Part shown: in pieces, positions 1 through 64,000 of the stretch
How positions within the stretch are numbered: the stretch's first letter is position 1
Layout of the letters: each line of letters begins with the position of its first letter
Origin: Bugula neritina
Taxonomy: Eukaryota; Animalia; Bryozoa
Length of the DNA: 64,000 bases
NCBI GenBank assembly: GCA_964035545.1
Contig: OZ037766.1
Span: forward strand, 13,134,722 to 13,198,721
Direction of reading: 5' to 3'
Notes under the pieces: generated by a model
Told to the model about the DNA's origin: nothing
Seen by the model: the letters and a program-made list of their open reading frames with translations, nothing else
Database searches by the model: none
Made by a program: the position numbers and the translations under genes

Positions 1-572
1 AAACAACTTAGTCAATTGATTAGCTAAAATTACAGTTATGTTAGTGGTAGTTAGTACCTGTAGTGTTACTGTTAGTGTTACAGTCCACACAGTTATTGCT
101 AGTTACAGCTTTATAATTATTATATATTTATATTATGCTTACAAGTACTATTAGTATACTATTAGTATTATTATTATAATTATATCTATAATAATAAATA
201 TATTGATATTTATAACTATTTCAATTTCATATTTATATTGATATTGTAATACTAATAGTAATAGTAAGTGATGTTTGTCTTGATTGCTAATTAACAAACT
301 GAAAGTTATTAAGTATTAATTAGTATCCCTATCTCTTTAACCAAGACTGTAACTTACAGTTACACTTCCTGTCTTTCGACTTACACTGTGACTGGGTGTA
401 GCACTAACACTAAGTTAGTGACTAAGTCTAACACTAACACTAACAGTAACACTAACAGTAACTGTATGTCAAAAGTGTAACATAAACTTCAACATAAAGT
501 TGAACATTGTCAGTTATGTTCATCCGTAATATTGAATATACAAAGTTGTTTCTTTACTAAAATAATTACTAC

Positions 573-701
573 CTGAGATTTTTCCTTCAACAGACGACTC
601 TTCAAAGTCAAACAAATTTTCTATCATCAAAGTCATTTTGATAACCTCAATCAGCTTCAAGTGTGAGAATGAGAATCGCCTCTTTAATTCGAAGTTGTAA
701 T
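573..701 (-). CDS. possible exon of an unidentified gene running off the left edge
   Basis: 129-nt open segment (YNFELKRRFSFSHLKLIEVIKMTLMIENLFDFEESSVEGKIS) between a ttag acceptor and a G|gtagt donor in otherwise low-complexity AT-rich DNA; no recognisable homology. Confidence 0.3.
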
Positions 702-1169
702 CTAAGACTAATTATTTAAATTTGATGATAATTCAAAAGGTGATATTTCAAATGTTGCCAGGCTAAAATTGAATAATTAAATTTAATTACATTATACTTA
801 GTAACAGAAACTTTGAATAAAGCAACACTCGTGCGAAATAAAGTGTGATGAAAACTTGTGGACTGCAAATAATTTGTGCCTCTGAAGAAGCAATTGGATA
901 TTTTTGCGTGCGATGTGGTTATTTTGTACAAGCTTGATTTAAGGGTTGGCGACCATACTACATTCTATATATTATAAGGCCATCGCCGAGGGTTTGTTTG
1001 CTGCAACAGTAGTTTGACAGAAGCTTCCCATAATGATAATTATAATATTAATTATATTTTAATTTACAATGATACTTAAAGATGCAATCACGTTAGACCA
1101 CTAGATTAGTGTAAGTGACGTGCCTCTTTTGGTGAACGGAATTATTAAATGCAGTTAATATTTTTATAA

Positions 1170-1670
1170 CATAAATGCAGTTCTGTTTTAAGACTTTGGT
1201 GCCCGTACTGGTGAGTACACTCACACTGTACAGGGCCTTCTCATTCTGAGGCTTGTCTGTGAGCAGCATTTGATGTTATTTCCATATCATGTATTCACTC
1301 ACGGTATTGTTCTAGGTAGGAAGCTGTTATGAAATAGTGAGGTGTTGGTCCTGAAAGTGGTGGGCATGCCATTTGACTGGGATCTGGTGGTAACTGATGT
1401 AGTTGGCTGGTCCATGAGGTGTTCATGCGATTTTGAGAGTGAAGGATGATATTCCTCTTAGGCCAGGATCTGCATCAAGAGACTAAGTCGTAGGTCTTTG
1501 CGCCTGTTTTGCAGGGGGGTTACTTCAAGCCTAGATCTTGCCTCATCTGAGCCACCCCTGCCTATAATACCTGCCACAAATCTCACAGCCTGCTCTTGCA
1601 CTTGCTCGATATCTACTACAGCCTTCTTGGAGCTAGGGTTCCAAGATGATAATGATGACAAAATCAAGCA
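1170..1670 (-). mobile_element. decayed non-LTR retrotransposon (CR1/L2-like) 3' fragment
   Basis: Translates to RT C-terminal motifs WNP..K....IEQVQEQAVRFV, LQNRRKDLRL and FHNSFLPRTI with an internal stop; 5' truncated. Confidence 0.8.
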
Positions 1671-3561
1671 CTCTTAAAACTAGCCAACAGCTGAAGCCGT
1701 CGAAGTACTTTTTATAACCAACTGACCCTGCATAAATGCAATAACTACCAGAGTTTAATTACATTACAAGTAATAGTAATACTTAGACCAAGTCTACTAC
1801 TAATAATACTACTAGTAATACTAATACTAATAGTAATATTAGTACTAATAGTAATAATACTAATAGTAATACTAATAATAGTAATAGTAAAAGTAAAACT
1901 AATAGTAATAGTAAATGTAATACTAATAGTAAATGTAATAGTAGAACATGATGATAAAAATTATCGTTATGATTATGATTATCAATAAATATAATGAATA
2001 AATTATAAATCATTATGATTATAACTATCAGTATCATTATGACTTGTGAGTATTGATTAAACTATCATAATCATTATGAATTATGAGTATTGATTAAATA
2101 CAAGTGTAACTTATAAGTATAAAAAAATATTTAATTTAAAATTAATACTTAGTCATAATTATAATATTAATCATTGTCATGATGATGCATGTACCATGAA
2201 TGTACGACATGGTTGGTGGTCCCTCACTGACAGCCAACTCATAAAAATTAGAACACTCTGCTAACACCTACAGGTTGAGGTGTACAATTATGAGTGCCTC
2301 TTATATTGTTTTTTGTTTGAGTTTATCATATGTTGAAATGCATCTATTCTAGCATGTAGCTAAGTTTGGATATTTTAATTGAAATGCTTAGGGCTTTAGC
2401 ACATAGCTAAGCTGAGTTTGTGTTATGATAATGATGATCATAAATAAACACCATCAACAGTTCAAACTAGGTCTCAGGCTCAAGGAATGCCGCGCTAAAT
2501 CAGTGCCAACCAAAATAAATATTACAATAGTTTTCTACTACGGACAATTTGAGATTTGAACATTGGATTAACTAAAGCAATCACAGCACGGTCCCATACT
2601 GCACTCTTGCCACAGATAAGCAGGCCACAGGCTAAGCAGGCCTGTTTTGATCTACTGTACATTATTTTCAAATGTGTCTTTAGACTTTACGGACCACAGG
2701 TACATACATGTAACCCATGATTATAAAATGTGGCACACCCCTTCTACCCAACAGGGTGGTTTAGTGTGAAGAAAGATTTGAAAGGTATTGACAGGTATAA
2801 TGTTAATGTATTAATGAATAATATTAATATAATTATAATAATTAAATTATATTTCAATTCATAATAGTTAACATTATTATAATAATGTAATTAAATTTGC
2901 TACTTTTCCACTAATAGTAATACTTAATATAATAGTAATACTTATACTAATATTGATCATCATAGTTATACTAATACCTATCACTTAAAACTTATGTCTC
3001 ATTACTTTTAGTTGTAGTAATTGTATCGGTTTGTGTTTGTGTCTGGTTGCAAGATATGCTTTAACTACTAGCCAACTTGGCAACAGGTTTTCGAGTTTAT
3101 TAACTGTCAAATCGTACCCTATAAAATGGGAAACATTAGAAATTGTATAAATAAGTAGTCACAATATAAATCAAAATTCAGAGGAACACTATGAATATTA
3201 CAGAACCAAAAAAATTGACATGAACTATTGTAATTCTAATAAACTTACAATATTGATGCGTGGATAAAAATCTTAGCCATCACAATACCGAAACCGATAG
3301 TTTGTTCATACAAAGTGTGTAAATATGGCGGTTTGATCATGATACACTGACTCATGCAGTACAGTGAATGAACTAGCTCTGCCAGCTAATAGTAGCTTTG
3401 GTGAAAGCTTTTGAAGCTTGAAAGCTTTAATGATTGGCTGCCTGCCAATACTTCTGGGTGGCATACCAATACAGTAATACTAATACAGTAATAGTATTAG
3501 TTATAGTTACATTCAATTTTTCGGCAAAACTCAATGATAGTAACAACTAACAATATTACTC

Positions 3562-4385
3562 GAACTTACTTGTGATCATCACATTGGACTGCCCTAGAAG
3601 GAGGAAGGGGTGTGCTGCATATGGGTAATATGTTGGAAAGTCATTGGTCAATAGTCATGCAGTTAGTACTGGTTGGCCTGTATTGACTGAACAGGAACTT
3701 AATCCTGTTTATGTGGAGATCTCCGACTTATTGCCGTTCAGATCTCGGATAGTTCTTGGGAGAAAACTGTTCAGGTACTTGGTATTGCTAATACCCACTG
3801 ATCGGGGCTGTCCCCTCACTTGGGAGCGAGGCTGTATAGTTCTTTCTGTTGGTTTGTTCAGCAAGTCATCATAGGCAGAGCTGAGAGCCAAATGTTGGTC
3901 TTTTTTTGCCAGAATCTTCAGAAGAAGATTAATATGTTTGGTTCTTATTTTGTGTTCAATGGGCTGTAGGCAGATTTTCTTCATGGCACTTTTGACATCT
4001 TTGTAGCCTTTATTATTGGCTATGATTCGCACTGCATCCACTTGCATCTTTTCTAAGCCAGAAATATCCTTCTTGCATGTTGGCTCCCAAGCTGTGCTGG
4101 CACACTCAAGATGTGGTAGACACAATGCTTTGTATGCAATCAATCGTGCTCGTTCAGGGCCAGTAGAGAGCTCTTTTAATCATACCCAATTGTCTTCTAA
4201 CATTTATTATTTTATTTGACATAATTATGTTTGTTGAACCTGCAATCTGATTGCATTGTAACACCCAAGTATTTTGTAGAGTCTACATGATCTAGTAATG
4301 ACCCATTCAACGTGTAATTGGGAGAATCTTTTACAGAGTTGAAACTTATTATTTTGCTTTTAAAGAGGTTGAGTGACATACCCTA
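3562..4385 (-). mobile_element. decayed non-LTR retrotransposon (CR1/L2-like) 3' fragment
   Basis: YTLNGSLLDHVDSTKYLGVT (about 4250-4320) followed by AYKALCLPHLECASTAWEP...LEKMQ..AVR...YLNSFLPRTIRDLN (ORF 3709-4143); frameshifted; related to but diverged from the 1170-1670 fragment. Confidence 0.85.
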
Positions 4386-5261
4386 CTTGAATTAGTACTT
4401 GTATTAGTATACTAATAGTTATAGTCATGCTAATAGTGAAAGTCATGGTGATAGTGACTATTATAATGATAGTCATACTGATACTCATACTGATGTAGAA
4501 AATATGAAACCATTTGTTAACTTTTGTTTCAAATTCAATATATTTAATGATTAATCATAAAATTAATATTCTCAAAGACTAATATGTAATTGAATATAAT
4601 TAAACATCAACATTGCAATAATAATAATTATAAATATAAATAACATAAATAAGTAATGATAATAATATTGATAACTAATAAACTAATATGTGTAATAATG
4701 ATCATCACTGTGTGATGGGTATCACAGGCACAATCACAATGATAATATATTTTAATCTTTTGTCAGGCAAAGTAGGTCTAGTCTTAAAGCATTGTCTAAT
4801 TTTATTGCTAAATTAGAGCAATTCATTTTAATCATTTGATTTTCATTTTTAACTCCAGTTATGCATACAGTGACAGTGTCAGTGTGCTAAATAATAACTA
4901 AATAATGTTTTTAAACAAAGGTTAATATACAAGGTTTACAGCCTAATGTTGCAGGCATAGCTGTACAAATATACTTAAAAATAGCAAACTATCTTGACAA
5001 CAATTTTCTTTTCCACTAAAGTTTTGAAACTTTGATACAAAAGCAACTGAAATTTTTTAACTGTAATGTAGCAAAGCAATATTGGTATTTAACTGGTCAG
5101 CTGATGGCTGTTTTTTATTATTTTTTTTGAAAAACATGATTTTGAATTGATTTCTAGAAGAATATATATTTATATCCAGGCTGTAAATGAGAAATATATT
5201 TAATTGTTGCAGGCTGTTGTTGAAATCGATTACAATAAGTACCAAAGACTACACCAGAATC

Positions 5262-8200
5262 ATGGTGAGTGAGCACATTAATTACAACAACCCATTAGAA
5301 GACATCTAATTAAGATTTTTCTACAGCTTTTAGGTGTTAAAAATATTTTGTCTGTGCCCCAGATTTCTGAAAAAAAGACATTAGTATAATGGCTTGTAAT
5401 AATCCATCTTCAAAATGCTTTACTTGATGTCTATAGCTGGGCAGAAACTATCATATTGGCAGTTTTTAACACTTTCATTTTGAAAAAGTCCCTATGATTT
5501 TAACAATTACAGTTAATATTTCAGGCTGATGAATCAGCACAAGAAAATTTGAGGGCTTTAGAAAGGCTCATGAATGAATTCTTTTCACCTGCTACCTCCA
5601 ATGACAGAAAAAGAAAAATAGGTATGCTATATAATCTATAGTAAATACTGCTGTATTACTGTAGTTTGTAGGTCTAATGTTTTTCCTATGCTTCTATAAC
5701 CCTTGTTAACCTAATCACCAGAAAAACATTTGCTGGTTTTTATATATCTTCTTTGATATTGAAGAGGCATGGAGAATACATCAGACAAGTTTTCAGACTC
5801 ATTCTGCTTGCTCATCTATTATTATTATTACCTTTTTTATTGTAGAGGAGTTGCTGAATAATTTTAGTCAACAAAAGGATTCCTGGCAGTATTGCTTGTT
5901 GTTTATTCAACAAACTACCAATGAATATGTTACCATGTATGCCCTTAGTGTGCTGGAGGTATGACTTGTCTATTCTGTTCATGTTTTTATAGAAGTAACT
6001 ATTGTTTTATTTAAGGTTAGATTTACAATTCATCTTTTTCTCAGGCGTTTGAAATATAGTAAGTGACCTACCCAATTTTATTTTGTGCTGGCAAAACCTT
6101 TATACTTAATTAATAGTTTTTTTGCAATATTAGATGTTACATTGAACAAAGTTTTTTCGGTTTTGTTCCAAAATTACCATTTATTAAAATTTGTTTAAAT
6201 ATATATTATTTTCATGAGTTTCACCGTCATTTTTTGCTTTTAGACTATCATAAACAAGCAGTGGCATGGCATGCCAACGGAAAGTAAGAAAGTTGTAAGA
6301 GAATCTGTAGTCAGTCATTTAATAAAGTCGCATTCTAGACTACCGGCTTTCATTGTGAATAAAATGGCTAAACTCAATGTGGACATAGCCAGACACGACT
6401 GGCCACATTTTTATCATGACTTTCTCACTAACGTGCTACAGGTATATTCATTTTAGTCGTTTCACTGTTTGTACAATCCTGCAGTATATCAGATATGCAG
6501 CGTTTGAATGAGTTTTAATAAAGCTCAGCTCTTAAATAAATGCGAGGGAGTATAAAAAAGCAACAACTTGAGAATATTTTTAATTTTAGCAGTTCGTTAT
6601 TTGTGTAAATAATCAAAGATTTAAGTGTTGAGTGGATTGAGTATGTCTGATCATCAATGTTTCAGTTAATGCAGCAGTCGGAGCTGGCAGGGCTGGGACT
6701 CGTGCTGCTTCAGACGACATCTGAGGAAATGGCCCAGCCCCGTGAGGATTTGTCTATCTCACGGAAGGAGGAACTGAAGGGCTTACTGTTGGAGAGTATG
6801 CCAAAGATCCTTTCTTCTCTTTGCAGTAAGATTTTTTCTTATACACTAACATTTCACGGTTGGCTTGAAGTTGACGTTATTTAAATTTTTAACGAAATCA
6901 CACCAGATGTTGTTGAATTAGTTAATCTAGCCATTATTATGGTGATATGAAATTCTAGTTTATACCTCCATGTTTTTTAGGATATAAAACGATATTATTG
7001 ATATATTATTGCTAGGATTTTTGCAATTTATGTTAATTTTCATTATGGTCTGTTAAATAAAACGTATAACTTTTCGGAACAGTATTTTTTATTTCCTGTT
7101 GAGTTTATTTTCAGCTGTAAGCTAAGACTGAGGTTACATTAATTTTGTTTTATAATAATCACTCAACATGAAAACTATTTTTTCATTCGTCTACTTGTTG
7201 AACTGATACTTTCACAATCATAAGTAAGTGATAATGGTATTAGCTGGTTGTTAGATTTTCCTCTGGTATGCTTAAACCATCTTCTTTTTACACTTCACTG
7301 TTCAATTTTATTGAAACCCATGTCTGCTGAACATGCTTCTAGTTGTATTTGCTTTAATAATTATGACACCATTTATTATTTATACTATCTCAATATCAGC
7401 AGCTCAGCAGTATTTAGCAGTGGTAGTTTAGTTAGTGTAATAACATATTCTTAGTGACTAAGTTCTAGTTAAGGTGTTAAATTTGAGATTATTGTTAAAA
7501 TTATTATTTAGCCTCAACTCCTTATTATTTTTCTATAGGTGTGCTTGATGGGATTTTAGAGAAGCACCGCCTTTTGCTTTCGACCACTCCCCCTCCATCA
7601 CCTACTAGGCATACTGGCTCTCTCATATCTACACCTAATCAGCACACAGGTGAGAGGTTGCATGTAGGTTCTAACTTACAATCCTTTACTTTTAATTAAT
7701 GGAATTGTTAACATGCTGGCTCACGCAACCTAAATATAGCAGTTCATCAAACTGTCCTTTTTGTGTTGAATTGTGGGTATATGCTTTGTCAATCATCTTT
7801 GTAGGCGCATCGTTTCATACAACCAACATATTCCAATCTCCAATCAACAAACCAGAAGCGGGCAACTCCCTAATGCCGTTTGACAAGTCCTCACACATGC
7901 TCTGCACACAAGCACTCACTTGTCTTGGCCACCTGTTCAGCTGGATTCCCCTATCCACTATGATTACGTCTAATCTACTCAACACTATATTTAGCTTTGC
8001 AGCATTTGGGTGCGAGTCTCATCACACTGTCTCGACAAGTGAGTTTTAGCTGGCTTTCAGTGTAAGTAATTTCACATGGTTGAGATGTAATTGATTGTAG
8101 CCTTTCAATAGTAAAGTATTGTTGAAAATAAATAAAATTTAATGTAATAACTACACGATTACGTGTTTTAAAACTAGTCTGTGTGTTATACACATGTTTG

Positions 8201-11200
8201 CTAAACATCATTTAGATTTTAGATTACCATTTTAATTTTAATTATATAAAAAAGTATAAAAATAGTTGGTTTTTGTTGACACCTGCCCTACTAAACTACG
8301 TGAATTCTAGCCCTGCCTAATGCAGTGTTCAATAAAAACACTTGCCTCTCGTTCTAGACAGCCAAGGACAATCACTTGGAATGCTGGCCATGTGCTGCAT
8401 CAATGAGCTGCTTAATAAGAACTGTGTACCAGCTGACTTTGAGTCATATCTCCTTCAACTCTTCCAGCAGACTTTCTATTTACTTAAAAAACTCACTAAA
8501 GGCACAAAGAAACATCTGGAGAACCTTGATTCCTCGTGAGAAATTACCTGCTTTTTATTCCTGTAGTTGATATTTAGTAGTTCATTGAAATAGAGTCGTT
8601 CATATTTCTGTATTTTAAAGGTAGCTGTAGCACATGTTAGATTTCTGGGAAGTTACAAGTACAAAATACACTTGTTCAGTGTTCAGGAATTATTCAGTGT
8701 AGTAGGAGATGTTGTATATCCTAGAAGTTGTGAAGTTGTTTTACTTTTACACTATTGTGTTTCTTTGCAGGTTTCTTGACAAGTTTACAGAATTTATACA
8801 GCTGTTTGTGAACAACCATTTGAGGCGGTTTGAGTCTAATCCCAACTTTCCTGTCTTAGAATTCTTGTCTCTCCTATTTGAATACACATTCAAGCCTGTT
8901 AGTTCTTGCTGACATACACTACAGTTATTTTGAATATAGGCTGTACATTGGTGTGTTTATTTAAACTTTGATGTAATGTTAGCACCACTTAGATGGAATA
9001 TCCATTCTTAGTATGCAATTCCCAAACAAGTAGGCATAAAAATGCTGCTAGCCATGGCATGGGGCTCAATATCGTCATCTCTTACTTGTTGTAGTCAAGT
9101 ACAGATGAGTTCTTTGCTTGTCTGAACATTTGGCAGATCTTCATTGACTATATCAAATCCCAAACTCGAGATCGTACTTCTAAATATTCTTCTATGGAAA
9201 AGTAAGCTTATCTTTATTAAAATCACTTAAGCCTTTACCTAAAATGCTTGCAGTACTCCTATCACGTCACAGCTTTAGACACAGCGCCTAAAAATTGTTG
9301 TTGAAACGTATAAATTCAATAAAAACATAAAAATATGTTGTTTTTATTATTGTTAGTATATTGTATGGTAAATAATGAATCTTTAGTTTACAGACTCTTG
9401 CATATATATGTCATAAATATTGTTGATTTTCGTTAAAAACTTGTTATTAAATTTAAATTGACCAAGTCTGAAGAATAGTATAATTCAAATTATTCATCAA
9501 GTATGAAAAACACTTTTTTTATTGAGACCATAACTTTACTTCAGTTGATATAATTTTGACTCTAGCCAAATCGCAACATGTGCTCCTTTTTATTCAGGTA
9601 CTTTGATGGAATAATGGCCTTAGTGCGAGAGTTGCTGAACAAAGTTCAATTTAAACATAATGCTGAGCAGCTTGAAGAACTTGACAGTGAATCTCTGGAT
9701 GACGATGTAAGCCTATTAAACTATTGATATTCATACATATGAAATCAATATATTATTGTTTACTAAGAAAACTGAATATATATAATATTTGTATACGACT
9801 TATTTCCCAGGGCATGACGGAAATGCAGATATTCATCTCTCACTGCAATGACACACTCATTCCCATAGCTGAACTTGTCCTCAATGATGTCATACAGCTT
9901 GTCGACCAACTGTTTGATGAAAACCTGCAACTCTATTTGAATTTGGAAGTTTTTCTCAACGACCCTAGGCAACACACGCCTCAGGTATCTTGGGCTAATG
10001 ATTAATCTCTACCTCAAGGTTTGCTCAGTTTGCTGATGCTATAGGAAACTATAACATTGTGCCAATAACTCTTGATATCTGTGGGTCTTCAGTACAAATT
10101 GAATTTATTGGTTGAAATCGGCCAATGTAATTTTAATGAATTTTTTCAAATTTATTTTACTAATTCAAATTTTGTTCTTGTTACCACCATGTAGTTGCCC
10201 CCTTTGTCGTCATTTGTAACCTTACCAAACTCACTGTACAATGTAAATAGCATCCAGTCCGTAGTGCACTAACCTATTACTACTATAAGCACACTATAAG
10301 CACGCTATAAGCATGTATATGCTAACAGGTTGCCTCTAAAGTTCACCACTGTCTCAAAGATTTGTGCGCTCTAATGCAGACATCAGCTAGAATGGTGGAA
10401 TACTTCTCCGGCTCTGCTTTCGAGGACAAGTTTGCTCAAACTGAAAGGAGCATTAAAAGGTTAGTTAGCATGTGATGTGGAACAGATGAGCATGTTAGGG
10501 GGGTATGCCTATGCTGATCAACTAGAGTTATGGAAAAAGTAAAATTATATGAGTATTTTTCAGGGTTGCTGAGTTGGCTATCTATAATGAGAAAATGAAA
10601 TTCTATAACCGTCACTACACTTCAGAAATAGTGAAGAAACTGGTACCAGACCTTATTGATGTGTAAGTAATGTGTTGTCTTAATAACCTACCTTTGGCAA
10701 ACCAAGTTTATTTAAAAACTTGGTAGATGATTGCATATAATAGCTGGATTAATAAATTACTATGGGATTTATTTCTCTTAGCAGTTTATCCCATTTTAAA
10801 CTATTAAAGTTTTATAGTTGCATGAATAATTATTAATGCTGTAGATATGCTCACACTTTGGCCACTTTGAAGGCCTATACCCCTTGGATAGCTCAGTATT
10901 ACATAGAGTCCTATCATAAGGAAAAGGAAAGAGACCAGTGCGCATCTCTCGTGACTACAATCATCAACTGTGCTGCTAGTACTGTTGACCACACGGTATG
11001 TCCACAGCTATGTGTGTGCTTTGTGTAGGCTCTAAAGTCAGCATTTCTTTACTCTGTGTGTGTTCTGCTGCGAATTTTTTCACTTCAATGTATTTACTGA
11101 GTATCACTCAATTTTCATCATTCCCATTATGCGAATGGGTTTTTCATTTGCTTAATGGAAACTGTTATATTGAAGGAAACCGCAACCATAAATTAATACA

Positions 11201-14200
11201 TGCTGGCATCCATTCCTATAATGCGCAGTGTATGTTTTTATTGTGTCTGTCTACTGTGATACCTACCGTATCTCTATTTACTGTGTGTTTTTCATGTGAG
11301 TCCCTCTTGTGCGTATATCAACTATGCATGTTTCAACATCTTGTCTGTATGTTTGTTTCTACTGAGTTTAATTTTTATGTTGACCATTTTCATTTCGGCT
11401 TATCTTGGTAAAACTTATTTATGATCTTATTTTACTATAACCAGTTGCTACTAGTTTATACAGTTTTTGCCACTTTGGTATTGTTTTTGTTCATGTTATG
11501 TTTGCTTAATGAGATTTAGTGACTGGTTGAAGAGCTTATGATAGTTTATTAGTCTAGATATCAAAGGTCCACTCTAAGTAGATCTACGAGCACTAACTGA
11601 TTATTATGAATAACATGAATAACACAGCATGAGTATTTATATATCAAGACAAAGCATATTCAGCATACCATCAACAGTTTCTGTAGGTTTAGTCTGTATT
11701 TTGTACTTTAACTGATCACTTCTCTATCTTATGTTAGTCTCCCACGAAGATATTGGAGTGGACTGTACAGCTAATACACTCTATTCTGGTCACTGTACGC
11801 CCTGTGTATTTATACGATGTACCCAGTGTGCAGCAGCTATATAGCAAGGTCACTCAAGGTTACGCCTCATCTTTACCTTCTAAGGTACATGTGCAATCTC
11901 TAGATATTCTTATATTTGCAGCATTTTAATTAACTTTTTTATAATGGTTGAAATATTTAGGCTTATATTCTACCATGTCTAATGATAGCCTAGTTCCTAA
12001 GTTGTCAATGTTGTTAAGGATGTTTGTTTAGTGAAACTTTCGCCTTCATAAACATCTATACCTGACTGCAAATCATTTAAAATACTTGCCATTTTGTCGT
12101 TTCTGTTGTCAGCTAGTGTCTGATTGTTAAGTTGACTCTTTTTGAATGAGAATATGCAATTTTCTGGAATGTTCTGCAGACGTCGGATATGCTACTCAGC
12201 TGCCTGTCCAGCTATCTAATACTCCGCTGGCCAGCTTTGCCTGACTCGGAGCAGAAATGGGAAATGAGGACAGCCAATCACTCCGCTTACATCTCGTCTC
12301 TACAATCTCAGTTCCTTCAACTCAAAGATCTCTCAACCCTGACTTCTAATTCTTCTACTGCCTTTCAAGGTAATGCCAGTGTTGAAAAGTTATTGTAGGC
12401 ATAGAATGTTTAATTTCACATCTCCCACACACTCTAGATTGTAGACCATCAACTCTTGGTAAATATGTGGTGTGTTAAAGGTTACTAAGCCACTGCAAAC
12501 TTCATATTTCAACTCTAAGTAAGGGCTGTGTTGTTTTCTAGTCATTACATTTAGTATACTTGGGTTGAAGTTAATAGTGTTTTTAAATCACCATGGAGAT
12601 TTGCATCATTGTTATTTGACAGCTTATTGAAAATTATGGCCCATTGCATTACATTATCATTATGTTCTATTAGGCATGTTATATTGTAATTATTTACTAA
12701 TTAATTTGTTTTTAGCCAAAGAAGTAGTGATGAAGGCCTTATCATCTCTGCACGAGCTAATAATGTCTGTAAATGAGGAACCAAAGAAAACGAAAGACAT
12801 AATGTACAATTCTACTAAAGAATACATTCAGCTGTCTCTGCAACTCTTTTCTGTTTACATTTCTCAGCCAGGTGAATGTTTGGGACATACTGTACGCTAC
12901 TCAGAATTTATACCTTGCCGGAATACTTGCACTGTGTTATTAGTTTAATTGTATGACAACTTTTCTTGCTTAGTTTAGATTTATGTTTCATAGTATATGT
13001 CTTTATATATGGATTAATGTAATGATAATGTTATATGTCTTAGAGTATTGCCTGTTAGTTTTTGAGCAATAGTTATACTAGATGTGGTGCACACAGTTAC
13101 AAGTTTCTAATATGGATTTGGTATTAATGTTAGAATTAAGGGAGCAGCCATGGTCTAGGGGTTAGAGCATTTGCCTAGTAAGCACAAAGTCATGGGTTCG
13201 AGCCCGGACAAAAGCCATTGGTGATGTTAGGAGGAGTATTCAGTCATAATTGCTCCTGTGCCTCATCTGAATAAGTCCTTAGCCTGATTTAACAAAAAGT
13301 CCTTTTCATCAGAGTTTTCTCACAGGGATGGTGACTATAAACTTGCATGAGTTTTATTAGTGTTAAAAATATAAAAAACAACCATTATAACAAATGCTTT
13401 TTAGTTTTACTAAAACTTCATGTATTGCATACAGGTATCAATAAATATGCTAAGCTCACTAATTATATATTATATAAAATTGTTCCTTCTGATATTGACT
13501 GTACATCTGTTGGCCGCATATTCTAGTGCAGTAAGTGTCGATATTTTATAGATGTGTTGGAAAAGATAGTTGAGTTTTTCCTTGTGCTGATCAGATCTCT
13601 GAGAGTGCAGATGGGTGTAACCATTACACAGCAAACCATACAGACTTTCATTGACCTTTTTACTAAGTACACATTTCTTATACATATAATGATATCTTGG
13701 TTACACTTAGGGTCAAAGCTTTTGTCTTTCAGTTTCTTATTTTTCCACAGTTCGTCTCTGTTTGAAAAGGTTTTTTAAGCTGCCTGTACTTCTGCCGTAC
13801 TATTTTTGGTTTGAAGATATTGCTATTGCATAAAATATTTGTTGTATTCACTTCAAATGACATTACAGAATTGTTAGAAATTAGTTATGTCTAATAAATA
13901 AGCTGAATAGAATATTAAGGTATCTGCTGTTGCAATGTATGAATGTGTCCATTGATAAAGTATATTTAGGTCATATTTAAGATTTATTTCTAGAGAACGA
14001 ATTATGGAAATACTCAACCAAGAAAACCAGACTGCCTACAGAATAATTGAAAGGTAACCTAATTTTTTTTTATATGAGGGGGGGGGGAGAGGGTAAAACT
14101 CAGAATGATCACAGCATCTGGATACATTTATAATCAACATGATTTTTGTCATTTCACCAGTTATATAATGGACAATAAAGTGGTGTACTCTACAATATTT

Positions 14201-16087
14201 GATTACAGTTTTCTAAAGATGTTGGAGCTGATTGTGCAGGAGCAAGCTGCTGCTTTCAAAGCCCTTCTTCCTAACATTATTTCCATTTGTATGGAGCACG
14301 TCTATCCCCTGGTTGCACCTGTAAGCTATTTACATTTTCAAGACTTTCGAAAATTATTTATGTCCAAATTTATACTCGACACCTTGGCATTGATATATTA
14401 TAAGATGGACCTGCCTTGCAATTTATTTGTGTTGTTTTACAGAAACCTAGTCCAGAGATCAAGATGACACTCTATGAAGTTTTGTTTGAGATTTTAGATC
14501 AGAACTGGAAATTCTTCTACAAGTCTTCTGTCATCTATTCCTTTGGTGATGTCAAACCGAGTGAGCCACTGTCTCACCAGCCAGAGTTTATTGCCATTCT
14601 ACACGTAGGTTGAATATTATACACATTGGTCTTTATGTCAATGCTCTCTATTCTTTCACTTTTATCTACAATCAATAGCTACGTTTTGCCAATTGTTCAA
14701 TATTATTGTTGAAAGTCTATTATAAATGATAACATCAGTTAATTTTAACTGAAGGCGCTACCATTTTTGCTACATCTAATATTTTTGAAATGGCCATTCG
14801 TGATGCTTTTTTGTAACATTTATTAGACCTAAAATAGTCAAAAATGTTCAAATGGGGAACTTTGTCTAAAACTAGCTTGCCATGATGATACTGCAAATGA
14901 AAATATTTTCAAAAGATAATTGTATTGTATAGTGTATCTTTTATATTGTGTTGTATATCGTACTTGATATTGTATCTTATAGTGTATTTTTATCTTATAG
15001 AGCATGCTACATGTTTAATGAAGCGATCATTAGTTTCATAATGTGCTTTATAGGCCTTTGGACAAAGTTTCCTTCAGCCAGATATTTCTATATTTAGACA
15101 TAATTTGGAAGCTTTGGAAAAACTGCACAAGAAGTGGAAGCTGTATCAGAAGGTAAAACTTGAAACTAGCTTGGCTGCGTACAGTATGTTTTTCTCTTGC
15201 AGGAAAAGTCATTACGCCCATCAGTTATAAAAAAAACTCACGCAAGTTTATAGTCGCTATCCCTGTGAGAAACCCCTGATGGAAACCTTGGGTTTTTGTT
15301 AAAACGAGCCAAGGACTTATTTTAATGAGACATAGGAGCAATCATGACCTTGTGTGTACTAGGCAAATGCTCTAACCCCTAGACCACGGCTGCTCCCTTC
15401 GCTCATCAGTCATAAGCTCATCAAATTTTCCTAATGAAATGTGCAAAACAAATTTCGAATCAAAATAAACTTATACTTGCAATTGTGTTTATTTTTTCAT
15501 GCAAGAAATCTTAAAGTGTTGATTGCATTTAATTTGTCTCAGATTTTCCCTTTGTTGTAGACAATTTTCGTGGAAACAATGATGTCACAATTCCTCAACG
15601 TCTTATTGCAAGTTTTGGTGGTGCGATCACATGATCTACTGCAAGAAGACATTGTCAATGCCGTGTATAACATGGCATCTGTAGATTTTGCTTTGTTTTA
15701 CAATAAATTTATACCAGCATTCCTGCAAGAAGTCAACACGATTGATTATCACCAGAAAGAAACATTAAAACGCAATCTGAATCCAGAGCATAAGGTATTA
15801 TATATTTTACTTTTATTTATTCGTTCAATGTGTAACTTGTATTGCATTTGGTTAATAACAATTATACTGCCAATTATTTATTGTATTTAGTGCTATAGTC
15901 CATCGCCAGAGTTAGAGTTGATTTCATGTGCTTTGCTTTATTATATTCACAGGACTTGCCTAGTTTTACAGCCAACATACACCGCATGGTGAATGACCTC
16001 CGCTACTACACTATAGTCAATGCTAGTCTACCACCAGGCACTATAGACTTAAGTCAGAAAGAACCCGAACCAATTTCTGAATATTAG
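5262..16087 (+). CDS. XPO6: exportin-6 (about 25 coding exons)
   Basis: GT-AG exons approx. 5262-5264 (ATG only), 5525-5621, 5846-5958, 6244-6441, 6666-6825, 7539-7649, 7805-8038, 8358-8535, 8771-8897, 9095-9201, 9598-9705, 9811-9984, 10329-10459, 10564-10662, 10845-10995, 11738-11884, 12180-12369, 12716-12871, 13552-13666, 13994-14053, 14209-14320, 14443-14604, 15054-15152, 15561-15794, 15953-16087. Peptides LRALERLMNEFF, DWPHFYHDFLTNVLQ, PREDLSISRKEEL, TPPPSPT, SHDLLQEDI..AVYNMASVDF and DLPSFTANIHRMVNDLRYY match vertebrate XPO6 as I recall it. Confidence 0.95.
13139..13345 (+). mobile_element. tRNA-derived SINE (tRNA-Thr(AGT)-like head)
   Basis: A box TGGTCTAGGGG, anticodon-like loop CCTAGTAAG, B box GGTTCGAGCCC, no acceptor stem, about 130 nt non-tRNA body; second copy inverted at 15248-15399. 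Confidence 0.85.
15248..15399 (-). mobile_element. tRNA-derived SINE, same family, internally deleted
   Basis: Reverse complement begins AAGGGAGCAGCCGTGGTCTAGGGGTTAGAGCATTTGCCTAGTA and shares the 3' body (CTCACAGGGAT..CGACTATAAAC); the B-box segment is missing. Confidence 0.85.
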
Positions 16088-16959
16088 CTAAACGCAGCAC
16101 ACAGTAGCGTATGTATGACATACTTTGGAGCCATTAATGTATAACTGTATTACCTGCTGATGTAAGAAAGTTGCAAAGATTGCCAAAGTCTTATGCAAAC
16201 TTGGGAAATGTAAAATAGACTTTCATTTTGGATAAATTTTAGAATTTAAATTATTATTATGCATTATTGTATTCAGTGCTTTCTGTAAACTGCTTATAAA
16301 AATATCTTTTTTGTATCAAAACGTAATATTTTTTTGTATAAAGTATTACCAATAACCATGTTCCCATGTTCAATTTGTTCATAAAATTGGCACTAATCCA
16401 TTTGTGAATTATTGCTTATATAATAAATATATATGCACTAACTCACTTGCTTGAAATTAAATTATTTAGTTCACTGTATGATATAGCAGTGTAGGTTTAT
16501 TACATTGTATTAACGTGAGCTGTCACTAAACTACTCTAGCTTCATTGATTTTTGAGAACATCCAACAGTTATACAGCTGCAAACTACCTGTTTATATATT
16601 GCTTTTTCACAACAAGTATATACAGCAAATTAATATATTGCTTCATTGTAACTGCAAAATTGATTGAAACTGGCATTTTAATTTGATTTTACCAGAAACT
16701 AAGAAATTAGGTTTATAGACTTTAGTCCATCATAAAAGAAGTCATTTATTTCCACTGTATAAAATCTATATTTATAAATAATATATTATTTTATCAGTAC
16801 CTATATTAAACAAGGCACAGTTTCTTTCCAATATAAAACTACTTCTCTGGCTGACAGTCTACATGTTTTCTTTACTCAAGAAAGTTGATATTAAGACGTG
16901 TATCTCTTGCGTCTTATAGCTAAAGTAGACAACATCTCTGAGATCAAATATAGCTGTGA

Positions 16960-17023
16960 GTAAGTGTACCTCATACACCGAGCTGAAGGAGCTGACACAT
17001 TATATATTGCTGACACATCTTAG
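16960..17023 (+). other. short 5'UTR intron of the GPCR genes (copy 1 shown)
   Basis: GTAAGT donor, GCTGAC branch-like motif and CTTAG acceptor 18 nt before the ATG; equivalent signals sit upstream of the other intact copies, while the acceptor is CTTAA in the pseudogene. Confidence 0.6.
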
Positions 17024-17041
17024 TTTGATAAAAAAAATACT

Positions 17042-17995
17042 ATGGGAAATTACAGCTCTACTAACTTTGAAGTTTCACCGTGTTTTCTGAATGATACAGA
17101 AATGTGTTACCAGCCATTCAACTATACTAACAATGCTATGAACTTGGGATCTTTTGTTTTGAACATCCTACATCTACTTATACTGTTCCAGATAACAGAG
17201 TTGAAAAACACAAAGTATTTCTGGAGTCTACTGAACATAACTCTTATTGATATCACGTACAGCATCATTATGTTTTTCTATTTCAGCTGCGAAGTCCGTG
17301 TTGCCATTTTTAAACTTTCCGCTATTTCCACGTACTCACTTTTTCTCACTATTCAAGTTTTGACAGTAGTTGCTGTGATTTCAAGGTATTCTGTGCTGAT
17401 ATTGGCAAGCATAGAAAGATACGTTGCTGTTTGCAGACCACACGAGTACAAAACAAACTACATTGTCAGGAAGATGAAGATATGCTTTGGATTTACAATG
17501 GCTTTGACATTGATATATTCATCTCTTATTTGTGCCACGCATTTACCCTTGCCTGAAATTTGCTGGTCTCAGCTTAAAGTTATGTTTGTCTCTGGTCAAC
17601 CTTTAATATTAACATATGTTTTGTTAACAATACCAATTGTCAGCGCATCACTGGTGATCACAATTCTTCTGGTGAAAGTCTGGATGAAGTTGAGAATAAT
17701 GATCAAGAATCCGGTTGGAGGACAACGTAATAAAACATTGTTGGCTGCAAGTAAATATATTATATCGATATATGTTATGCATCAACTATTGAATGTTTTA
17801 TTATTAATTTATTCAACGATTCAGTTATCAAACTTTTCGACTTCCATATTCATCATAGAGATTGTTTCTACATTCTGCGTGAACTTGTATGGTGTAGCAA
17901 ATGTAATTCTATTCGCTTACTTTCACCCAAAGTATGTCAGCAAAATAAAGAGTATTTTAAGATGCTCTAATCAGGTTCAACCTAATACTAGGTGA
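17042..17995 (+). CDS. divergent rhodopsin-like 7TM GPCR, copy 1 (candidate chemoreceptor)
   Basis: 317 aa intronless ORF, seven hydrophobic segments, N-terminal N-glycosylation sequons, SIERYVAVCRP (E/DRY motif), TM7 YGVANVILFAYFHPKY. Confidence 0.9.
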   Translation: MGNYSSTNFEVSPCFLNDTEMCYQPFNYTNNAMNLGSFVLNILHLLILFQITELKNTKYFWSLLNITLIDITYSIIMFFYFSCEVRVAIFKLSAISTYSLFLTIQVLTVVAVISRYSVLILASIERYVAVCRPHEYKTNYIVRKMKICFGFTMALTLIYSSLICATHLPLPEICWSQLKVMFVSGQPLILTYVLLTIPIVSASLVITILLVKVWMKLRIMIKNPVGGQRNKTLLAASKYIISIYVMHQLLNVLLLIYSTIQLSNFSTSIFIIEIVSTFCVNLYGVANVILFAYFHPKYVSKIKSILRCSNQVQPNTR

Positions 17996-18894
17996 ACAGT
18001 GAAAAGATTATCAACTGGTGGATTTTTTTGATTTATTTGTCCCAGGAGCCATGTTGTCCTTATGGAGTTATCATTCCGGTATTATTTGCTCTAGAATTTC
18101 TATTATATATCTTTTATCGCAGACAGCTGATATCGTGATGTTGTTTTTTAGTGTTTCCATTATTTATGTTCAATTTTGTCTATAAAAATAAATAATTTTG
18201 ATTAAAAATTAAGCAAACACTGAATATATTAGTTACTGCATTTTGTTCAGTGTAGTAGATGTAGTACTATATAGTTCTCCTACATACCAAATCTCTTAAA
18301 TACGCATTAAAACTGCGAAGTCAACGAGGAAAATTTTTGGCTTCAACTTAATTTTATTTAAAGATTGTACTAATATTTTGCAACTTAAGAAATAGAAGCT
18401 TAAAAAGTGTCTCTTCCAATTTATGAGATACAGACATCAAGTACTATATGCAAAAAATATTCCTGTTGGTTATAGTGAGTGACGAGACGAGAATGGAATA
18501 GCGAATTTAGGTTGAACATGAGTGGAACATAGACGAATTGCAACAGCTAAACCTGACTTAACAGGAAATTTATATCAAATAATTCAAAACGTGCTACGAG
18601 TTTAGCAACTAAAGAGACCTTCTAGAATTTAACTTATACTTGTTTTTTTCGACGAAACATGAGGCATAACTGCAAATATTGCATAAAAATGCTTAAGTAG
18701 GTAATAAAATTTGATTTTGGTAGAAACGACAACACAATAATCATAATGGAACATTTCTGCCTAATGGGATATACATAAAACGAATATGTTTGGACACACA
18801 ACTCTGACATTGTATTGATGTTTACAAACCACATATCATTGTTGATATTATAATATTATAAAATACAAGTACCATACAATGTCACCTTCCAGTA

Positions 18895-19030
18895 TCGAAC
18901 TACAGTGTATAGGTGTCACAATAGAGTGTATAAGTGTGACAATAGAGTATACAAGTGTCACACTACAGTGTATAGGTGTCACACTACAGTGTGTAGGTGT
19001 CACACTAGGGTATATAAGTGTCACACTAAA
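18895..19030. repeat. degenerate 21-bp minisatellite (GTGTCACACTACAGT core)
   Basis: About 6 diverged units related to the 23441-23810 array; a remnant also at about 32735-32785. Confidence 0.75.
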
Positions 19031-19587
19031 ATATGTAGTTGAAGTTAGTCTGTAGTTTGAACTGTTGATATGTATGTTATACATTTCAAAAGCTAGTAGG
19101 ACGGCATTTATGTTAGCCGTAATGGAACAATTCCATTCATATGAGCTGTAGCAGAACAATTCCATTTACATCGATTTTTCAGAAACAAAGTAGTTTGCAC
19201 AGCTACCAGTGTTTTCTAAGATTTCAAACTAATTTATTACATTCAGCTATTTAATGATAGATGTATTTAATACATCACTGTCTTTCTTTTCAATAGTAAA
19301 CCATTGGAAAACAAGAAACGTGTTTTATGATTAAAACTCATCTCAAAAGAAATCTCTTAACTTAACTGCTACAAACCTATAATTATAAAGACATTGCTTC
19401 ATTACATAAAGCAGATTGCGATTATTTTCAATCAAAGACTGCTCTCATGGTTGACAGTCTAAGTTTTATTTTCACCTAAGAAAGATACCTATTATAGTGA
19501 GTGTATTTCTTAGATTTGAACTCAAGTACGTATATAACTGATAATATCACATACTGTTGACATTTCTCAGTTGAACAGCAGAAAGCT

Positions 19588-20544
19588 ATGGAAAATTACA
19601 GCTCCACTAACTTTGAAGTTTCACAGTGTGTTCAGAATAATACAGAGACGTGTTACCAGCCATTCAACTATACTAACATTGCCACGAATTTGGGATCTTT
19701 TGTTTTAAACATCCTACATCTACTTATACTGTGCCAGATAACAGAATTGAAAAATACAAAGTATTTCTGGAGTCTACTGAACATAACTCTTATTGATATC
19801 ACGTACAGCATCATTCTTCTTTTCTATTTCAGCTGCGAAGTCCGTGTTGCCATTTTTAAACTTCCCTCTATTTCTACGTACTCACTTTTTCTCACTATTC
19901 AAGTTTTGATAGTATTTGCTGTGATTTCAAGGTATTCTGTGCTAATAATAGCAAGCATAGAAAGATACGTTGCTGTTTGCAGACCACACGAGTACAAAAC
20001 AAACTACATTGTCAGGAAGATAAAGATATGCTTTGGATTTGCAATCGCTTTAACATTCTTATATTCATTTCTCATTTGTGCAGCACACTTGCCGAAACTG
20101 TGCTGGTCTCGGCTTAAAGTTATGTTGGTTTCTGGTAGACCTTTAATTCTACCGTATGTTTTGTTAACAATACCAATTATTAGTGCATCACTGGTGATCA
20201 TGATTCTTCTGATAAAAGTCTGGAGGAAGTTGAGAATTATGATCAAGAATCCGGTTGGTGGACGAAGCAATAAAACATTATTGGCTGCAAGTAAATATAT
20301 CATATCGATATATGTTATGCATCAACTATTGAATATTTCATTATTAACTTATACAACAATTCAGTTATCAAGCTTTTCGACTTCCATATTCATAATGGAG
20401 ATCGTTGCTACATTTTGCATAAACTTGTATGGTGTAGCAAATGTAATTCTATTCGCTTACTTTCATCCAAAGTATGTCAACAAAATAAAGAGTATTCTAG
20501 GAATGGATAGATGCTCTAATCAGGTTCAACCTGATACCAGCTGA
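19588..20544 (+). CDS. divergent rhodopsin-like GPCR, copy 2
   Basis: 318 aa paralog with the same ERYVAVCRP and TM7 motifs. Confidence 0.9.
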   Translation: MENYSSTNFEVSQCVQNNTETCYQPFNYTNIATNLGSFVLNILHLLILCQITELKNTKYFWSLLNITLIDITYSIILLFYFSCEVRVAIFKLPSISTYSLFLTIQVLIVFAVISRYSVLIIASIERYVAVCRPHEYKTNYIVRKIKICFGFAIALTFLYSFLICAAHLPKLCWSRLKVMLVSGRPLILPYVLLTIPIISASLVIMILLIKVWRKLRIMIKNPVGGRSNKTLLAASKYIISIYVMHQLLNISLLTYTTIQLSSFSTSIFIMEIVATFCINLYGVANVILFAYFHPKYVNKIKSILGMDRCSNQVQPDTS

Positions 20545-21872
20545 ACAGTGACAAGATTATCAACTGATTAACTTTCTTGTTTATTTGTCCCAGGAACCAT
20601 GTTGTCCCTATGGTGTTGTCATTCCAAAACTGTTTGCTATAGAATTTTTATTATATATCTGTTATCACGGACAGCTGATATTGTGGTCTTGTTTTTGAGT
20701 GTTTTCATTATTTATGTTCAATTTTGTCTATAAAAATAAATAATTTTGACTTGACATTAGGCAAAAACTAAATATGTAATAGATACAAAATTTATTTCAG
20801 TGTAGTAGGCGTAGTGTAATGGTTTCTCCTACTTACCAAAGTGCTTGCATACGCATTGCAATTATGAAGTCAATGATAAACAGTTTGTAGCTTCAAGTTA
20901 GTCTTATTGAAAGATTGTAATAATATCTGGCAATTTAAGAAATGGAAACTTAGAAAATTTCTTTTTCAACCTATACGATACACACATCAGGTACACTATG
21001 TAAAAAGATATCTCTGTTGGCTAACGCTAGTGACGAGACAAGATTGGGACAGCAATTTTACGTTAGACAATAATGTAGTAATCGGAGTGGCTAAATTTGA
21101 CTTTACAGGCAGTTTATATCTTTGAATACATTCTATAGGTTTAGCAAATAAAGAGACCTTCTAAAAATTAAATTCTTTCTATCCCTTTAGGCAAACCAAT
21201 AAGCAAAACTTCATTATTCATAAAGATGCTAAAGTAGGTAATAAAATGTGTTTGAGACATAGAAGTCACAACACAATAATAGAACAAGTCAGCCTAATGG
21301 GATATACTGTATATATTATTTATATTTTTATAGGTTACAGTCTTGTATATGGAAATATAGGTTGTTGGCAACAAGTAATAACTTGAGTTAGCATACAGCA
21401 TCTGCAGAGAGATAATATTTGTATGAGCTGTAACAGAACAATTCCATTTACATTGATTTTGCAGAAAACATGCAAATTAGTTTGCACAGCTACCTGTGTT
21501 TTCTAAGATCTCAAACTGTTGCATTACATTCAACTATTTGATGATTAATGTGTTTAATACATTACTGTTTTTCTTTTCAATAGTAACTCACTGAAAAACA
21601 AGACATGTGTTTCATAATTAAAACTCATCTCAAAAGATACATTAGACTTGAGTGCTACAAATCTATAACTATAATAGATATTTCACCACTATGTAAAACA
21701 GGCTGTGATTATGTTTCAATTTAAAACTGCTCTTATGGTTGACACTTGACAGTTTAAGTTTCAGCTTCATCTAAAAAAGATAGCTTTATAGTAAGTGTAC
21801 CTTCTACATCAGAGCTCAAGTAACCGATATATCATATATTGTTGAAATTTCTTAATTGAATAAAACAAAACT

Positions 21873-22781
21873 ATTGAAAACTACAGCTCTGCTAATTTTG
21901 AAGTTTTACAGCGTGTTCAGAAAGATACAGAGAAGTGTTACCAGCCGTTCAATCAGACTAACACCACTATGAACTCAGTTTCTTTTGTTTTTAATATTCC
22001 ACATCTGCTTTTACTGTGTCAAATGACAAAATGAAAAGCTACCAAGTACTTCTGGATTCTAGTGAACATAACGCTTTCCGATATTGTAAACAGCATCATT
22101 AGTCCTTTGTATCTCAGCTGCGAACTTCGTGTAGCCATTTTTAAACTTTCCTCTATTGCCACACATTTGCTATTTTTCACAGCTCAAGTCTTGGCAGGGT
22201 TTGTTGTGACTTACAGATACTCTGTGCTAATAATAGCAAGCGTAGAAAGATACGTTGCAGTTTGCAGACCACACACCTACAAAACAAACTACATTGTCAG
22301 AAATATAAAGATATGTTTTGGAGTTGCAATAGCTTCAACATTGTTATATCCATGTTTCTTTTGTGTGATGTACTTGCCGAAGCTTTGCTGGTCACAGCTG
22401 AAGGTTATGTATGCTTTCGGCAAACCTATGATACTAGCATCTGCGTTATTATAGCAATACTAGTTAGTGAAAGTCTTGATGAAGCTGAGAAGTATGACAA
22501 AGAAGCCGGTTGAATGACTACGTAATAAAACATTATTGGTTGCAAGTAAATATATTATAAGAGCGTATGTTATACACCAACTATCAAACTTTCTGCCGAC
22601 AGTTTTATTGGTGCTTCAGTTTTCAAACTTTTCAAAGATCGTTGCTACACTTTGCGTAAACTTGTATGGTATAGCAAATGTAATTCTATTTGCCTATTTT
22701 CATCCAAAATATGTCAGCAAAATAAAGAGTATTTTAGGAATTGATAAATGCTCTAACCAGGTTCAACCCGATACCAGTTGA
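21873..22781 (+). pseudogene. GPCR pseudogene, copy 3
   Basis: Start ATG>ATT at 21873, premature TGA near 22032, frameshifting deletion after ILASALL and further stops; retains ERYVAVCRP and CSNQVQPDTS. Confidence 0.9.
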
Positions 22782-23440
22782 ATGGTTAAGATATTGCCAC
22801 CTGATTGGCTCTCTCACTTTATTTGTTGTGATTATGGTCTTGTCACTTTGGAGTTGTCACTCCAAAATTGTCTGCTCTGGAATGATAATATCATAATTAT
22901 AGTTTTTATAACAGCCAATTTACTTGTGTTATCATTGAGTGTTTCCAACTTTTGTAATAATGTTTGTCTAAAAATAAATACCTATGAATGAATCTGTAAT
23001 TATAGATGCACACATATAAATATATTGGCTAGGTATATTCTTAGGCAGTCATTATTCTTCGCACATCAATAATCACATTTAGTGCTCACAAAAGTACATA
23101 CAGACATGAATTAATAAGCACAAAATTGAAAAAGTTTCTCTTTGAAAAGTTGACTATTTTTCTTGCTTGGTTGCTTTTAGTTAGTTTTTTGAGGATTGTA
23201 CTAATATTTGGCAGTTATAGGAGGTTGAATTTCAGTAGGTTACCCTCCTCTCAAAATAGATACAAATACACATGAACTGCCCTTTACAAGTTTAGTAACT
23301 AAATACATCTTACATATAATATATAATATTATCATTGACATTATTTCATGTCAAATGAGACAAATAAAGCTACTATACTCTATAATCTGTATAGCTGCTT
23401 GAATAGGTACAACGCCTAGATTCTAGATTATGGTACATAT

Positions 23441-23810
23441 AGGTGTCACACTACAGTCTGTTGGTATCACACTACAGTCTGTTGGTATCACACTACAGTC
23501 TGTTGGTATCACACTACAGTCTGTTGGTATTACACTACAGTCTGTTGGTATCACACTACAGTCTGTTGGTATCACACTACAGTCTGTTGGTATCACACTA
23601 CAGTCTGTTGGTATCACACTACAGTAAATTGGCGTCACACTACAGTATATTGGTGTCACACTATACAGTATATTGGTACTACATTACATTACATTGATGT
23701 TGAACTACAATACCTATATTAAGGTGTCACACAACAGTCCATTGATGGCATACTACAGTATGTAGGTGTCACACTACAGTAGATTGGCGTCACACTACAG
23801 TATATATACT
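23441..23810. repeat. 21-bp minisatellite (GGTATCACACTACAGTCTGTT)n
   Basis: About 8 near-identical units 23442-23625 followed by diverged units to about 23810. Confidence 0.95.
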
Positions 23811-25227
23811 ATATAGACACAACGTTGCAATACTTTTGTGTCATAGGGGTTGAGTCTCTCAAGTATAATTCACATGTAGCAAAATAAACTAATCTTCTAC
23901 ATGAGCGCCATTGTAGTGTATTTCATCATCATACAGGTTACAAACAGTGCATTCTTCATTGTTCTAGATGCTCCCCTGAAGCTGACAATGAAGTTGTCTG
24001 CTCACTGGAAAGGAAAAAGTATTTATGAAAATTCAGAGTTTTAAAATTGAACATGGTTATACAGAATTGATTTCACCTGCTTAACTTGGTTCAAAATCTT
24101 ATCATGCTTGTTTAGGAAAATTATTTAATACAAACAGACACATATTGATGAAGTAGATGTGCAGCCATAGCCATGTTGCAGCAAGAAGATAGTGAATAAA
24201 ACAACTAAGCACCCATGTCATTTTGATGCTAAACCTGTTTATGATGTTTATGCTCCAAGTCTTCAACCCTGAATGCATAAACACTATTAGGTACTACTTC
24301 TACTACTACTGCTAGTTATAATTGCGACTACAGCTGCTACCACTACTGTGTTTTGTGTTTCAAGCTAGTTTGTATTCATGATGTAAAACACTTTTTTACG
24401 AGTAAGTTATTCCTGTGAAATACATTATCTATGAACTTTATACAACTAGACTCTATTCCTACAGTTGTGGAATTATTTCTCTTTTCTTGCAAACTTTTTG
24501 CAAAAAAAACTCCAAGCAGTACCACAACTCACAAAGTTTAAATGAGCTAAAGCTGGGGCCACATGACACGGATTTTCTGCACTGGCTTACATGCTATATA
24601 ATTAAGTATTTAGTTCAATGTGTGATATAGCAGTGTAGGTTTGTTACATACTACTAAGTTTAGTGCAAAGAAAGTTAATTAGTGACACCTATCAGCAAGA
24701 GTTGTCTCTAAATTACCCTAGCTTCATCGATTTTTGAGAATGTAAAATAGTTTAACGACTGCAAACTACATCTTCATCTATTGCTTTTCACAACAAGTAC
24801 ATGTAACAAATTACCACATTGCTTCATTGTAACTACAACAAAGATTGAAGATGGCATTTTAATTTGTTTCAACACTGGATAAACTGGAAATTAGGTTTAT
24901 AAACTTTAGCCCATCATAAAAGATGTCATCGAATTTTACTGTGTAAAATCTATACTTATAAATATTATATTATTCAGTCGCTATATTAAACAAGGCATGG
25001 TTGTTTTCCAATCTAAAAATACTTCTATGATCGACAGTTTACAATCTACATGTTTTCTTCACTCAAGGAAATTGATACTAAGACGTGTATCTCTTGCGTC
25101 TTATAGCTAAAATAGACAACATCTCTGAGATCAAATATAGCTACGGGTAAGTGTACCCCATACACCGAGCTGAAGGAGCTGACACATTATATATTGCTGA
25201 CACATCTTAGTTTGATAGAAAAGTACT

Positions 25228-26190
25228 ATGGGAAACTACAGCTCAACTAACTTTGAAGTTTTACCGTGTTTCCTGAATGATACAGAAATTTGTTACCAGC
25301 CATTCAACTATGCTAACAATGCTATGAACTTGGGATCGTTTGTTTTGAACATCTTGCATCTACTTATACTGTTCCAGATAGCAGAATTAAAGAATACAAA
25401 GTATTTCTGGAGTATATTGAACATAACCCTCGTCGATATTGCCTTCAGCATCATTATTTTCTTCTATTTCAGCTGCGAAGTCCGTGTTGCCATTTTTAAA
25501 CTTTCGGCTATTTCCATGTACTCACTTTTACTCACTATTCAAGTTTTGACTGCATTTGCTGTGATTTCAAGGTATTCTGTGCTAATAATGGCAAGCATAG
25601 AAAGATACGTTGCTGTTTGCAGACCACACGAGTACAAAACAAACTACATTGTCAGAAAGATAAAGATATGTTTTGGATTTACAATTGCTTTGACATTGAT
25701 ATATTCATCTCTTATTTGTACAACGTACTTGCCCTTGCCGAAACTTTGCTGGTCTCAGCTTAAAGTTATGTTTGTTTCTGGTAGACCTTTAATACAGGCA
25801 TATGTTTTGTTAACAATACCAATTATCAGCGCATCACTAATGATCACAATTCTTCTGGTGAAAGTCTGGATGAAGTTGAGAATTATGATCAAGAATCCGG
25901 TTGGTGGACAACGTAATAAAACATTATTGGCTGCAAGTAAATATATTATATCGATATATGTTATGCATCAACTACTGAACATTTTATTATTATTTTATTC
26001 AACGATTCAGTTATCAAACTTTTCGACTTCCATATTCATCATAGAGATTGTTTCTACATTCCTTGTGAACTTGTATGGTGTAGCAAATGTAATTCTATTC
26101 GCTTACTTTCACCCAAAGTATGTCAGCAAAATAAAGAGTATTCTAGGAATCAACAGATGCTCTAATCAGGTTCAACCTGATGCTAGTTGA
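25228..26190 (+). CDS. divergent rhodopsin-like GPCR, copy 4
   Basis: 320 aa paralog, motifs intact. Confidence 0.9.
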   Translation: MGNYSSTNFEVLPCFLNDTEICYQPFNYANNAMNLGSFVLNILHLLILFQIAELKNTKYFWSILNITLVDIAFSIIIFFYFSCEVRVAIFKLSAISMYSLLLTIQVLTAFAVISRYSVLIMASIERYVAVCRPHEYKTNYIVRKIKICFGFTIALTLIYSSLICTTYLPLPKLCWSQLKVMFVSGRPLIQAYVLLTIPIISASLMITILLVKVWMKLRIMIKNPVGGQRNKTLLAASKYIISIYVMHQLLNILLLFYSTIQLSNFSTSIFIIEIVSTFLVNLYGVANVILFAYFHPKYVSKIKSILGINRCSNQVQPDAS

Positions 26191-27931
26191 ACAGTGAAAA
26201 GATTATCAACTGCTGATAGACTTTCTTGTTTTATTTGTCTCTAGAACAATGTTGTCCTTATGGAGCTGTCATTACGGTATTGTTTACTCTATAGAATTAT
26301 GATTGTATTATATCTTTGATATCTTTTATCTTGGATAGCATATCACCGTGTTAATTTTGAGTGTTTTCATTATTTATGTTCAATATTGTCAATAAAAATA
26401 AATAATTTTGACTAAACATTAAATATATCAGTTACTATAATTAGTCCAGTGTAGTGGATGTATAGCATTATAGTTTTCATACTTATTAATGCAATTACAT
26501 ATTTAGCAAATCAATGCTGATTGCTAGGTGGCAATTTATGCTGTTTGCCTTTTTATATTGTTTTATATTTTACTGGCTCTAGCCTTAAAGCTCTCCTTAT
26601 TGGATATTCACCAATTAGATTTCAATATTTTCTTTATTAAATATAATAACGCAGCGTGAAATCTTATGTCACATAATAATCTACCTTCAACAGCATAATA
26701 TAAGAATAATCATCTGTTCAATAGAAAGATGTAACATAATTTAAGCACTAACAAAAGCTTTATTAACATGACATATGACTATATAAAAATAATGTTCAAT
26801 AGTACAAAACAAGTAAACATCCCTTCGTAATTCATTCAACATGTACTACACCCTATTTTCCTATCTTATATATATAAATATCCATTATAATCTCTTTTGA
26901 ATCTGTAACTGGCCAGCTCAATTGTTAGGCATGGACTGGTAGCTTTATAAAGGGTAGCTATTAGTACTTAATATCTATTTGAACTAACCCCTTTCCCATT
27001 CACCAAGGCAGAGACAGCCCAGGCATGCCAAACCTATAATTCATGACAGCTACAGGTGATTAAGCTCTGAATGATATTTGAATAGAAATTAATTACACTC
27101 CCACCTAATTTTCTTTTGGGGCAAAAACTAAAATTACTTGCTTTTTACCATTTATATTTCTGTTTTTTTTAATTTTTCTCTAATAAAATTCTTTCTAACT
27201 ATGCTCCACCAGAAAGAGAACCAATCTTTGAATAGGTCTTTCAAGGATAGTTGGTGGCCGCATAACCTCACCCTTACTGTCAAATTCACAATTAAGTACT
27301 CTAACGTTAGCTTGTCAAACCTGCCCATCTTCGCTTAGCATTACCTGCTCTACAATTGTGGTGTTCCAGAGGCTTTTTTCGGTTGATTATTTTCTACTAT
27401 AGTGCAAAGAAAGTTAATTAGTAATACCTATAAGCATGAGCTGTCACTAAACTACCCTAGCTTCATTGATTTTTAAAAACGTAAAATAGTTCAATAGTTG
27501 CAAACTACTTTATTATATTATGTTGCTTTTTCACAATAATTATATGCTTAACAAATTACTATATTGTTTCATTGTAACTGAAAATTGATTGCAGGTGGCA
27601 TTTTAAAATGTTTTAATTTTTAACTAGACAAGCACTGAAAATTAGGTTTATAGACTTTAGTTCACCATAAAAGACACCTAATTGCATTGCGTAAAATGTA
27701 TACTTATAAACAATATGTAGTGGTTTTCAAGTCTAAATGCACATCTATGGTTGACTGTCAACATTTTATTCATGCTTAAGAAAGCTGATACTGAAACGTG
27801 TACCTTATACTAAAGGTAGCTGACATTTCTTGGATCAAAGATAGCTAATAGTAAGTGTACTTCTTACACCGAGCTGAAGGAGCTGACACATTATATATTG
27901 CTGACACATCTTAGTTTGATAGAAAAGAATT

Positions 27932-28894
27932 ATGGGAAACTACAGCTCTACTAACTTTGAAGTTTTACCGTGTTTCCTGAATGATACAGAAATTTGTTAC
28001 CAGCCATTCAACTATGCTAACAATGCTATGAACTTGGTATCGTTTGTTTTGAACATCTTGCATCTACTTATACTGTTCCAGATAGCAGAATTGAAGAATA
28101 CAAAATATTTTTGGAGTATATTGAACATAACCCTGGCCGATATCGCGTTCAGCATCATTATTTTCTTCTATTTCAGCTGCGAAGTCCGTGTTGCTATTTT
28201 CAAACTTCCCGCTATTTCCATGTACTCACTTTTACTCACTATTCAAGTTTTGACTGCATTTGCTGTGATTTCAAGGTATTCTGTGCTAATAATGGCAAGC
28301 ATAGAAAGATACGTTGCTGTTTGCAGACCTCATGAGTACAAAACAAACTGCATTGTCAGAAAGATAAAGATATGTTTTGGATTGACAATTGCTTTAACAT
28401 TTTTATATTCAATTCTTATTTGCGCCACGCATTTACCCTTGCCAGAACTTTGCCGGTCTCAGCTTAAAGTTACATTTGCTCCTGGTAGGCCTTTGATACT
28501 GACATATGGTTTGCTAACAATACCAATTGTCAGCGCATCGCTGGTGATCACGATTCTTCTGGTGAAAGTTTGGATGAAGTTGAGAATTATGATCAAGAAT
28601 CCGGTTGGTGGACGAAGCAATAAAACATTATTGGCTGAAAGTAAATATATTATATCCATATATGTTATACATCAACTATTGAATGCTTCATTATTAATTT
28701 ACACAACGATTCACTTATCAAGCTTTACAGCTTCCATATTCATAATAGAGATTGTTTCTACATTCTGCGTGAACTTGTATGGTATAGCGCATGTAATTCT
28801 ATTCGCTTACTTTCATTCAAAGTATGTCAGCAAAATAAAGGGTATTTTAAGAATAAATAGATGCTCTAATCAGGTTCAACCTAATACTAGGTGA
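27932..28894 (+). CDS. divergent rhodopsin-like GPCR, copy 5
   Basis: 320 aa paralog; open frame but several otherwise invariant residues are changed. Confidence 0.85.
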   Translation: MGNYSSTNFEVLPCFLNDTEICYQPFNYANNAMNLVSFVLNILHLLILFQIAELKNTKYFWSILNITLADIAFSIIIFFYFSCEVRVAIFKLPAISMYSLLLTIQVLTAFAVISRYSVLIMASIERYVAVCRPHEYKTNCIVRKIKICFGLTIALTFLYSILICATHLPLPELCRSQLKVTFAPGRPLILTYGLLTIPIVSASLVITILLVKVWMKLRIMIKNPVGGRSNKTLLAESKYIISIYVIHQLLNASLLIYTTIHLSSFTASIFIIEIVSTFCVNLYGIAHVILFAYFHSKYVSKIKGILRINRCSNQVQPNTR

Positions 28895-30058
28895 ACAGTG
28901 AAAAGACTATCAACTGATTGACTTTCTTGTTTATTTGTCACAGGAGCAATGTTGTCCTTATGGAGTTGTCATTCCGGTATTATTTGCTCTAGAATTTTTA
29001 TTATAATATATATCTGTTATTGCAGACAGCTGATATCGTGATGTTGTTTTTTAATGTTTTCATTTTTTATGTTCAATATTGTCAATAAAAACAAATAGTT
29101 TTGACTAAACATTAAATATATCAGTTACTATAATTAATCTAGTGTAGTAGATGTAGCATTATAGTTTCCCTACTTGTTAATGCAATTACATAATTATTTT
29201 TTAGCAAATCAATGCTGATTGCTAGGTGGCAATTTTTGCTATTTGCCTTTTTATATCGTTTTATACTTTACTGGCTCTAGCCTTAAAGCTCTCCTTGTAG
29301 AACGTGTAAAAAGGTTATTTGATATTCACCAATTAGATTTCAATATTTTCTTTATAAAATAGAATATAACACAGCGTGGAATATAGAATCAAATATTAAT
29401 CTACCTTCAACAGCATAATACTAGAATAATCATTTTTTGAACAGAAAGCTATGACATCTAAGCATACCAAAAGCTTTAATAACATGACATATGACTATAT
29501 AAAAATAATGTTCAATAGTACAAACAAGTAAACATCTCTTTGTAATTCATTCAGCATGGCCTACTACACCCTATTTTCCTATCTTATATATAAATATCCA
29601 TTATAATCGCTTTTGAATCTGTAACTAGTCAGCTAAATTGTTAGGCATGGACTGGTAGCTTTAGAAAGGATAGCTATTAGTACCTAATATCTATTTGAAC
29701 TAACCCCTCTCCCATTTAACAAGGCAGAGGCAGCCCAGGCATGCCAAACCTATCATTCATGACAGCTACAGGTGATTAAGCTCTGAATGATAATTGAATA
29801 GAAATTAATTACACTCCCACCTAATTTTCTTTTGGGGCAAAAACTGAAATTACTTGCTGTTTGCCATTTATATTTCTGTTTTTTTATTTTTCTCCAATAA
29901 AATTCTTTCTAACTATGCTCAACCAGAAGGAGAACCAATCTTTGAATAGGTCTTTCAAGGATAGTTGGTGGCCGCATAACCTCACCCTTACTGTCAAATT
30001 CACAATTAAGTACTCTAACGTTAGCTTGTCGAACCTGCTCATCTTCGCTTAGCATTTC

Positions 30059-30352
30059 CCCCTTATTCACACTTACCATAATGTACGTCGTAACATAAAA
30101 TATTAGCCATTTTTAATGTATCTGGGCTGAAGTTTTCAAAGTCCGCTATCAGGTGCGATCTATGAAACTTCATTGGACAATTACATCCAACGAATTAAAG
30201 CAAAAGTTTTTCTGTCCAATAGAAGTCCGCCGCAACTTATTTGAATCAAGCAGTGTTTGATCCTACCGTACCGCAACAGGAAGCTCAGACATTTGTAAAA
30301 ATGGCTGATATTTGCTGTTACGGCGTACAATACGGTAAGTGTGAATAAGGGG
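30059..30352. mobile_element. MITE (non-autonomous DNA transposon) with about 70-bp TIRs
   Basis: CCCCTTATTCACACTTACC...GGTAAGTGTGAATAAGGGG followed by TA; absent from the paralogous site at about 27340 (TTAGCATTACCTGCTC). Confidence 0.9.
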
Positions 30353-30944
30353 TACCTGCTCTACAATTGTGGTGTTTCAGAGGCTTTTCGGTTGATTATT
30401 TTCTACTATAGTGCAAAGAAAGTTAATTAGTGATACCTTTAAGCATGAGCTGTCACTAAACTACCCTAGCTTCATTGATTTTTAAAAATGTAAAATAGTT
30501 CAACAGTTGCAAACTACTTTATTATATTATGTTGCTTTTTCACAATAATTATATGCTTAACAAATTACTATAATTATTGTTTCATTGTAACTGAGAATTG
30601 ATTGCAGGTGGCATTTTAAAAGGTTTTAATTTTTAACTAGACATGCACTGAAAATTAGGTTTATAGACTTTAGTTCACCATAAAAGACACCTAATTGCAT
30701 TGCATAAAATATATACTTATAAACAATATGTAGTAGTTTTCAAATCTAAATGCACATCTATGGTTGACAGTCAACATTTTATTCATGCTCAAGAAAATTG
30801 ATACTGAAACGTGTACCTTATACTAAAGGTAGCTGACATTTCTTGGATCAAAGATAACTAATAGTAAGTGTACCTCTTACATCCAACTGAAGGAGGTGAC
30901 ACATTATATATTGCTGACACATCTTAGTTTGATAGAAAAGAATT

Positions 30945-31901
30945 ATGGGAAACTACAGCTCAACTAACTTTGAAGTTTTGCCATGTTTTCAGAATGATAC
31001 AGAAATGTGTTACCAGCCATTCAACTATACTAACAATGCTATGCACTTGGGATCTTTTGTTTTGAACATCCTGCATCTACTTATACTGTTCCAGATAGCA
31101 GAATTAAAGAATACAAAATATTTCTGGAGTTTACAAAGCTTAACTCTTATTGATATCACGTACAGCGTCATTACTTTTTTATATTTCAGCTGCGAAATCC
31201 GTGTTGCCATTTTTGAATTTCCCTCTATTTCCACGTACTCGCTTTTTCTTACTATTCAAGTTTTGATGACATTTGCTGTGATTTCAAAGTATTATGTGCT
31301 AATATTGGCAAGCATAGAAAGATATGTTGCTGTTTGCAGACCACACGATTACAAAACAAACTATTTTGTCAGAAAGATAAAGATATGCTTTGGATTTGCA
31401 ATTGCTTTGACATTTTTATATTCAATTCTTATTTGTGCCACGCATTTGCCAGAACTTTGCTGGTCTCAACTTAAAGTTACATTGATTTCTGGAAAACCTT
31501 TAATATTAACATATGTTTTGCTAACAATACCAATTGTCAGCGCATCACTAGTGATCACGATTCTTCTGTTGAAAGTCTGGATGAAGTTGAGAATTATGAC
31601 AAAGAGGCCGATTGGCGGACAACGTAATAAAACATTGTTGGCTGCAAGTAAATATATTATATGGACATATATTTTGCATCAATTATTGAATGTGTTATTG
31701 GTAACTATTGCAACGTTTCAGTTATCAAGCTTTACAACTTCCAAATTCATTATAGAAATTGTTGCTGTATTTTGCGTAAACTTGTATGGTGTAGCAAATG
31801 TAATTCTATTTGCTTACTTTCATCCAAAGTATGTCAGCAAAATAAAGAGTATTTTAAGAGCCGACAGATGCTCTAATCAGGTTCAACCTGATACCAGTTG
31901 A
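30945..31901 (+). CDS. divergent rhodopsin-like GPCR, copy 6
   Basis: 318 aa paralog, motifs intact. Confidence 0.9.
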   Translation: MGNYSSTNFEVLPCFQNDTEMCYQPFNYTNNAMHLGSFVLNILHLLILFQIAELKNTKYFWSLQSLTLIDITYSVITFLYFSCEIRVAIFEFPSISTYSLFLTIQVLMTFAVISKYYVLILASIERYVAVCRPHDYKTNYFVRKIKICFGFAIALTFLYSILICATHLPELCWSQLKVTLISGKPLILTYVLLTIPIVSASLVITILLLKVWMKLRIMTKRPIGGQRNKTLLAASKYIIWTYILHQLLNVLLVTIATFQLSSFTTSKFIIEIVAVFCVNLYGVANVILFAYFHPKYVSKIKSILRADRCSNQVQPDTS

Positions 31902-33390
31902 ACAGTGACAAGACTATCAATTGATTGGCTTTCTTGGCTTATTTGTCTCAAGAACCATGTTGTCATTATGAAGTTGTCATTCCGCCATTGTTTGCTCTAG
32001 AGTTATGATTATGTTATATTTATTGTGAACAGCTGATATCGTAGTGTTATTTTCATTGGTTAGTTTTATTATTTATGTTCAATTTTGTCTATAAAAATAA
32101 ATATTTTTGATCGAACGCTAGGCAAAAACTAAATATTTTATAGGTTACTATATTTTGTTTGGTGTAGTAGACGTAGAAGATTTATAGTTCTCCTACTTAT
32201 CAAAGCACTTGCATAGGTATTGCAATTGTGAAGTCAATGATAAAAAGTTTATAGCTTCAAGTTAGTCATTTTGAAGGATATCTAATAATATCCGGCAACT
32301 TGATAAATTGAAACTTATAACATTTCTTATCCAACCTATAAGATACAGACATCAGGTCTTCTATGTAAAAAATCTTTTCTTTTGGTTACCGTGATCGATT
32401 GATGAGACAAAAATGGGGGACTGCTATTTTAGGTTAGACACTAATGTAACGTATTCATAAATTTACCAATTAAAGAAATTTTTAAAGTTTATATTACATC
32501 TGTCCTTTTTAAGTAGAGCAAGAGGCATAAGTTCATCATTCATAGAGGTGCCTAAGTGGATAATAAAATGTGCTTCACATAGAAACAGCAACAAAATAAT
32601 GGAACAAGTCTACCTAATGGGATATATCTCAAAACGAATTTGTTTGGACACACAACAAAATAAATTCATCATACAACACACATTCATTGATACATCACCT
32701 TCCATCACGCACACACAAGTCTCAAACAACAGCATATATAGGCGTCACGCTACAGTATGCAGGTGTCGCACTACAGTATATAGACACCACATTGAAAATA
32801 CTTTTGCGTCATAGGGGCTGAATCTCTCAATTGTTAACAGATCTTACATGTATAATTATTTACATGTAACAAAATAAACTAATCTTCTACATGGATGCTC
32901 ATATAGTGTATTTTATCATCATGCGAGCCACAAGCAGTGCATTCTTTGTTGCATGCTCCAAATACAATTTCGAAATACTTAGATCGTTATTTTTTAATTT
33001 TCGGCTGATAGGGCTACAGCTGTTGACGAATCAAATCATTCAAAGCAGATGTGTTGCTATGGCTAATAATGATGAATCAATATTCATTATTGACTTTATA
33101 GTAGACAACTCTTAAAGACAAGGAATATTTACAATTTATTTTCATTTAGCTTTTTATTTCTTTAATTTTCCCCTGGACCAAAGAGATTTAAGTTGAAGTG
33201 GCTCAACCAACACTGCAATATTCAGCATTCAGTTTATGGTTTTTCCTGATAATAAAATACCAACTGCTTTGAGTCTACAAAGACCTGGTTTAAGAATTTA
33301 TATTAACTGATTACTAAATTGATATGTTATGCTATCTAGTCAATATTTGTTTAGGATTGTCCTTGTTTCAAGAAGAATGTGCTGTAGCAT

Positions 33391-33870
33391 CAACATACAC
33401 TGCATCATGAGTGACCTCTGTTACTACACTATAGTCAATGCCAGCCTACCACCAGACACTATAGACTTGAGCCAGAAAGAACCAGAGCCAATTTCTGAAT
33501 ATTAGCTAAACGCAGCACACAGTAGCATATGTATAACATACTTTGGAGCCATTCATGTATAACTGTAAGAACTGTGACGACTGCAGATACAAGAAGAATG
33601 CAAAGATTGCCACAGTCTTATGCAAACTTGGGAAATGTAAAAAAGTAGGACTTTCATTTCAGATGAATTTTACATTAATAATTTGATGCTTTCTGTAAAT
33701 TGCTCATAAAAATTATCATTTTGTACCAATACATATTTTTTGTATAAAGTATTACCAATTAACCATGATACCATTCTCAAGTTATTCACAAAAATTGCGC
33801 TAAATCATATTGTACTGTAAATACGCAATACATGTAGTTAGCCAATAAATAAATTACTTAATTCACACTA
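33391..33870 (+). pseudogene. duplicated fragment of XPO6 last exon and 3'UTR
   Basis: Direct copy of about 15973-16480, e.g. TACTACACTATAGTCAATGC..CTACCACCAG.CACTATAGACTT.AG.CAGAAAGAACC.GA.CCAATTTCTGAATATTAGCTAAACGCAGCACACAGTAGC. Confidence 0.9.
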
Positions 33871-33998
33871 AACGTTGTTCTATAAAGCTGTTTTACACAA
33901 AAATTATATCTATAATACAAGTCTCCTACTACCAAACATTACTCATATAAAAAGTTGTGTAGCACATGTAATGTTAACACTATTGGCTAGCATTTATG

Positions 33999-36900
33999 CT
34001 AGCGTTCTACTTTTTCACCCCATATATTTTCAGTTTTGCCGATGTTTTTAGAGAGTCGGTCTGTCGTGGGACAGAGGGCCACGATGAACCACGCAACTAC
34101 CAGTAAAACGGCTCTCACAATAGCTAGAACTCTCCATGTTGCCAAATGTCTGTTTTTCTGTAACATTAATTGTAGATTGAAATCAAAATATGCGGAATTG
34201 AGACTTAGAGTGATATTAGACTGTGACTTGAATATAATTAAAAAGACTTAGTTAATGCTATACCTCAGCTTCAGTCTCAAAGTCACGTTGCAGATCAAAT
34301 GTTCCATTTGTTTTTGGCCCCAGTCGATCATCCATTGGTGCCAGACTTACGTTCACACAAAGTGCAGCAACGTGTAGAATAGCAGCCACTGCACCTGACT
34401 GCAGAGTACATGCCTTCAGTAGACATGGTCGTGTTACCTTTGAAACATCATATCTGTGAAAAGATTTAAAATATCACTCTACTTGATCAAAAATTTAACT
34501 AGACTAATTCGAAGTATAAAAAAATTATTGAAAAATTGAATGAAAAAACATTATGGCTAACGGATACTTAGTAGTTTAAAAGTTTAAAGAAGGCTTGGTA
34601 GCAGCACTAACTACTTACACTATGCCGAAGCTGAGTTGTTAAGACTGTGATCTATGGGTCTATTTAGTTAGCACATATTTATAGCAGAACCTTAAATGCT
34701 ATGAAAACCTTAAAGTTTTTAGTAGATAATCAGATGGCAAATGCCGTACTTTAAAAATAAACTCACTTGTCAAAAGCTGCAACAGTACACACCACTATGA
34801 GTATGTAGAAGGTACAGTTTATAGGTACACTCATGTATTGATAGATTTCCAGGAAAATATTGTTTTCTGCTATATTTGTGAAACTGTATGCATACAATGC
34901 TTGCCATATGGTCAATCCTGCCAATATACCTGAATATAAAATGATAATGTAAAACATAAAGCCCGGGCATACCAACACCAACCTTAGTCAAATGTTTTAC
35001 TAAAATCCATGGCAATGGCAAAAACACATCTTGGTATGTTAAAACCAAACTGTCCCCTCCCGAGCAATTTCTTGTAGGAATTTACGTTAACAAATTTCAT
35101 TTAAATGAGTTATAATAAACGATAATAGCAAACTCTTAGTGCCAAGCCAGGTAATATGAAAAAAAGTTTTAGTTTCAATTAATTAAAGCTGATTTACAGG
35201 AAAGTATACACTTGAACTCAACACACCCATACAGAAGTGAGTAAAAGTTCTATAAACTTTGATGCTGGTGAGAGCAAATGCTATAGCAGATACTTGTACA
35301 GGATACGCTCCTTCCTCGTCCTCATTCTTTTGCTTACTTCGCTGATCCTCTGTATACAACTCCTCCATTGCTCTACTCCCAGCAGATTTAAAACCTCCTG
35401 CAATCACAGTGCAAATAGAGACAAAAATGCAGAAGATTTTGACTGAAATTTAAAATTAACATTAAAAAAGCTTGGCAATTGCTACAAGTATGTTACTTAT
35501 ATATTATAAAAGCAAAGATATGCCTCTAAATATTGTTCAAAAGTTATGATAATACGCAGACAATTAAACGGACACAATTCATTAACAAAAAATATTTTTT
35601 ACTAAATGAGATGCTCCTAAAATTAAAGAATAATAAACCAAAAAACAGATAAAAAAATTGGTCGCTGAAACTCAACAAAACATAAACTAAAATCTAGATG
35701 TAATATAAAAACAAGACAGCAAGAACCATTGCCTGTAAAGTATAAATGCTGGTAAAGCATATCTATGGGTGCAGGATGATTAGTAACATTCTTTGGTGCA
35801 ATATACTTGGCAGCAATTGACTTAAATCTACCTGCAAATCAGGAACAAATCATAAAAGTGTTGAGTAACTTAGGAACAGTGTAGTTTACTTAACATTTCC
35901 CTAATCGTGTGACTTACAGTCTACTTATAGTATATACCTCCACCTTTAAAATTAAACTGCTATGATTAAAATACAAAAATCGTCTTACTACAAATATCAA
36001 AAAATACATTTGATCTTATCAGTTGAAGTTAACATGCACATCACACTTAAGGCAGATAAATACTACATATTGAGAATGGCTTTACATATTCTGATTGGTT
36101 TTACAATAAAAGACATAAGACATACGGGTTTGTTCAATGAACAGCTTCCCAATAGGCTGACTTTTCATGTGATTCTTATGAGTGACTTGATGAGTGTTGT
36201 CAGCCTCTGCATCTGTCCCCTCATCAACAATATCATCTTCAATATCTGCCAAATCAACTCCAAGGCTTTCAATTTTTGTACTTGAAACATTTACAGCAGG
36301 TTTTCTAAAATAAAAAGCTGTAACTTTCAAACAGCTAAGTTTTCCCATTACACAACACTTAAAACATAAAATTTTATTCATTTTGACATAAAAGCAATAA
36401 TTACTAAAACTATATGCTGCTAGTTAGATAAACCAGCGTTTGTATGAAAGTAAATATAAAACCAGCAATCAAATACTCAAGATTTAGCTCAAGAATATTT
36501 AATTTTACTTTTTTTATACAAATAATGTTTAATATTAGTGAAAATGGGCAGATTATTGGATTTATTCCAACTGCAAATTAGCTCAGGCTGCTGAGCTTTT
36601 GAAAATTGACAAAATCTGCTCAAATCTGAAGAAAACAATGAGTGCAAAATTCGCAAGAGGTTGGTAAAATTTTCTCTTCTATTCCTCAGTTTTGTTTCAT
36701 CACTATAGCCTATGTTATAAAAATGTGTATTTTGGTGCACAATATATATACCTTCGGCGCTTCTTTCTAATCTTGCTCGTACTTCCATTTATATTTGTTT
36801 CAGACATCTACAACACATATTACATCCTTATGAATACCATAAGTAGCAAACAAAATTAAACCAATGAACTAAAACTTCCTTGACTTCAACATCTTAAAGA

Positions 36901-39900
36901 ATTCCTGACACACTTTACTTATATAGCACGAAAATATTCATCTATGTCTTAGCTATTATTTTAACACTCTTTTAGGGTTTCAGGTCTCAAAAATTTTGTT
37001 TTATAACAATTTTAGTGCATGCATGTCCAAAAAACTTCGAGAATTTGTTTCGCCTTTCTGTGACGTATTACACCGCAGTTGCGAGAAATAGATGGAAATG
37101 CCGCCTGTAAGACATTCGGAAAATAAGTATAGGCTATATTTTCCGTTGCATGTAACCTTAGTTTTACCATTTTTAATTTATCGGACGTCTGTCTAGCCCC
37201 CCAATTAGTGTTTTTTGTGGAATTTAGGTTTTATTTCATAAACAAATTTCGCGGCAATAAATACATAGCTACCAACTTACCGTGTCCGAGTCTGTGCAGT
37301 GTAATTGTGATAAAGTTAAACCTAATACAGAAATAACATAAATACGATATCAATATAAACATATCTGACTCTGACGAAGAATACTTAGAGCACAGTGAGA
37401 ATCGCAATGAGTATGACTATGACAATCACACTCACGCTGTCACTAAGATTTCTGAAGTAATGGGCTATCAGTTTGAGCCGTTTACGTATCAAGATGAAAA
37501 TGGAGATGATAGTCATGACAAGGATTTTACTGTTACTGATGAGCAACAGGTGATAATATTTATAATTTTACAGTATCAGTACGATTTAATTTTATAAACT
37601 ATAGTGTTACTAATAGTAGTACTAATAGTAATACCGTAATACTAATACTAATAGTAATACTTTAACTTTAAGTTATAAGTATAAGCTAGTATAAGTATAA
37701 GTTATAAATTATTATAATTATAATATTTAATTTTCATTTTGTAATCGTAATGCCAATGCTCAATGCCAATGCTCGTATTGATCCTGGCTTAATTAGTTAA
37801 TATAGCTGAGTTTTATGCTACTAAAGCTTTAGAGCAAGCATGATATCAAATTACAAGCTAAATATTTGATGATTGCTATCAGTTTATATAATATTATTAA
37901 TAATAAAGTGATAATCATTAAATTTAATGATTACAAATTCCAGTCAAGTAATTAAATATTTGATCAATACTAATTTTGTTATTACTACTACCAATACAGG
38001 TATTAGTATTAATTATTTGTCGTTAGATTTACCTGATAATTTAAGTCAAGGGAAAGACTGTATTTTTATAAATGCATAATAATGATAATTATTATTCACT
38101 TTTATTGTAATTGTGGTTATACCGATCCTTAACAAAATAAGTTTATCACATACATAATCATGTCAAACTTGCATTCACGATGATAGCATTTAGTATTTTA
38201 TTTCTAAGCCCCCTATTTCTCTGAATTTCTGCTTTTATAGTATAACATATAGTACTAACAACAATAAAATATTTTAAAATTCCTGAAAATTAGTTTATTT
38301 CATAGCAAAAATTATGAGTTTGTTTTAATATGAAAAATCTAATTAATTTTTAACTATAAATATAAAAATAGTTTGAACAGTAATGCAAACTTGGAATATT
38401 TTAAAACCCATGATTTTAAAGTATTTTCAAACTTCAGCCTCATTGGACTCAATTTTCAATACTAAGAAAAATACAGGAAACAAATTTAGACACAGTAATT
38501 AATGGACTTAATGTGGATGATACTGGTAATAACGTTTTTAGAAAAGCTTATTTGTTTTGTAGAAAATATAAGGCCAGCCACGGAGTGGTGCACTTGCCAC
38601 CGCTGCCAAAATCAGCCTACAGTGGAACAGTTTGTTTGTTACCGTGATCATGCTGCAAACCTTCGATTAGATAGCAGCATGGAATGTATAGCACAGCACC
38701 CGGGAGTACAGCAATTGACGCAACCAGCTGTATTAGAAGTTGCATACAGCAGCTACCTGAGATATCATGGTTAGTCAATTGCTACTGTATATCAGTAACG
38801 GTCATTGTTAGTTTTTCTAGATAGTCTTACTTGATTATTTAGCCAATCATTTATTTTGGTAGATGATTTGTTTGATGAGAACGCCCATTCTCTCAACACT
38901 AAAAAAAGGTTCTGCAGCTACCGGTTTTTGGTGTTCTGGCTGTTTCCAGATATTAAAAAAGGTGAGAGACGCCCTTTACCATCTTGCTTATATGATTGGG
39001 TGCAAGCTACATTCCCCCCAACTGATGATGAGGAAGAATTTGCTGAATGGGGGCCAAGCTAATAAAATATATGCAGCAGAACATTTGCTAGAAATATCTT
39101 CTTATAGTCTTTACTAAGTCGTACCGGTAACACTTTATTAACCTTATCAAGATTTCATTTTCATTCATGTAACAGCCAGAATGTCCCTTTTGTAATACAT
39201 CAGTAATCAGTAATTTAGTAATGAAATGTATTTAATTAACAGCCCAGAAAATATCTTTTTAACCTTATTACCATTAACTTTTGTTTTGTTAAAGTTACTG
39301 TTATGAATGTGTATTAGTAAGTAAAAACCTTGCTAACAATTTAATTTAGCCATGTATCAATGCTTGGAAGCTGCACACCATGATTGTTCTAGACTTGACC
39401 TAGCCATGGTAGGTCAGGTGCTACAGCCATGACTTAGTACAGCCACATTGTAGAAGCTATGTAGAGCAATCAGGTATTGCAATATTCCTAGTACACTAGA
39501 ATATCTTATGCAATGTAATATAATATAATATAACAATATTGTTTTTATGAAACTTTATGACATAGTATAACTTTTTACATATTTTTACCAATATATTGTT
39601 TTATTTATTGCTATTTATTGTTTTCACATTGCTATTTATGGCTCTAATAAAGTACCAACAAAACCAAACATACAGCTGCTCTACAGTGAAAACGAATATC
39701 TACATTTCAATGGAAACTGAGACTACAAGTAGATATATTGTCCAAATTTATTTTTGACACACCTTGAGGTGGAAAATTAAAAATATTATTTCCATTACAC
39801 AAAAATATTTGTTTTTTTGTTTCATTAGAACATGCATTTTAAATAAAAATAAATATAGAGAAAAGCTATGAATTCAGTTTGAGCTAAGTGAACAATACTA

Positions 39901-42660
39901 TTTCGCCATATTTCTATATACCAGCATTGAACAGCTTTGCTTCTAATCTTTTTCTGCATCCTTTTAGGTGTTTGCACAAATTTATTGTGTCCTATTCCTT
40001 TCTGTAGGCCCTTCTTTTCTGGCTTAAGATTGAGAGCTGGTTTTTTAGTTTGACTTGGCAAAGCTCTAAAATATTATTATATATGAAGGTAAATGGAAAA
40101 GTATTATTGAAACAGCTGCAGAAAATCTCAATTGCTGTCTATATCATATTTCAATTTTATTGCTCAAGATCGCATTTTCAATATTATAATCCTTACAAAA
40201 AGCCAGGGTCTGATCTTTTTAACCAGCGAGCTTCTTTAGGTGTGATAGTGGCCGCCTGCTGACTTTGTTTCCGAGGAGTTAATGGAGTGCATCCAGTTGC
40301 ACCTTCAGTTTCCACTAAATGAATAGTTGGGACTGCTGTTTTTTTCTAAATGCAATCTAAAGAGTAAATCAAAGACAATGAATTTTTATTCTTTTAATAA
40401 GCTAAGTGAACAATATTTACCATTAATTTTCACTGGTATTGATGATGGGCACCATTACCAGTATCATACTCATAGCATGAGTATCAGTGCGTATGAATCA
40501 TAATATTAATGGTATGTATCCAAGTGACTATGACACTTCTGATAATCATAAGTCTTTCATATTATCGCCATTATAAATAAATTTCCTTACAATAATGGTT
40601 ATCGTGTAAATCATAAATGCAAACTTGTACTTGCAAGTTTATGTCATAGTCACGTGAAATTGAATCAACACGGTCATGACAATCCTATTGACTTATACCA
40701 ACTTGTAGTAATACTTAATAGTTATAGTTATACTTATTGTTGAAAATCAACATTAAAAAAACTATCATTATCGTCTAATTCTATCACAATCACTAAGTCA
40801 GTATCACTATGAGTTTGAGTGAGTTATTCACTTACATGTTAATGAGTTTTGCTTTATACATGCCCATGTTTGTAAATTGTTCATCACCAAAATGCTGAAA
40901 ACACAAACGAGAGTTGTTATCAGGCAGAAAGTTTTTTCTTTTCGTATTGACAAACTTGGTCCATTTTTCACCACACACAGTATCAGCAGGCCATTTAAAC
41001 ATGTGTTTTTCCTTGTACGAACACGTTGCAGCTTCACACACTCTTCTTTTGCATTTGCCTTTAGAACTTGAAGCCATTCGTGTAGTCATGTCGACAGTAA
41101 GTGTAAGTGTAACTAGTAATATAGGTAATAAGTTTGTTCATTAGAGTCCAATGGCAATATGAATATGAATATGAAATCGAATTTATGTAGATAGCGAGCG
41201 ACTACTACTAGTAGTAGTACTACTAGGCACAGGTTATATTGGTAATATCCGGTTACGGTAATGATAATCTATTTGGAAGCGTAATAAGTTACATGCAATA
41301 TGCAATTATTTGTAATGTTTTATAGAAAAGTTTGCCACTCGTTGGATTTAGCTAATTTCTTTCAACAATATCGTGTTATCGCCGTACTTAGCCACCCGTT
41401 CTAATTACATCGTGAGGGTGAGGCTATTTCATTTTTCCGATGCTCAAAATTTTTAACGGAAGTAACTTTAGCTCCTAATATCAATAATAAGATGGTATCA
41501 TTTGTTTTTTTCATTGAGCAGTAGTTGTACTCTGTGTTTTAAAATTTATGTCAGTATAGTGATTTATCTGTGTGTTGCAGTGGCTAAAAATAACACGCTG
41601 CGAAAGTATGCAATTATTACTATTAGTTATATAGTAACTAGGACTCGAAGCAGACCAGAAACCGGCGTAATACGTGTGCACTGAGAGCTTAGAAATCCGA
41701 AAGTTTTTTGGACATGCATGCACTAAACTTGTTATAAAATGAAATAGTATAGCCATCCACCCTTAAAGGGATGCTTAATTGATAGCTAAGATATAAATGA
41801 ATATTTTCATGCTATATAAGTAAAGTGTGTCAGGGATTCTTTAAGCTAATCTGATAAGATTCTCTGTTTTCAAATGTTCAGAGTAAATAAGAAGCACAAA
41901 ATCAATATGCTCACTTTACAAATCTGAGAATCAGTTTGATCATCATACAGTTTTGAAGATTTTCCTAAAATAGTACAGTAAATACCAATAATATCATTAC
42001 AGTAGAGTATTTGAAAATGAGTGAGCTACATTTGTGGTAACAACTAAGGTAATTGATAATAATAGTGATACCAAGAGTTTAAAATATATCACAGTAATTA
42101 GGTTTTACTCGAATAAATCTGTAGTTTGCTAATTGCTTCTAAAAACTTGACTAAGTTTGTTTTGATTTTGTTAAATAAAATATTGCACTTACACTAGCAT
42201 CACCACTATTTGCGATGCCACTGCGGCTTCCCGCTAGACTAGGCGGAATGCTTTTGCCAGAGCGAAGAGAGTAATTACTGGCATAATCTAATCTATCTGT
42301 ATTTCCATCAGCTTTTTGAGATTTTCTTCTTTTCTTGGATGTCTGCTGAGAATCTTCTAAAAAATTATTTGCGTTAAAATTAGGATTTTCAATGCCATCT
42401 AGATTTTGACGTTTTCTGTCGGGTGTTTTAGGTCTTTTCCTTCTTGGGCTTAATTTGGTCTGTTCTTTGGTCTTTTCAGCTGTTGCTGATTGAGGTGTGC
42501 TAGGTCGTTTTTTGCGAATTATTGGTTCAGGTGTATCATTAGAGCCGGTTATTAAAGTTGACTCGTCCTGATTCTGAGAGCTTTGTTTGAGCTGCTTAGA
42601 ACGTGATTTTTTAGATCTTGGTGCTTTTGGCAGATCCCTCTCCTCAGATTTGTCAGCCAT
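33999..42660 (-). CDS. TMEM237: transmembrane protein 237 (ciliary transition zone)
   Basis: Exons approx. 42660-42193, 36807-36752, 36304-36126, (35831-35733 uncertain), 35397-35227, 34930-34766, 34454-34264, 34158-33999. Basic low-complexity N-terminus, LGVD..DIEDDIVDE, SQPIGKLFIE, FCMGILAGLTIWQ, Y.....P....FYILIVVCTVAAFDKYD and VAWFIVALCP parallel human TMEM237 as I recall it. Confidence 0.85.
37361..39062 (+). CDS. KolX accessory protein (P2X7 ballast/nanor-like Cys-rich domain), 4 exons
   Basis: Exons approx. 37361/37460-37549 (acidic, GYQFEP), 38438-38525, 38563-38769 (WCTCHRC..PT..Q.VCY...CIAQHP), 38863-39062 (RFCSYR...W.......RRPLPSC......TFP); spliced frame is open from ATG 37460. 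Confidence 0.8.
39820..41089 (-). pseudogene. truncated Kolobok transposase, THAP domain only
   Basis: C-x4-C...FKWP......KW.........N....RLCFQHF THAP signature (41089-40835); AVPTI box in the next exon (about 40356) is out of frame by one A in a 7-A run; stops follow and no DDE core is visible. Confidence 0.8.
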
Positions 42661-43760
42661 GATTGTAAACTTCCGCTGCGACTAACGACGAAGTTCATAT
42701 CTAAACGAAAATATAAACCGCTAAGGCCGATGGATTTGTCTTCAAGGTTGGCCAATCATTTATTGTTTTCCAAAAACATTGACGTGACAGTTTTATTTGA
42801 ATACAATCTCAGTTAATTTTCACAAACATAACCAGCTTGTTAGCTTAGACTAAAACGATGCACGCTAAAAACATTAAAATACCTGCTCGTTATCTATAGC
42901 ATCAACTGATACCTGTTTATTGCTAAATAAAGCTTGCACTCCTAAAATTATTTTAATTTTCGCCACGTCAACTGCTACAAGTACAAGAACAACACAGTTT
43001 TATTATCATTTGCATTTTCGTTGAAATATTGCCAAAATTAAAAAAATATATTAGATTTAAAGTAAAGTATAAACTTAATTTGCTAAAACTAGAGTTACTT
43101 GAAAGTCAGCCCCATGACTCCTGAGACTCGGACTGAGCCATGACTGCTACTAGTAGTGACTAGTGTACTATTGCATTTAGTGCTTTACTATTACATTTAC
43201 TATTAGTTTTAGTATTACTACTAAGACTCAAGCTCAAAGTTATTGTTCAACTTAATGATAATCTTTATCTTATAGTTCGTAGTTATACTTAGTCTTATAG
43301 TTACAAATACTAATTATTGATATTGATATAAAAAGGTACCGAATATTTCCTTATAGTTATATAATACTTATAGCTATACTAATAGTATTACTGTAGTCAT
43401 TAGTGTAATAGTAGTTGTTATTTATATTATATCTATAGTATTCATATAAACATCGCATCCATAAACTTTTCTAATGATTCTAGCTGCTTTGCCTAACTGA
43501 TTATAAGCACTTTACACAGACTCTGCTTTATATCATCTGAAGCCGTGCGGTGTATATTTATTTATTTATTTATTTGCTTTTTTTTCTTTTTTTCTCTCCT
43601 GGCAGTAGCTAGCTATTGAGCTTTGAATCAAAGCATAATTAACTATATTCTTATCTCGTAGACAAAATGGTTTTCTTCCTTACTACTGATAATTTAAACA
43701 ATTGTTCATACACCACTGCATCTCGATAAAGGAGCCAAAGCGCTCCGAGTGAGATTAATT

Positions 43761-43790
43761 AGATGAGATGAGATGAGATGAGATGAGATT
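43761..43790. repeat. (AGATG)n microsatellite
   Basis: About 6 units read directly. Confidence 0.9.
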
Positions 43791-44393
43791 AGTATTGATA
43801 ATTAGTAATTACTAATTAGTATTTATAATTATATTACTATTAAATTTAATATTACTATTACTCTATTAGTATTACTAGTATTGTTTTTAGTATAACTATA
43901 AGTATTACTATTACTATTAGTAAATTACTATTACATGTTGAGGTAGTGATTTATTATCCAATGTTGTTAGTATTAGTATTGCAATTGACTATTAACTTTG
44001 AGTGAGTAAATTCAATTTTAAGTATTACTATTAGTATTGCTTATCAATTTTAAATCAATTAACTTTAAGTTCAACTGAATACAGATTAGGTTTAAGTTCA
44101 AGTTATACTTATTTATTAAATTTAATACTTATAAATAATATTATCGTTATGATTATCTTTATAAATACCATCATCAGATTATCATTAGCAGCATCATTAT
44201 GAACCTGAAGTAGGATGAAATTAAATGCTAATAACTATCAGTATGAGTGATCAGTTATGATTATCATTATATCTCAATGTGTAGTGAGTGATGACTAATG
44301 GCTGAAGTTTAATATAGCTATAAGTATAATGGCCATCAGTATCACTGATACTCCAAGTAGAAATATTACTAATACTATTAGTATTAGTAAATA

Positions 44394-44891
44394 GGTGTAG
44401 GTCATTTTGTACACAAGCTGTTTCACACCCACATTTTTGGGTCGTTTCGTATACACCTGATGTCATTTTGTACACATTATTATAAATTAACTAAAATACA
44501 TATTTTTTATATTTATTTATTATTTGATGTATGAATTAAACAGCACTGCTCAAAAGTAACTTACATATTGCATTTTATGCATGCTTATTTATTATTGTGT
44601 TATGTAAATGTTGGAAGAACTGCTCTTTTGGTTTAGATAATGTTATCAGTAAATCAGTAAATGGCAGCACATAGTTATAAGTAAATGAAATATTTGTTGG
44701 TTCAGCAATGAAGACAAAGCCGTTAATATCTAATATTGAGAGCTGGTATGCAATAAATAAGTAAACTAGCATTATTCAAGTGGTTATTCAATGGATTAAT
44801 TTATTGTTCATTCTGTGTATGAAATGGACAGCAGTTTGTGTAAGAAACGCCCAGTGTATGAAACTACTTGTGTACAAAGTGACAGTAACCC
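44394..44891. mobile_element. degenerate MITE with repeated subterminal motifs
   Basis: Left GTCATTTTGTACACAAGCTGTTTCACAC pairs with right GTATGAAACTACTTGTGTACAAAGTGAC; about 75 bp of inverted similarity; TSD not clear. Confidence 0.65.
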
Positions 44892-45025
44892 TTAGTTTTA
44901 GTAATAGTAGCAAGTCATAATGATTATCAATGGGAATATAGTACTAGTTAATCATTATAAAAATAAAAATTATTGTCTTGGTAATCAGATAAGGGATGAT
45001 AACGATAATGGTTATCATAATCATC

Positions 45026-45027
<2 letters not shown>

Positions 45028-45068
<41 letters not shown>
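45028..45068. repeat. (TA)n microsatellite
   Basis: About 20 TA units. Confidence 0.95.
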
Positions 45069-45075
<7 letters not shown>

Positions 45076-45776
45076 TGCTTATGCTGTTGGGCCTGTTTTT
45101 GAGCCTGGTAATATGATATATCACTTACAATATGAATATGACTATTCAATATCATTGATTATAAACATGGTCATTTCATTGGTATGATCGCCATCATGGT
45201 GATAAGACGATCGTACTTCAAGAGCATGAAACAACTAGAAATAAAGTTTAAATATAGAATACTATCATACTTTATATTTGCTGTAAAGTTCAATTAATTT
45301 TTTTTTAAATTCTGTAGACAGTTTAGATACTTGTTGACCCAAATAATAAAGTAGACAGTTTCTTTTACCTTTTTCTAATATCTTAACTTCTTTGCACTTT
45401 AATTACAATAAAGTTACAATTCTTTCATATGATTCTAGTAAAATTATAGTACCTACATCTTGGAGGTGTCCCTTTTTAGCCTGATTTTTATTACTCATTA
45501 GCATAACTATTTTAAAATACTAATATACAGAAATATACCAAATGTACAGTAAAATCTCAAGTGTAGACAATAAATTTTTGCAGCCTTTTCAAATTTTTTT
45601 AGGAATCACTACATAAGTATGTTTATTAATGTATTCAGTTTATGTCTAAATGCAGCTGAATAGTGATAGATTTTTAAAAAAAATTATTCACACATATTTT
45701 GCAGCATTTCATGATTGGTGTGAGGTGTTCAAAATATATATTTCGTACTGCGGGTTAAAAGTGGGCCACAGTCACA

Positions 45777-48255
45777 ATGCTGCCTGCTGTCACAGATTTC
45801 CAAAGTAAGTAAATGTAACTCTTAACCAAGTTATCTGGAATGCTGGACATGTTTAATGTTGATTAATATTGTGAAAAGTAACTGTCCATAAACGATTTTA
45901 ATAATTTTCCAATTCTGAAGTCTTATTCCTAATACTGTGATATGTTTATTTTTATTACAATGTAATACATTTTGATTTACACTCTAGTGCATTCTGAACC
46001 TATTGAGTGCATGCTGTTTATGCTAAACATGATAAATTTGTATTTATAGAAATAGGGGTAGGGCTAGCTGGCTTTGGATTTGTGTTCCTTTTTCTGGGAG
46101 TTGTGCTACTTTTTGACAAAGGTTTATTAGCCATCGGAAATGTAAGTTTGCTTTTCCAAATTTGAACAACAGTTGCTTTTACTCATTTTTCATAGAAATA
46201 CTATATCCTTTCATACTTTCACCTTAAAATCTTATGAATGATTCTAGTTGAACAAATTGTGTTGAAACACAGTAAGGTGTCTAGCTGTTACATAGGAAAC
46301 ATTAGTGTAACACACAACTCACTTGGCAATCTCTGTTTTTGAAGTATTGTAAATGTGTATGTATTTTTCATTTTTTAGATTTTGTTCCTGGCGGGTCTAG
46401 CATTTCTCATTGGTCTAGACCGAACATTTAGGTTCTTCTTCCAGACACATAAGTTGCGCGGCACAGCGTTTTTTCTAGGAGGGATTTTTGTAGTACTCTG
46501 TGGTTGGCCAATGATAGGAATGATGGTGGAATGTTATGGCTTTTTTCTTCTTTTCGGGTAATTAGTTTATAAATAAACTTTAAGACAAACTACATGGATT
46601 ATTTTAACATTGCGTGTAGTCCCTTACTACGCCCACCAAGTTCGGATAACATAAATATGGTAATTTCTCTCAAAATATTCAGATATGCATTTGTAAGTTT
46701 TGCTTGAATCTTTTATAGCTTCACAATGCTTCTACCAAATAGCAATTTTTGTACTATTAGAAAACTGGAAGCTTATGATTTTAGCGAATTAGGTGTATTG
46801 TATATTGCAAACATATATTTAATGTTGGAAGGTAATGCATTCATTGACTTTTTTTCTTTCATTTGCTATAGAATTTGTGTTTATGCCAAATAAAGTGGGT
46901 AAATATTAAGTTTTTTGATGATATAAACTACCACTCTAGCTGGCAGAAGTTATAAACTGTTGATTTTATGTTCTCAGGGGCTTCATACCTGTGGCTATCA
47001 ACTTCTTAATGAGAATCCCGGTGCTGGGAACCTTGCTATCTCTTCCTGGTATTTCTATTGTGAGTATTGTCTAATATTTACTCTAGACTAAGCTACCAAT
47101 TCCATGTTTCAATTTTGTGTGAATTTCTGCATCAATTTTACACCCGAAAATTGACACAGGGCTGCCCTGTTCTCACTGAGGTGACGCTAGATATACATAT
47201 ATAGAGTAAATCATACTGCAATGTTAGAGTAGCTTTCCCATGCAAATTGATTTTTATTTAACTCAACTTATCGGCTACTTACTCTGAAAAAATTTGTTTT
47301 ATAATATAAACTGGACCAGAAATTGGCACAGTACCAAATTCAAATTGATTGTGTCACTGTTACTATTTTTCATGACAACTTCTGCTTCCAATTGCAATTA
47401 TTTAATATTGAGAATGTGTTAGTCAAGTACAAAATTTAATTTTAATAAATAAGTTTAATATGAATGTATTTCTAATTCAGATTTATCAATATTGTAGACA
47501 TTATTTTAATGTTAATTATTAATATTTGATAAAACAAAATATTTGCAAAAAAAATTAACCAATGGAGTTTGTTAGGCATTAAGAAGTTACTTTTGTTATT
47601 TAGTAATTTACTGCAAGTATTCGTTTGTTTGAAAAACAATTGAATAATTATAATAATTGTGATTATAGTTATTAAGTAGGCTCACACTATTTTTGCATAT
47701 GTAAAATCTAAGTGACCTAAAATTTTATTTAAGCTTCGTTCATGGAATATCTGATTTATGAGGGTTTTGTCAGCTATTTTTCAGTTAGATTCAACATAAT
47801 TAGTTTGTAGATCCAAGAAATAAGGAAATAAAATATAATGTCAAACCAATTTGCTTAACACTGAATTCATTTTGTAGCAGATATTCTTTCCAAATTGTAG
47901 TATTACAAATTTTTAGGTTTAAAGATTTAATTTATGCTTTTATCGGTAGAAGAGAAATATCAATTTCCTAAATTTTCCCATAAATAGTAATTAAATTGTG
48001 TTTCACTACCCTTTAGAATTGTCTCCACACATAGTAATGGATTCTAAAGAGTATAAGAAAATTAGGTCCTTTATTGAAAGAGCATAAAACTATGTTTATC
48101 AACATTTTAAAATTTTTATTCGTATACTTTACATTTGTAGATTATTCCATTATTTTGTTAAGTGTTTCAATAGCTCTTCGATTCGAAATTTATTAGTTGC
48201 TGTATGATTTTAGGTGGTCAACAAATTAGGAGGTGGTTCAACGAGTAATGTTTGA
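45777..48255 (+). CDS. GOLT1B: vesicle transport protein GOT1 (Got1/Sft2 family)
   Basis: Exons approx. 45777-45804, 46050-46141, 46379-46557, 46978-47059, 48214-48255 give [73 protein letters not shown]...[44 protein letters not shown]...SNV. Confidence 0.95.
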
Positions 48256-48819
48256 CATGGTATATTAGGTGCATTTATTTCGGAGCTCACTTAATAAGCA
48301 ACATACTCTTTGTATTCACCTTCGGATATATGCACACAAGGAATTGGCAGTGGTGGCAGCAGATGCATAGTTATAAAGATTTTAATTCTCTGTATAAACA
48401 GAGAATCTGTTAGTAATAGTCAAGAAGTTGTGCTAAATTTTTACAATTTTTAATTTATTATTTGCATATATTTTTTCTGTAAATAGCCACAAATTAACAA
48501 AGTGGAAGAATATAGTTTGTTTCTATTATGTTATTTCTTTTTTGTTTCTGCATCCCCATTATAAAGATGTAGTATTGAATGCTGCTAACTCATTAGTTGT
48601 TTCTCAGTCACTATATTTTAAGCTTCGCATTATGCAAATGGAGTTTTCATGTATAAGGGTGTAGTTAGAGCAGGTTTGGCAAAAATAACTCAATCAAAAC
48701 CAACTTTGAATTTGGAGTGACAGTAATAGTTTTGGAATGTAACTGTTCAGATTGTTATAATATACAATGGTGTTTGAATGAACCATAGGTGAGATGGAGA
48801 GCTGCAATAGCTCATCAAA

Positions 48820-50420
48820 ACTTATGATGCGCCTGATTTGCTATCTAAAACACACATGACTTACTCAGACAAGTAAATTGCAAGACTTTACTGCCTCTAA
48901 CTTTAGCCATAACCAAACTGGCTAAACTTTAGCTCATAATATTTTAGCACATACCTATTAAAAATACTTTAAATGCAATAACTTAGCGAACAAATTGGAG
49001 GCAACCAATCAACAGAACATCTTGAAAACCTGTTGCTGTGTTTAAATTATTTATTGAGTCACTAAAATTTTCTATTACATATTCTAGTGGAACATTTAAA
49101 GTTCAAACTTACTAAAACAACTTACAATACTGTTCTAAATGGTGGGAACTAATTATGATTATAGTAATTAGTTTTAGACATATATTTGATAATGTGTTAA
49201 TTCTAATATTGTAAGCACTAAGCAGCTTCTTATACTATAATTAGAAGCAATATTATCTGATATTCATAGGTACACCTGTACTTGTATAGAATAATCTAGT
49301 TAATGGTAGAGAGATAACTCCTTAAGGTGAATAATAAAAACATATTCTCTAGCTATATGCAGCCATTGTGCCAGGTTAAAAAAGTTTACAGGGCTCCATA
49401 TATATGTATAAGTTATGTACATGAAGCCCGTAAAACTTCTGAATCTTGCACAATGGCTGCAGCCATTATAAACTAAGTATAGTAATTATAATATAGAAGC
49501 AGTATAATGCGCAGAAGATTAGAGTCAATGTCTTAATATATACCGTCCTCGTCTAGATTTAAAACATGAATTTACTATTTTCCACCATTTCCAGGGCAGT
49601 CCTTCCATTCTGTAAATATTGTTCACGTCAATTCTTGATTTGTGAGTGATGTCAATTGAAAAAGCTGTTGAGGTAACTTTGTAAACATTCTTTTTTTGAA
49701 AAACATTTCCTTTAAAACTCAAACCAATATTGCTGTCATTTATTATTCCATCATATTCATGATCATTATAATCACCATAATATAAGCCTTTTCTAAGTCT
49801 TTCTTGCAGCTTTCCCACTTTGTCATATTCCCTATTGAATAGATATATAAATATTTTTTCAGCTCCATGTTAGCCTAATTATAGCCATTATTAATTTTTT
49901 TTTAAATATTCTATCATTTTATGAACTAGGTTATTAAATTAAAAATATTACTTTGATGCTATTTCTGATATTTCAAAATTTCATCATATAACACACAATT
50001 TCATTTCATGTACCTCGCATGGGTCTTGACTAAATAGTTTGAATTAAAGTTACCTATTCAAAAACTACAAACATTTTACAAATTTTGAATGGAAAGTTTG
50101 CCATTTTATGTAATTAACTTTAAATTGCTATAAAATATGACTTTAGCTGGCTGCAATAATAATAATAAATATTCAGAATAAAATTATATGTTTCTAATAA
50201 TACAACAATAGGTTGATAAAAATAATATGATCTGTAATATCATAAACTCACTGTGTAGTTGACGATAGAGTACAATTCTTTGATTTACCATCATTCGAGA
50301 GAAACAGACAGGATGCGTACCTTCTAAAACACATGGTGTGCCTCATGTTGCTGCAGGACATACTGACGGTAATGCAGATCGCAAAATGTCCTCTGCTAGT
50401 TTCAAAGAAAGCAACAGATT
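48820..50420 (-). other. possible exons of an unidentified or decayed gene next to the Polinton insertion
   Basis: Several segments bounded by ag/gt signals (about 50395-50322, 49830-49545, 49030-48985 with CSVDWLPPICS, 48922-48866); I could not assemble a convincing frame. Confidence 0.25.
49358..49461. mobile_element. 104-bp fold-back MITE-like element
   Basis: TGCAGCCATTGTGC...GCACAATGGCTGCA with imperfect symmetry continuing almost to the centre. Confidence 0.7.
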
Positions 50421-50674
50421 AAATAAGCTTTTAACAAAAGCTGTACATGCAGATTTTATCATTTTGTGCTGCTACTGGATTAAAGCTATATTAGTATATT
50501 TACAACAGCTTGCTAAAAATAAGGATTATAGCAGAGCAAAAAATTATACTAACAAAGTATTTCCAATCTTAATAGCACCAGTATATAAAAAAGTTTTTAG
50601 AATAATATATTACTGTTATTATTATAAAACTATACGTTCTTACAATCCTACAGTGTACATCCTGTAACATCAGG

Positions 50675-50778
50675 AGTAGTAGAGGGTGGATGGTCCTGGC
50701 TCACTCTTCTTCCACCGTCGAGTCTTCGACTCGACAGTGTCAGAAGAGCGATCCAGGACGCATCCACCCTCTACTACT
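50675..50778. repeat. terminal 104-nt imperfect palindrome (hairpin)
   Basis: 50-nt arm, TTC loop, 51-nt arm; 5 mismatches and 1 bulge; starts AGTAGT and ends ACTACT. Confidence 0.95.
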
Positions 50779-50784
50779 CTATTA

Positions 50785-50855
50785 GTAATATTATAAAAAA
50801 GTAGTATAATATTATAAAAAGTAGTGTAATATTATAAAAAGTAGTGTAATATTAT
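50785..50855. repeat. subterminal 20-bp tandem repeat (GTAATATTATAAAAAGTAGT)
   Basis: About 3.5 units, each with an internal TAATATTA palindrome. Confidence 0.9.
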
Positions 50856-51007
50856 TTAGAAAAATATTTTTTTATTTTTAAAAAAAATTTTTCTAGGGTG
50901 GATGGTCCTAGCTCACTTCTTTTTTCAAAGAGTGTTATAAGAGTAATTTACTCTATTAGTAATATTATAAGAATTATTGTGAAAATATTTATTCTTATTT
51001 TAGTAGA

Positions 51008-51529
51008 TTATTCGTTAATACTATTATAATAAAGTTTTAAATATACGTAATTAAAAGGTAGTGCATCAGTAGCGAATTCACTCGGTGTATTAACAAGAAT
51101 TACGTCATTAGGTTTATAACTCGGATAATTACTCGAAAGAGCTATTGTAAACGAAAAATTATTATTAGCGTTAACGGTTTTATTAATATTTATTTTACTA
51201 TACGGAACATTATGTTCGGCACCGCTAATAGTATAAAATAAATTTTCTTTAGATTCATCAAATGGGTTTACGCTATTACGAATATGTAAACCTAATTTTT
51301 TATCGGTCCAATATAATTCTTTCGTTTTATTATTAGGTGAACTTTCGTTATAAAATTGTATTAACGCGTGCGTTATTTCTATAGATTTATTGACTAAATA
51401 ATCATTAATTAAATCTACCGTAAAGCTATTAATATCTTCGTAATAATAAAATTCGTGTTTAGGTATAATACTCGTAATATACGCTTTATTAGTCGTTATA
51501 TCGACTTTACTAAATTTATAAATATTCAT
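51008..51529 (-). CDS. Polinton beta-rich protein, paralog 2 (candidate fiber/receptor-binding)
   Basis: 173 aa; shares TKELYWTDK, YPS.KP.DVIL and ALPF.YV..KLYYN with 51526-52044; function inferred only. Confidence 0.75.
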   Translation of the reverse strand: MNIYKFSKVDITTNKAYITSIIPKHEFYYYEDINSFTVDLINDYLVNKSIEITHALIQFYNESSPNNKTKELYWTDKKLGLHIRNSVNPFDESKENLFYTISGAEHNVPYSKININKTVNANNNFSFTIALSSNYPSYKPNDVILVNTPSEFATDALPFNYVYLKLYYNSINE

Positions 51530-52044
51530 TTATAATTATAATAAAGTTTTACTAATACGTAATGAAAAGGTAATGCCGCGGCGGTTATTTCGCTAGCTGG
51601 AGTATCGGTTAAAATTACGTCGCTAGGTTTATGACTAGGATAAGTTTTTGATAACACCATTGTTAATTTAAAATTTTTATTAGCTTCAATAATTTTATTA
51701 GCGTTTATTTCGCTAAACGGAAGATTATGTTCGCCACCGCTTATATCATAAAAAGTATTTTCATTGGCTCCACTGAATATTTCAGCGCTATTTCTAACGT
51801 GTAAGCCTATTCGTTTATCAGTCCAATAAAGTTCTTTAGTATTATGAGCTTGTTCACCGTAAAATTGTACTAATATATTCGTTATTTCAATCGGTTCATC
51901 GATTAAAAAATCTTTAACTAACGTAGCAATAAATCCTTCGGGATGATACGTAAATTCTGATGGAATTATGATCTTTGTAATATATGGTTTTTCATTTATT
52001 ATAGTGGCTTTAGCCGAATTTCCAAAAATATATACCGAACTCAT
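51526..52044 (-). CDS. Polinton beta-rich protein, paralog 1 (candidate fiber/receptor-binding)
   Basis: 172 aa; ATGA overlap with paralog 2; N-terminus MSSVYIFG. Confidence 0.75.
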   Translation of the reverse strand: MSSVYIFGNSAKATIINEKPYITKIIIPSEFTYHPEGFIATLVKDFLIDEPIEITNILVQFYGEQAHNTKELYWTDKRIGLHVRNSAEIFSGANENTFYDISGGEHNLPFSEINANKIIEANKNFKLTMVLSKTYPSHKPSDVILTDTPASEITAAALPFHYVLVKLYYNYK

Positions 52045-52446
52045 TTATATTAGTAAATTATTTATAATTAATTGAGGCGTTTCGCGTTTAGACATTTCTT
52101 TAAGCCAATATAAACACAAGTGTCCGCATATAACTGTACCGAATTCTTGTACTCGTTCCGTATTATAAAATACTGGCCCTTTTAAATATTTCATTATTTC
52201 TAAAGGAGGATGTAATCCAAAACTATCGAAATAATATTTTTTATTTCCATTTTTGTACCACGCTACCCAATGAGTGCCGTTACCCATTAAATCGTCTAAA
52301 TTTAATATGCCACACTCTTTTTTACGCGATACATTGGGTAAATTATTCCTCGAGAATACTCCTCTAAAACGCGGTATTTTTAATTTTTTAATAGCGAACT
52401 CTAATTCAATATTCGAAAGAGCTTTATTTTCTAACTTTATACTCAT
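52045..52446 (-). CDS. adenain-like cysteine maturation protease
   Basis: ILNLDD...GTHWVA, YFDSFG, Q....ICGHLCLY give a complete His-Asp-Gln-Cys set. Confidence 0.93.
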   Translation of the reverse strand: MSIKLENKALSNIELEFAIKKLKIPRFRGVFSRNNLPNVSRKKECGILNLDDLMGNGTHWVAWYKNGNKKYYFDSFGLHPPLEIMKYLKGPVFYNTERVQEFGTVICGHLCLYWLKEMSKRETPQLIINNLLI

Positions 52447-55400
52447 TTATATATAGCCGTATGGAACCGTAGTTATTCCGTCTTCGAGTATTACCCTTTT
52501 ATCATCCTCGGCCGACAGAGCTACTTTATTTATAGTCTCAGCGTACATCGTATGCTTATGACTTCTTAGTACATTCATTGCCCTATGCTGATCTTTTCTA
52601 GTAATAAGACAATTATAATAATCGTTAAACGTTATACGATTATTACGAGTACTCTTATTAATACCCTTACATTTTTTTTCTTCTATACTATCCATTTTGT
52701 AAGAGTACAATTTAGCCCTTAATCCGACAAATTCAGTAATTTGTTTTCCGCCGGCTTCGTCTTTAAACTTACCTATTACTTTTTTATTTTTACCGGTTGG
52801 TATACCCGATTTATGATTTTCAGGATAATTACTCGTGTCGAATTTATTTTTGACGTCCGGAGTAATATCCTTATAAAAGTCTTCAGTTTTTACGTGATAC
52901 ATTAAGCTGTCCGTATCCGTAAATAGCAACTGAGCCTTATTACCATATTTTGGTTTAATATATTCGTAATGAAACTCGTACATAAGGATTTTGCTAATAT
53001 CTAATATAGCCGCTCCCAAATATACGGGTTTATCAAATTTTAATTTAGTCACGTTCGTATGAACGGCTACTAAATTTTCGGAAAATATAGTGAAGCTTTT
53101 AAAGTTTGGTTGATTAGTAAACTTTTTAGCTTCATTTTCGCTAGTAACCAACTTAACGTTGACTCTATTGCGAATATCTTCCATAGTTTTACCGAACACG
53201 GAATTATTCATTAGCTTAAAGAAATCTTTTTCAAAATCGCTTTTAGCTAATGTTCTTAGTTCGGTATTTAATTTAATATATTTTTTTAATTTATTAGATT
53301 CGTCGAAGGTTATACCTCTATGAATCTTCGTTATTTTTAATCCGCGTATAACGCATTCTTTCAGCATTTCGTAATGTAATATATAATTTTTTTTATTATT
53401 TAAATTTGGCACTAATTTTTCCACTTTATTAATTATTAGCCTTTCAGGGCAGAGTGGATAATCCTTATGAGAGTCGTGTAATTCTTTAGGATATTCCAAA
53501 TCCACTTCCAAAAAGCTAGGCGGAAAGTCTAAAGTTTTTTCCAAACTTTTACACCGCTTTTCGGTCATCCACTTAAAATTACCCGTAGGTAATTTTTGAG
53601 TCATAGACCAACCGTATAAGTTATTAGCGTCTAAATACATGATATAACTACTAGGTTCTTTAGGATTATAATTTTCCATATACTTATTATTAGCTTTAGC
53701 GTATCTATGACTAATCATACTTACACCGCCCCTAATAGCCTTTTCAAAGAAAAGTAGTTGGTCAATATCCGTAATAGGGTCTAGCTCTAATTCAGTAGTT
53801 TTAAGCATGGCATCCCACGACAAGCCTGGAGCCGTATAGTACCAAGCGGGATCTAGCTTATAGTGTTCGAGGCAAACGTTTCTAAAGTTTTCAAAAACGT
53901 CCGCCAGCTGCAACACGTCGCTTTTTAAATATAGATTATGGTATTCTCTAAACGTTTCCATTTTAAATTCCCTCCAAACGTTTTGAGCGTGTTCATAATC
54001 TTCTTCGCTTATATTACTCTCGGTTAAACTCGAGTAAAATTTTTCTTTAGGCGGTAAACATTTTTCATCCAATACGTTTATATTGTTGAAATAATCGTAC
54101 GGAAATACTCCTTTTCTTAATACTAAGTCTAATCGTTTTTCCGTATAATGTTCGCCCAAGTGTTTAAAGTCGTCGCGCTTTAAATTCGCTACTAAGCTCG
54201 CCAAGCTAGAACTCATAAACTTATACGAGTCTAAAAAGCGAATTTCGCGCGTGACTTTAATATTTTTATCGTCTTTAGTAAATTCGTCTACTAATAACTT
54301 TTTACTAAACGATATATATTTTTCCTCGGTGTTGGGTATACAAGAAATTTCACCGCCCAAGTTTTTAATAAACAAGTGGGCGTCGTAACCCGACAAATTG
54401 TGTATAAACACCGGATAAAATTTCGGAAGCTTATAATTTAAATTACAATTTTTATGAGCGGCTCCTCTATAGTTTCCGGTTAAGTGACAATGATCTCTCA
54501 CTTTATCACCACTTAATTTTTCTTCGCATATATAACAAATTTCGGCTAATTCGAAAGACTTTTGTTCGCTAGCCGTAATTGTCATGCGTTTAGGAAACTT
54601 GTGCTCGTTATACAAGTTTTTAATGTCGAATTCTAACAGCCTTATAAACTGTTCGCCGACATTTTCATCCTTGGTTTCTTTAGTGTAACTTCTATAATTA
54701 CACTCGCCGGTAATGCTTACGATATAATATCCAAAGCCCGACGGTTCGTGCTGTTGATATTGATTAGTATAGCTTTCTTGAGAATTAGGCTGACAACCTT
54801 GTATAGGCTTTGTAAAACATTCAAAGTCCGCGTATACCACAAACGGCACTCGCATGCTACGACAATGATGACTAGATTGAAATTTTATTTTATCTTCTAA
54901 TTTTGGAAATGTCGTAGTCACGCTATCGTTTTTTAAGCACCAATCTTGATGCTTTTTTAAAGATTCGTTAGATCGAAACGAATTCATACAATTTACGCAA
55001 ATATGTTTAGCGCTAACGCGTTTATTTATTTGCGAACCGAGTAATTTATTTAAATTTTTAATATACGTATAATGATTTTTTTCGCCATCGGTTATATAAA
55101 GTAAATTTATAATTTTATTCTGACCGCTAGTTTTTCTCCATAAATTTATCGTTTTACTGTCCCACATAAATACATTAATTCCTATTGAGGGATTAACTTT
55201 TTCGAAAGCGTTGATGGATTCTTTAGTAGCCGGAAATTCTACTCCTTCCCACGATAATTTATTAACGTGCTCTTTATAATTACTAATTCTTTCAACATTT
55301 TTATTAACCGGATAAACTCCCATTAAAATGGCCCACATAAAGCATTTATCGTCTTTATTTTTTGGATTTATTACGGCTTTTTTTAATTTAATTTCTTTCG

Positions 55401-56103
55401 GAAGATCAATCCACGATGATCCGTTAAGAGGTTGATATTTATTAATATTAATTTCCATTTTTTTAATGGAATTAAACGTCCAACTACTTCCTTTAGCGTT
55501 TAATGAAGCAAAATTTTCTTTTATACGTTCAATTATTTCATCGTATATTTCATTAACATTCGTAGAAGATAATATAATTTCAACGTTTGATGTAAATGGC
55601 ATAGTTTCTATAATAATTTCTCCGGTACTTATATTATGCTTTTTTACTTCGCAATATAAAAATATTTTAGCTTTTATAGTAGGTTTTAATAACTCTAGTA
55701 CGTTTTGTTTTACTAATTTACAAAACGAATCTATATCGTATCCGGGTAAACCTTTAATTTCATAAGTTTGAAACCAACCATTAGCGGCTTGTTCTTTAAG
55801 TTTAGGCTGATTATATAAAGCCATAATTTTATCCTTAATTGGATTTATAATTTTTGCAATTGGCGCTACAATACCCTTAACCCATTTTTTTATATTACGC
55901 GTAGTTTGCGTAAATATTTCACGCATAATTTTTTTCGCGGGTATAGGTATTAACGGGGCTTGTCCTATATTCGGAACGGGTTCGTCCATAGGTGATAATA
56001 GCCGTATAAGTTCGGCTTTTTTTAATCGAGAATATCGTTTCAATCCTCTTTCTTTAGCTAAAGCTTTTAAAGCTTTCACGGTAATTTTTGTATTGAACTC
56101 CAT
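52447..56103 (-). CDS. protein-primed-type family B DNA polymerase with EndoVII/HNH insertion
   Basis: 1218 aa; ExoI YADFEC, ExoII HNLSGYD, ExoIII YLKSDV, Pol motifs YLDANNLYG, KLMNNSVFGK, FTDTDS; CYIC...RDHCHLTGNYRGAAHKNCN insertion. Confidence 0.96.
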   Translation of the reverse strand: MEFNTKITVKALKALAKERGLKRYSRLKKAELIRLLSPMDEPVPNIGQAPLIPIPAKKIMREIFTQTTRNIKKWVKGIVAPIAKIINPIKDKIMALYNQPKLKEQAANGWFQTYEIKGLPGYDIDSFCKLVKQNVLELLKPTIKAKIFLYCEVKKHNISTGEIIIETMPFTSNVEIILSSTNVNEIYDEIIERIKENFASLNAKGSSWTFNSIKKMEININKYQPLNGSSWIDLPKEIKLKKAVINPKNKDDKCFMWAILMGVYPVNKNVERISNYKEHVNKLSWEGVEFPATKESINAFEKVNPSIGINVFMWDSKTINLWRKTSGQNKIINLLYITDGEKNHYTYIKNLNKLLGSQINKRVSAKHICVNCMNSFRSNESLKKHQDWCLKNDSVTTTFPKLEDKIKFQSSHHCRSMRVPFVVYADFECFTKPIQGCQPNSQESYTNQYQQHEPSGFGYYIVSITGECNYRSYTKETKDENVGEQFIRLLEFDIKNLYNEHKFPKRMTITASEQKSFELAEICYICEEKLSGDKVRDHCHLTGNYRGAAHKNCNLNYKLPKFYPVFIHNLSGYDAHLFIKNLGGEISCIPNTEEKYISFSKKLLVDEFTKDDKNIKVTREIRFLDSYKFMSSSLASLVANLKRDDFKHLGEHYTEKRLDLVLRKGVFPYDYFNNINVLDEKCLPPKEKFYSSLTESNISEEDYEHAQNVWREFKMETFREYHNLYLKSDVLQLADVFENFRNVCLEHYKLDPAWYYTAPGLSWDAMLKTTELELDPITDIDQLLFFEKAIRGGVSMISHRYAKANNKYMENYNPKEPSSYIMYLDANNLYGWSMTQKLPTGNFKWMTEKRCKSLEKTLDFPPSFLEVDLEYPKELHDSHKDYPLCPERLIINKVEKLVPNLNNKKNYILHYEMLKECVIRGLKITKIHRGITFDESNKLKKYIKLNTELRTLAKSDFEKDFFKLMNNSVFGKTMEDIRNRVNVKLVTSENEAKKFTNQPNFKSFTIFSENLVAVHTNVTKLKFDKPVYLGAAILDISKILMYEFHYEYIKPKYGNKAQLLFTDTDSLMYHVKTEDFYKDITPDVKNKFDTSNYPENHKSGIPTGKNKKVIGKFKDEAGGKQITEFVGLRAKLYSYKMDSIEEKKCKGINKSTRNNRITFNDYYNCLITRKDQHRAMNVLRSHKHTMYAETINKVALSAEDDKRVILEDGITTVPYGYI

Positions 56104-56184
56104 TTATATATAAAATCTTTAAACTATAAAATCATTTTTTTAATATTATTACTTATGTAAAATAAGTAATAATACTGTAAATTG

Positions 56185-56412
56185 TTATACATTTTTATTT
56201 TCTTCTTTTAGTTTATAAGCTTCGCGTTTTAAAATACTTTTTATATAAAAATATCTATTAATGTTAGGAATTTGTTTTCTCGTTCTAAAATTAATTTCTT
56301 TAAGAGATTTATTATAAATTACTGGTATATATAAATATTCGAGTAACGGTGTATATTTTTTTTGTTCGGTTTCAGCTATTAGTTTATCGAGCAATTCAAC
56401 GGTAAGATCCAT
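56185..56412 (-). CDS. small hypothetical Polinton protein
   Basis: 75 aa ATG ORF fitting the packed gene layout; no motif recognised. Confidence 0.55.
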   Translation of the reverse strand: MDLTVELLDKLIAETEQKKYTPLLEYLYIPVIYNKSLKEINFRTRKQIPNINRYFYIKSILKREAYKLKEENKNV

Positions 56413-56447
56413 ATTATAAAATAATAAAAATCATTTTTTTTATATAA

Positions 56448-56927
56448 ATGGATTTTCGACGAGAAAAATTAGAACTCTTAAACGATGAAATTATTAAATT
56501 AGAAAACGAATACGAGCAAAAACTTAATCGTTTTAATTGGTTATCGAAATCGTTAAAAATAATTTCGGGATTATGCGGTACAACGAATTTAATATGCGGC
56601 GTCATTATTACGGCGTTATTAAACGCTAACGTTACTAAACAAACGTTATTACCATTATCTATAATAGTAAGTATAATGAGCGTAATTACTACTTCTATTT
56701 CTTCTCAAGATACTAAATTAATTAAATCTACGTTAATGTATTTAGATATATATACCTTTATAAAAGATTCAAAATTAGAAATTAATTCTATGCTATCAAA
56801 ATTTTTAAACGACTCTCATATAGATGAACGAGAGTACGACGCTATAACCGAAAAATATAAAAATATTAATAACGTAATAGCGGATAAAAAAAGCGACATA
56901 ATAGTCGCTCGTAACAACGTTTGTTAA
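56448..56927 (+). CDS. Polinton membrane protein with two hydrophobic segments
   Basis: 159 aa; charged helical N-terminus, two hydrophobic stretches, ATAAATG start. Confidence 0.75.
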   Translation: MDFRREKLELLNDEIIKLENEYEQKLNRFNWLSKSLKIISGLCGTTNLICGVIITALLNANVTKQTLLPLSIIVSIMSVITTSISSQDTKLIKSTLMYLDIYTFIKDSKLEINSMLSKFLNDSHIDEREYDAITEKYKNINNVIADKKSDIIVARNNVC

Positions 56928-57365
56928 TTACTTGCAAAATGCAATTAATTAAAAAAGGAAGTTCAATATAAAAATATCCGTATATTTATATACGTTTTCT
57001 TTAACTATCATTTCTTCTTTTTTCTATTTCGTCTTCGGCGTATTTTAGTTTAGTAAAGAATGACGGTATTCTAGCCGTCATTAAACCTACGTTAAGTTCT
57101 TGAATTATTTCTTTAGTTTTGTAAATAGTTTTTATTTTTAATTTTCCATCATTTTCTTTATAAATAATTTCTTTTTTATTATTATAAGTAATTTCTTCGA
57201 GTAATCCGCATTCGTTAGACGTCGTCTAATATATTAAATTTTTTATATATAATTCTTTCTTTAATATCACCGCCTTCGTATACTCGTTTTTCACAATCAT
57301 TATTTTTATATATCGTTTCGGTAATCGGGGTGCTTATAAGTAATTATTGTTGATGTTTTCTTTAA

Positions 57366-57935
57366 CTATAACAGCATGCCTAAAAGAGGAATGTTTTTAA
57401 ACGGACTATTCGGACCTAAAATTAAACCTTCGCCTTTTATATAGCTAGAACCTTGTTTTAAATATAAACCGTTACCCTTCATTAAATTAGACGACGCGAC
57501 TGGTTTTAAAGTAATAGAACCGTTTAAATTAGGTTCTACGGAACATACGCATCCGCCTTTTTTCAAATAAAGACCTTTACCTTTAATAGCTCTTTCGACT
57601 CCCGCGCTAGCGGCTCCCGAAAGTACGCCGGGTATAATAGTTTTTAATAGCGTAGGTATTACTCTCGTGGCTATACCCAATAGAGCTCCTAAAAATCCTC
57701 CGCTCATTGACGCGTTAGTTTTTACTAACGACGGAGACATTTCGAGCGTTATATTTTTTTTATTCGCGTTTAACGCTTTTAAAATATTATCGTTTTGCGT
57801 TTTCGTAACGAGTAGTTTATCGTTTCCGCTTTCGAGAGGCAATTTAATAACGCAACCCTTACCGCTTCTATAAGCGTTCATTATTTTTTGTTTTTGCGCC
57901 TGCGGCACGTTTCCTATAATTTCGCAATAACCCAT
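57366..57935 (-). CDS. basic virion core protein precursor
   Basis: 189 aa, Lys/Gly-rich; MSGG|F, IKGK|G, MKGN|G, IKGE|G match the adenovirus protease consensus. Confidence 0.75.
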   Translation of the reverse strand: MGYCEIIGNVPQAQKQKIMNAYRSGKGCVIKLPLESGNDKLLVTKTQNDNILKALNANKKNITLEMSPSLVKTNASMSGGFLGALLGIATRVIPTLLKTIIPGVLSGAASAGVERAIKGKGLYLKKGGCVCSVEPNLNGSITLKPVASSNLMKGNGLYLKQGSSYIKGEGLILGPNSPFKNIPLLGMLL

Positions 57936-57947
57936 TTATATAATACA

Positions 57948-58706
57948 TTAAACTTCTCTTAAATGAAATCTTATCGAAAGTTGTTCGCCGCTAAGATCTA
58001 ATAAATTACCTTTTTGATCGGTTACCGTAACGGTTAACGTCTTAATATATTTAACGTGAACGGGTAAGTATATTAGATTATGAGGTTTTTCTATTATTTT
58101 ATATCCCGGACTAACGCTCGGAAAAAATGAATAAATAACGGGTTTATAAGTACCATCGATATAACTTCCGTTAATACAATCAACTTGTACGTGTATAGCG
58201 TTTATATTTAAAATATTTACTATGTTCGTAGCTTCGATATAAGGTTGATTGTATATCGCCGCGTCAAAACCTAAAACGTCTCTTAGAGAATTTTCAACGT
58301 TAAAATCTATTTGGTAATTTGGTTTTAATTTAAGTATAATTCTAAAAGTTACTTTATTAGCTTGCAAAGTAATACCGTTTCTATTACCCCCCTCTTTTAC
58401 TATTTCGTCTTGAATAGCTTCTTCTAGTTGATCTAATTCGTACACTCCGACTGGTAATGAAACTAAATGCCACGTAGTACCACCGTCTTTAGACCATCTA
58501 TAGGAATTTCTATCGGTACTAATGTTTGGAAAAGAATAAAACGTATCCAAACTAATAAGACACATTTCGTATTTTTTATTTTTATTTAATTCTATAGGCG
58601 GATTAAGTTGAGTAATTATTCTCGTTTTAGTATCGGTAACTCCTATAGTCATCGTTTGTTTAGAGGCCGTATTATCAGCAATTTCTCTTAAAATTCTATT
58701 ATCCAT
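57948..58706 (-). CDS. minor capsid protein (penton, single jelly roll)
   Basis: 252 aa directly after the MCP; LNPPIEL, YSFPNI, LP.G.YE, P..LIYLPV, VTDQKG.LLDL.GE...IRFHL typical of Polinton mCP. Confidence 0.88.
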   Translation of the reverse strand: MDNRILREIADNTASKQTMTIGVTDTKTRIITQLNPPIELNKNKKYEMCLISLDTFYSFPNISTDRNSYRWSKDGGTTWHLVSLPVGVYELDQLEEAIQDEIVKEGGNRNGITLQANKVTFRIILKLKPNYQIDFNVENSLRDVLGFDAAIYNQPYIEATNIVNILNINAIHVQVDCINGSYIDGTYKPVIYSFFPSVSPGYKIIEKPHNLIYLPVHVKYIKTLTVTVTDQKGNLLDLSGEQLSIRFHLREV

Positions 58707-59981
58707 TTATATAACTTTTAAATTATTTCCATCGGAACTGAGAGACATAGTTTTATCCGATAAAATTAGCGCGTAAGCTTGAGTATTAGCCGGTACATTT
58801 TGACTAAACTGAACTCTCAATTGAATATCGGCTACGCTACTTTTAAGAGCCTCGCTTTGCTTACTAACGTCTATTACGAACAAAGCGTAAAGATCTTTAT
58901 ATTCCGAAGGTAATACGTTTGAATAAGCGATTAGCTCGTTTATACCGTAATATTCTCCGCAAAACTTAGAAGCGTCTCCGTACACTCTACTAAATTTCAT
59001 TTTAGCAAAATCTATATCGTAATCGACTTCGGGATACCGCTCGCTATTTAACATCGCGTATATACTTTTAACGTTAACGTGATCGAATATGGCCGGATTA
59101 GTCGTTTGACTTTCATTCTTACCCGTTTGAAAACCTATAATAATATATTTAGGTTTTTCGGTATCTCCTCTAGAACCCAAACGCCACGTAAAGTTTGTAG
59201 TTTGCGGCACCGCGATACTATCACACCATCTAGATCTATAAATTAGGGGTAGTTCCGTCTTACTCTCTATAATTTTATAGAGTTTATGCTTCATTTCAAA
59301 ACTAGGCGTTACGTGAGGCATCCACCACGATACTTTATCCAACGTTATTTTTCCCGCGTCTACGCCGTTTGCTCTATAAATAGCGTTATCGTTAGTATCG
59401 CGTACGAGAGTGAGTTGATGTTTTATACCGTACAAAACTTTTTCATAATCGTCGGCGAATCCGAACAAATGTCTAAGATCTACTTTAATACTAAAAGTAC
59501 CTTTAGGATCCGGCTTTTGTATAATATAAATTTGACGCGCGTTAAAACCTAAATTAGCGGCGGCAGCGGCTGCGGTAGTATCTTTTGACCACAACTGATT
59601 AAGACCTCTCGACTTACCGTAATCGTCGGGATAAGTTAGTAAACCCATCATGGTCGAAGCGTGTCCGGGATTATTTATATATTCCAAGTCGTGTCCGTCG
59701 AGTTGATATCTAATACTTTTAAACAAATAAGCCATACCGTTATTCGTTAGCGTTACTAAGTCGGCGTCGGCGTAAGCGGTTCCATCGGCTTTAGTTAAAC
59801 GACCTTCGATAATCAAATAACTTTTACTCGGCTGAACGTACAAATCTTGCTGATTAATAACTATTCTAATTTCGCCGGGATTATTTAAATTCGTTCCCGT
59901 TACGGGTTCGTATTCGTGTACCTGATCGCGTTCTACGCTCGTATCGAGTACAATTTTTTGTGTAATGTTCAGAGAATCCAT
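58707..59981 (-). CDS. major capsid protein (double jelly roll)
   Basis: 424 aa beta-rich; LNNPGEIRIVI.QQD....PS.SYL.IEG, LFGFADDY.K, EKPKYIIIGFQT, LNSERYP, LFVIDVSKQ. Confidence 0.9.
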   Translation of the reverse strand: MDSLNITQKIVLDTSVERDQVHEYEPVTGTNLNNPGEIRIVINQQDLYVQPSKSYLIIEGRLTKADGTAYADADLVTLTNNGMAYLFKSIRYQLDGHDLEYINNPGHASTMMGLLTYPDDYGKSRGLNQLWSKDTTAAAAAANLGFNARQIYIIQKPDPKGTFSIKVDLRHLFGFADDYEKVLYGIKHQLTLVRDTNDNAIYRANGVDAGKITLDKVSWWMPHVTPSFEMKHKLYKIIESKTELPLIYRSRWCDSIAVPQTTNFTWRLGSRGDTEKPKYIIIGFQTGKNESQTTNPAIFDHVNVKSIYAMLNSERYPEVDYDIDFAKMKFSRVYGDASKFCGEYYGINELIAYSNVLPSEYKDLYALFVIDVSKQSEALKSSVADIQLRVQFSQNVPANTQAYALILSDKTMSLSSDGNNLKVI

Positions 59982-60002
59982 TTATTATAGTAAAATAATT
60001 TC

Positions 60003-60314
60003 TTAATAAGCTATAGCTTGTCCGCTTCCTTCTAAAATATTACTTATATTACTATTATTTAATATATTTTTAGTTTGATTAAGCTTTTGTAGTATAGCTT
60101 GACTTTTAGCGTTTAACTTTTTTTGTCTTCTTTTTTTAATCGCGTTAACAATTTTTTCACCGGCCGCGGTACCCGCTTTAGCTATAGCCTTTTTACCTAA
60201 TTCTCTTACGCTGGAATTACTAGCTATTTTAGTTACTACATTTCTAATGGTATCAAATATTCCACCACCGGCGTAGTGTCTTTGTAATCGTTGTCTTTTA
60301 TCGTAAACGTACAT
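60003..60314 (-). CDS. small basic core/membrane-active protein precursor
   Basis: 103 aa; YAGG|G site followed by amphipathic GIFDTIRNVVTKIAS; KKRRQKK; C-terminal LEGS|G. Confidence 0.7.
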   Translation of the reverse strand: MYVYDKRQRLQRHYAGGGIFDTIRNVVTKIASNSSVRELGKKAIAKAGTAAGEKIVNAIKKRRQKKLNAKSQAILQKLNQTKNILNNSNISNILEGSGQAIAY

Positions 60315-60317
60315 TTA

Positions 60318-64000: not shown

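Follow-up and report, generated by a model that had tools for sequence, protein, structure and literature searches.

An imperfect fold-back hairpin of 104 nt forms the exact left tip of an intact-looking Polinton in the window, by which we mean the whole 64,000-nucleotide stretch of DNA analysed here. The palindrome is the family-wide tip of a multi-copy element, and in public contigs it is kept in one orientation wherever the orientation can be read. We tentatively favour the reading, which we would place just short of probable, that the palindrome serves protein-primed replication as a structured end signal, as opposed to being a closed, flipping telomere.

The hairpin spans positions 50675–50778 and consists, as determined by alignment of the arms, of two arms, 50 nt and 51 nt long, on either side of a TTC loop. 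The tip and its immediate surroundings are organized as follows:

50669–50674, plus strand: candidate 6-bp target site duplication (host hexamer ATCAGG), directly adjoining the tip
50675–50724, plus strand: outer arm of the terminal palindrome, starting with the (AGT)2 Polinton end motif and devoid of the bulged base
50725–50727, plus strand: 3-nt loop of the hairpin (DNA folding, arm alignment)
50728–50778, plus strand: inner arm, with the bulge at 50760 and ending in (ACT)2, the second end motif in head-to-head arrangement
50785–50855, plus strand: 3.5 copies of a 20-nt AT-rich subterminal repeat with AGTAGT inside (94% matches)
50895–50973, plus strand: decayed internal copy of the end unit, in which 22/23 nt of the outer arm and 24/25 nt of the inner flank are kept

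Pairing is perfect over the outer 18 bp and the inner 8 bp, and the alignment contains five mismatches (50700/50752, 50703/50749, 50711/50741, 50712/50740 and 50716/50736) and, in the inner arm, a single bulged base (50760), all of which lie between these two stretches. The counts of arms, loop, mismatches and bulge given in the earlier note thus proved exact, both by arm alignment and by DNA folding, and its description of the AGTAGT end motif as present twice, head to head, holds, the inner arm indeed ending in (ACT)2. The 18-bp perfect stem places the 3' end exactly at the hairpin base, and one extra pair, that of host G50674 with C50779, lies just outside the hairpin. The folding energy of the hairpin (as DNA) is −45.1 kcal/mol, compared with −13.1 ± 2.4 kcal/mol in 200 shuffles (z = −13.6), none of which was equally stable, and the two single strands of the tip are predicted to fold at −43 and −50 kcal/mol. 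Within the 64-kb window, the hairpin is the top-scoring local fold-back, and no site outside the two arms matches the 18-nt tip, even with three mismatches allowed. Most of the inner arm is gone from the decayed internal copy, in which no fold-back is left (z = −1.8); this copy is also present in other samples, including a contig joint 50708–50775. One contig from run X1 (see below) shows a different tandem arrangement of the end unit, with the inner arm repeated. The host DNA contains a weaker second fold-back, also of 104 nt (49358–49461; 74% complementary, −25.5 kcal/mol), possibly a MITE.

Beyond the tip, open intronless genes extend from 51008 to the end of the window, and the element continues past 64000:

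51008–52044, minus strand: two paralogous small ORFs of 173 and 172 aa, 54% identical, no Pfam match
52045–52446, minus strand: adenain-like (C5) maturation protease (Pfam Peptidase_C5 E = 0.006, under the curated cutoff)
52447–56103, minus strand: family B DNA polymerase of 1218 aa, with a terminal-protein-like D1 domain, a vOTU domain, an endonuclease VII-like insertion, and exonuclease and polymerase motifs
57366–61124, minus strand: region with the double jelly-roll capsid protein (Pfam DJR-like_dom E = 9e-58)
61296–62660, minus strand: retrovirus-like integrase with PLA2-like and chromo domains (Pfam rve, Phospholip_A2_4, DUF5679, Chromo)
62673–63431, plus strand: A32/FtsK-type packaging ATPase (Pfam Pox_A32 E = 2e-8)
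63547–63879, plus strand: third paralogue of the small ORFs, 30–32% identical, no Pfam match

The Polinton hallmarks found comprise the family B polymerase, the rve integrase (Pfam rve E = 7e-9, over the curated cutoff), the double jelly-roll capsid protein, the A32 ATPase and, as a weak match, the C5 protease, homologues of which occur in related elements; the remaining labels within 57366–61124 are assigned according to location and to recurrence in related elements. The (AGT)2 end motif stands at the host junction, which is fixed by an empty-site contig and a step in read depth, whereas a right TIR start, sought in 61001–64000, was not found there. From the sequence, we infer that the element is of the beta type, corresponding to the beta class of Starrett et al. 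(PMC8502044), because an OTU domain is predicted in the polymerase and Pfam DNA_pol_B_2 misses it, as expected for this divergent class. The small-ORF paralogues (n = 3) lie near both ends of the visible element, and a fourth ORF, whose start resembles theirs, opens at about 63881; a 31-nt repeat (4.8 copies, 61149–61297) is located between a 268-aa ORF and the integrase. In the host part of the window, five single-exon ORFs of 317–320 aa on the plus strand (17042–31901) suggest a tandem receptor cluster, and the first of them, the only one tested, resembles rhodopsin-family GPCRs of eukaryotes, which makes an animal a likely host.

The stretch was found in nine public runs from three studies, and four of these runs (X6, X7, X1 and X3; two studies) were compared with the window. 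Read depth over the hairpin relative to the host flank was 47x (X6), 57x (X7), 17x (X1) and 30x (X3), with the step at 50675, and 0.5–1.7x that of the element body, depth being a rough sign of many copies and not a copy number. An X6 contig (record 17) follows the window over 50300–50674 with 0 differences and then diverges into 193 letters unlike the element, which we read as an empty site. Several unitigs stop exactly at 50675, others carry different flanks there, and an X1 contig reproduces 50685–50786 with 0 differences. By depth, unitig ends and differing flanks, the hairpin is therefore the tip of many copies, so that a local inversion unique to this copy, which the earlier note had listed as fatal to its proposal, is ruled out.

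The expectation, also from the earlier note, that the hairpin exists as flip and flop isomers with the same mismatches did not hold. A flop end would be recognized by a base inserted after 50692 beside host DNA, by the loss of 50760 beside the inner flank or by a strand-change joint. Neither the deletion nor the insertion is among the indels of the 227 contigs (the indel table is complete), which are short unitigs of integrated copies from which rare variants drop out, and no strand-change joints are listed in the contigs of the four runs. Among the 32 pieces displayed, with 198 others and 14 loose ends falling outside the display, 16 are informative, 10 of them spanning the bulge and reaching the inner flank and 6 spanning the outer arm with at least 6 flank letters, and all 16 keep the window orientation, with the bulge on the inner arm. 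The bulge is on the inner arm also in pieces 84–88% identical to the window (X1 records 2 and 6, X3 record 15 and X6 record 21). Had a flop contig aligned to the outer arm, it would necessarily extend over 50674; the depths, worked through by hand, accordingly set the upper limit on flop at 0% (X6), 5–11% (X7), 11–14% (X1) and 19–30% (X3), where isomers in equal amounts would give 50%, and part of the 50674 coverage behind these limits comes from host flanks with a terminal G. Three of the ten substitutions that a flop requires are listed, without the other seven and without the indel, and thus represent single repairs of mismatches.

The 18 substitutions listed in the hairpin bear on whether its pairing is maintained. 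Six belong to two-sided changes, three restore a pair (50716, 50749 and 50752), one is in the loop, one exchanges a mismatch for another mismatch and seven are pair-breaking at face value. The three two-sided changes (50706/50746, 50714/50738 and 50719/50733) have the depth of one X1 contig, and a simple random simulation puts the chance of three such changes among 10–12 at 0.0005–0.005. Together with its one-contig loose end, X6 record 21 covers the hairpin of another subfamily from end to end, in the window orientation, and carries matching changes at 50695/50757 and 50706/50746, the second of which may be shared with the X1 contig by inheritance. These both-arm changes in diverged copies argue that the palindrome is maintained as a fold-back; moreover, the tip kept its fold-back across diverged subfamilies, whereas the internal duplicate lost it. 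Nevertheless, pairing is not strict, as common one-sided, pair-breaking changes occur at 50734 (~80% of X6 depth) and at 50769 (60–74% in three runs as against 7% in X1); for the latter position, a change in its partner, 50684, is hinted at by unitig breaks and one contig only. End repair alone accounts for the perfect outer 18 bp but not for the deeper two-sided changes, which therefore call for selection or for patchy repair in the folded hairpin, either of which would fit these data.

The polymerase provides the second line of argument. According to Krupovic et al. (bioRxiv 10.1101/2024.03.18.585575), the terminal-protein domain has a Y-family little-finger fold, its linking Ser/Tyr is placed between helix 2 and strand 4, and a vOTU protease comes after it. 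In an AlphaFold model of polymerase residues 90–400 (pLDDT 92.6), the region 107–226 resembles little-finger domains (Pol eta 2r8j, Z 7.5, rmsd 3.1, 100 aligned; Pol IV 4ir1, Z 6.8) and the region 236–353 viral OTU proteases (6dx3, Z 8.1, rmsd 3.7, 104 aligned); these structural Z-scores are moderate, and Foldseek returned the same fold families with E-values >0.001. The matches of the predicted model follow the D1/D2 pattern of Krupovic et al. (bioRxiv 10.1101/2024.03.18.585575), and Ser206 sits in the expected loop, between helix 94–114 and strand 119–133 of the model. Of 81 aligned sequences (the query and 80 of the 150 homologues listed), 79 have Ser, Thr or Tyr at position 206, and the vOTU residues Cys254 and His344 are kept in 79/81 and 80/81, respectively. 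The query has both the exonuclease and the polymerase motifs, and these are conserved across an alignment of 12 sequences, one of which is truncated. Because the polymerase has a predicted terminal-protein domain (Ser206) and an intact vOTU domain, protein priming appears to be kept in this Polinton, and the conservation of the terminal-protein and vOTU residues is an argument for protein-capped ends; being common to relatives, the terminal-protein residues could persist even with hairpin priming in some rounds. The endonuclease VII-like insertion occupies residues about 505–555 (Pfam E = 1e-4) and its motifs are intact in 12/12 polymerases, its activity being a prediction; a sequence search of the insertion against the PDB returned nothing significant. 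Cruciforms and mismatches are substrates of T4 endonuclease VII. Among the 14 element ORFs in the visible part, Pfam gave no match to HUH/Rep or RuvC-type nicking or resolving enzymes.

The presence of the hairpin in relatives was assessed on 26 related loci found by protein (two are the same contig) and screened for tips, in collections that contain few animal genomes. A readable AGT-type tip was found at a single locus, L143, and has no fold-back, so that the hairpin is no general need of this polymerase group; L133, L137 and L155 end inside their TIRs, and the other related loci have no recognizable end. Candidates obtained with the tip sequence itself were rejected: the sole exact match to the 18-nt tip in IMG/VR (L001) falls within coding sequence on an unrelated phage-like contig and is ascribed to chance, and none of the four loci matching a degenerate two-arm pattern (L006 and L007 from JGI metagenomes, L157 and L158 from GTDB genomes) encodes homologues of the element proteins. 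The same pattern had no matches in IMG/VR, and among 136 matches to a lax two-arm pattern in one of the 64 parts of IMG/VR none had arms >70% complementary. In the bacterial contigs, L006:2168-2277 and L158:3001-3102 are near-perfect palindromic inserts of ~100–110 nt that start with AGTAGTAG and end with CTACTACT; no Polinton genes are found nearby, and the inserts are possibly miniature transposons. A polymerase–integrase relative from IMG/VR carries a branched hairpin of ~190 nt (L004:4657-4840; z = −18.4) between the integrase and polymerase genes, not at an end; a palindromic unit, present as two direct copies, makes up this hairpin, and ACTACT and AGTAGT bound it in the order opposite to that of the window tip.

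In the protein-primed scheme that we favour, the terminal-protein serine of the polymerase would use the jumping-back mode put forward for other Mavericks to prime at the outer AGTAGT, the (AGT)2 motif having been linked to such priming (PMC8097293). Once strand displacement has occurred, or a fork has opened the provirus, the tip would fold back on the inner arm, which could then serve as the template restoring a nibbled or integrase-trimmed 3' end, much as Streptomyces Tap acts on a terminal palindrome, and the folded tip would present the end motif at a junction mimicking a free end. New 5' ends would begin only on the bulge-free arm; the palindrome would hence be copied but never moved between strands, and no flop form would arise. 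A precedent for such a combination may be seen in the Streptomyces telomeres, where protein caps and fold-back repair coexist (PMC5449611).

Several other explanations have to be weighed against protein priming at a structured end. Unlikely, in our view, is hairpin priming with one-sided resolution, whereby the displaced 3' tip would prime its own extension and the resulting closed-end or dimer intermediates would be opened on one arm, the bulge picking the arm and the endonuclease VII-like domain, the integrase or terminal-protein priming at a dimer bridge acting as the opener. The 18-bp perfect stem, with the 3' end at the hairpin base, would suit such a process, as would the bulge that stays on the inner arm in subfamilies ~84–88% identical, but one indel retained over 12–16% divergence is a weak sign of selection. 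Similarly, the endonuclease VII-like motif is intact in all 12 polymerases, yet the domain is common to the whole polymerase group, where at least the relative L143 has no terminal hairpin, and no HUH/Rep nicking enzyme is found among the 14 ORFs scanned of the visible element. Such one-sided opening would preserve one orientation, as happens at the left end of protoparvoviruses, for which a bubble mechanism is known from MVM. Self-priming or closed ends with one-sided resolution retain a low probability because certain parvovirus termini exist in one form only (PMC8242256), and by analogy these one-orientation ends remain the only fair counterpart among hairpin telomeres. The same model has been proposed for the Halocafeteria elements, but the palindromes in that preprint are mostly associated with non-pPolB elements (bioRxiv 10.64898/2026.07.28.741278).

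No more than a low probability can be given to a hybrid scheme, in which the 3' tip would self-prime and the hairpin or dimer bridge would be reopened on one bulge-chosen arm by the endonuclease VII-like domain together with terminal-protein priming, while the folded junction would also let the integrated copy be copied out without excision. Such a scheme is not described for any virus. The release of Polinton ends and the start of their replication have never been shown, the standard racket model being a proposal (cited in bioRxiv 10.64898/2026.07.28.741278); if true, the copying-out without excision envisaged in the hybrid scheme would answer how Polintons leave the host genome.

We regard it as rather improbable that the palindrome acts as a duplex, that is, as a dyad protein-binding site for an integrase multimer, the polymerase or the packaging ATPase, with the fold-back as a by-product. 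The retention of 22/23 nt of the outer arm in the decayed internal copy, which is unable to fold back, and the tolerance of common one-sided changes would be consistent with such a site, but the two-sided changes, which alter the sequence yet keep the pairing, are unexpected for a sequence-specific site, and the symmetry extends right to the 3-nt loop. It is improbable, too, that the hairpin is an inherited accident, a functionless product of an ancestral fold-back copying error in which patchy repair in the folded single strand would have generated the two-sided changes. The mismatch positions do differ among copies, the variants at 50716, 50749 and 50752 just restore pairing, the end unit is prone to duplication, and accidental annealing is named as an alternative in bioRxiv 10.64898/2026.07.28.741278; on the other hand, the internal duplicate lost the fold-back that the tip kept across diverged subfamilies, and free arm-copying repair might erase the bulge in some copies, of which none is listed in the 227 contigs. 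Finally, a classical flip/flop hairpin telomere (AAV-, poxvirus- or ASFV-like), with each resolution moving the hairpin to the other strand, is very improbable and largely refuted for integrated copies: although the imperfect terminal palindrome resembles poxvirus telomeres in its mismatches and bulge (PMC8956199), and although contigs drop rare variants and X1 record 2 has 16 letters beyond 50777 outside the display, no flop indel occurs in the 227 contigs, the flop limits run from 0% to 19–30% by run against 50%, and the terminal-protein and vOTU residues are conserved.

Among known systems, the element comes closest to Polintons/Mavericks (Polintoviricetes), the beta adintoviruses (PMC8502044) and the pPolB2 class of Jeong et al. 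2023 (bioRxiv 10.1101/2023.08.22.554363), with which it shares the pPolB with an OTU domain, the rve integrase, double jelly-roll capsid, A32 ATPase, adenain protease, (AGT)2 end motif (PMC8097293) and the nuclease insertion in the polymerase; it differs in that its terminal 104 nt fold back, with a second, inverted end motif. The terms ‘hairpin’ and ‘palindrom’ have 0 occurrences in the main text of these three sources (PMC8097293, PMC8502044 and bioRxiv 10.1101/2023.08.22.554363). The suggestion of the earlier note that terminal hairpins take part in the replication of such elements is already in print for protist virophages and PLVs (bioRxiv 10.64898/2026.07.28.741278), whereas no report of terminal hairpins in animal pPolB Polintons was found in the literature searched, the scope of which lay outside Repbase, subscription journals and supplements. 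In Halocafeteria seosinensis, terminal palindromes are reported in endogenous virophages (subtypes 1, 2, 5 and 6) as well as for PLV subtype 4, and these elements resemble the present one in that the palindrome lies in the TIR beside the TSD, the integrase is of the rve type and replication by hairpin priming has been proposed (bioRxiv 10.64898/2026.07.28.741278). They differ in belonging to a protist, in their mostly non-pPolB replication genes and in the length of the palindromes (52 nt in subtype 5), and section 7 of the preprint makes no mention of isomers (bioRxiv 10.64898/2026.07.28.741278); here, by contrast, a pPolB Polinton of an animal-like genome combines an intact-looking terminal protein with a 104-nt imperfect hairpin in one orientation.

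The Tpg/Tap telomeres of Streptomyces likewise unite terminal palindromes with protein priming, and fold-back restores their shortened 3' end, but the proteins are unrelated, the palindromes are several, short and provided with GNA loops, and replication proceeds from an internal origin with end patching (PMC5449611); the likeness is thus one of analogy, not kinship. Imperfect terminal hairpins with mismatches and a bulge are shared with the telomeres of parvoviruses, poxviruses and ASFV (PMC8956199, PMC8242256, PMC1185569), whereas here no flop is seen, neither a Rep nor a poxvirus-type resolvase is found in the visible part, and a predicted terminal-protein domain is present. What is new here is that one element brings together a long imperfect hairpin whose bulge is fixed, an absence of flop that was put to the test and a terminal protein that looks intact. 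For separating protein priming, self-priming and end repair, the constant bulge and the lack of flop offer a sharp handle. Collectively, one multi-copy, intact-looking family joins a long terminal fold-back with a complete-looking protein-priming apparatus, and thereby breaks the link reported for the Halocafeteria elements between palindromic tips and a lack of pPolB (bioRxiv 10.64898/2026.07.28.741278).
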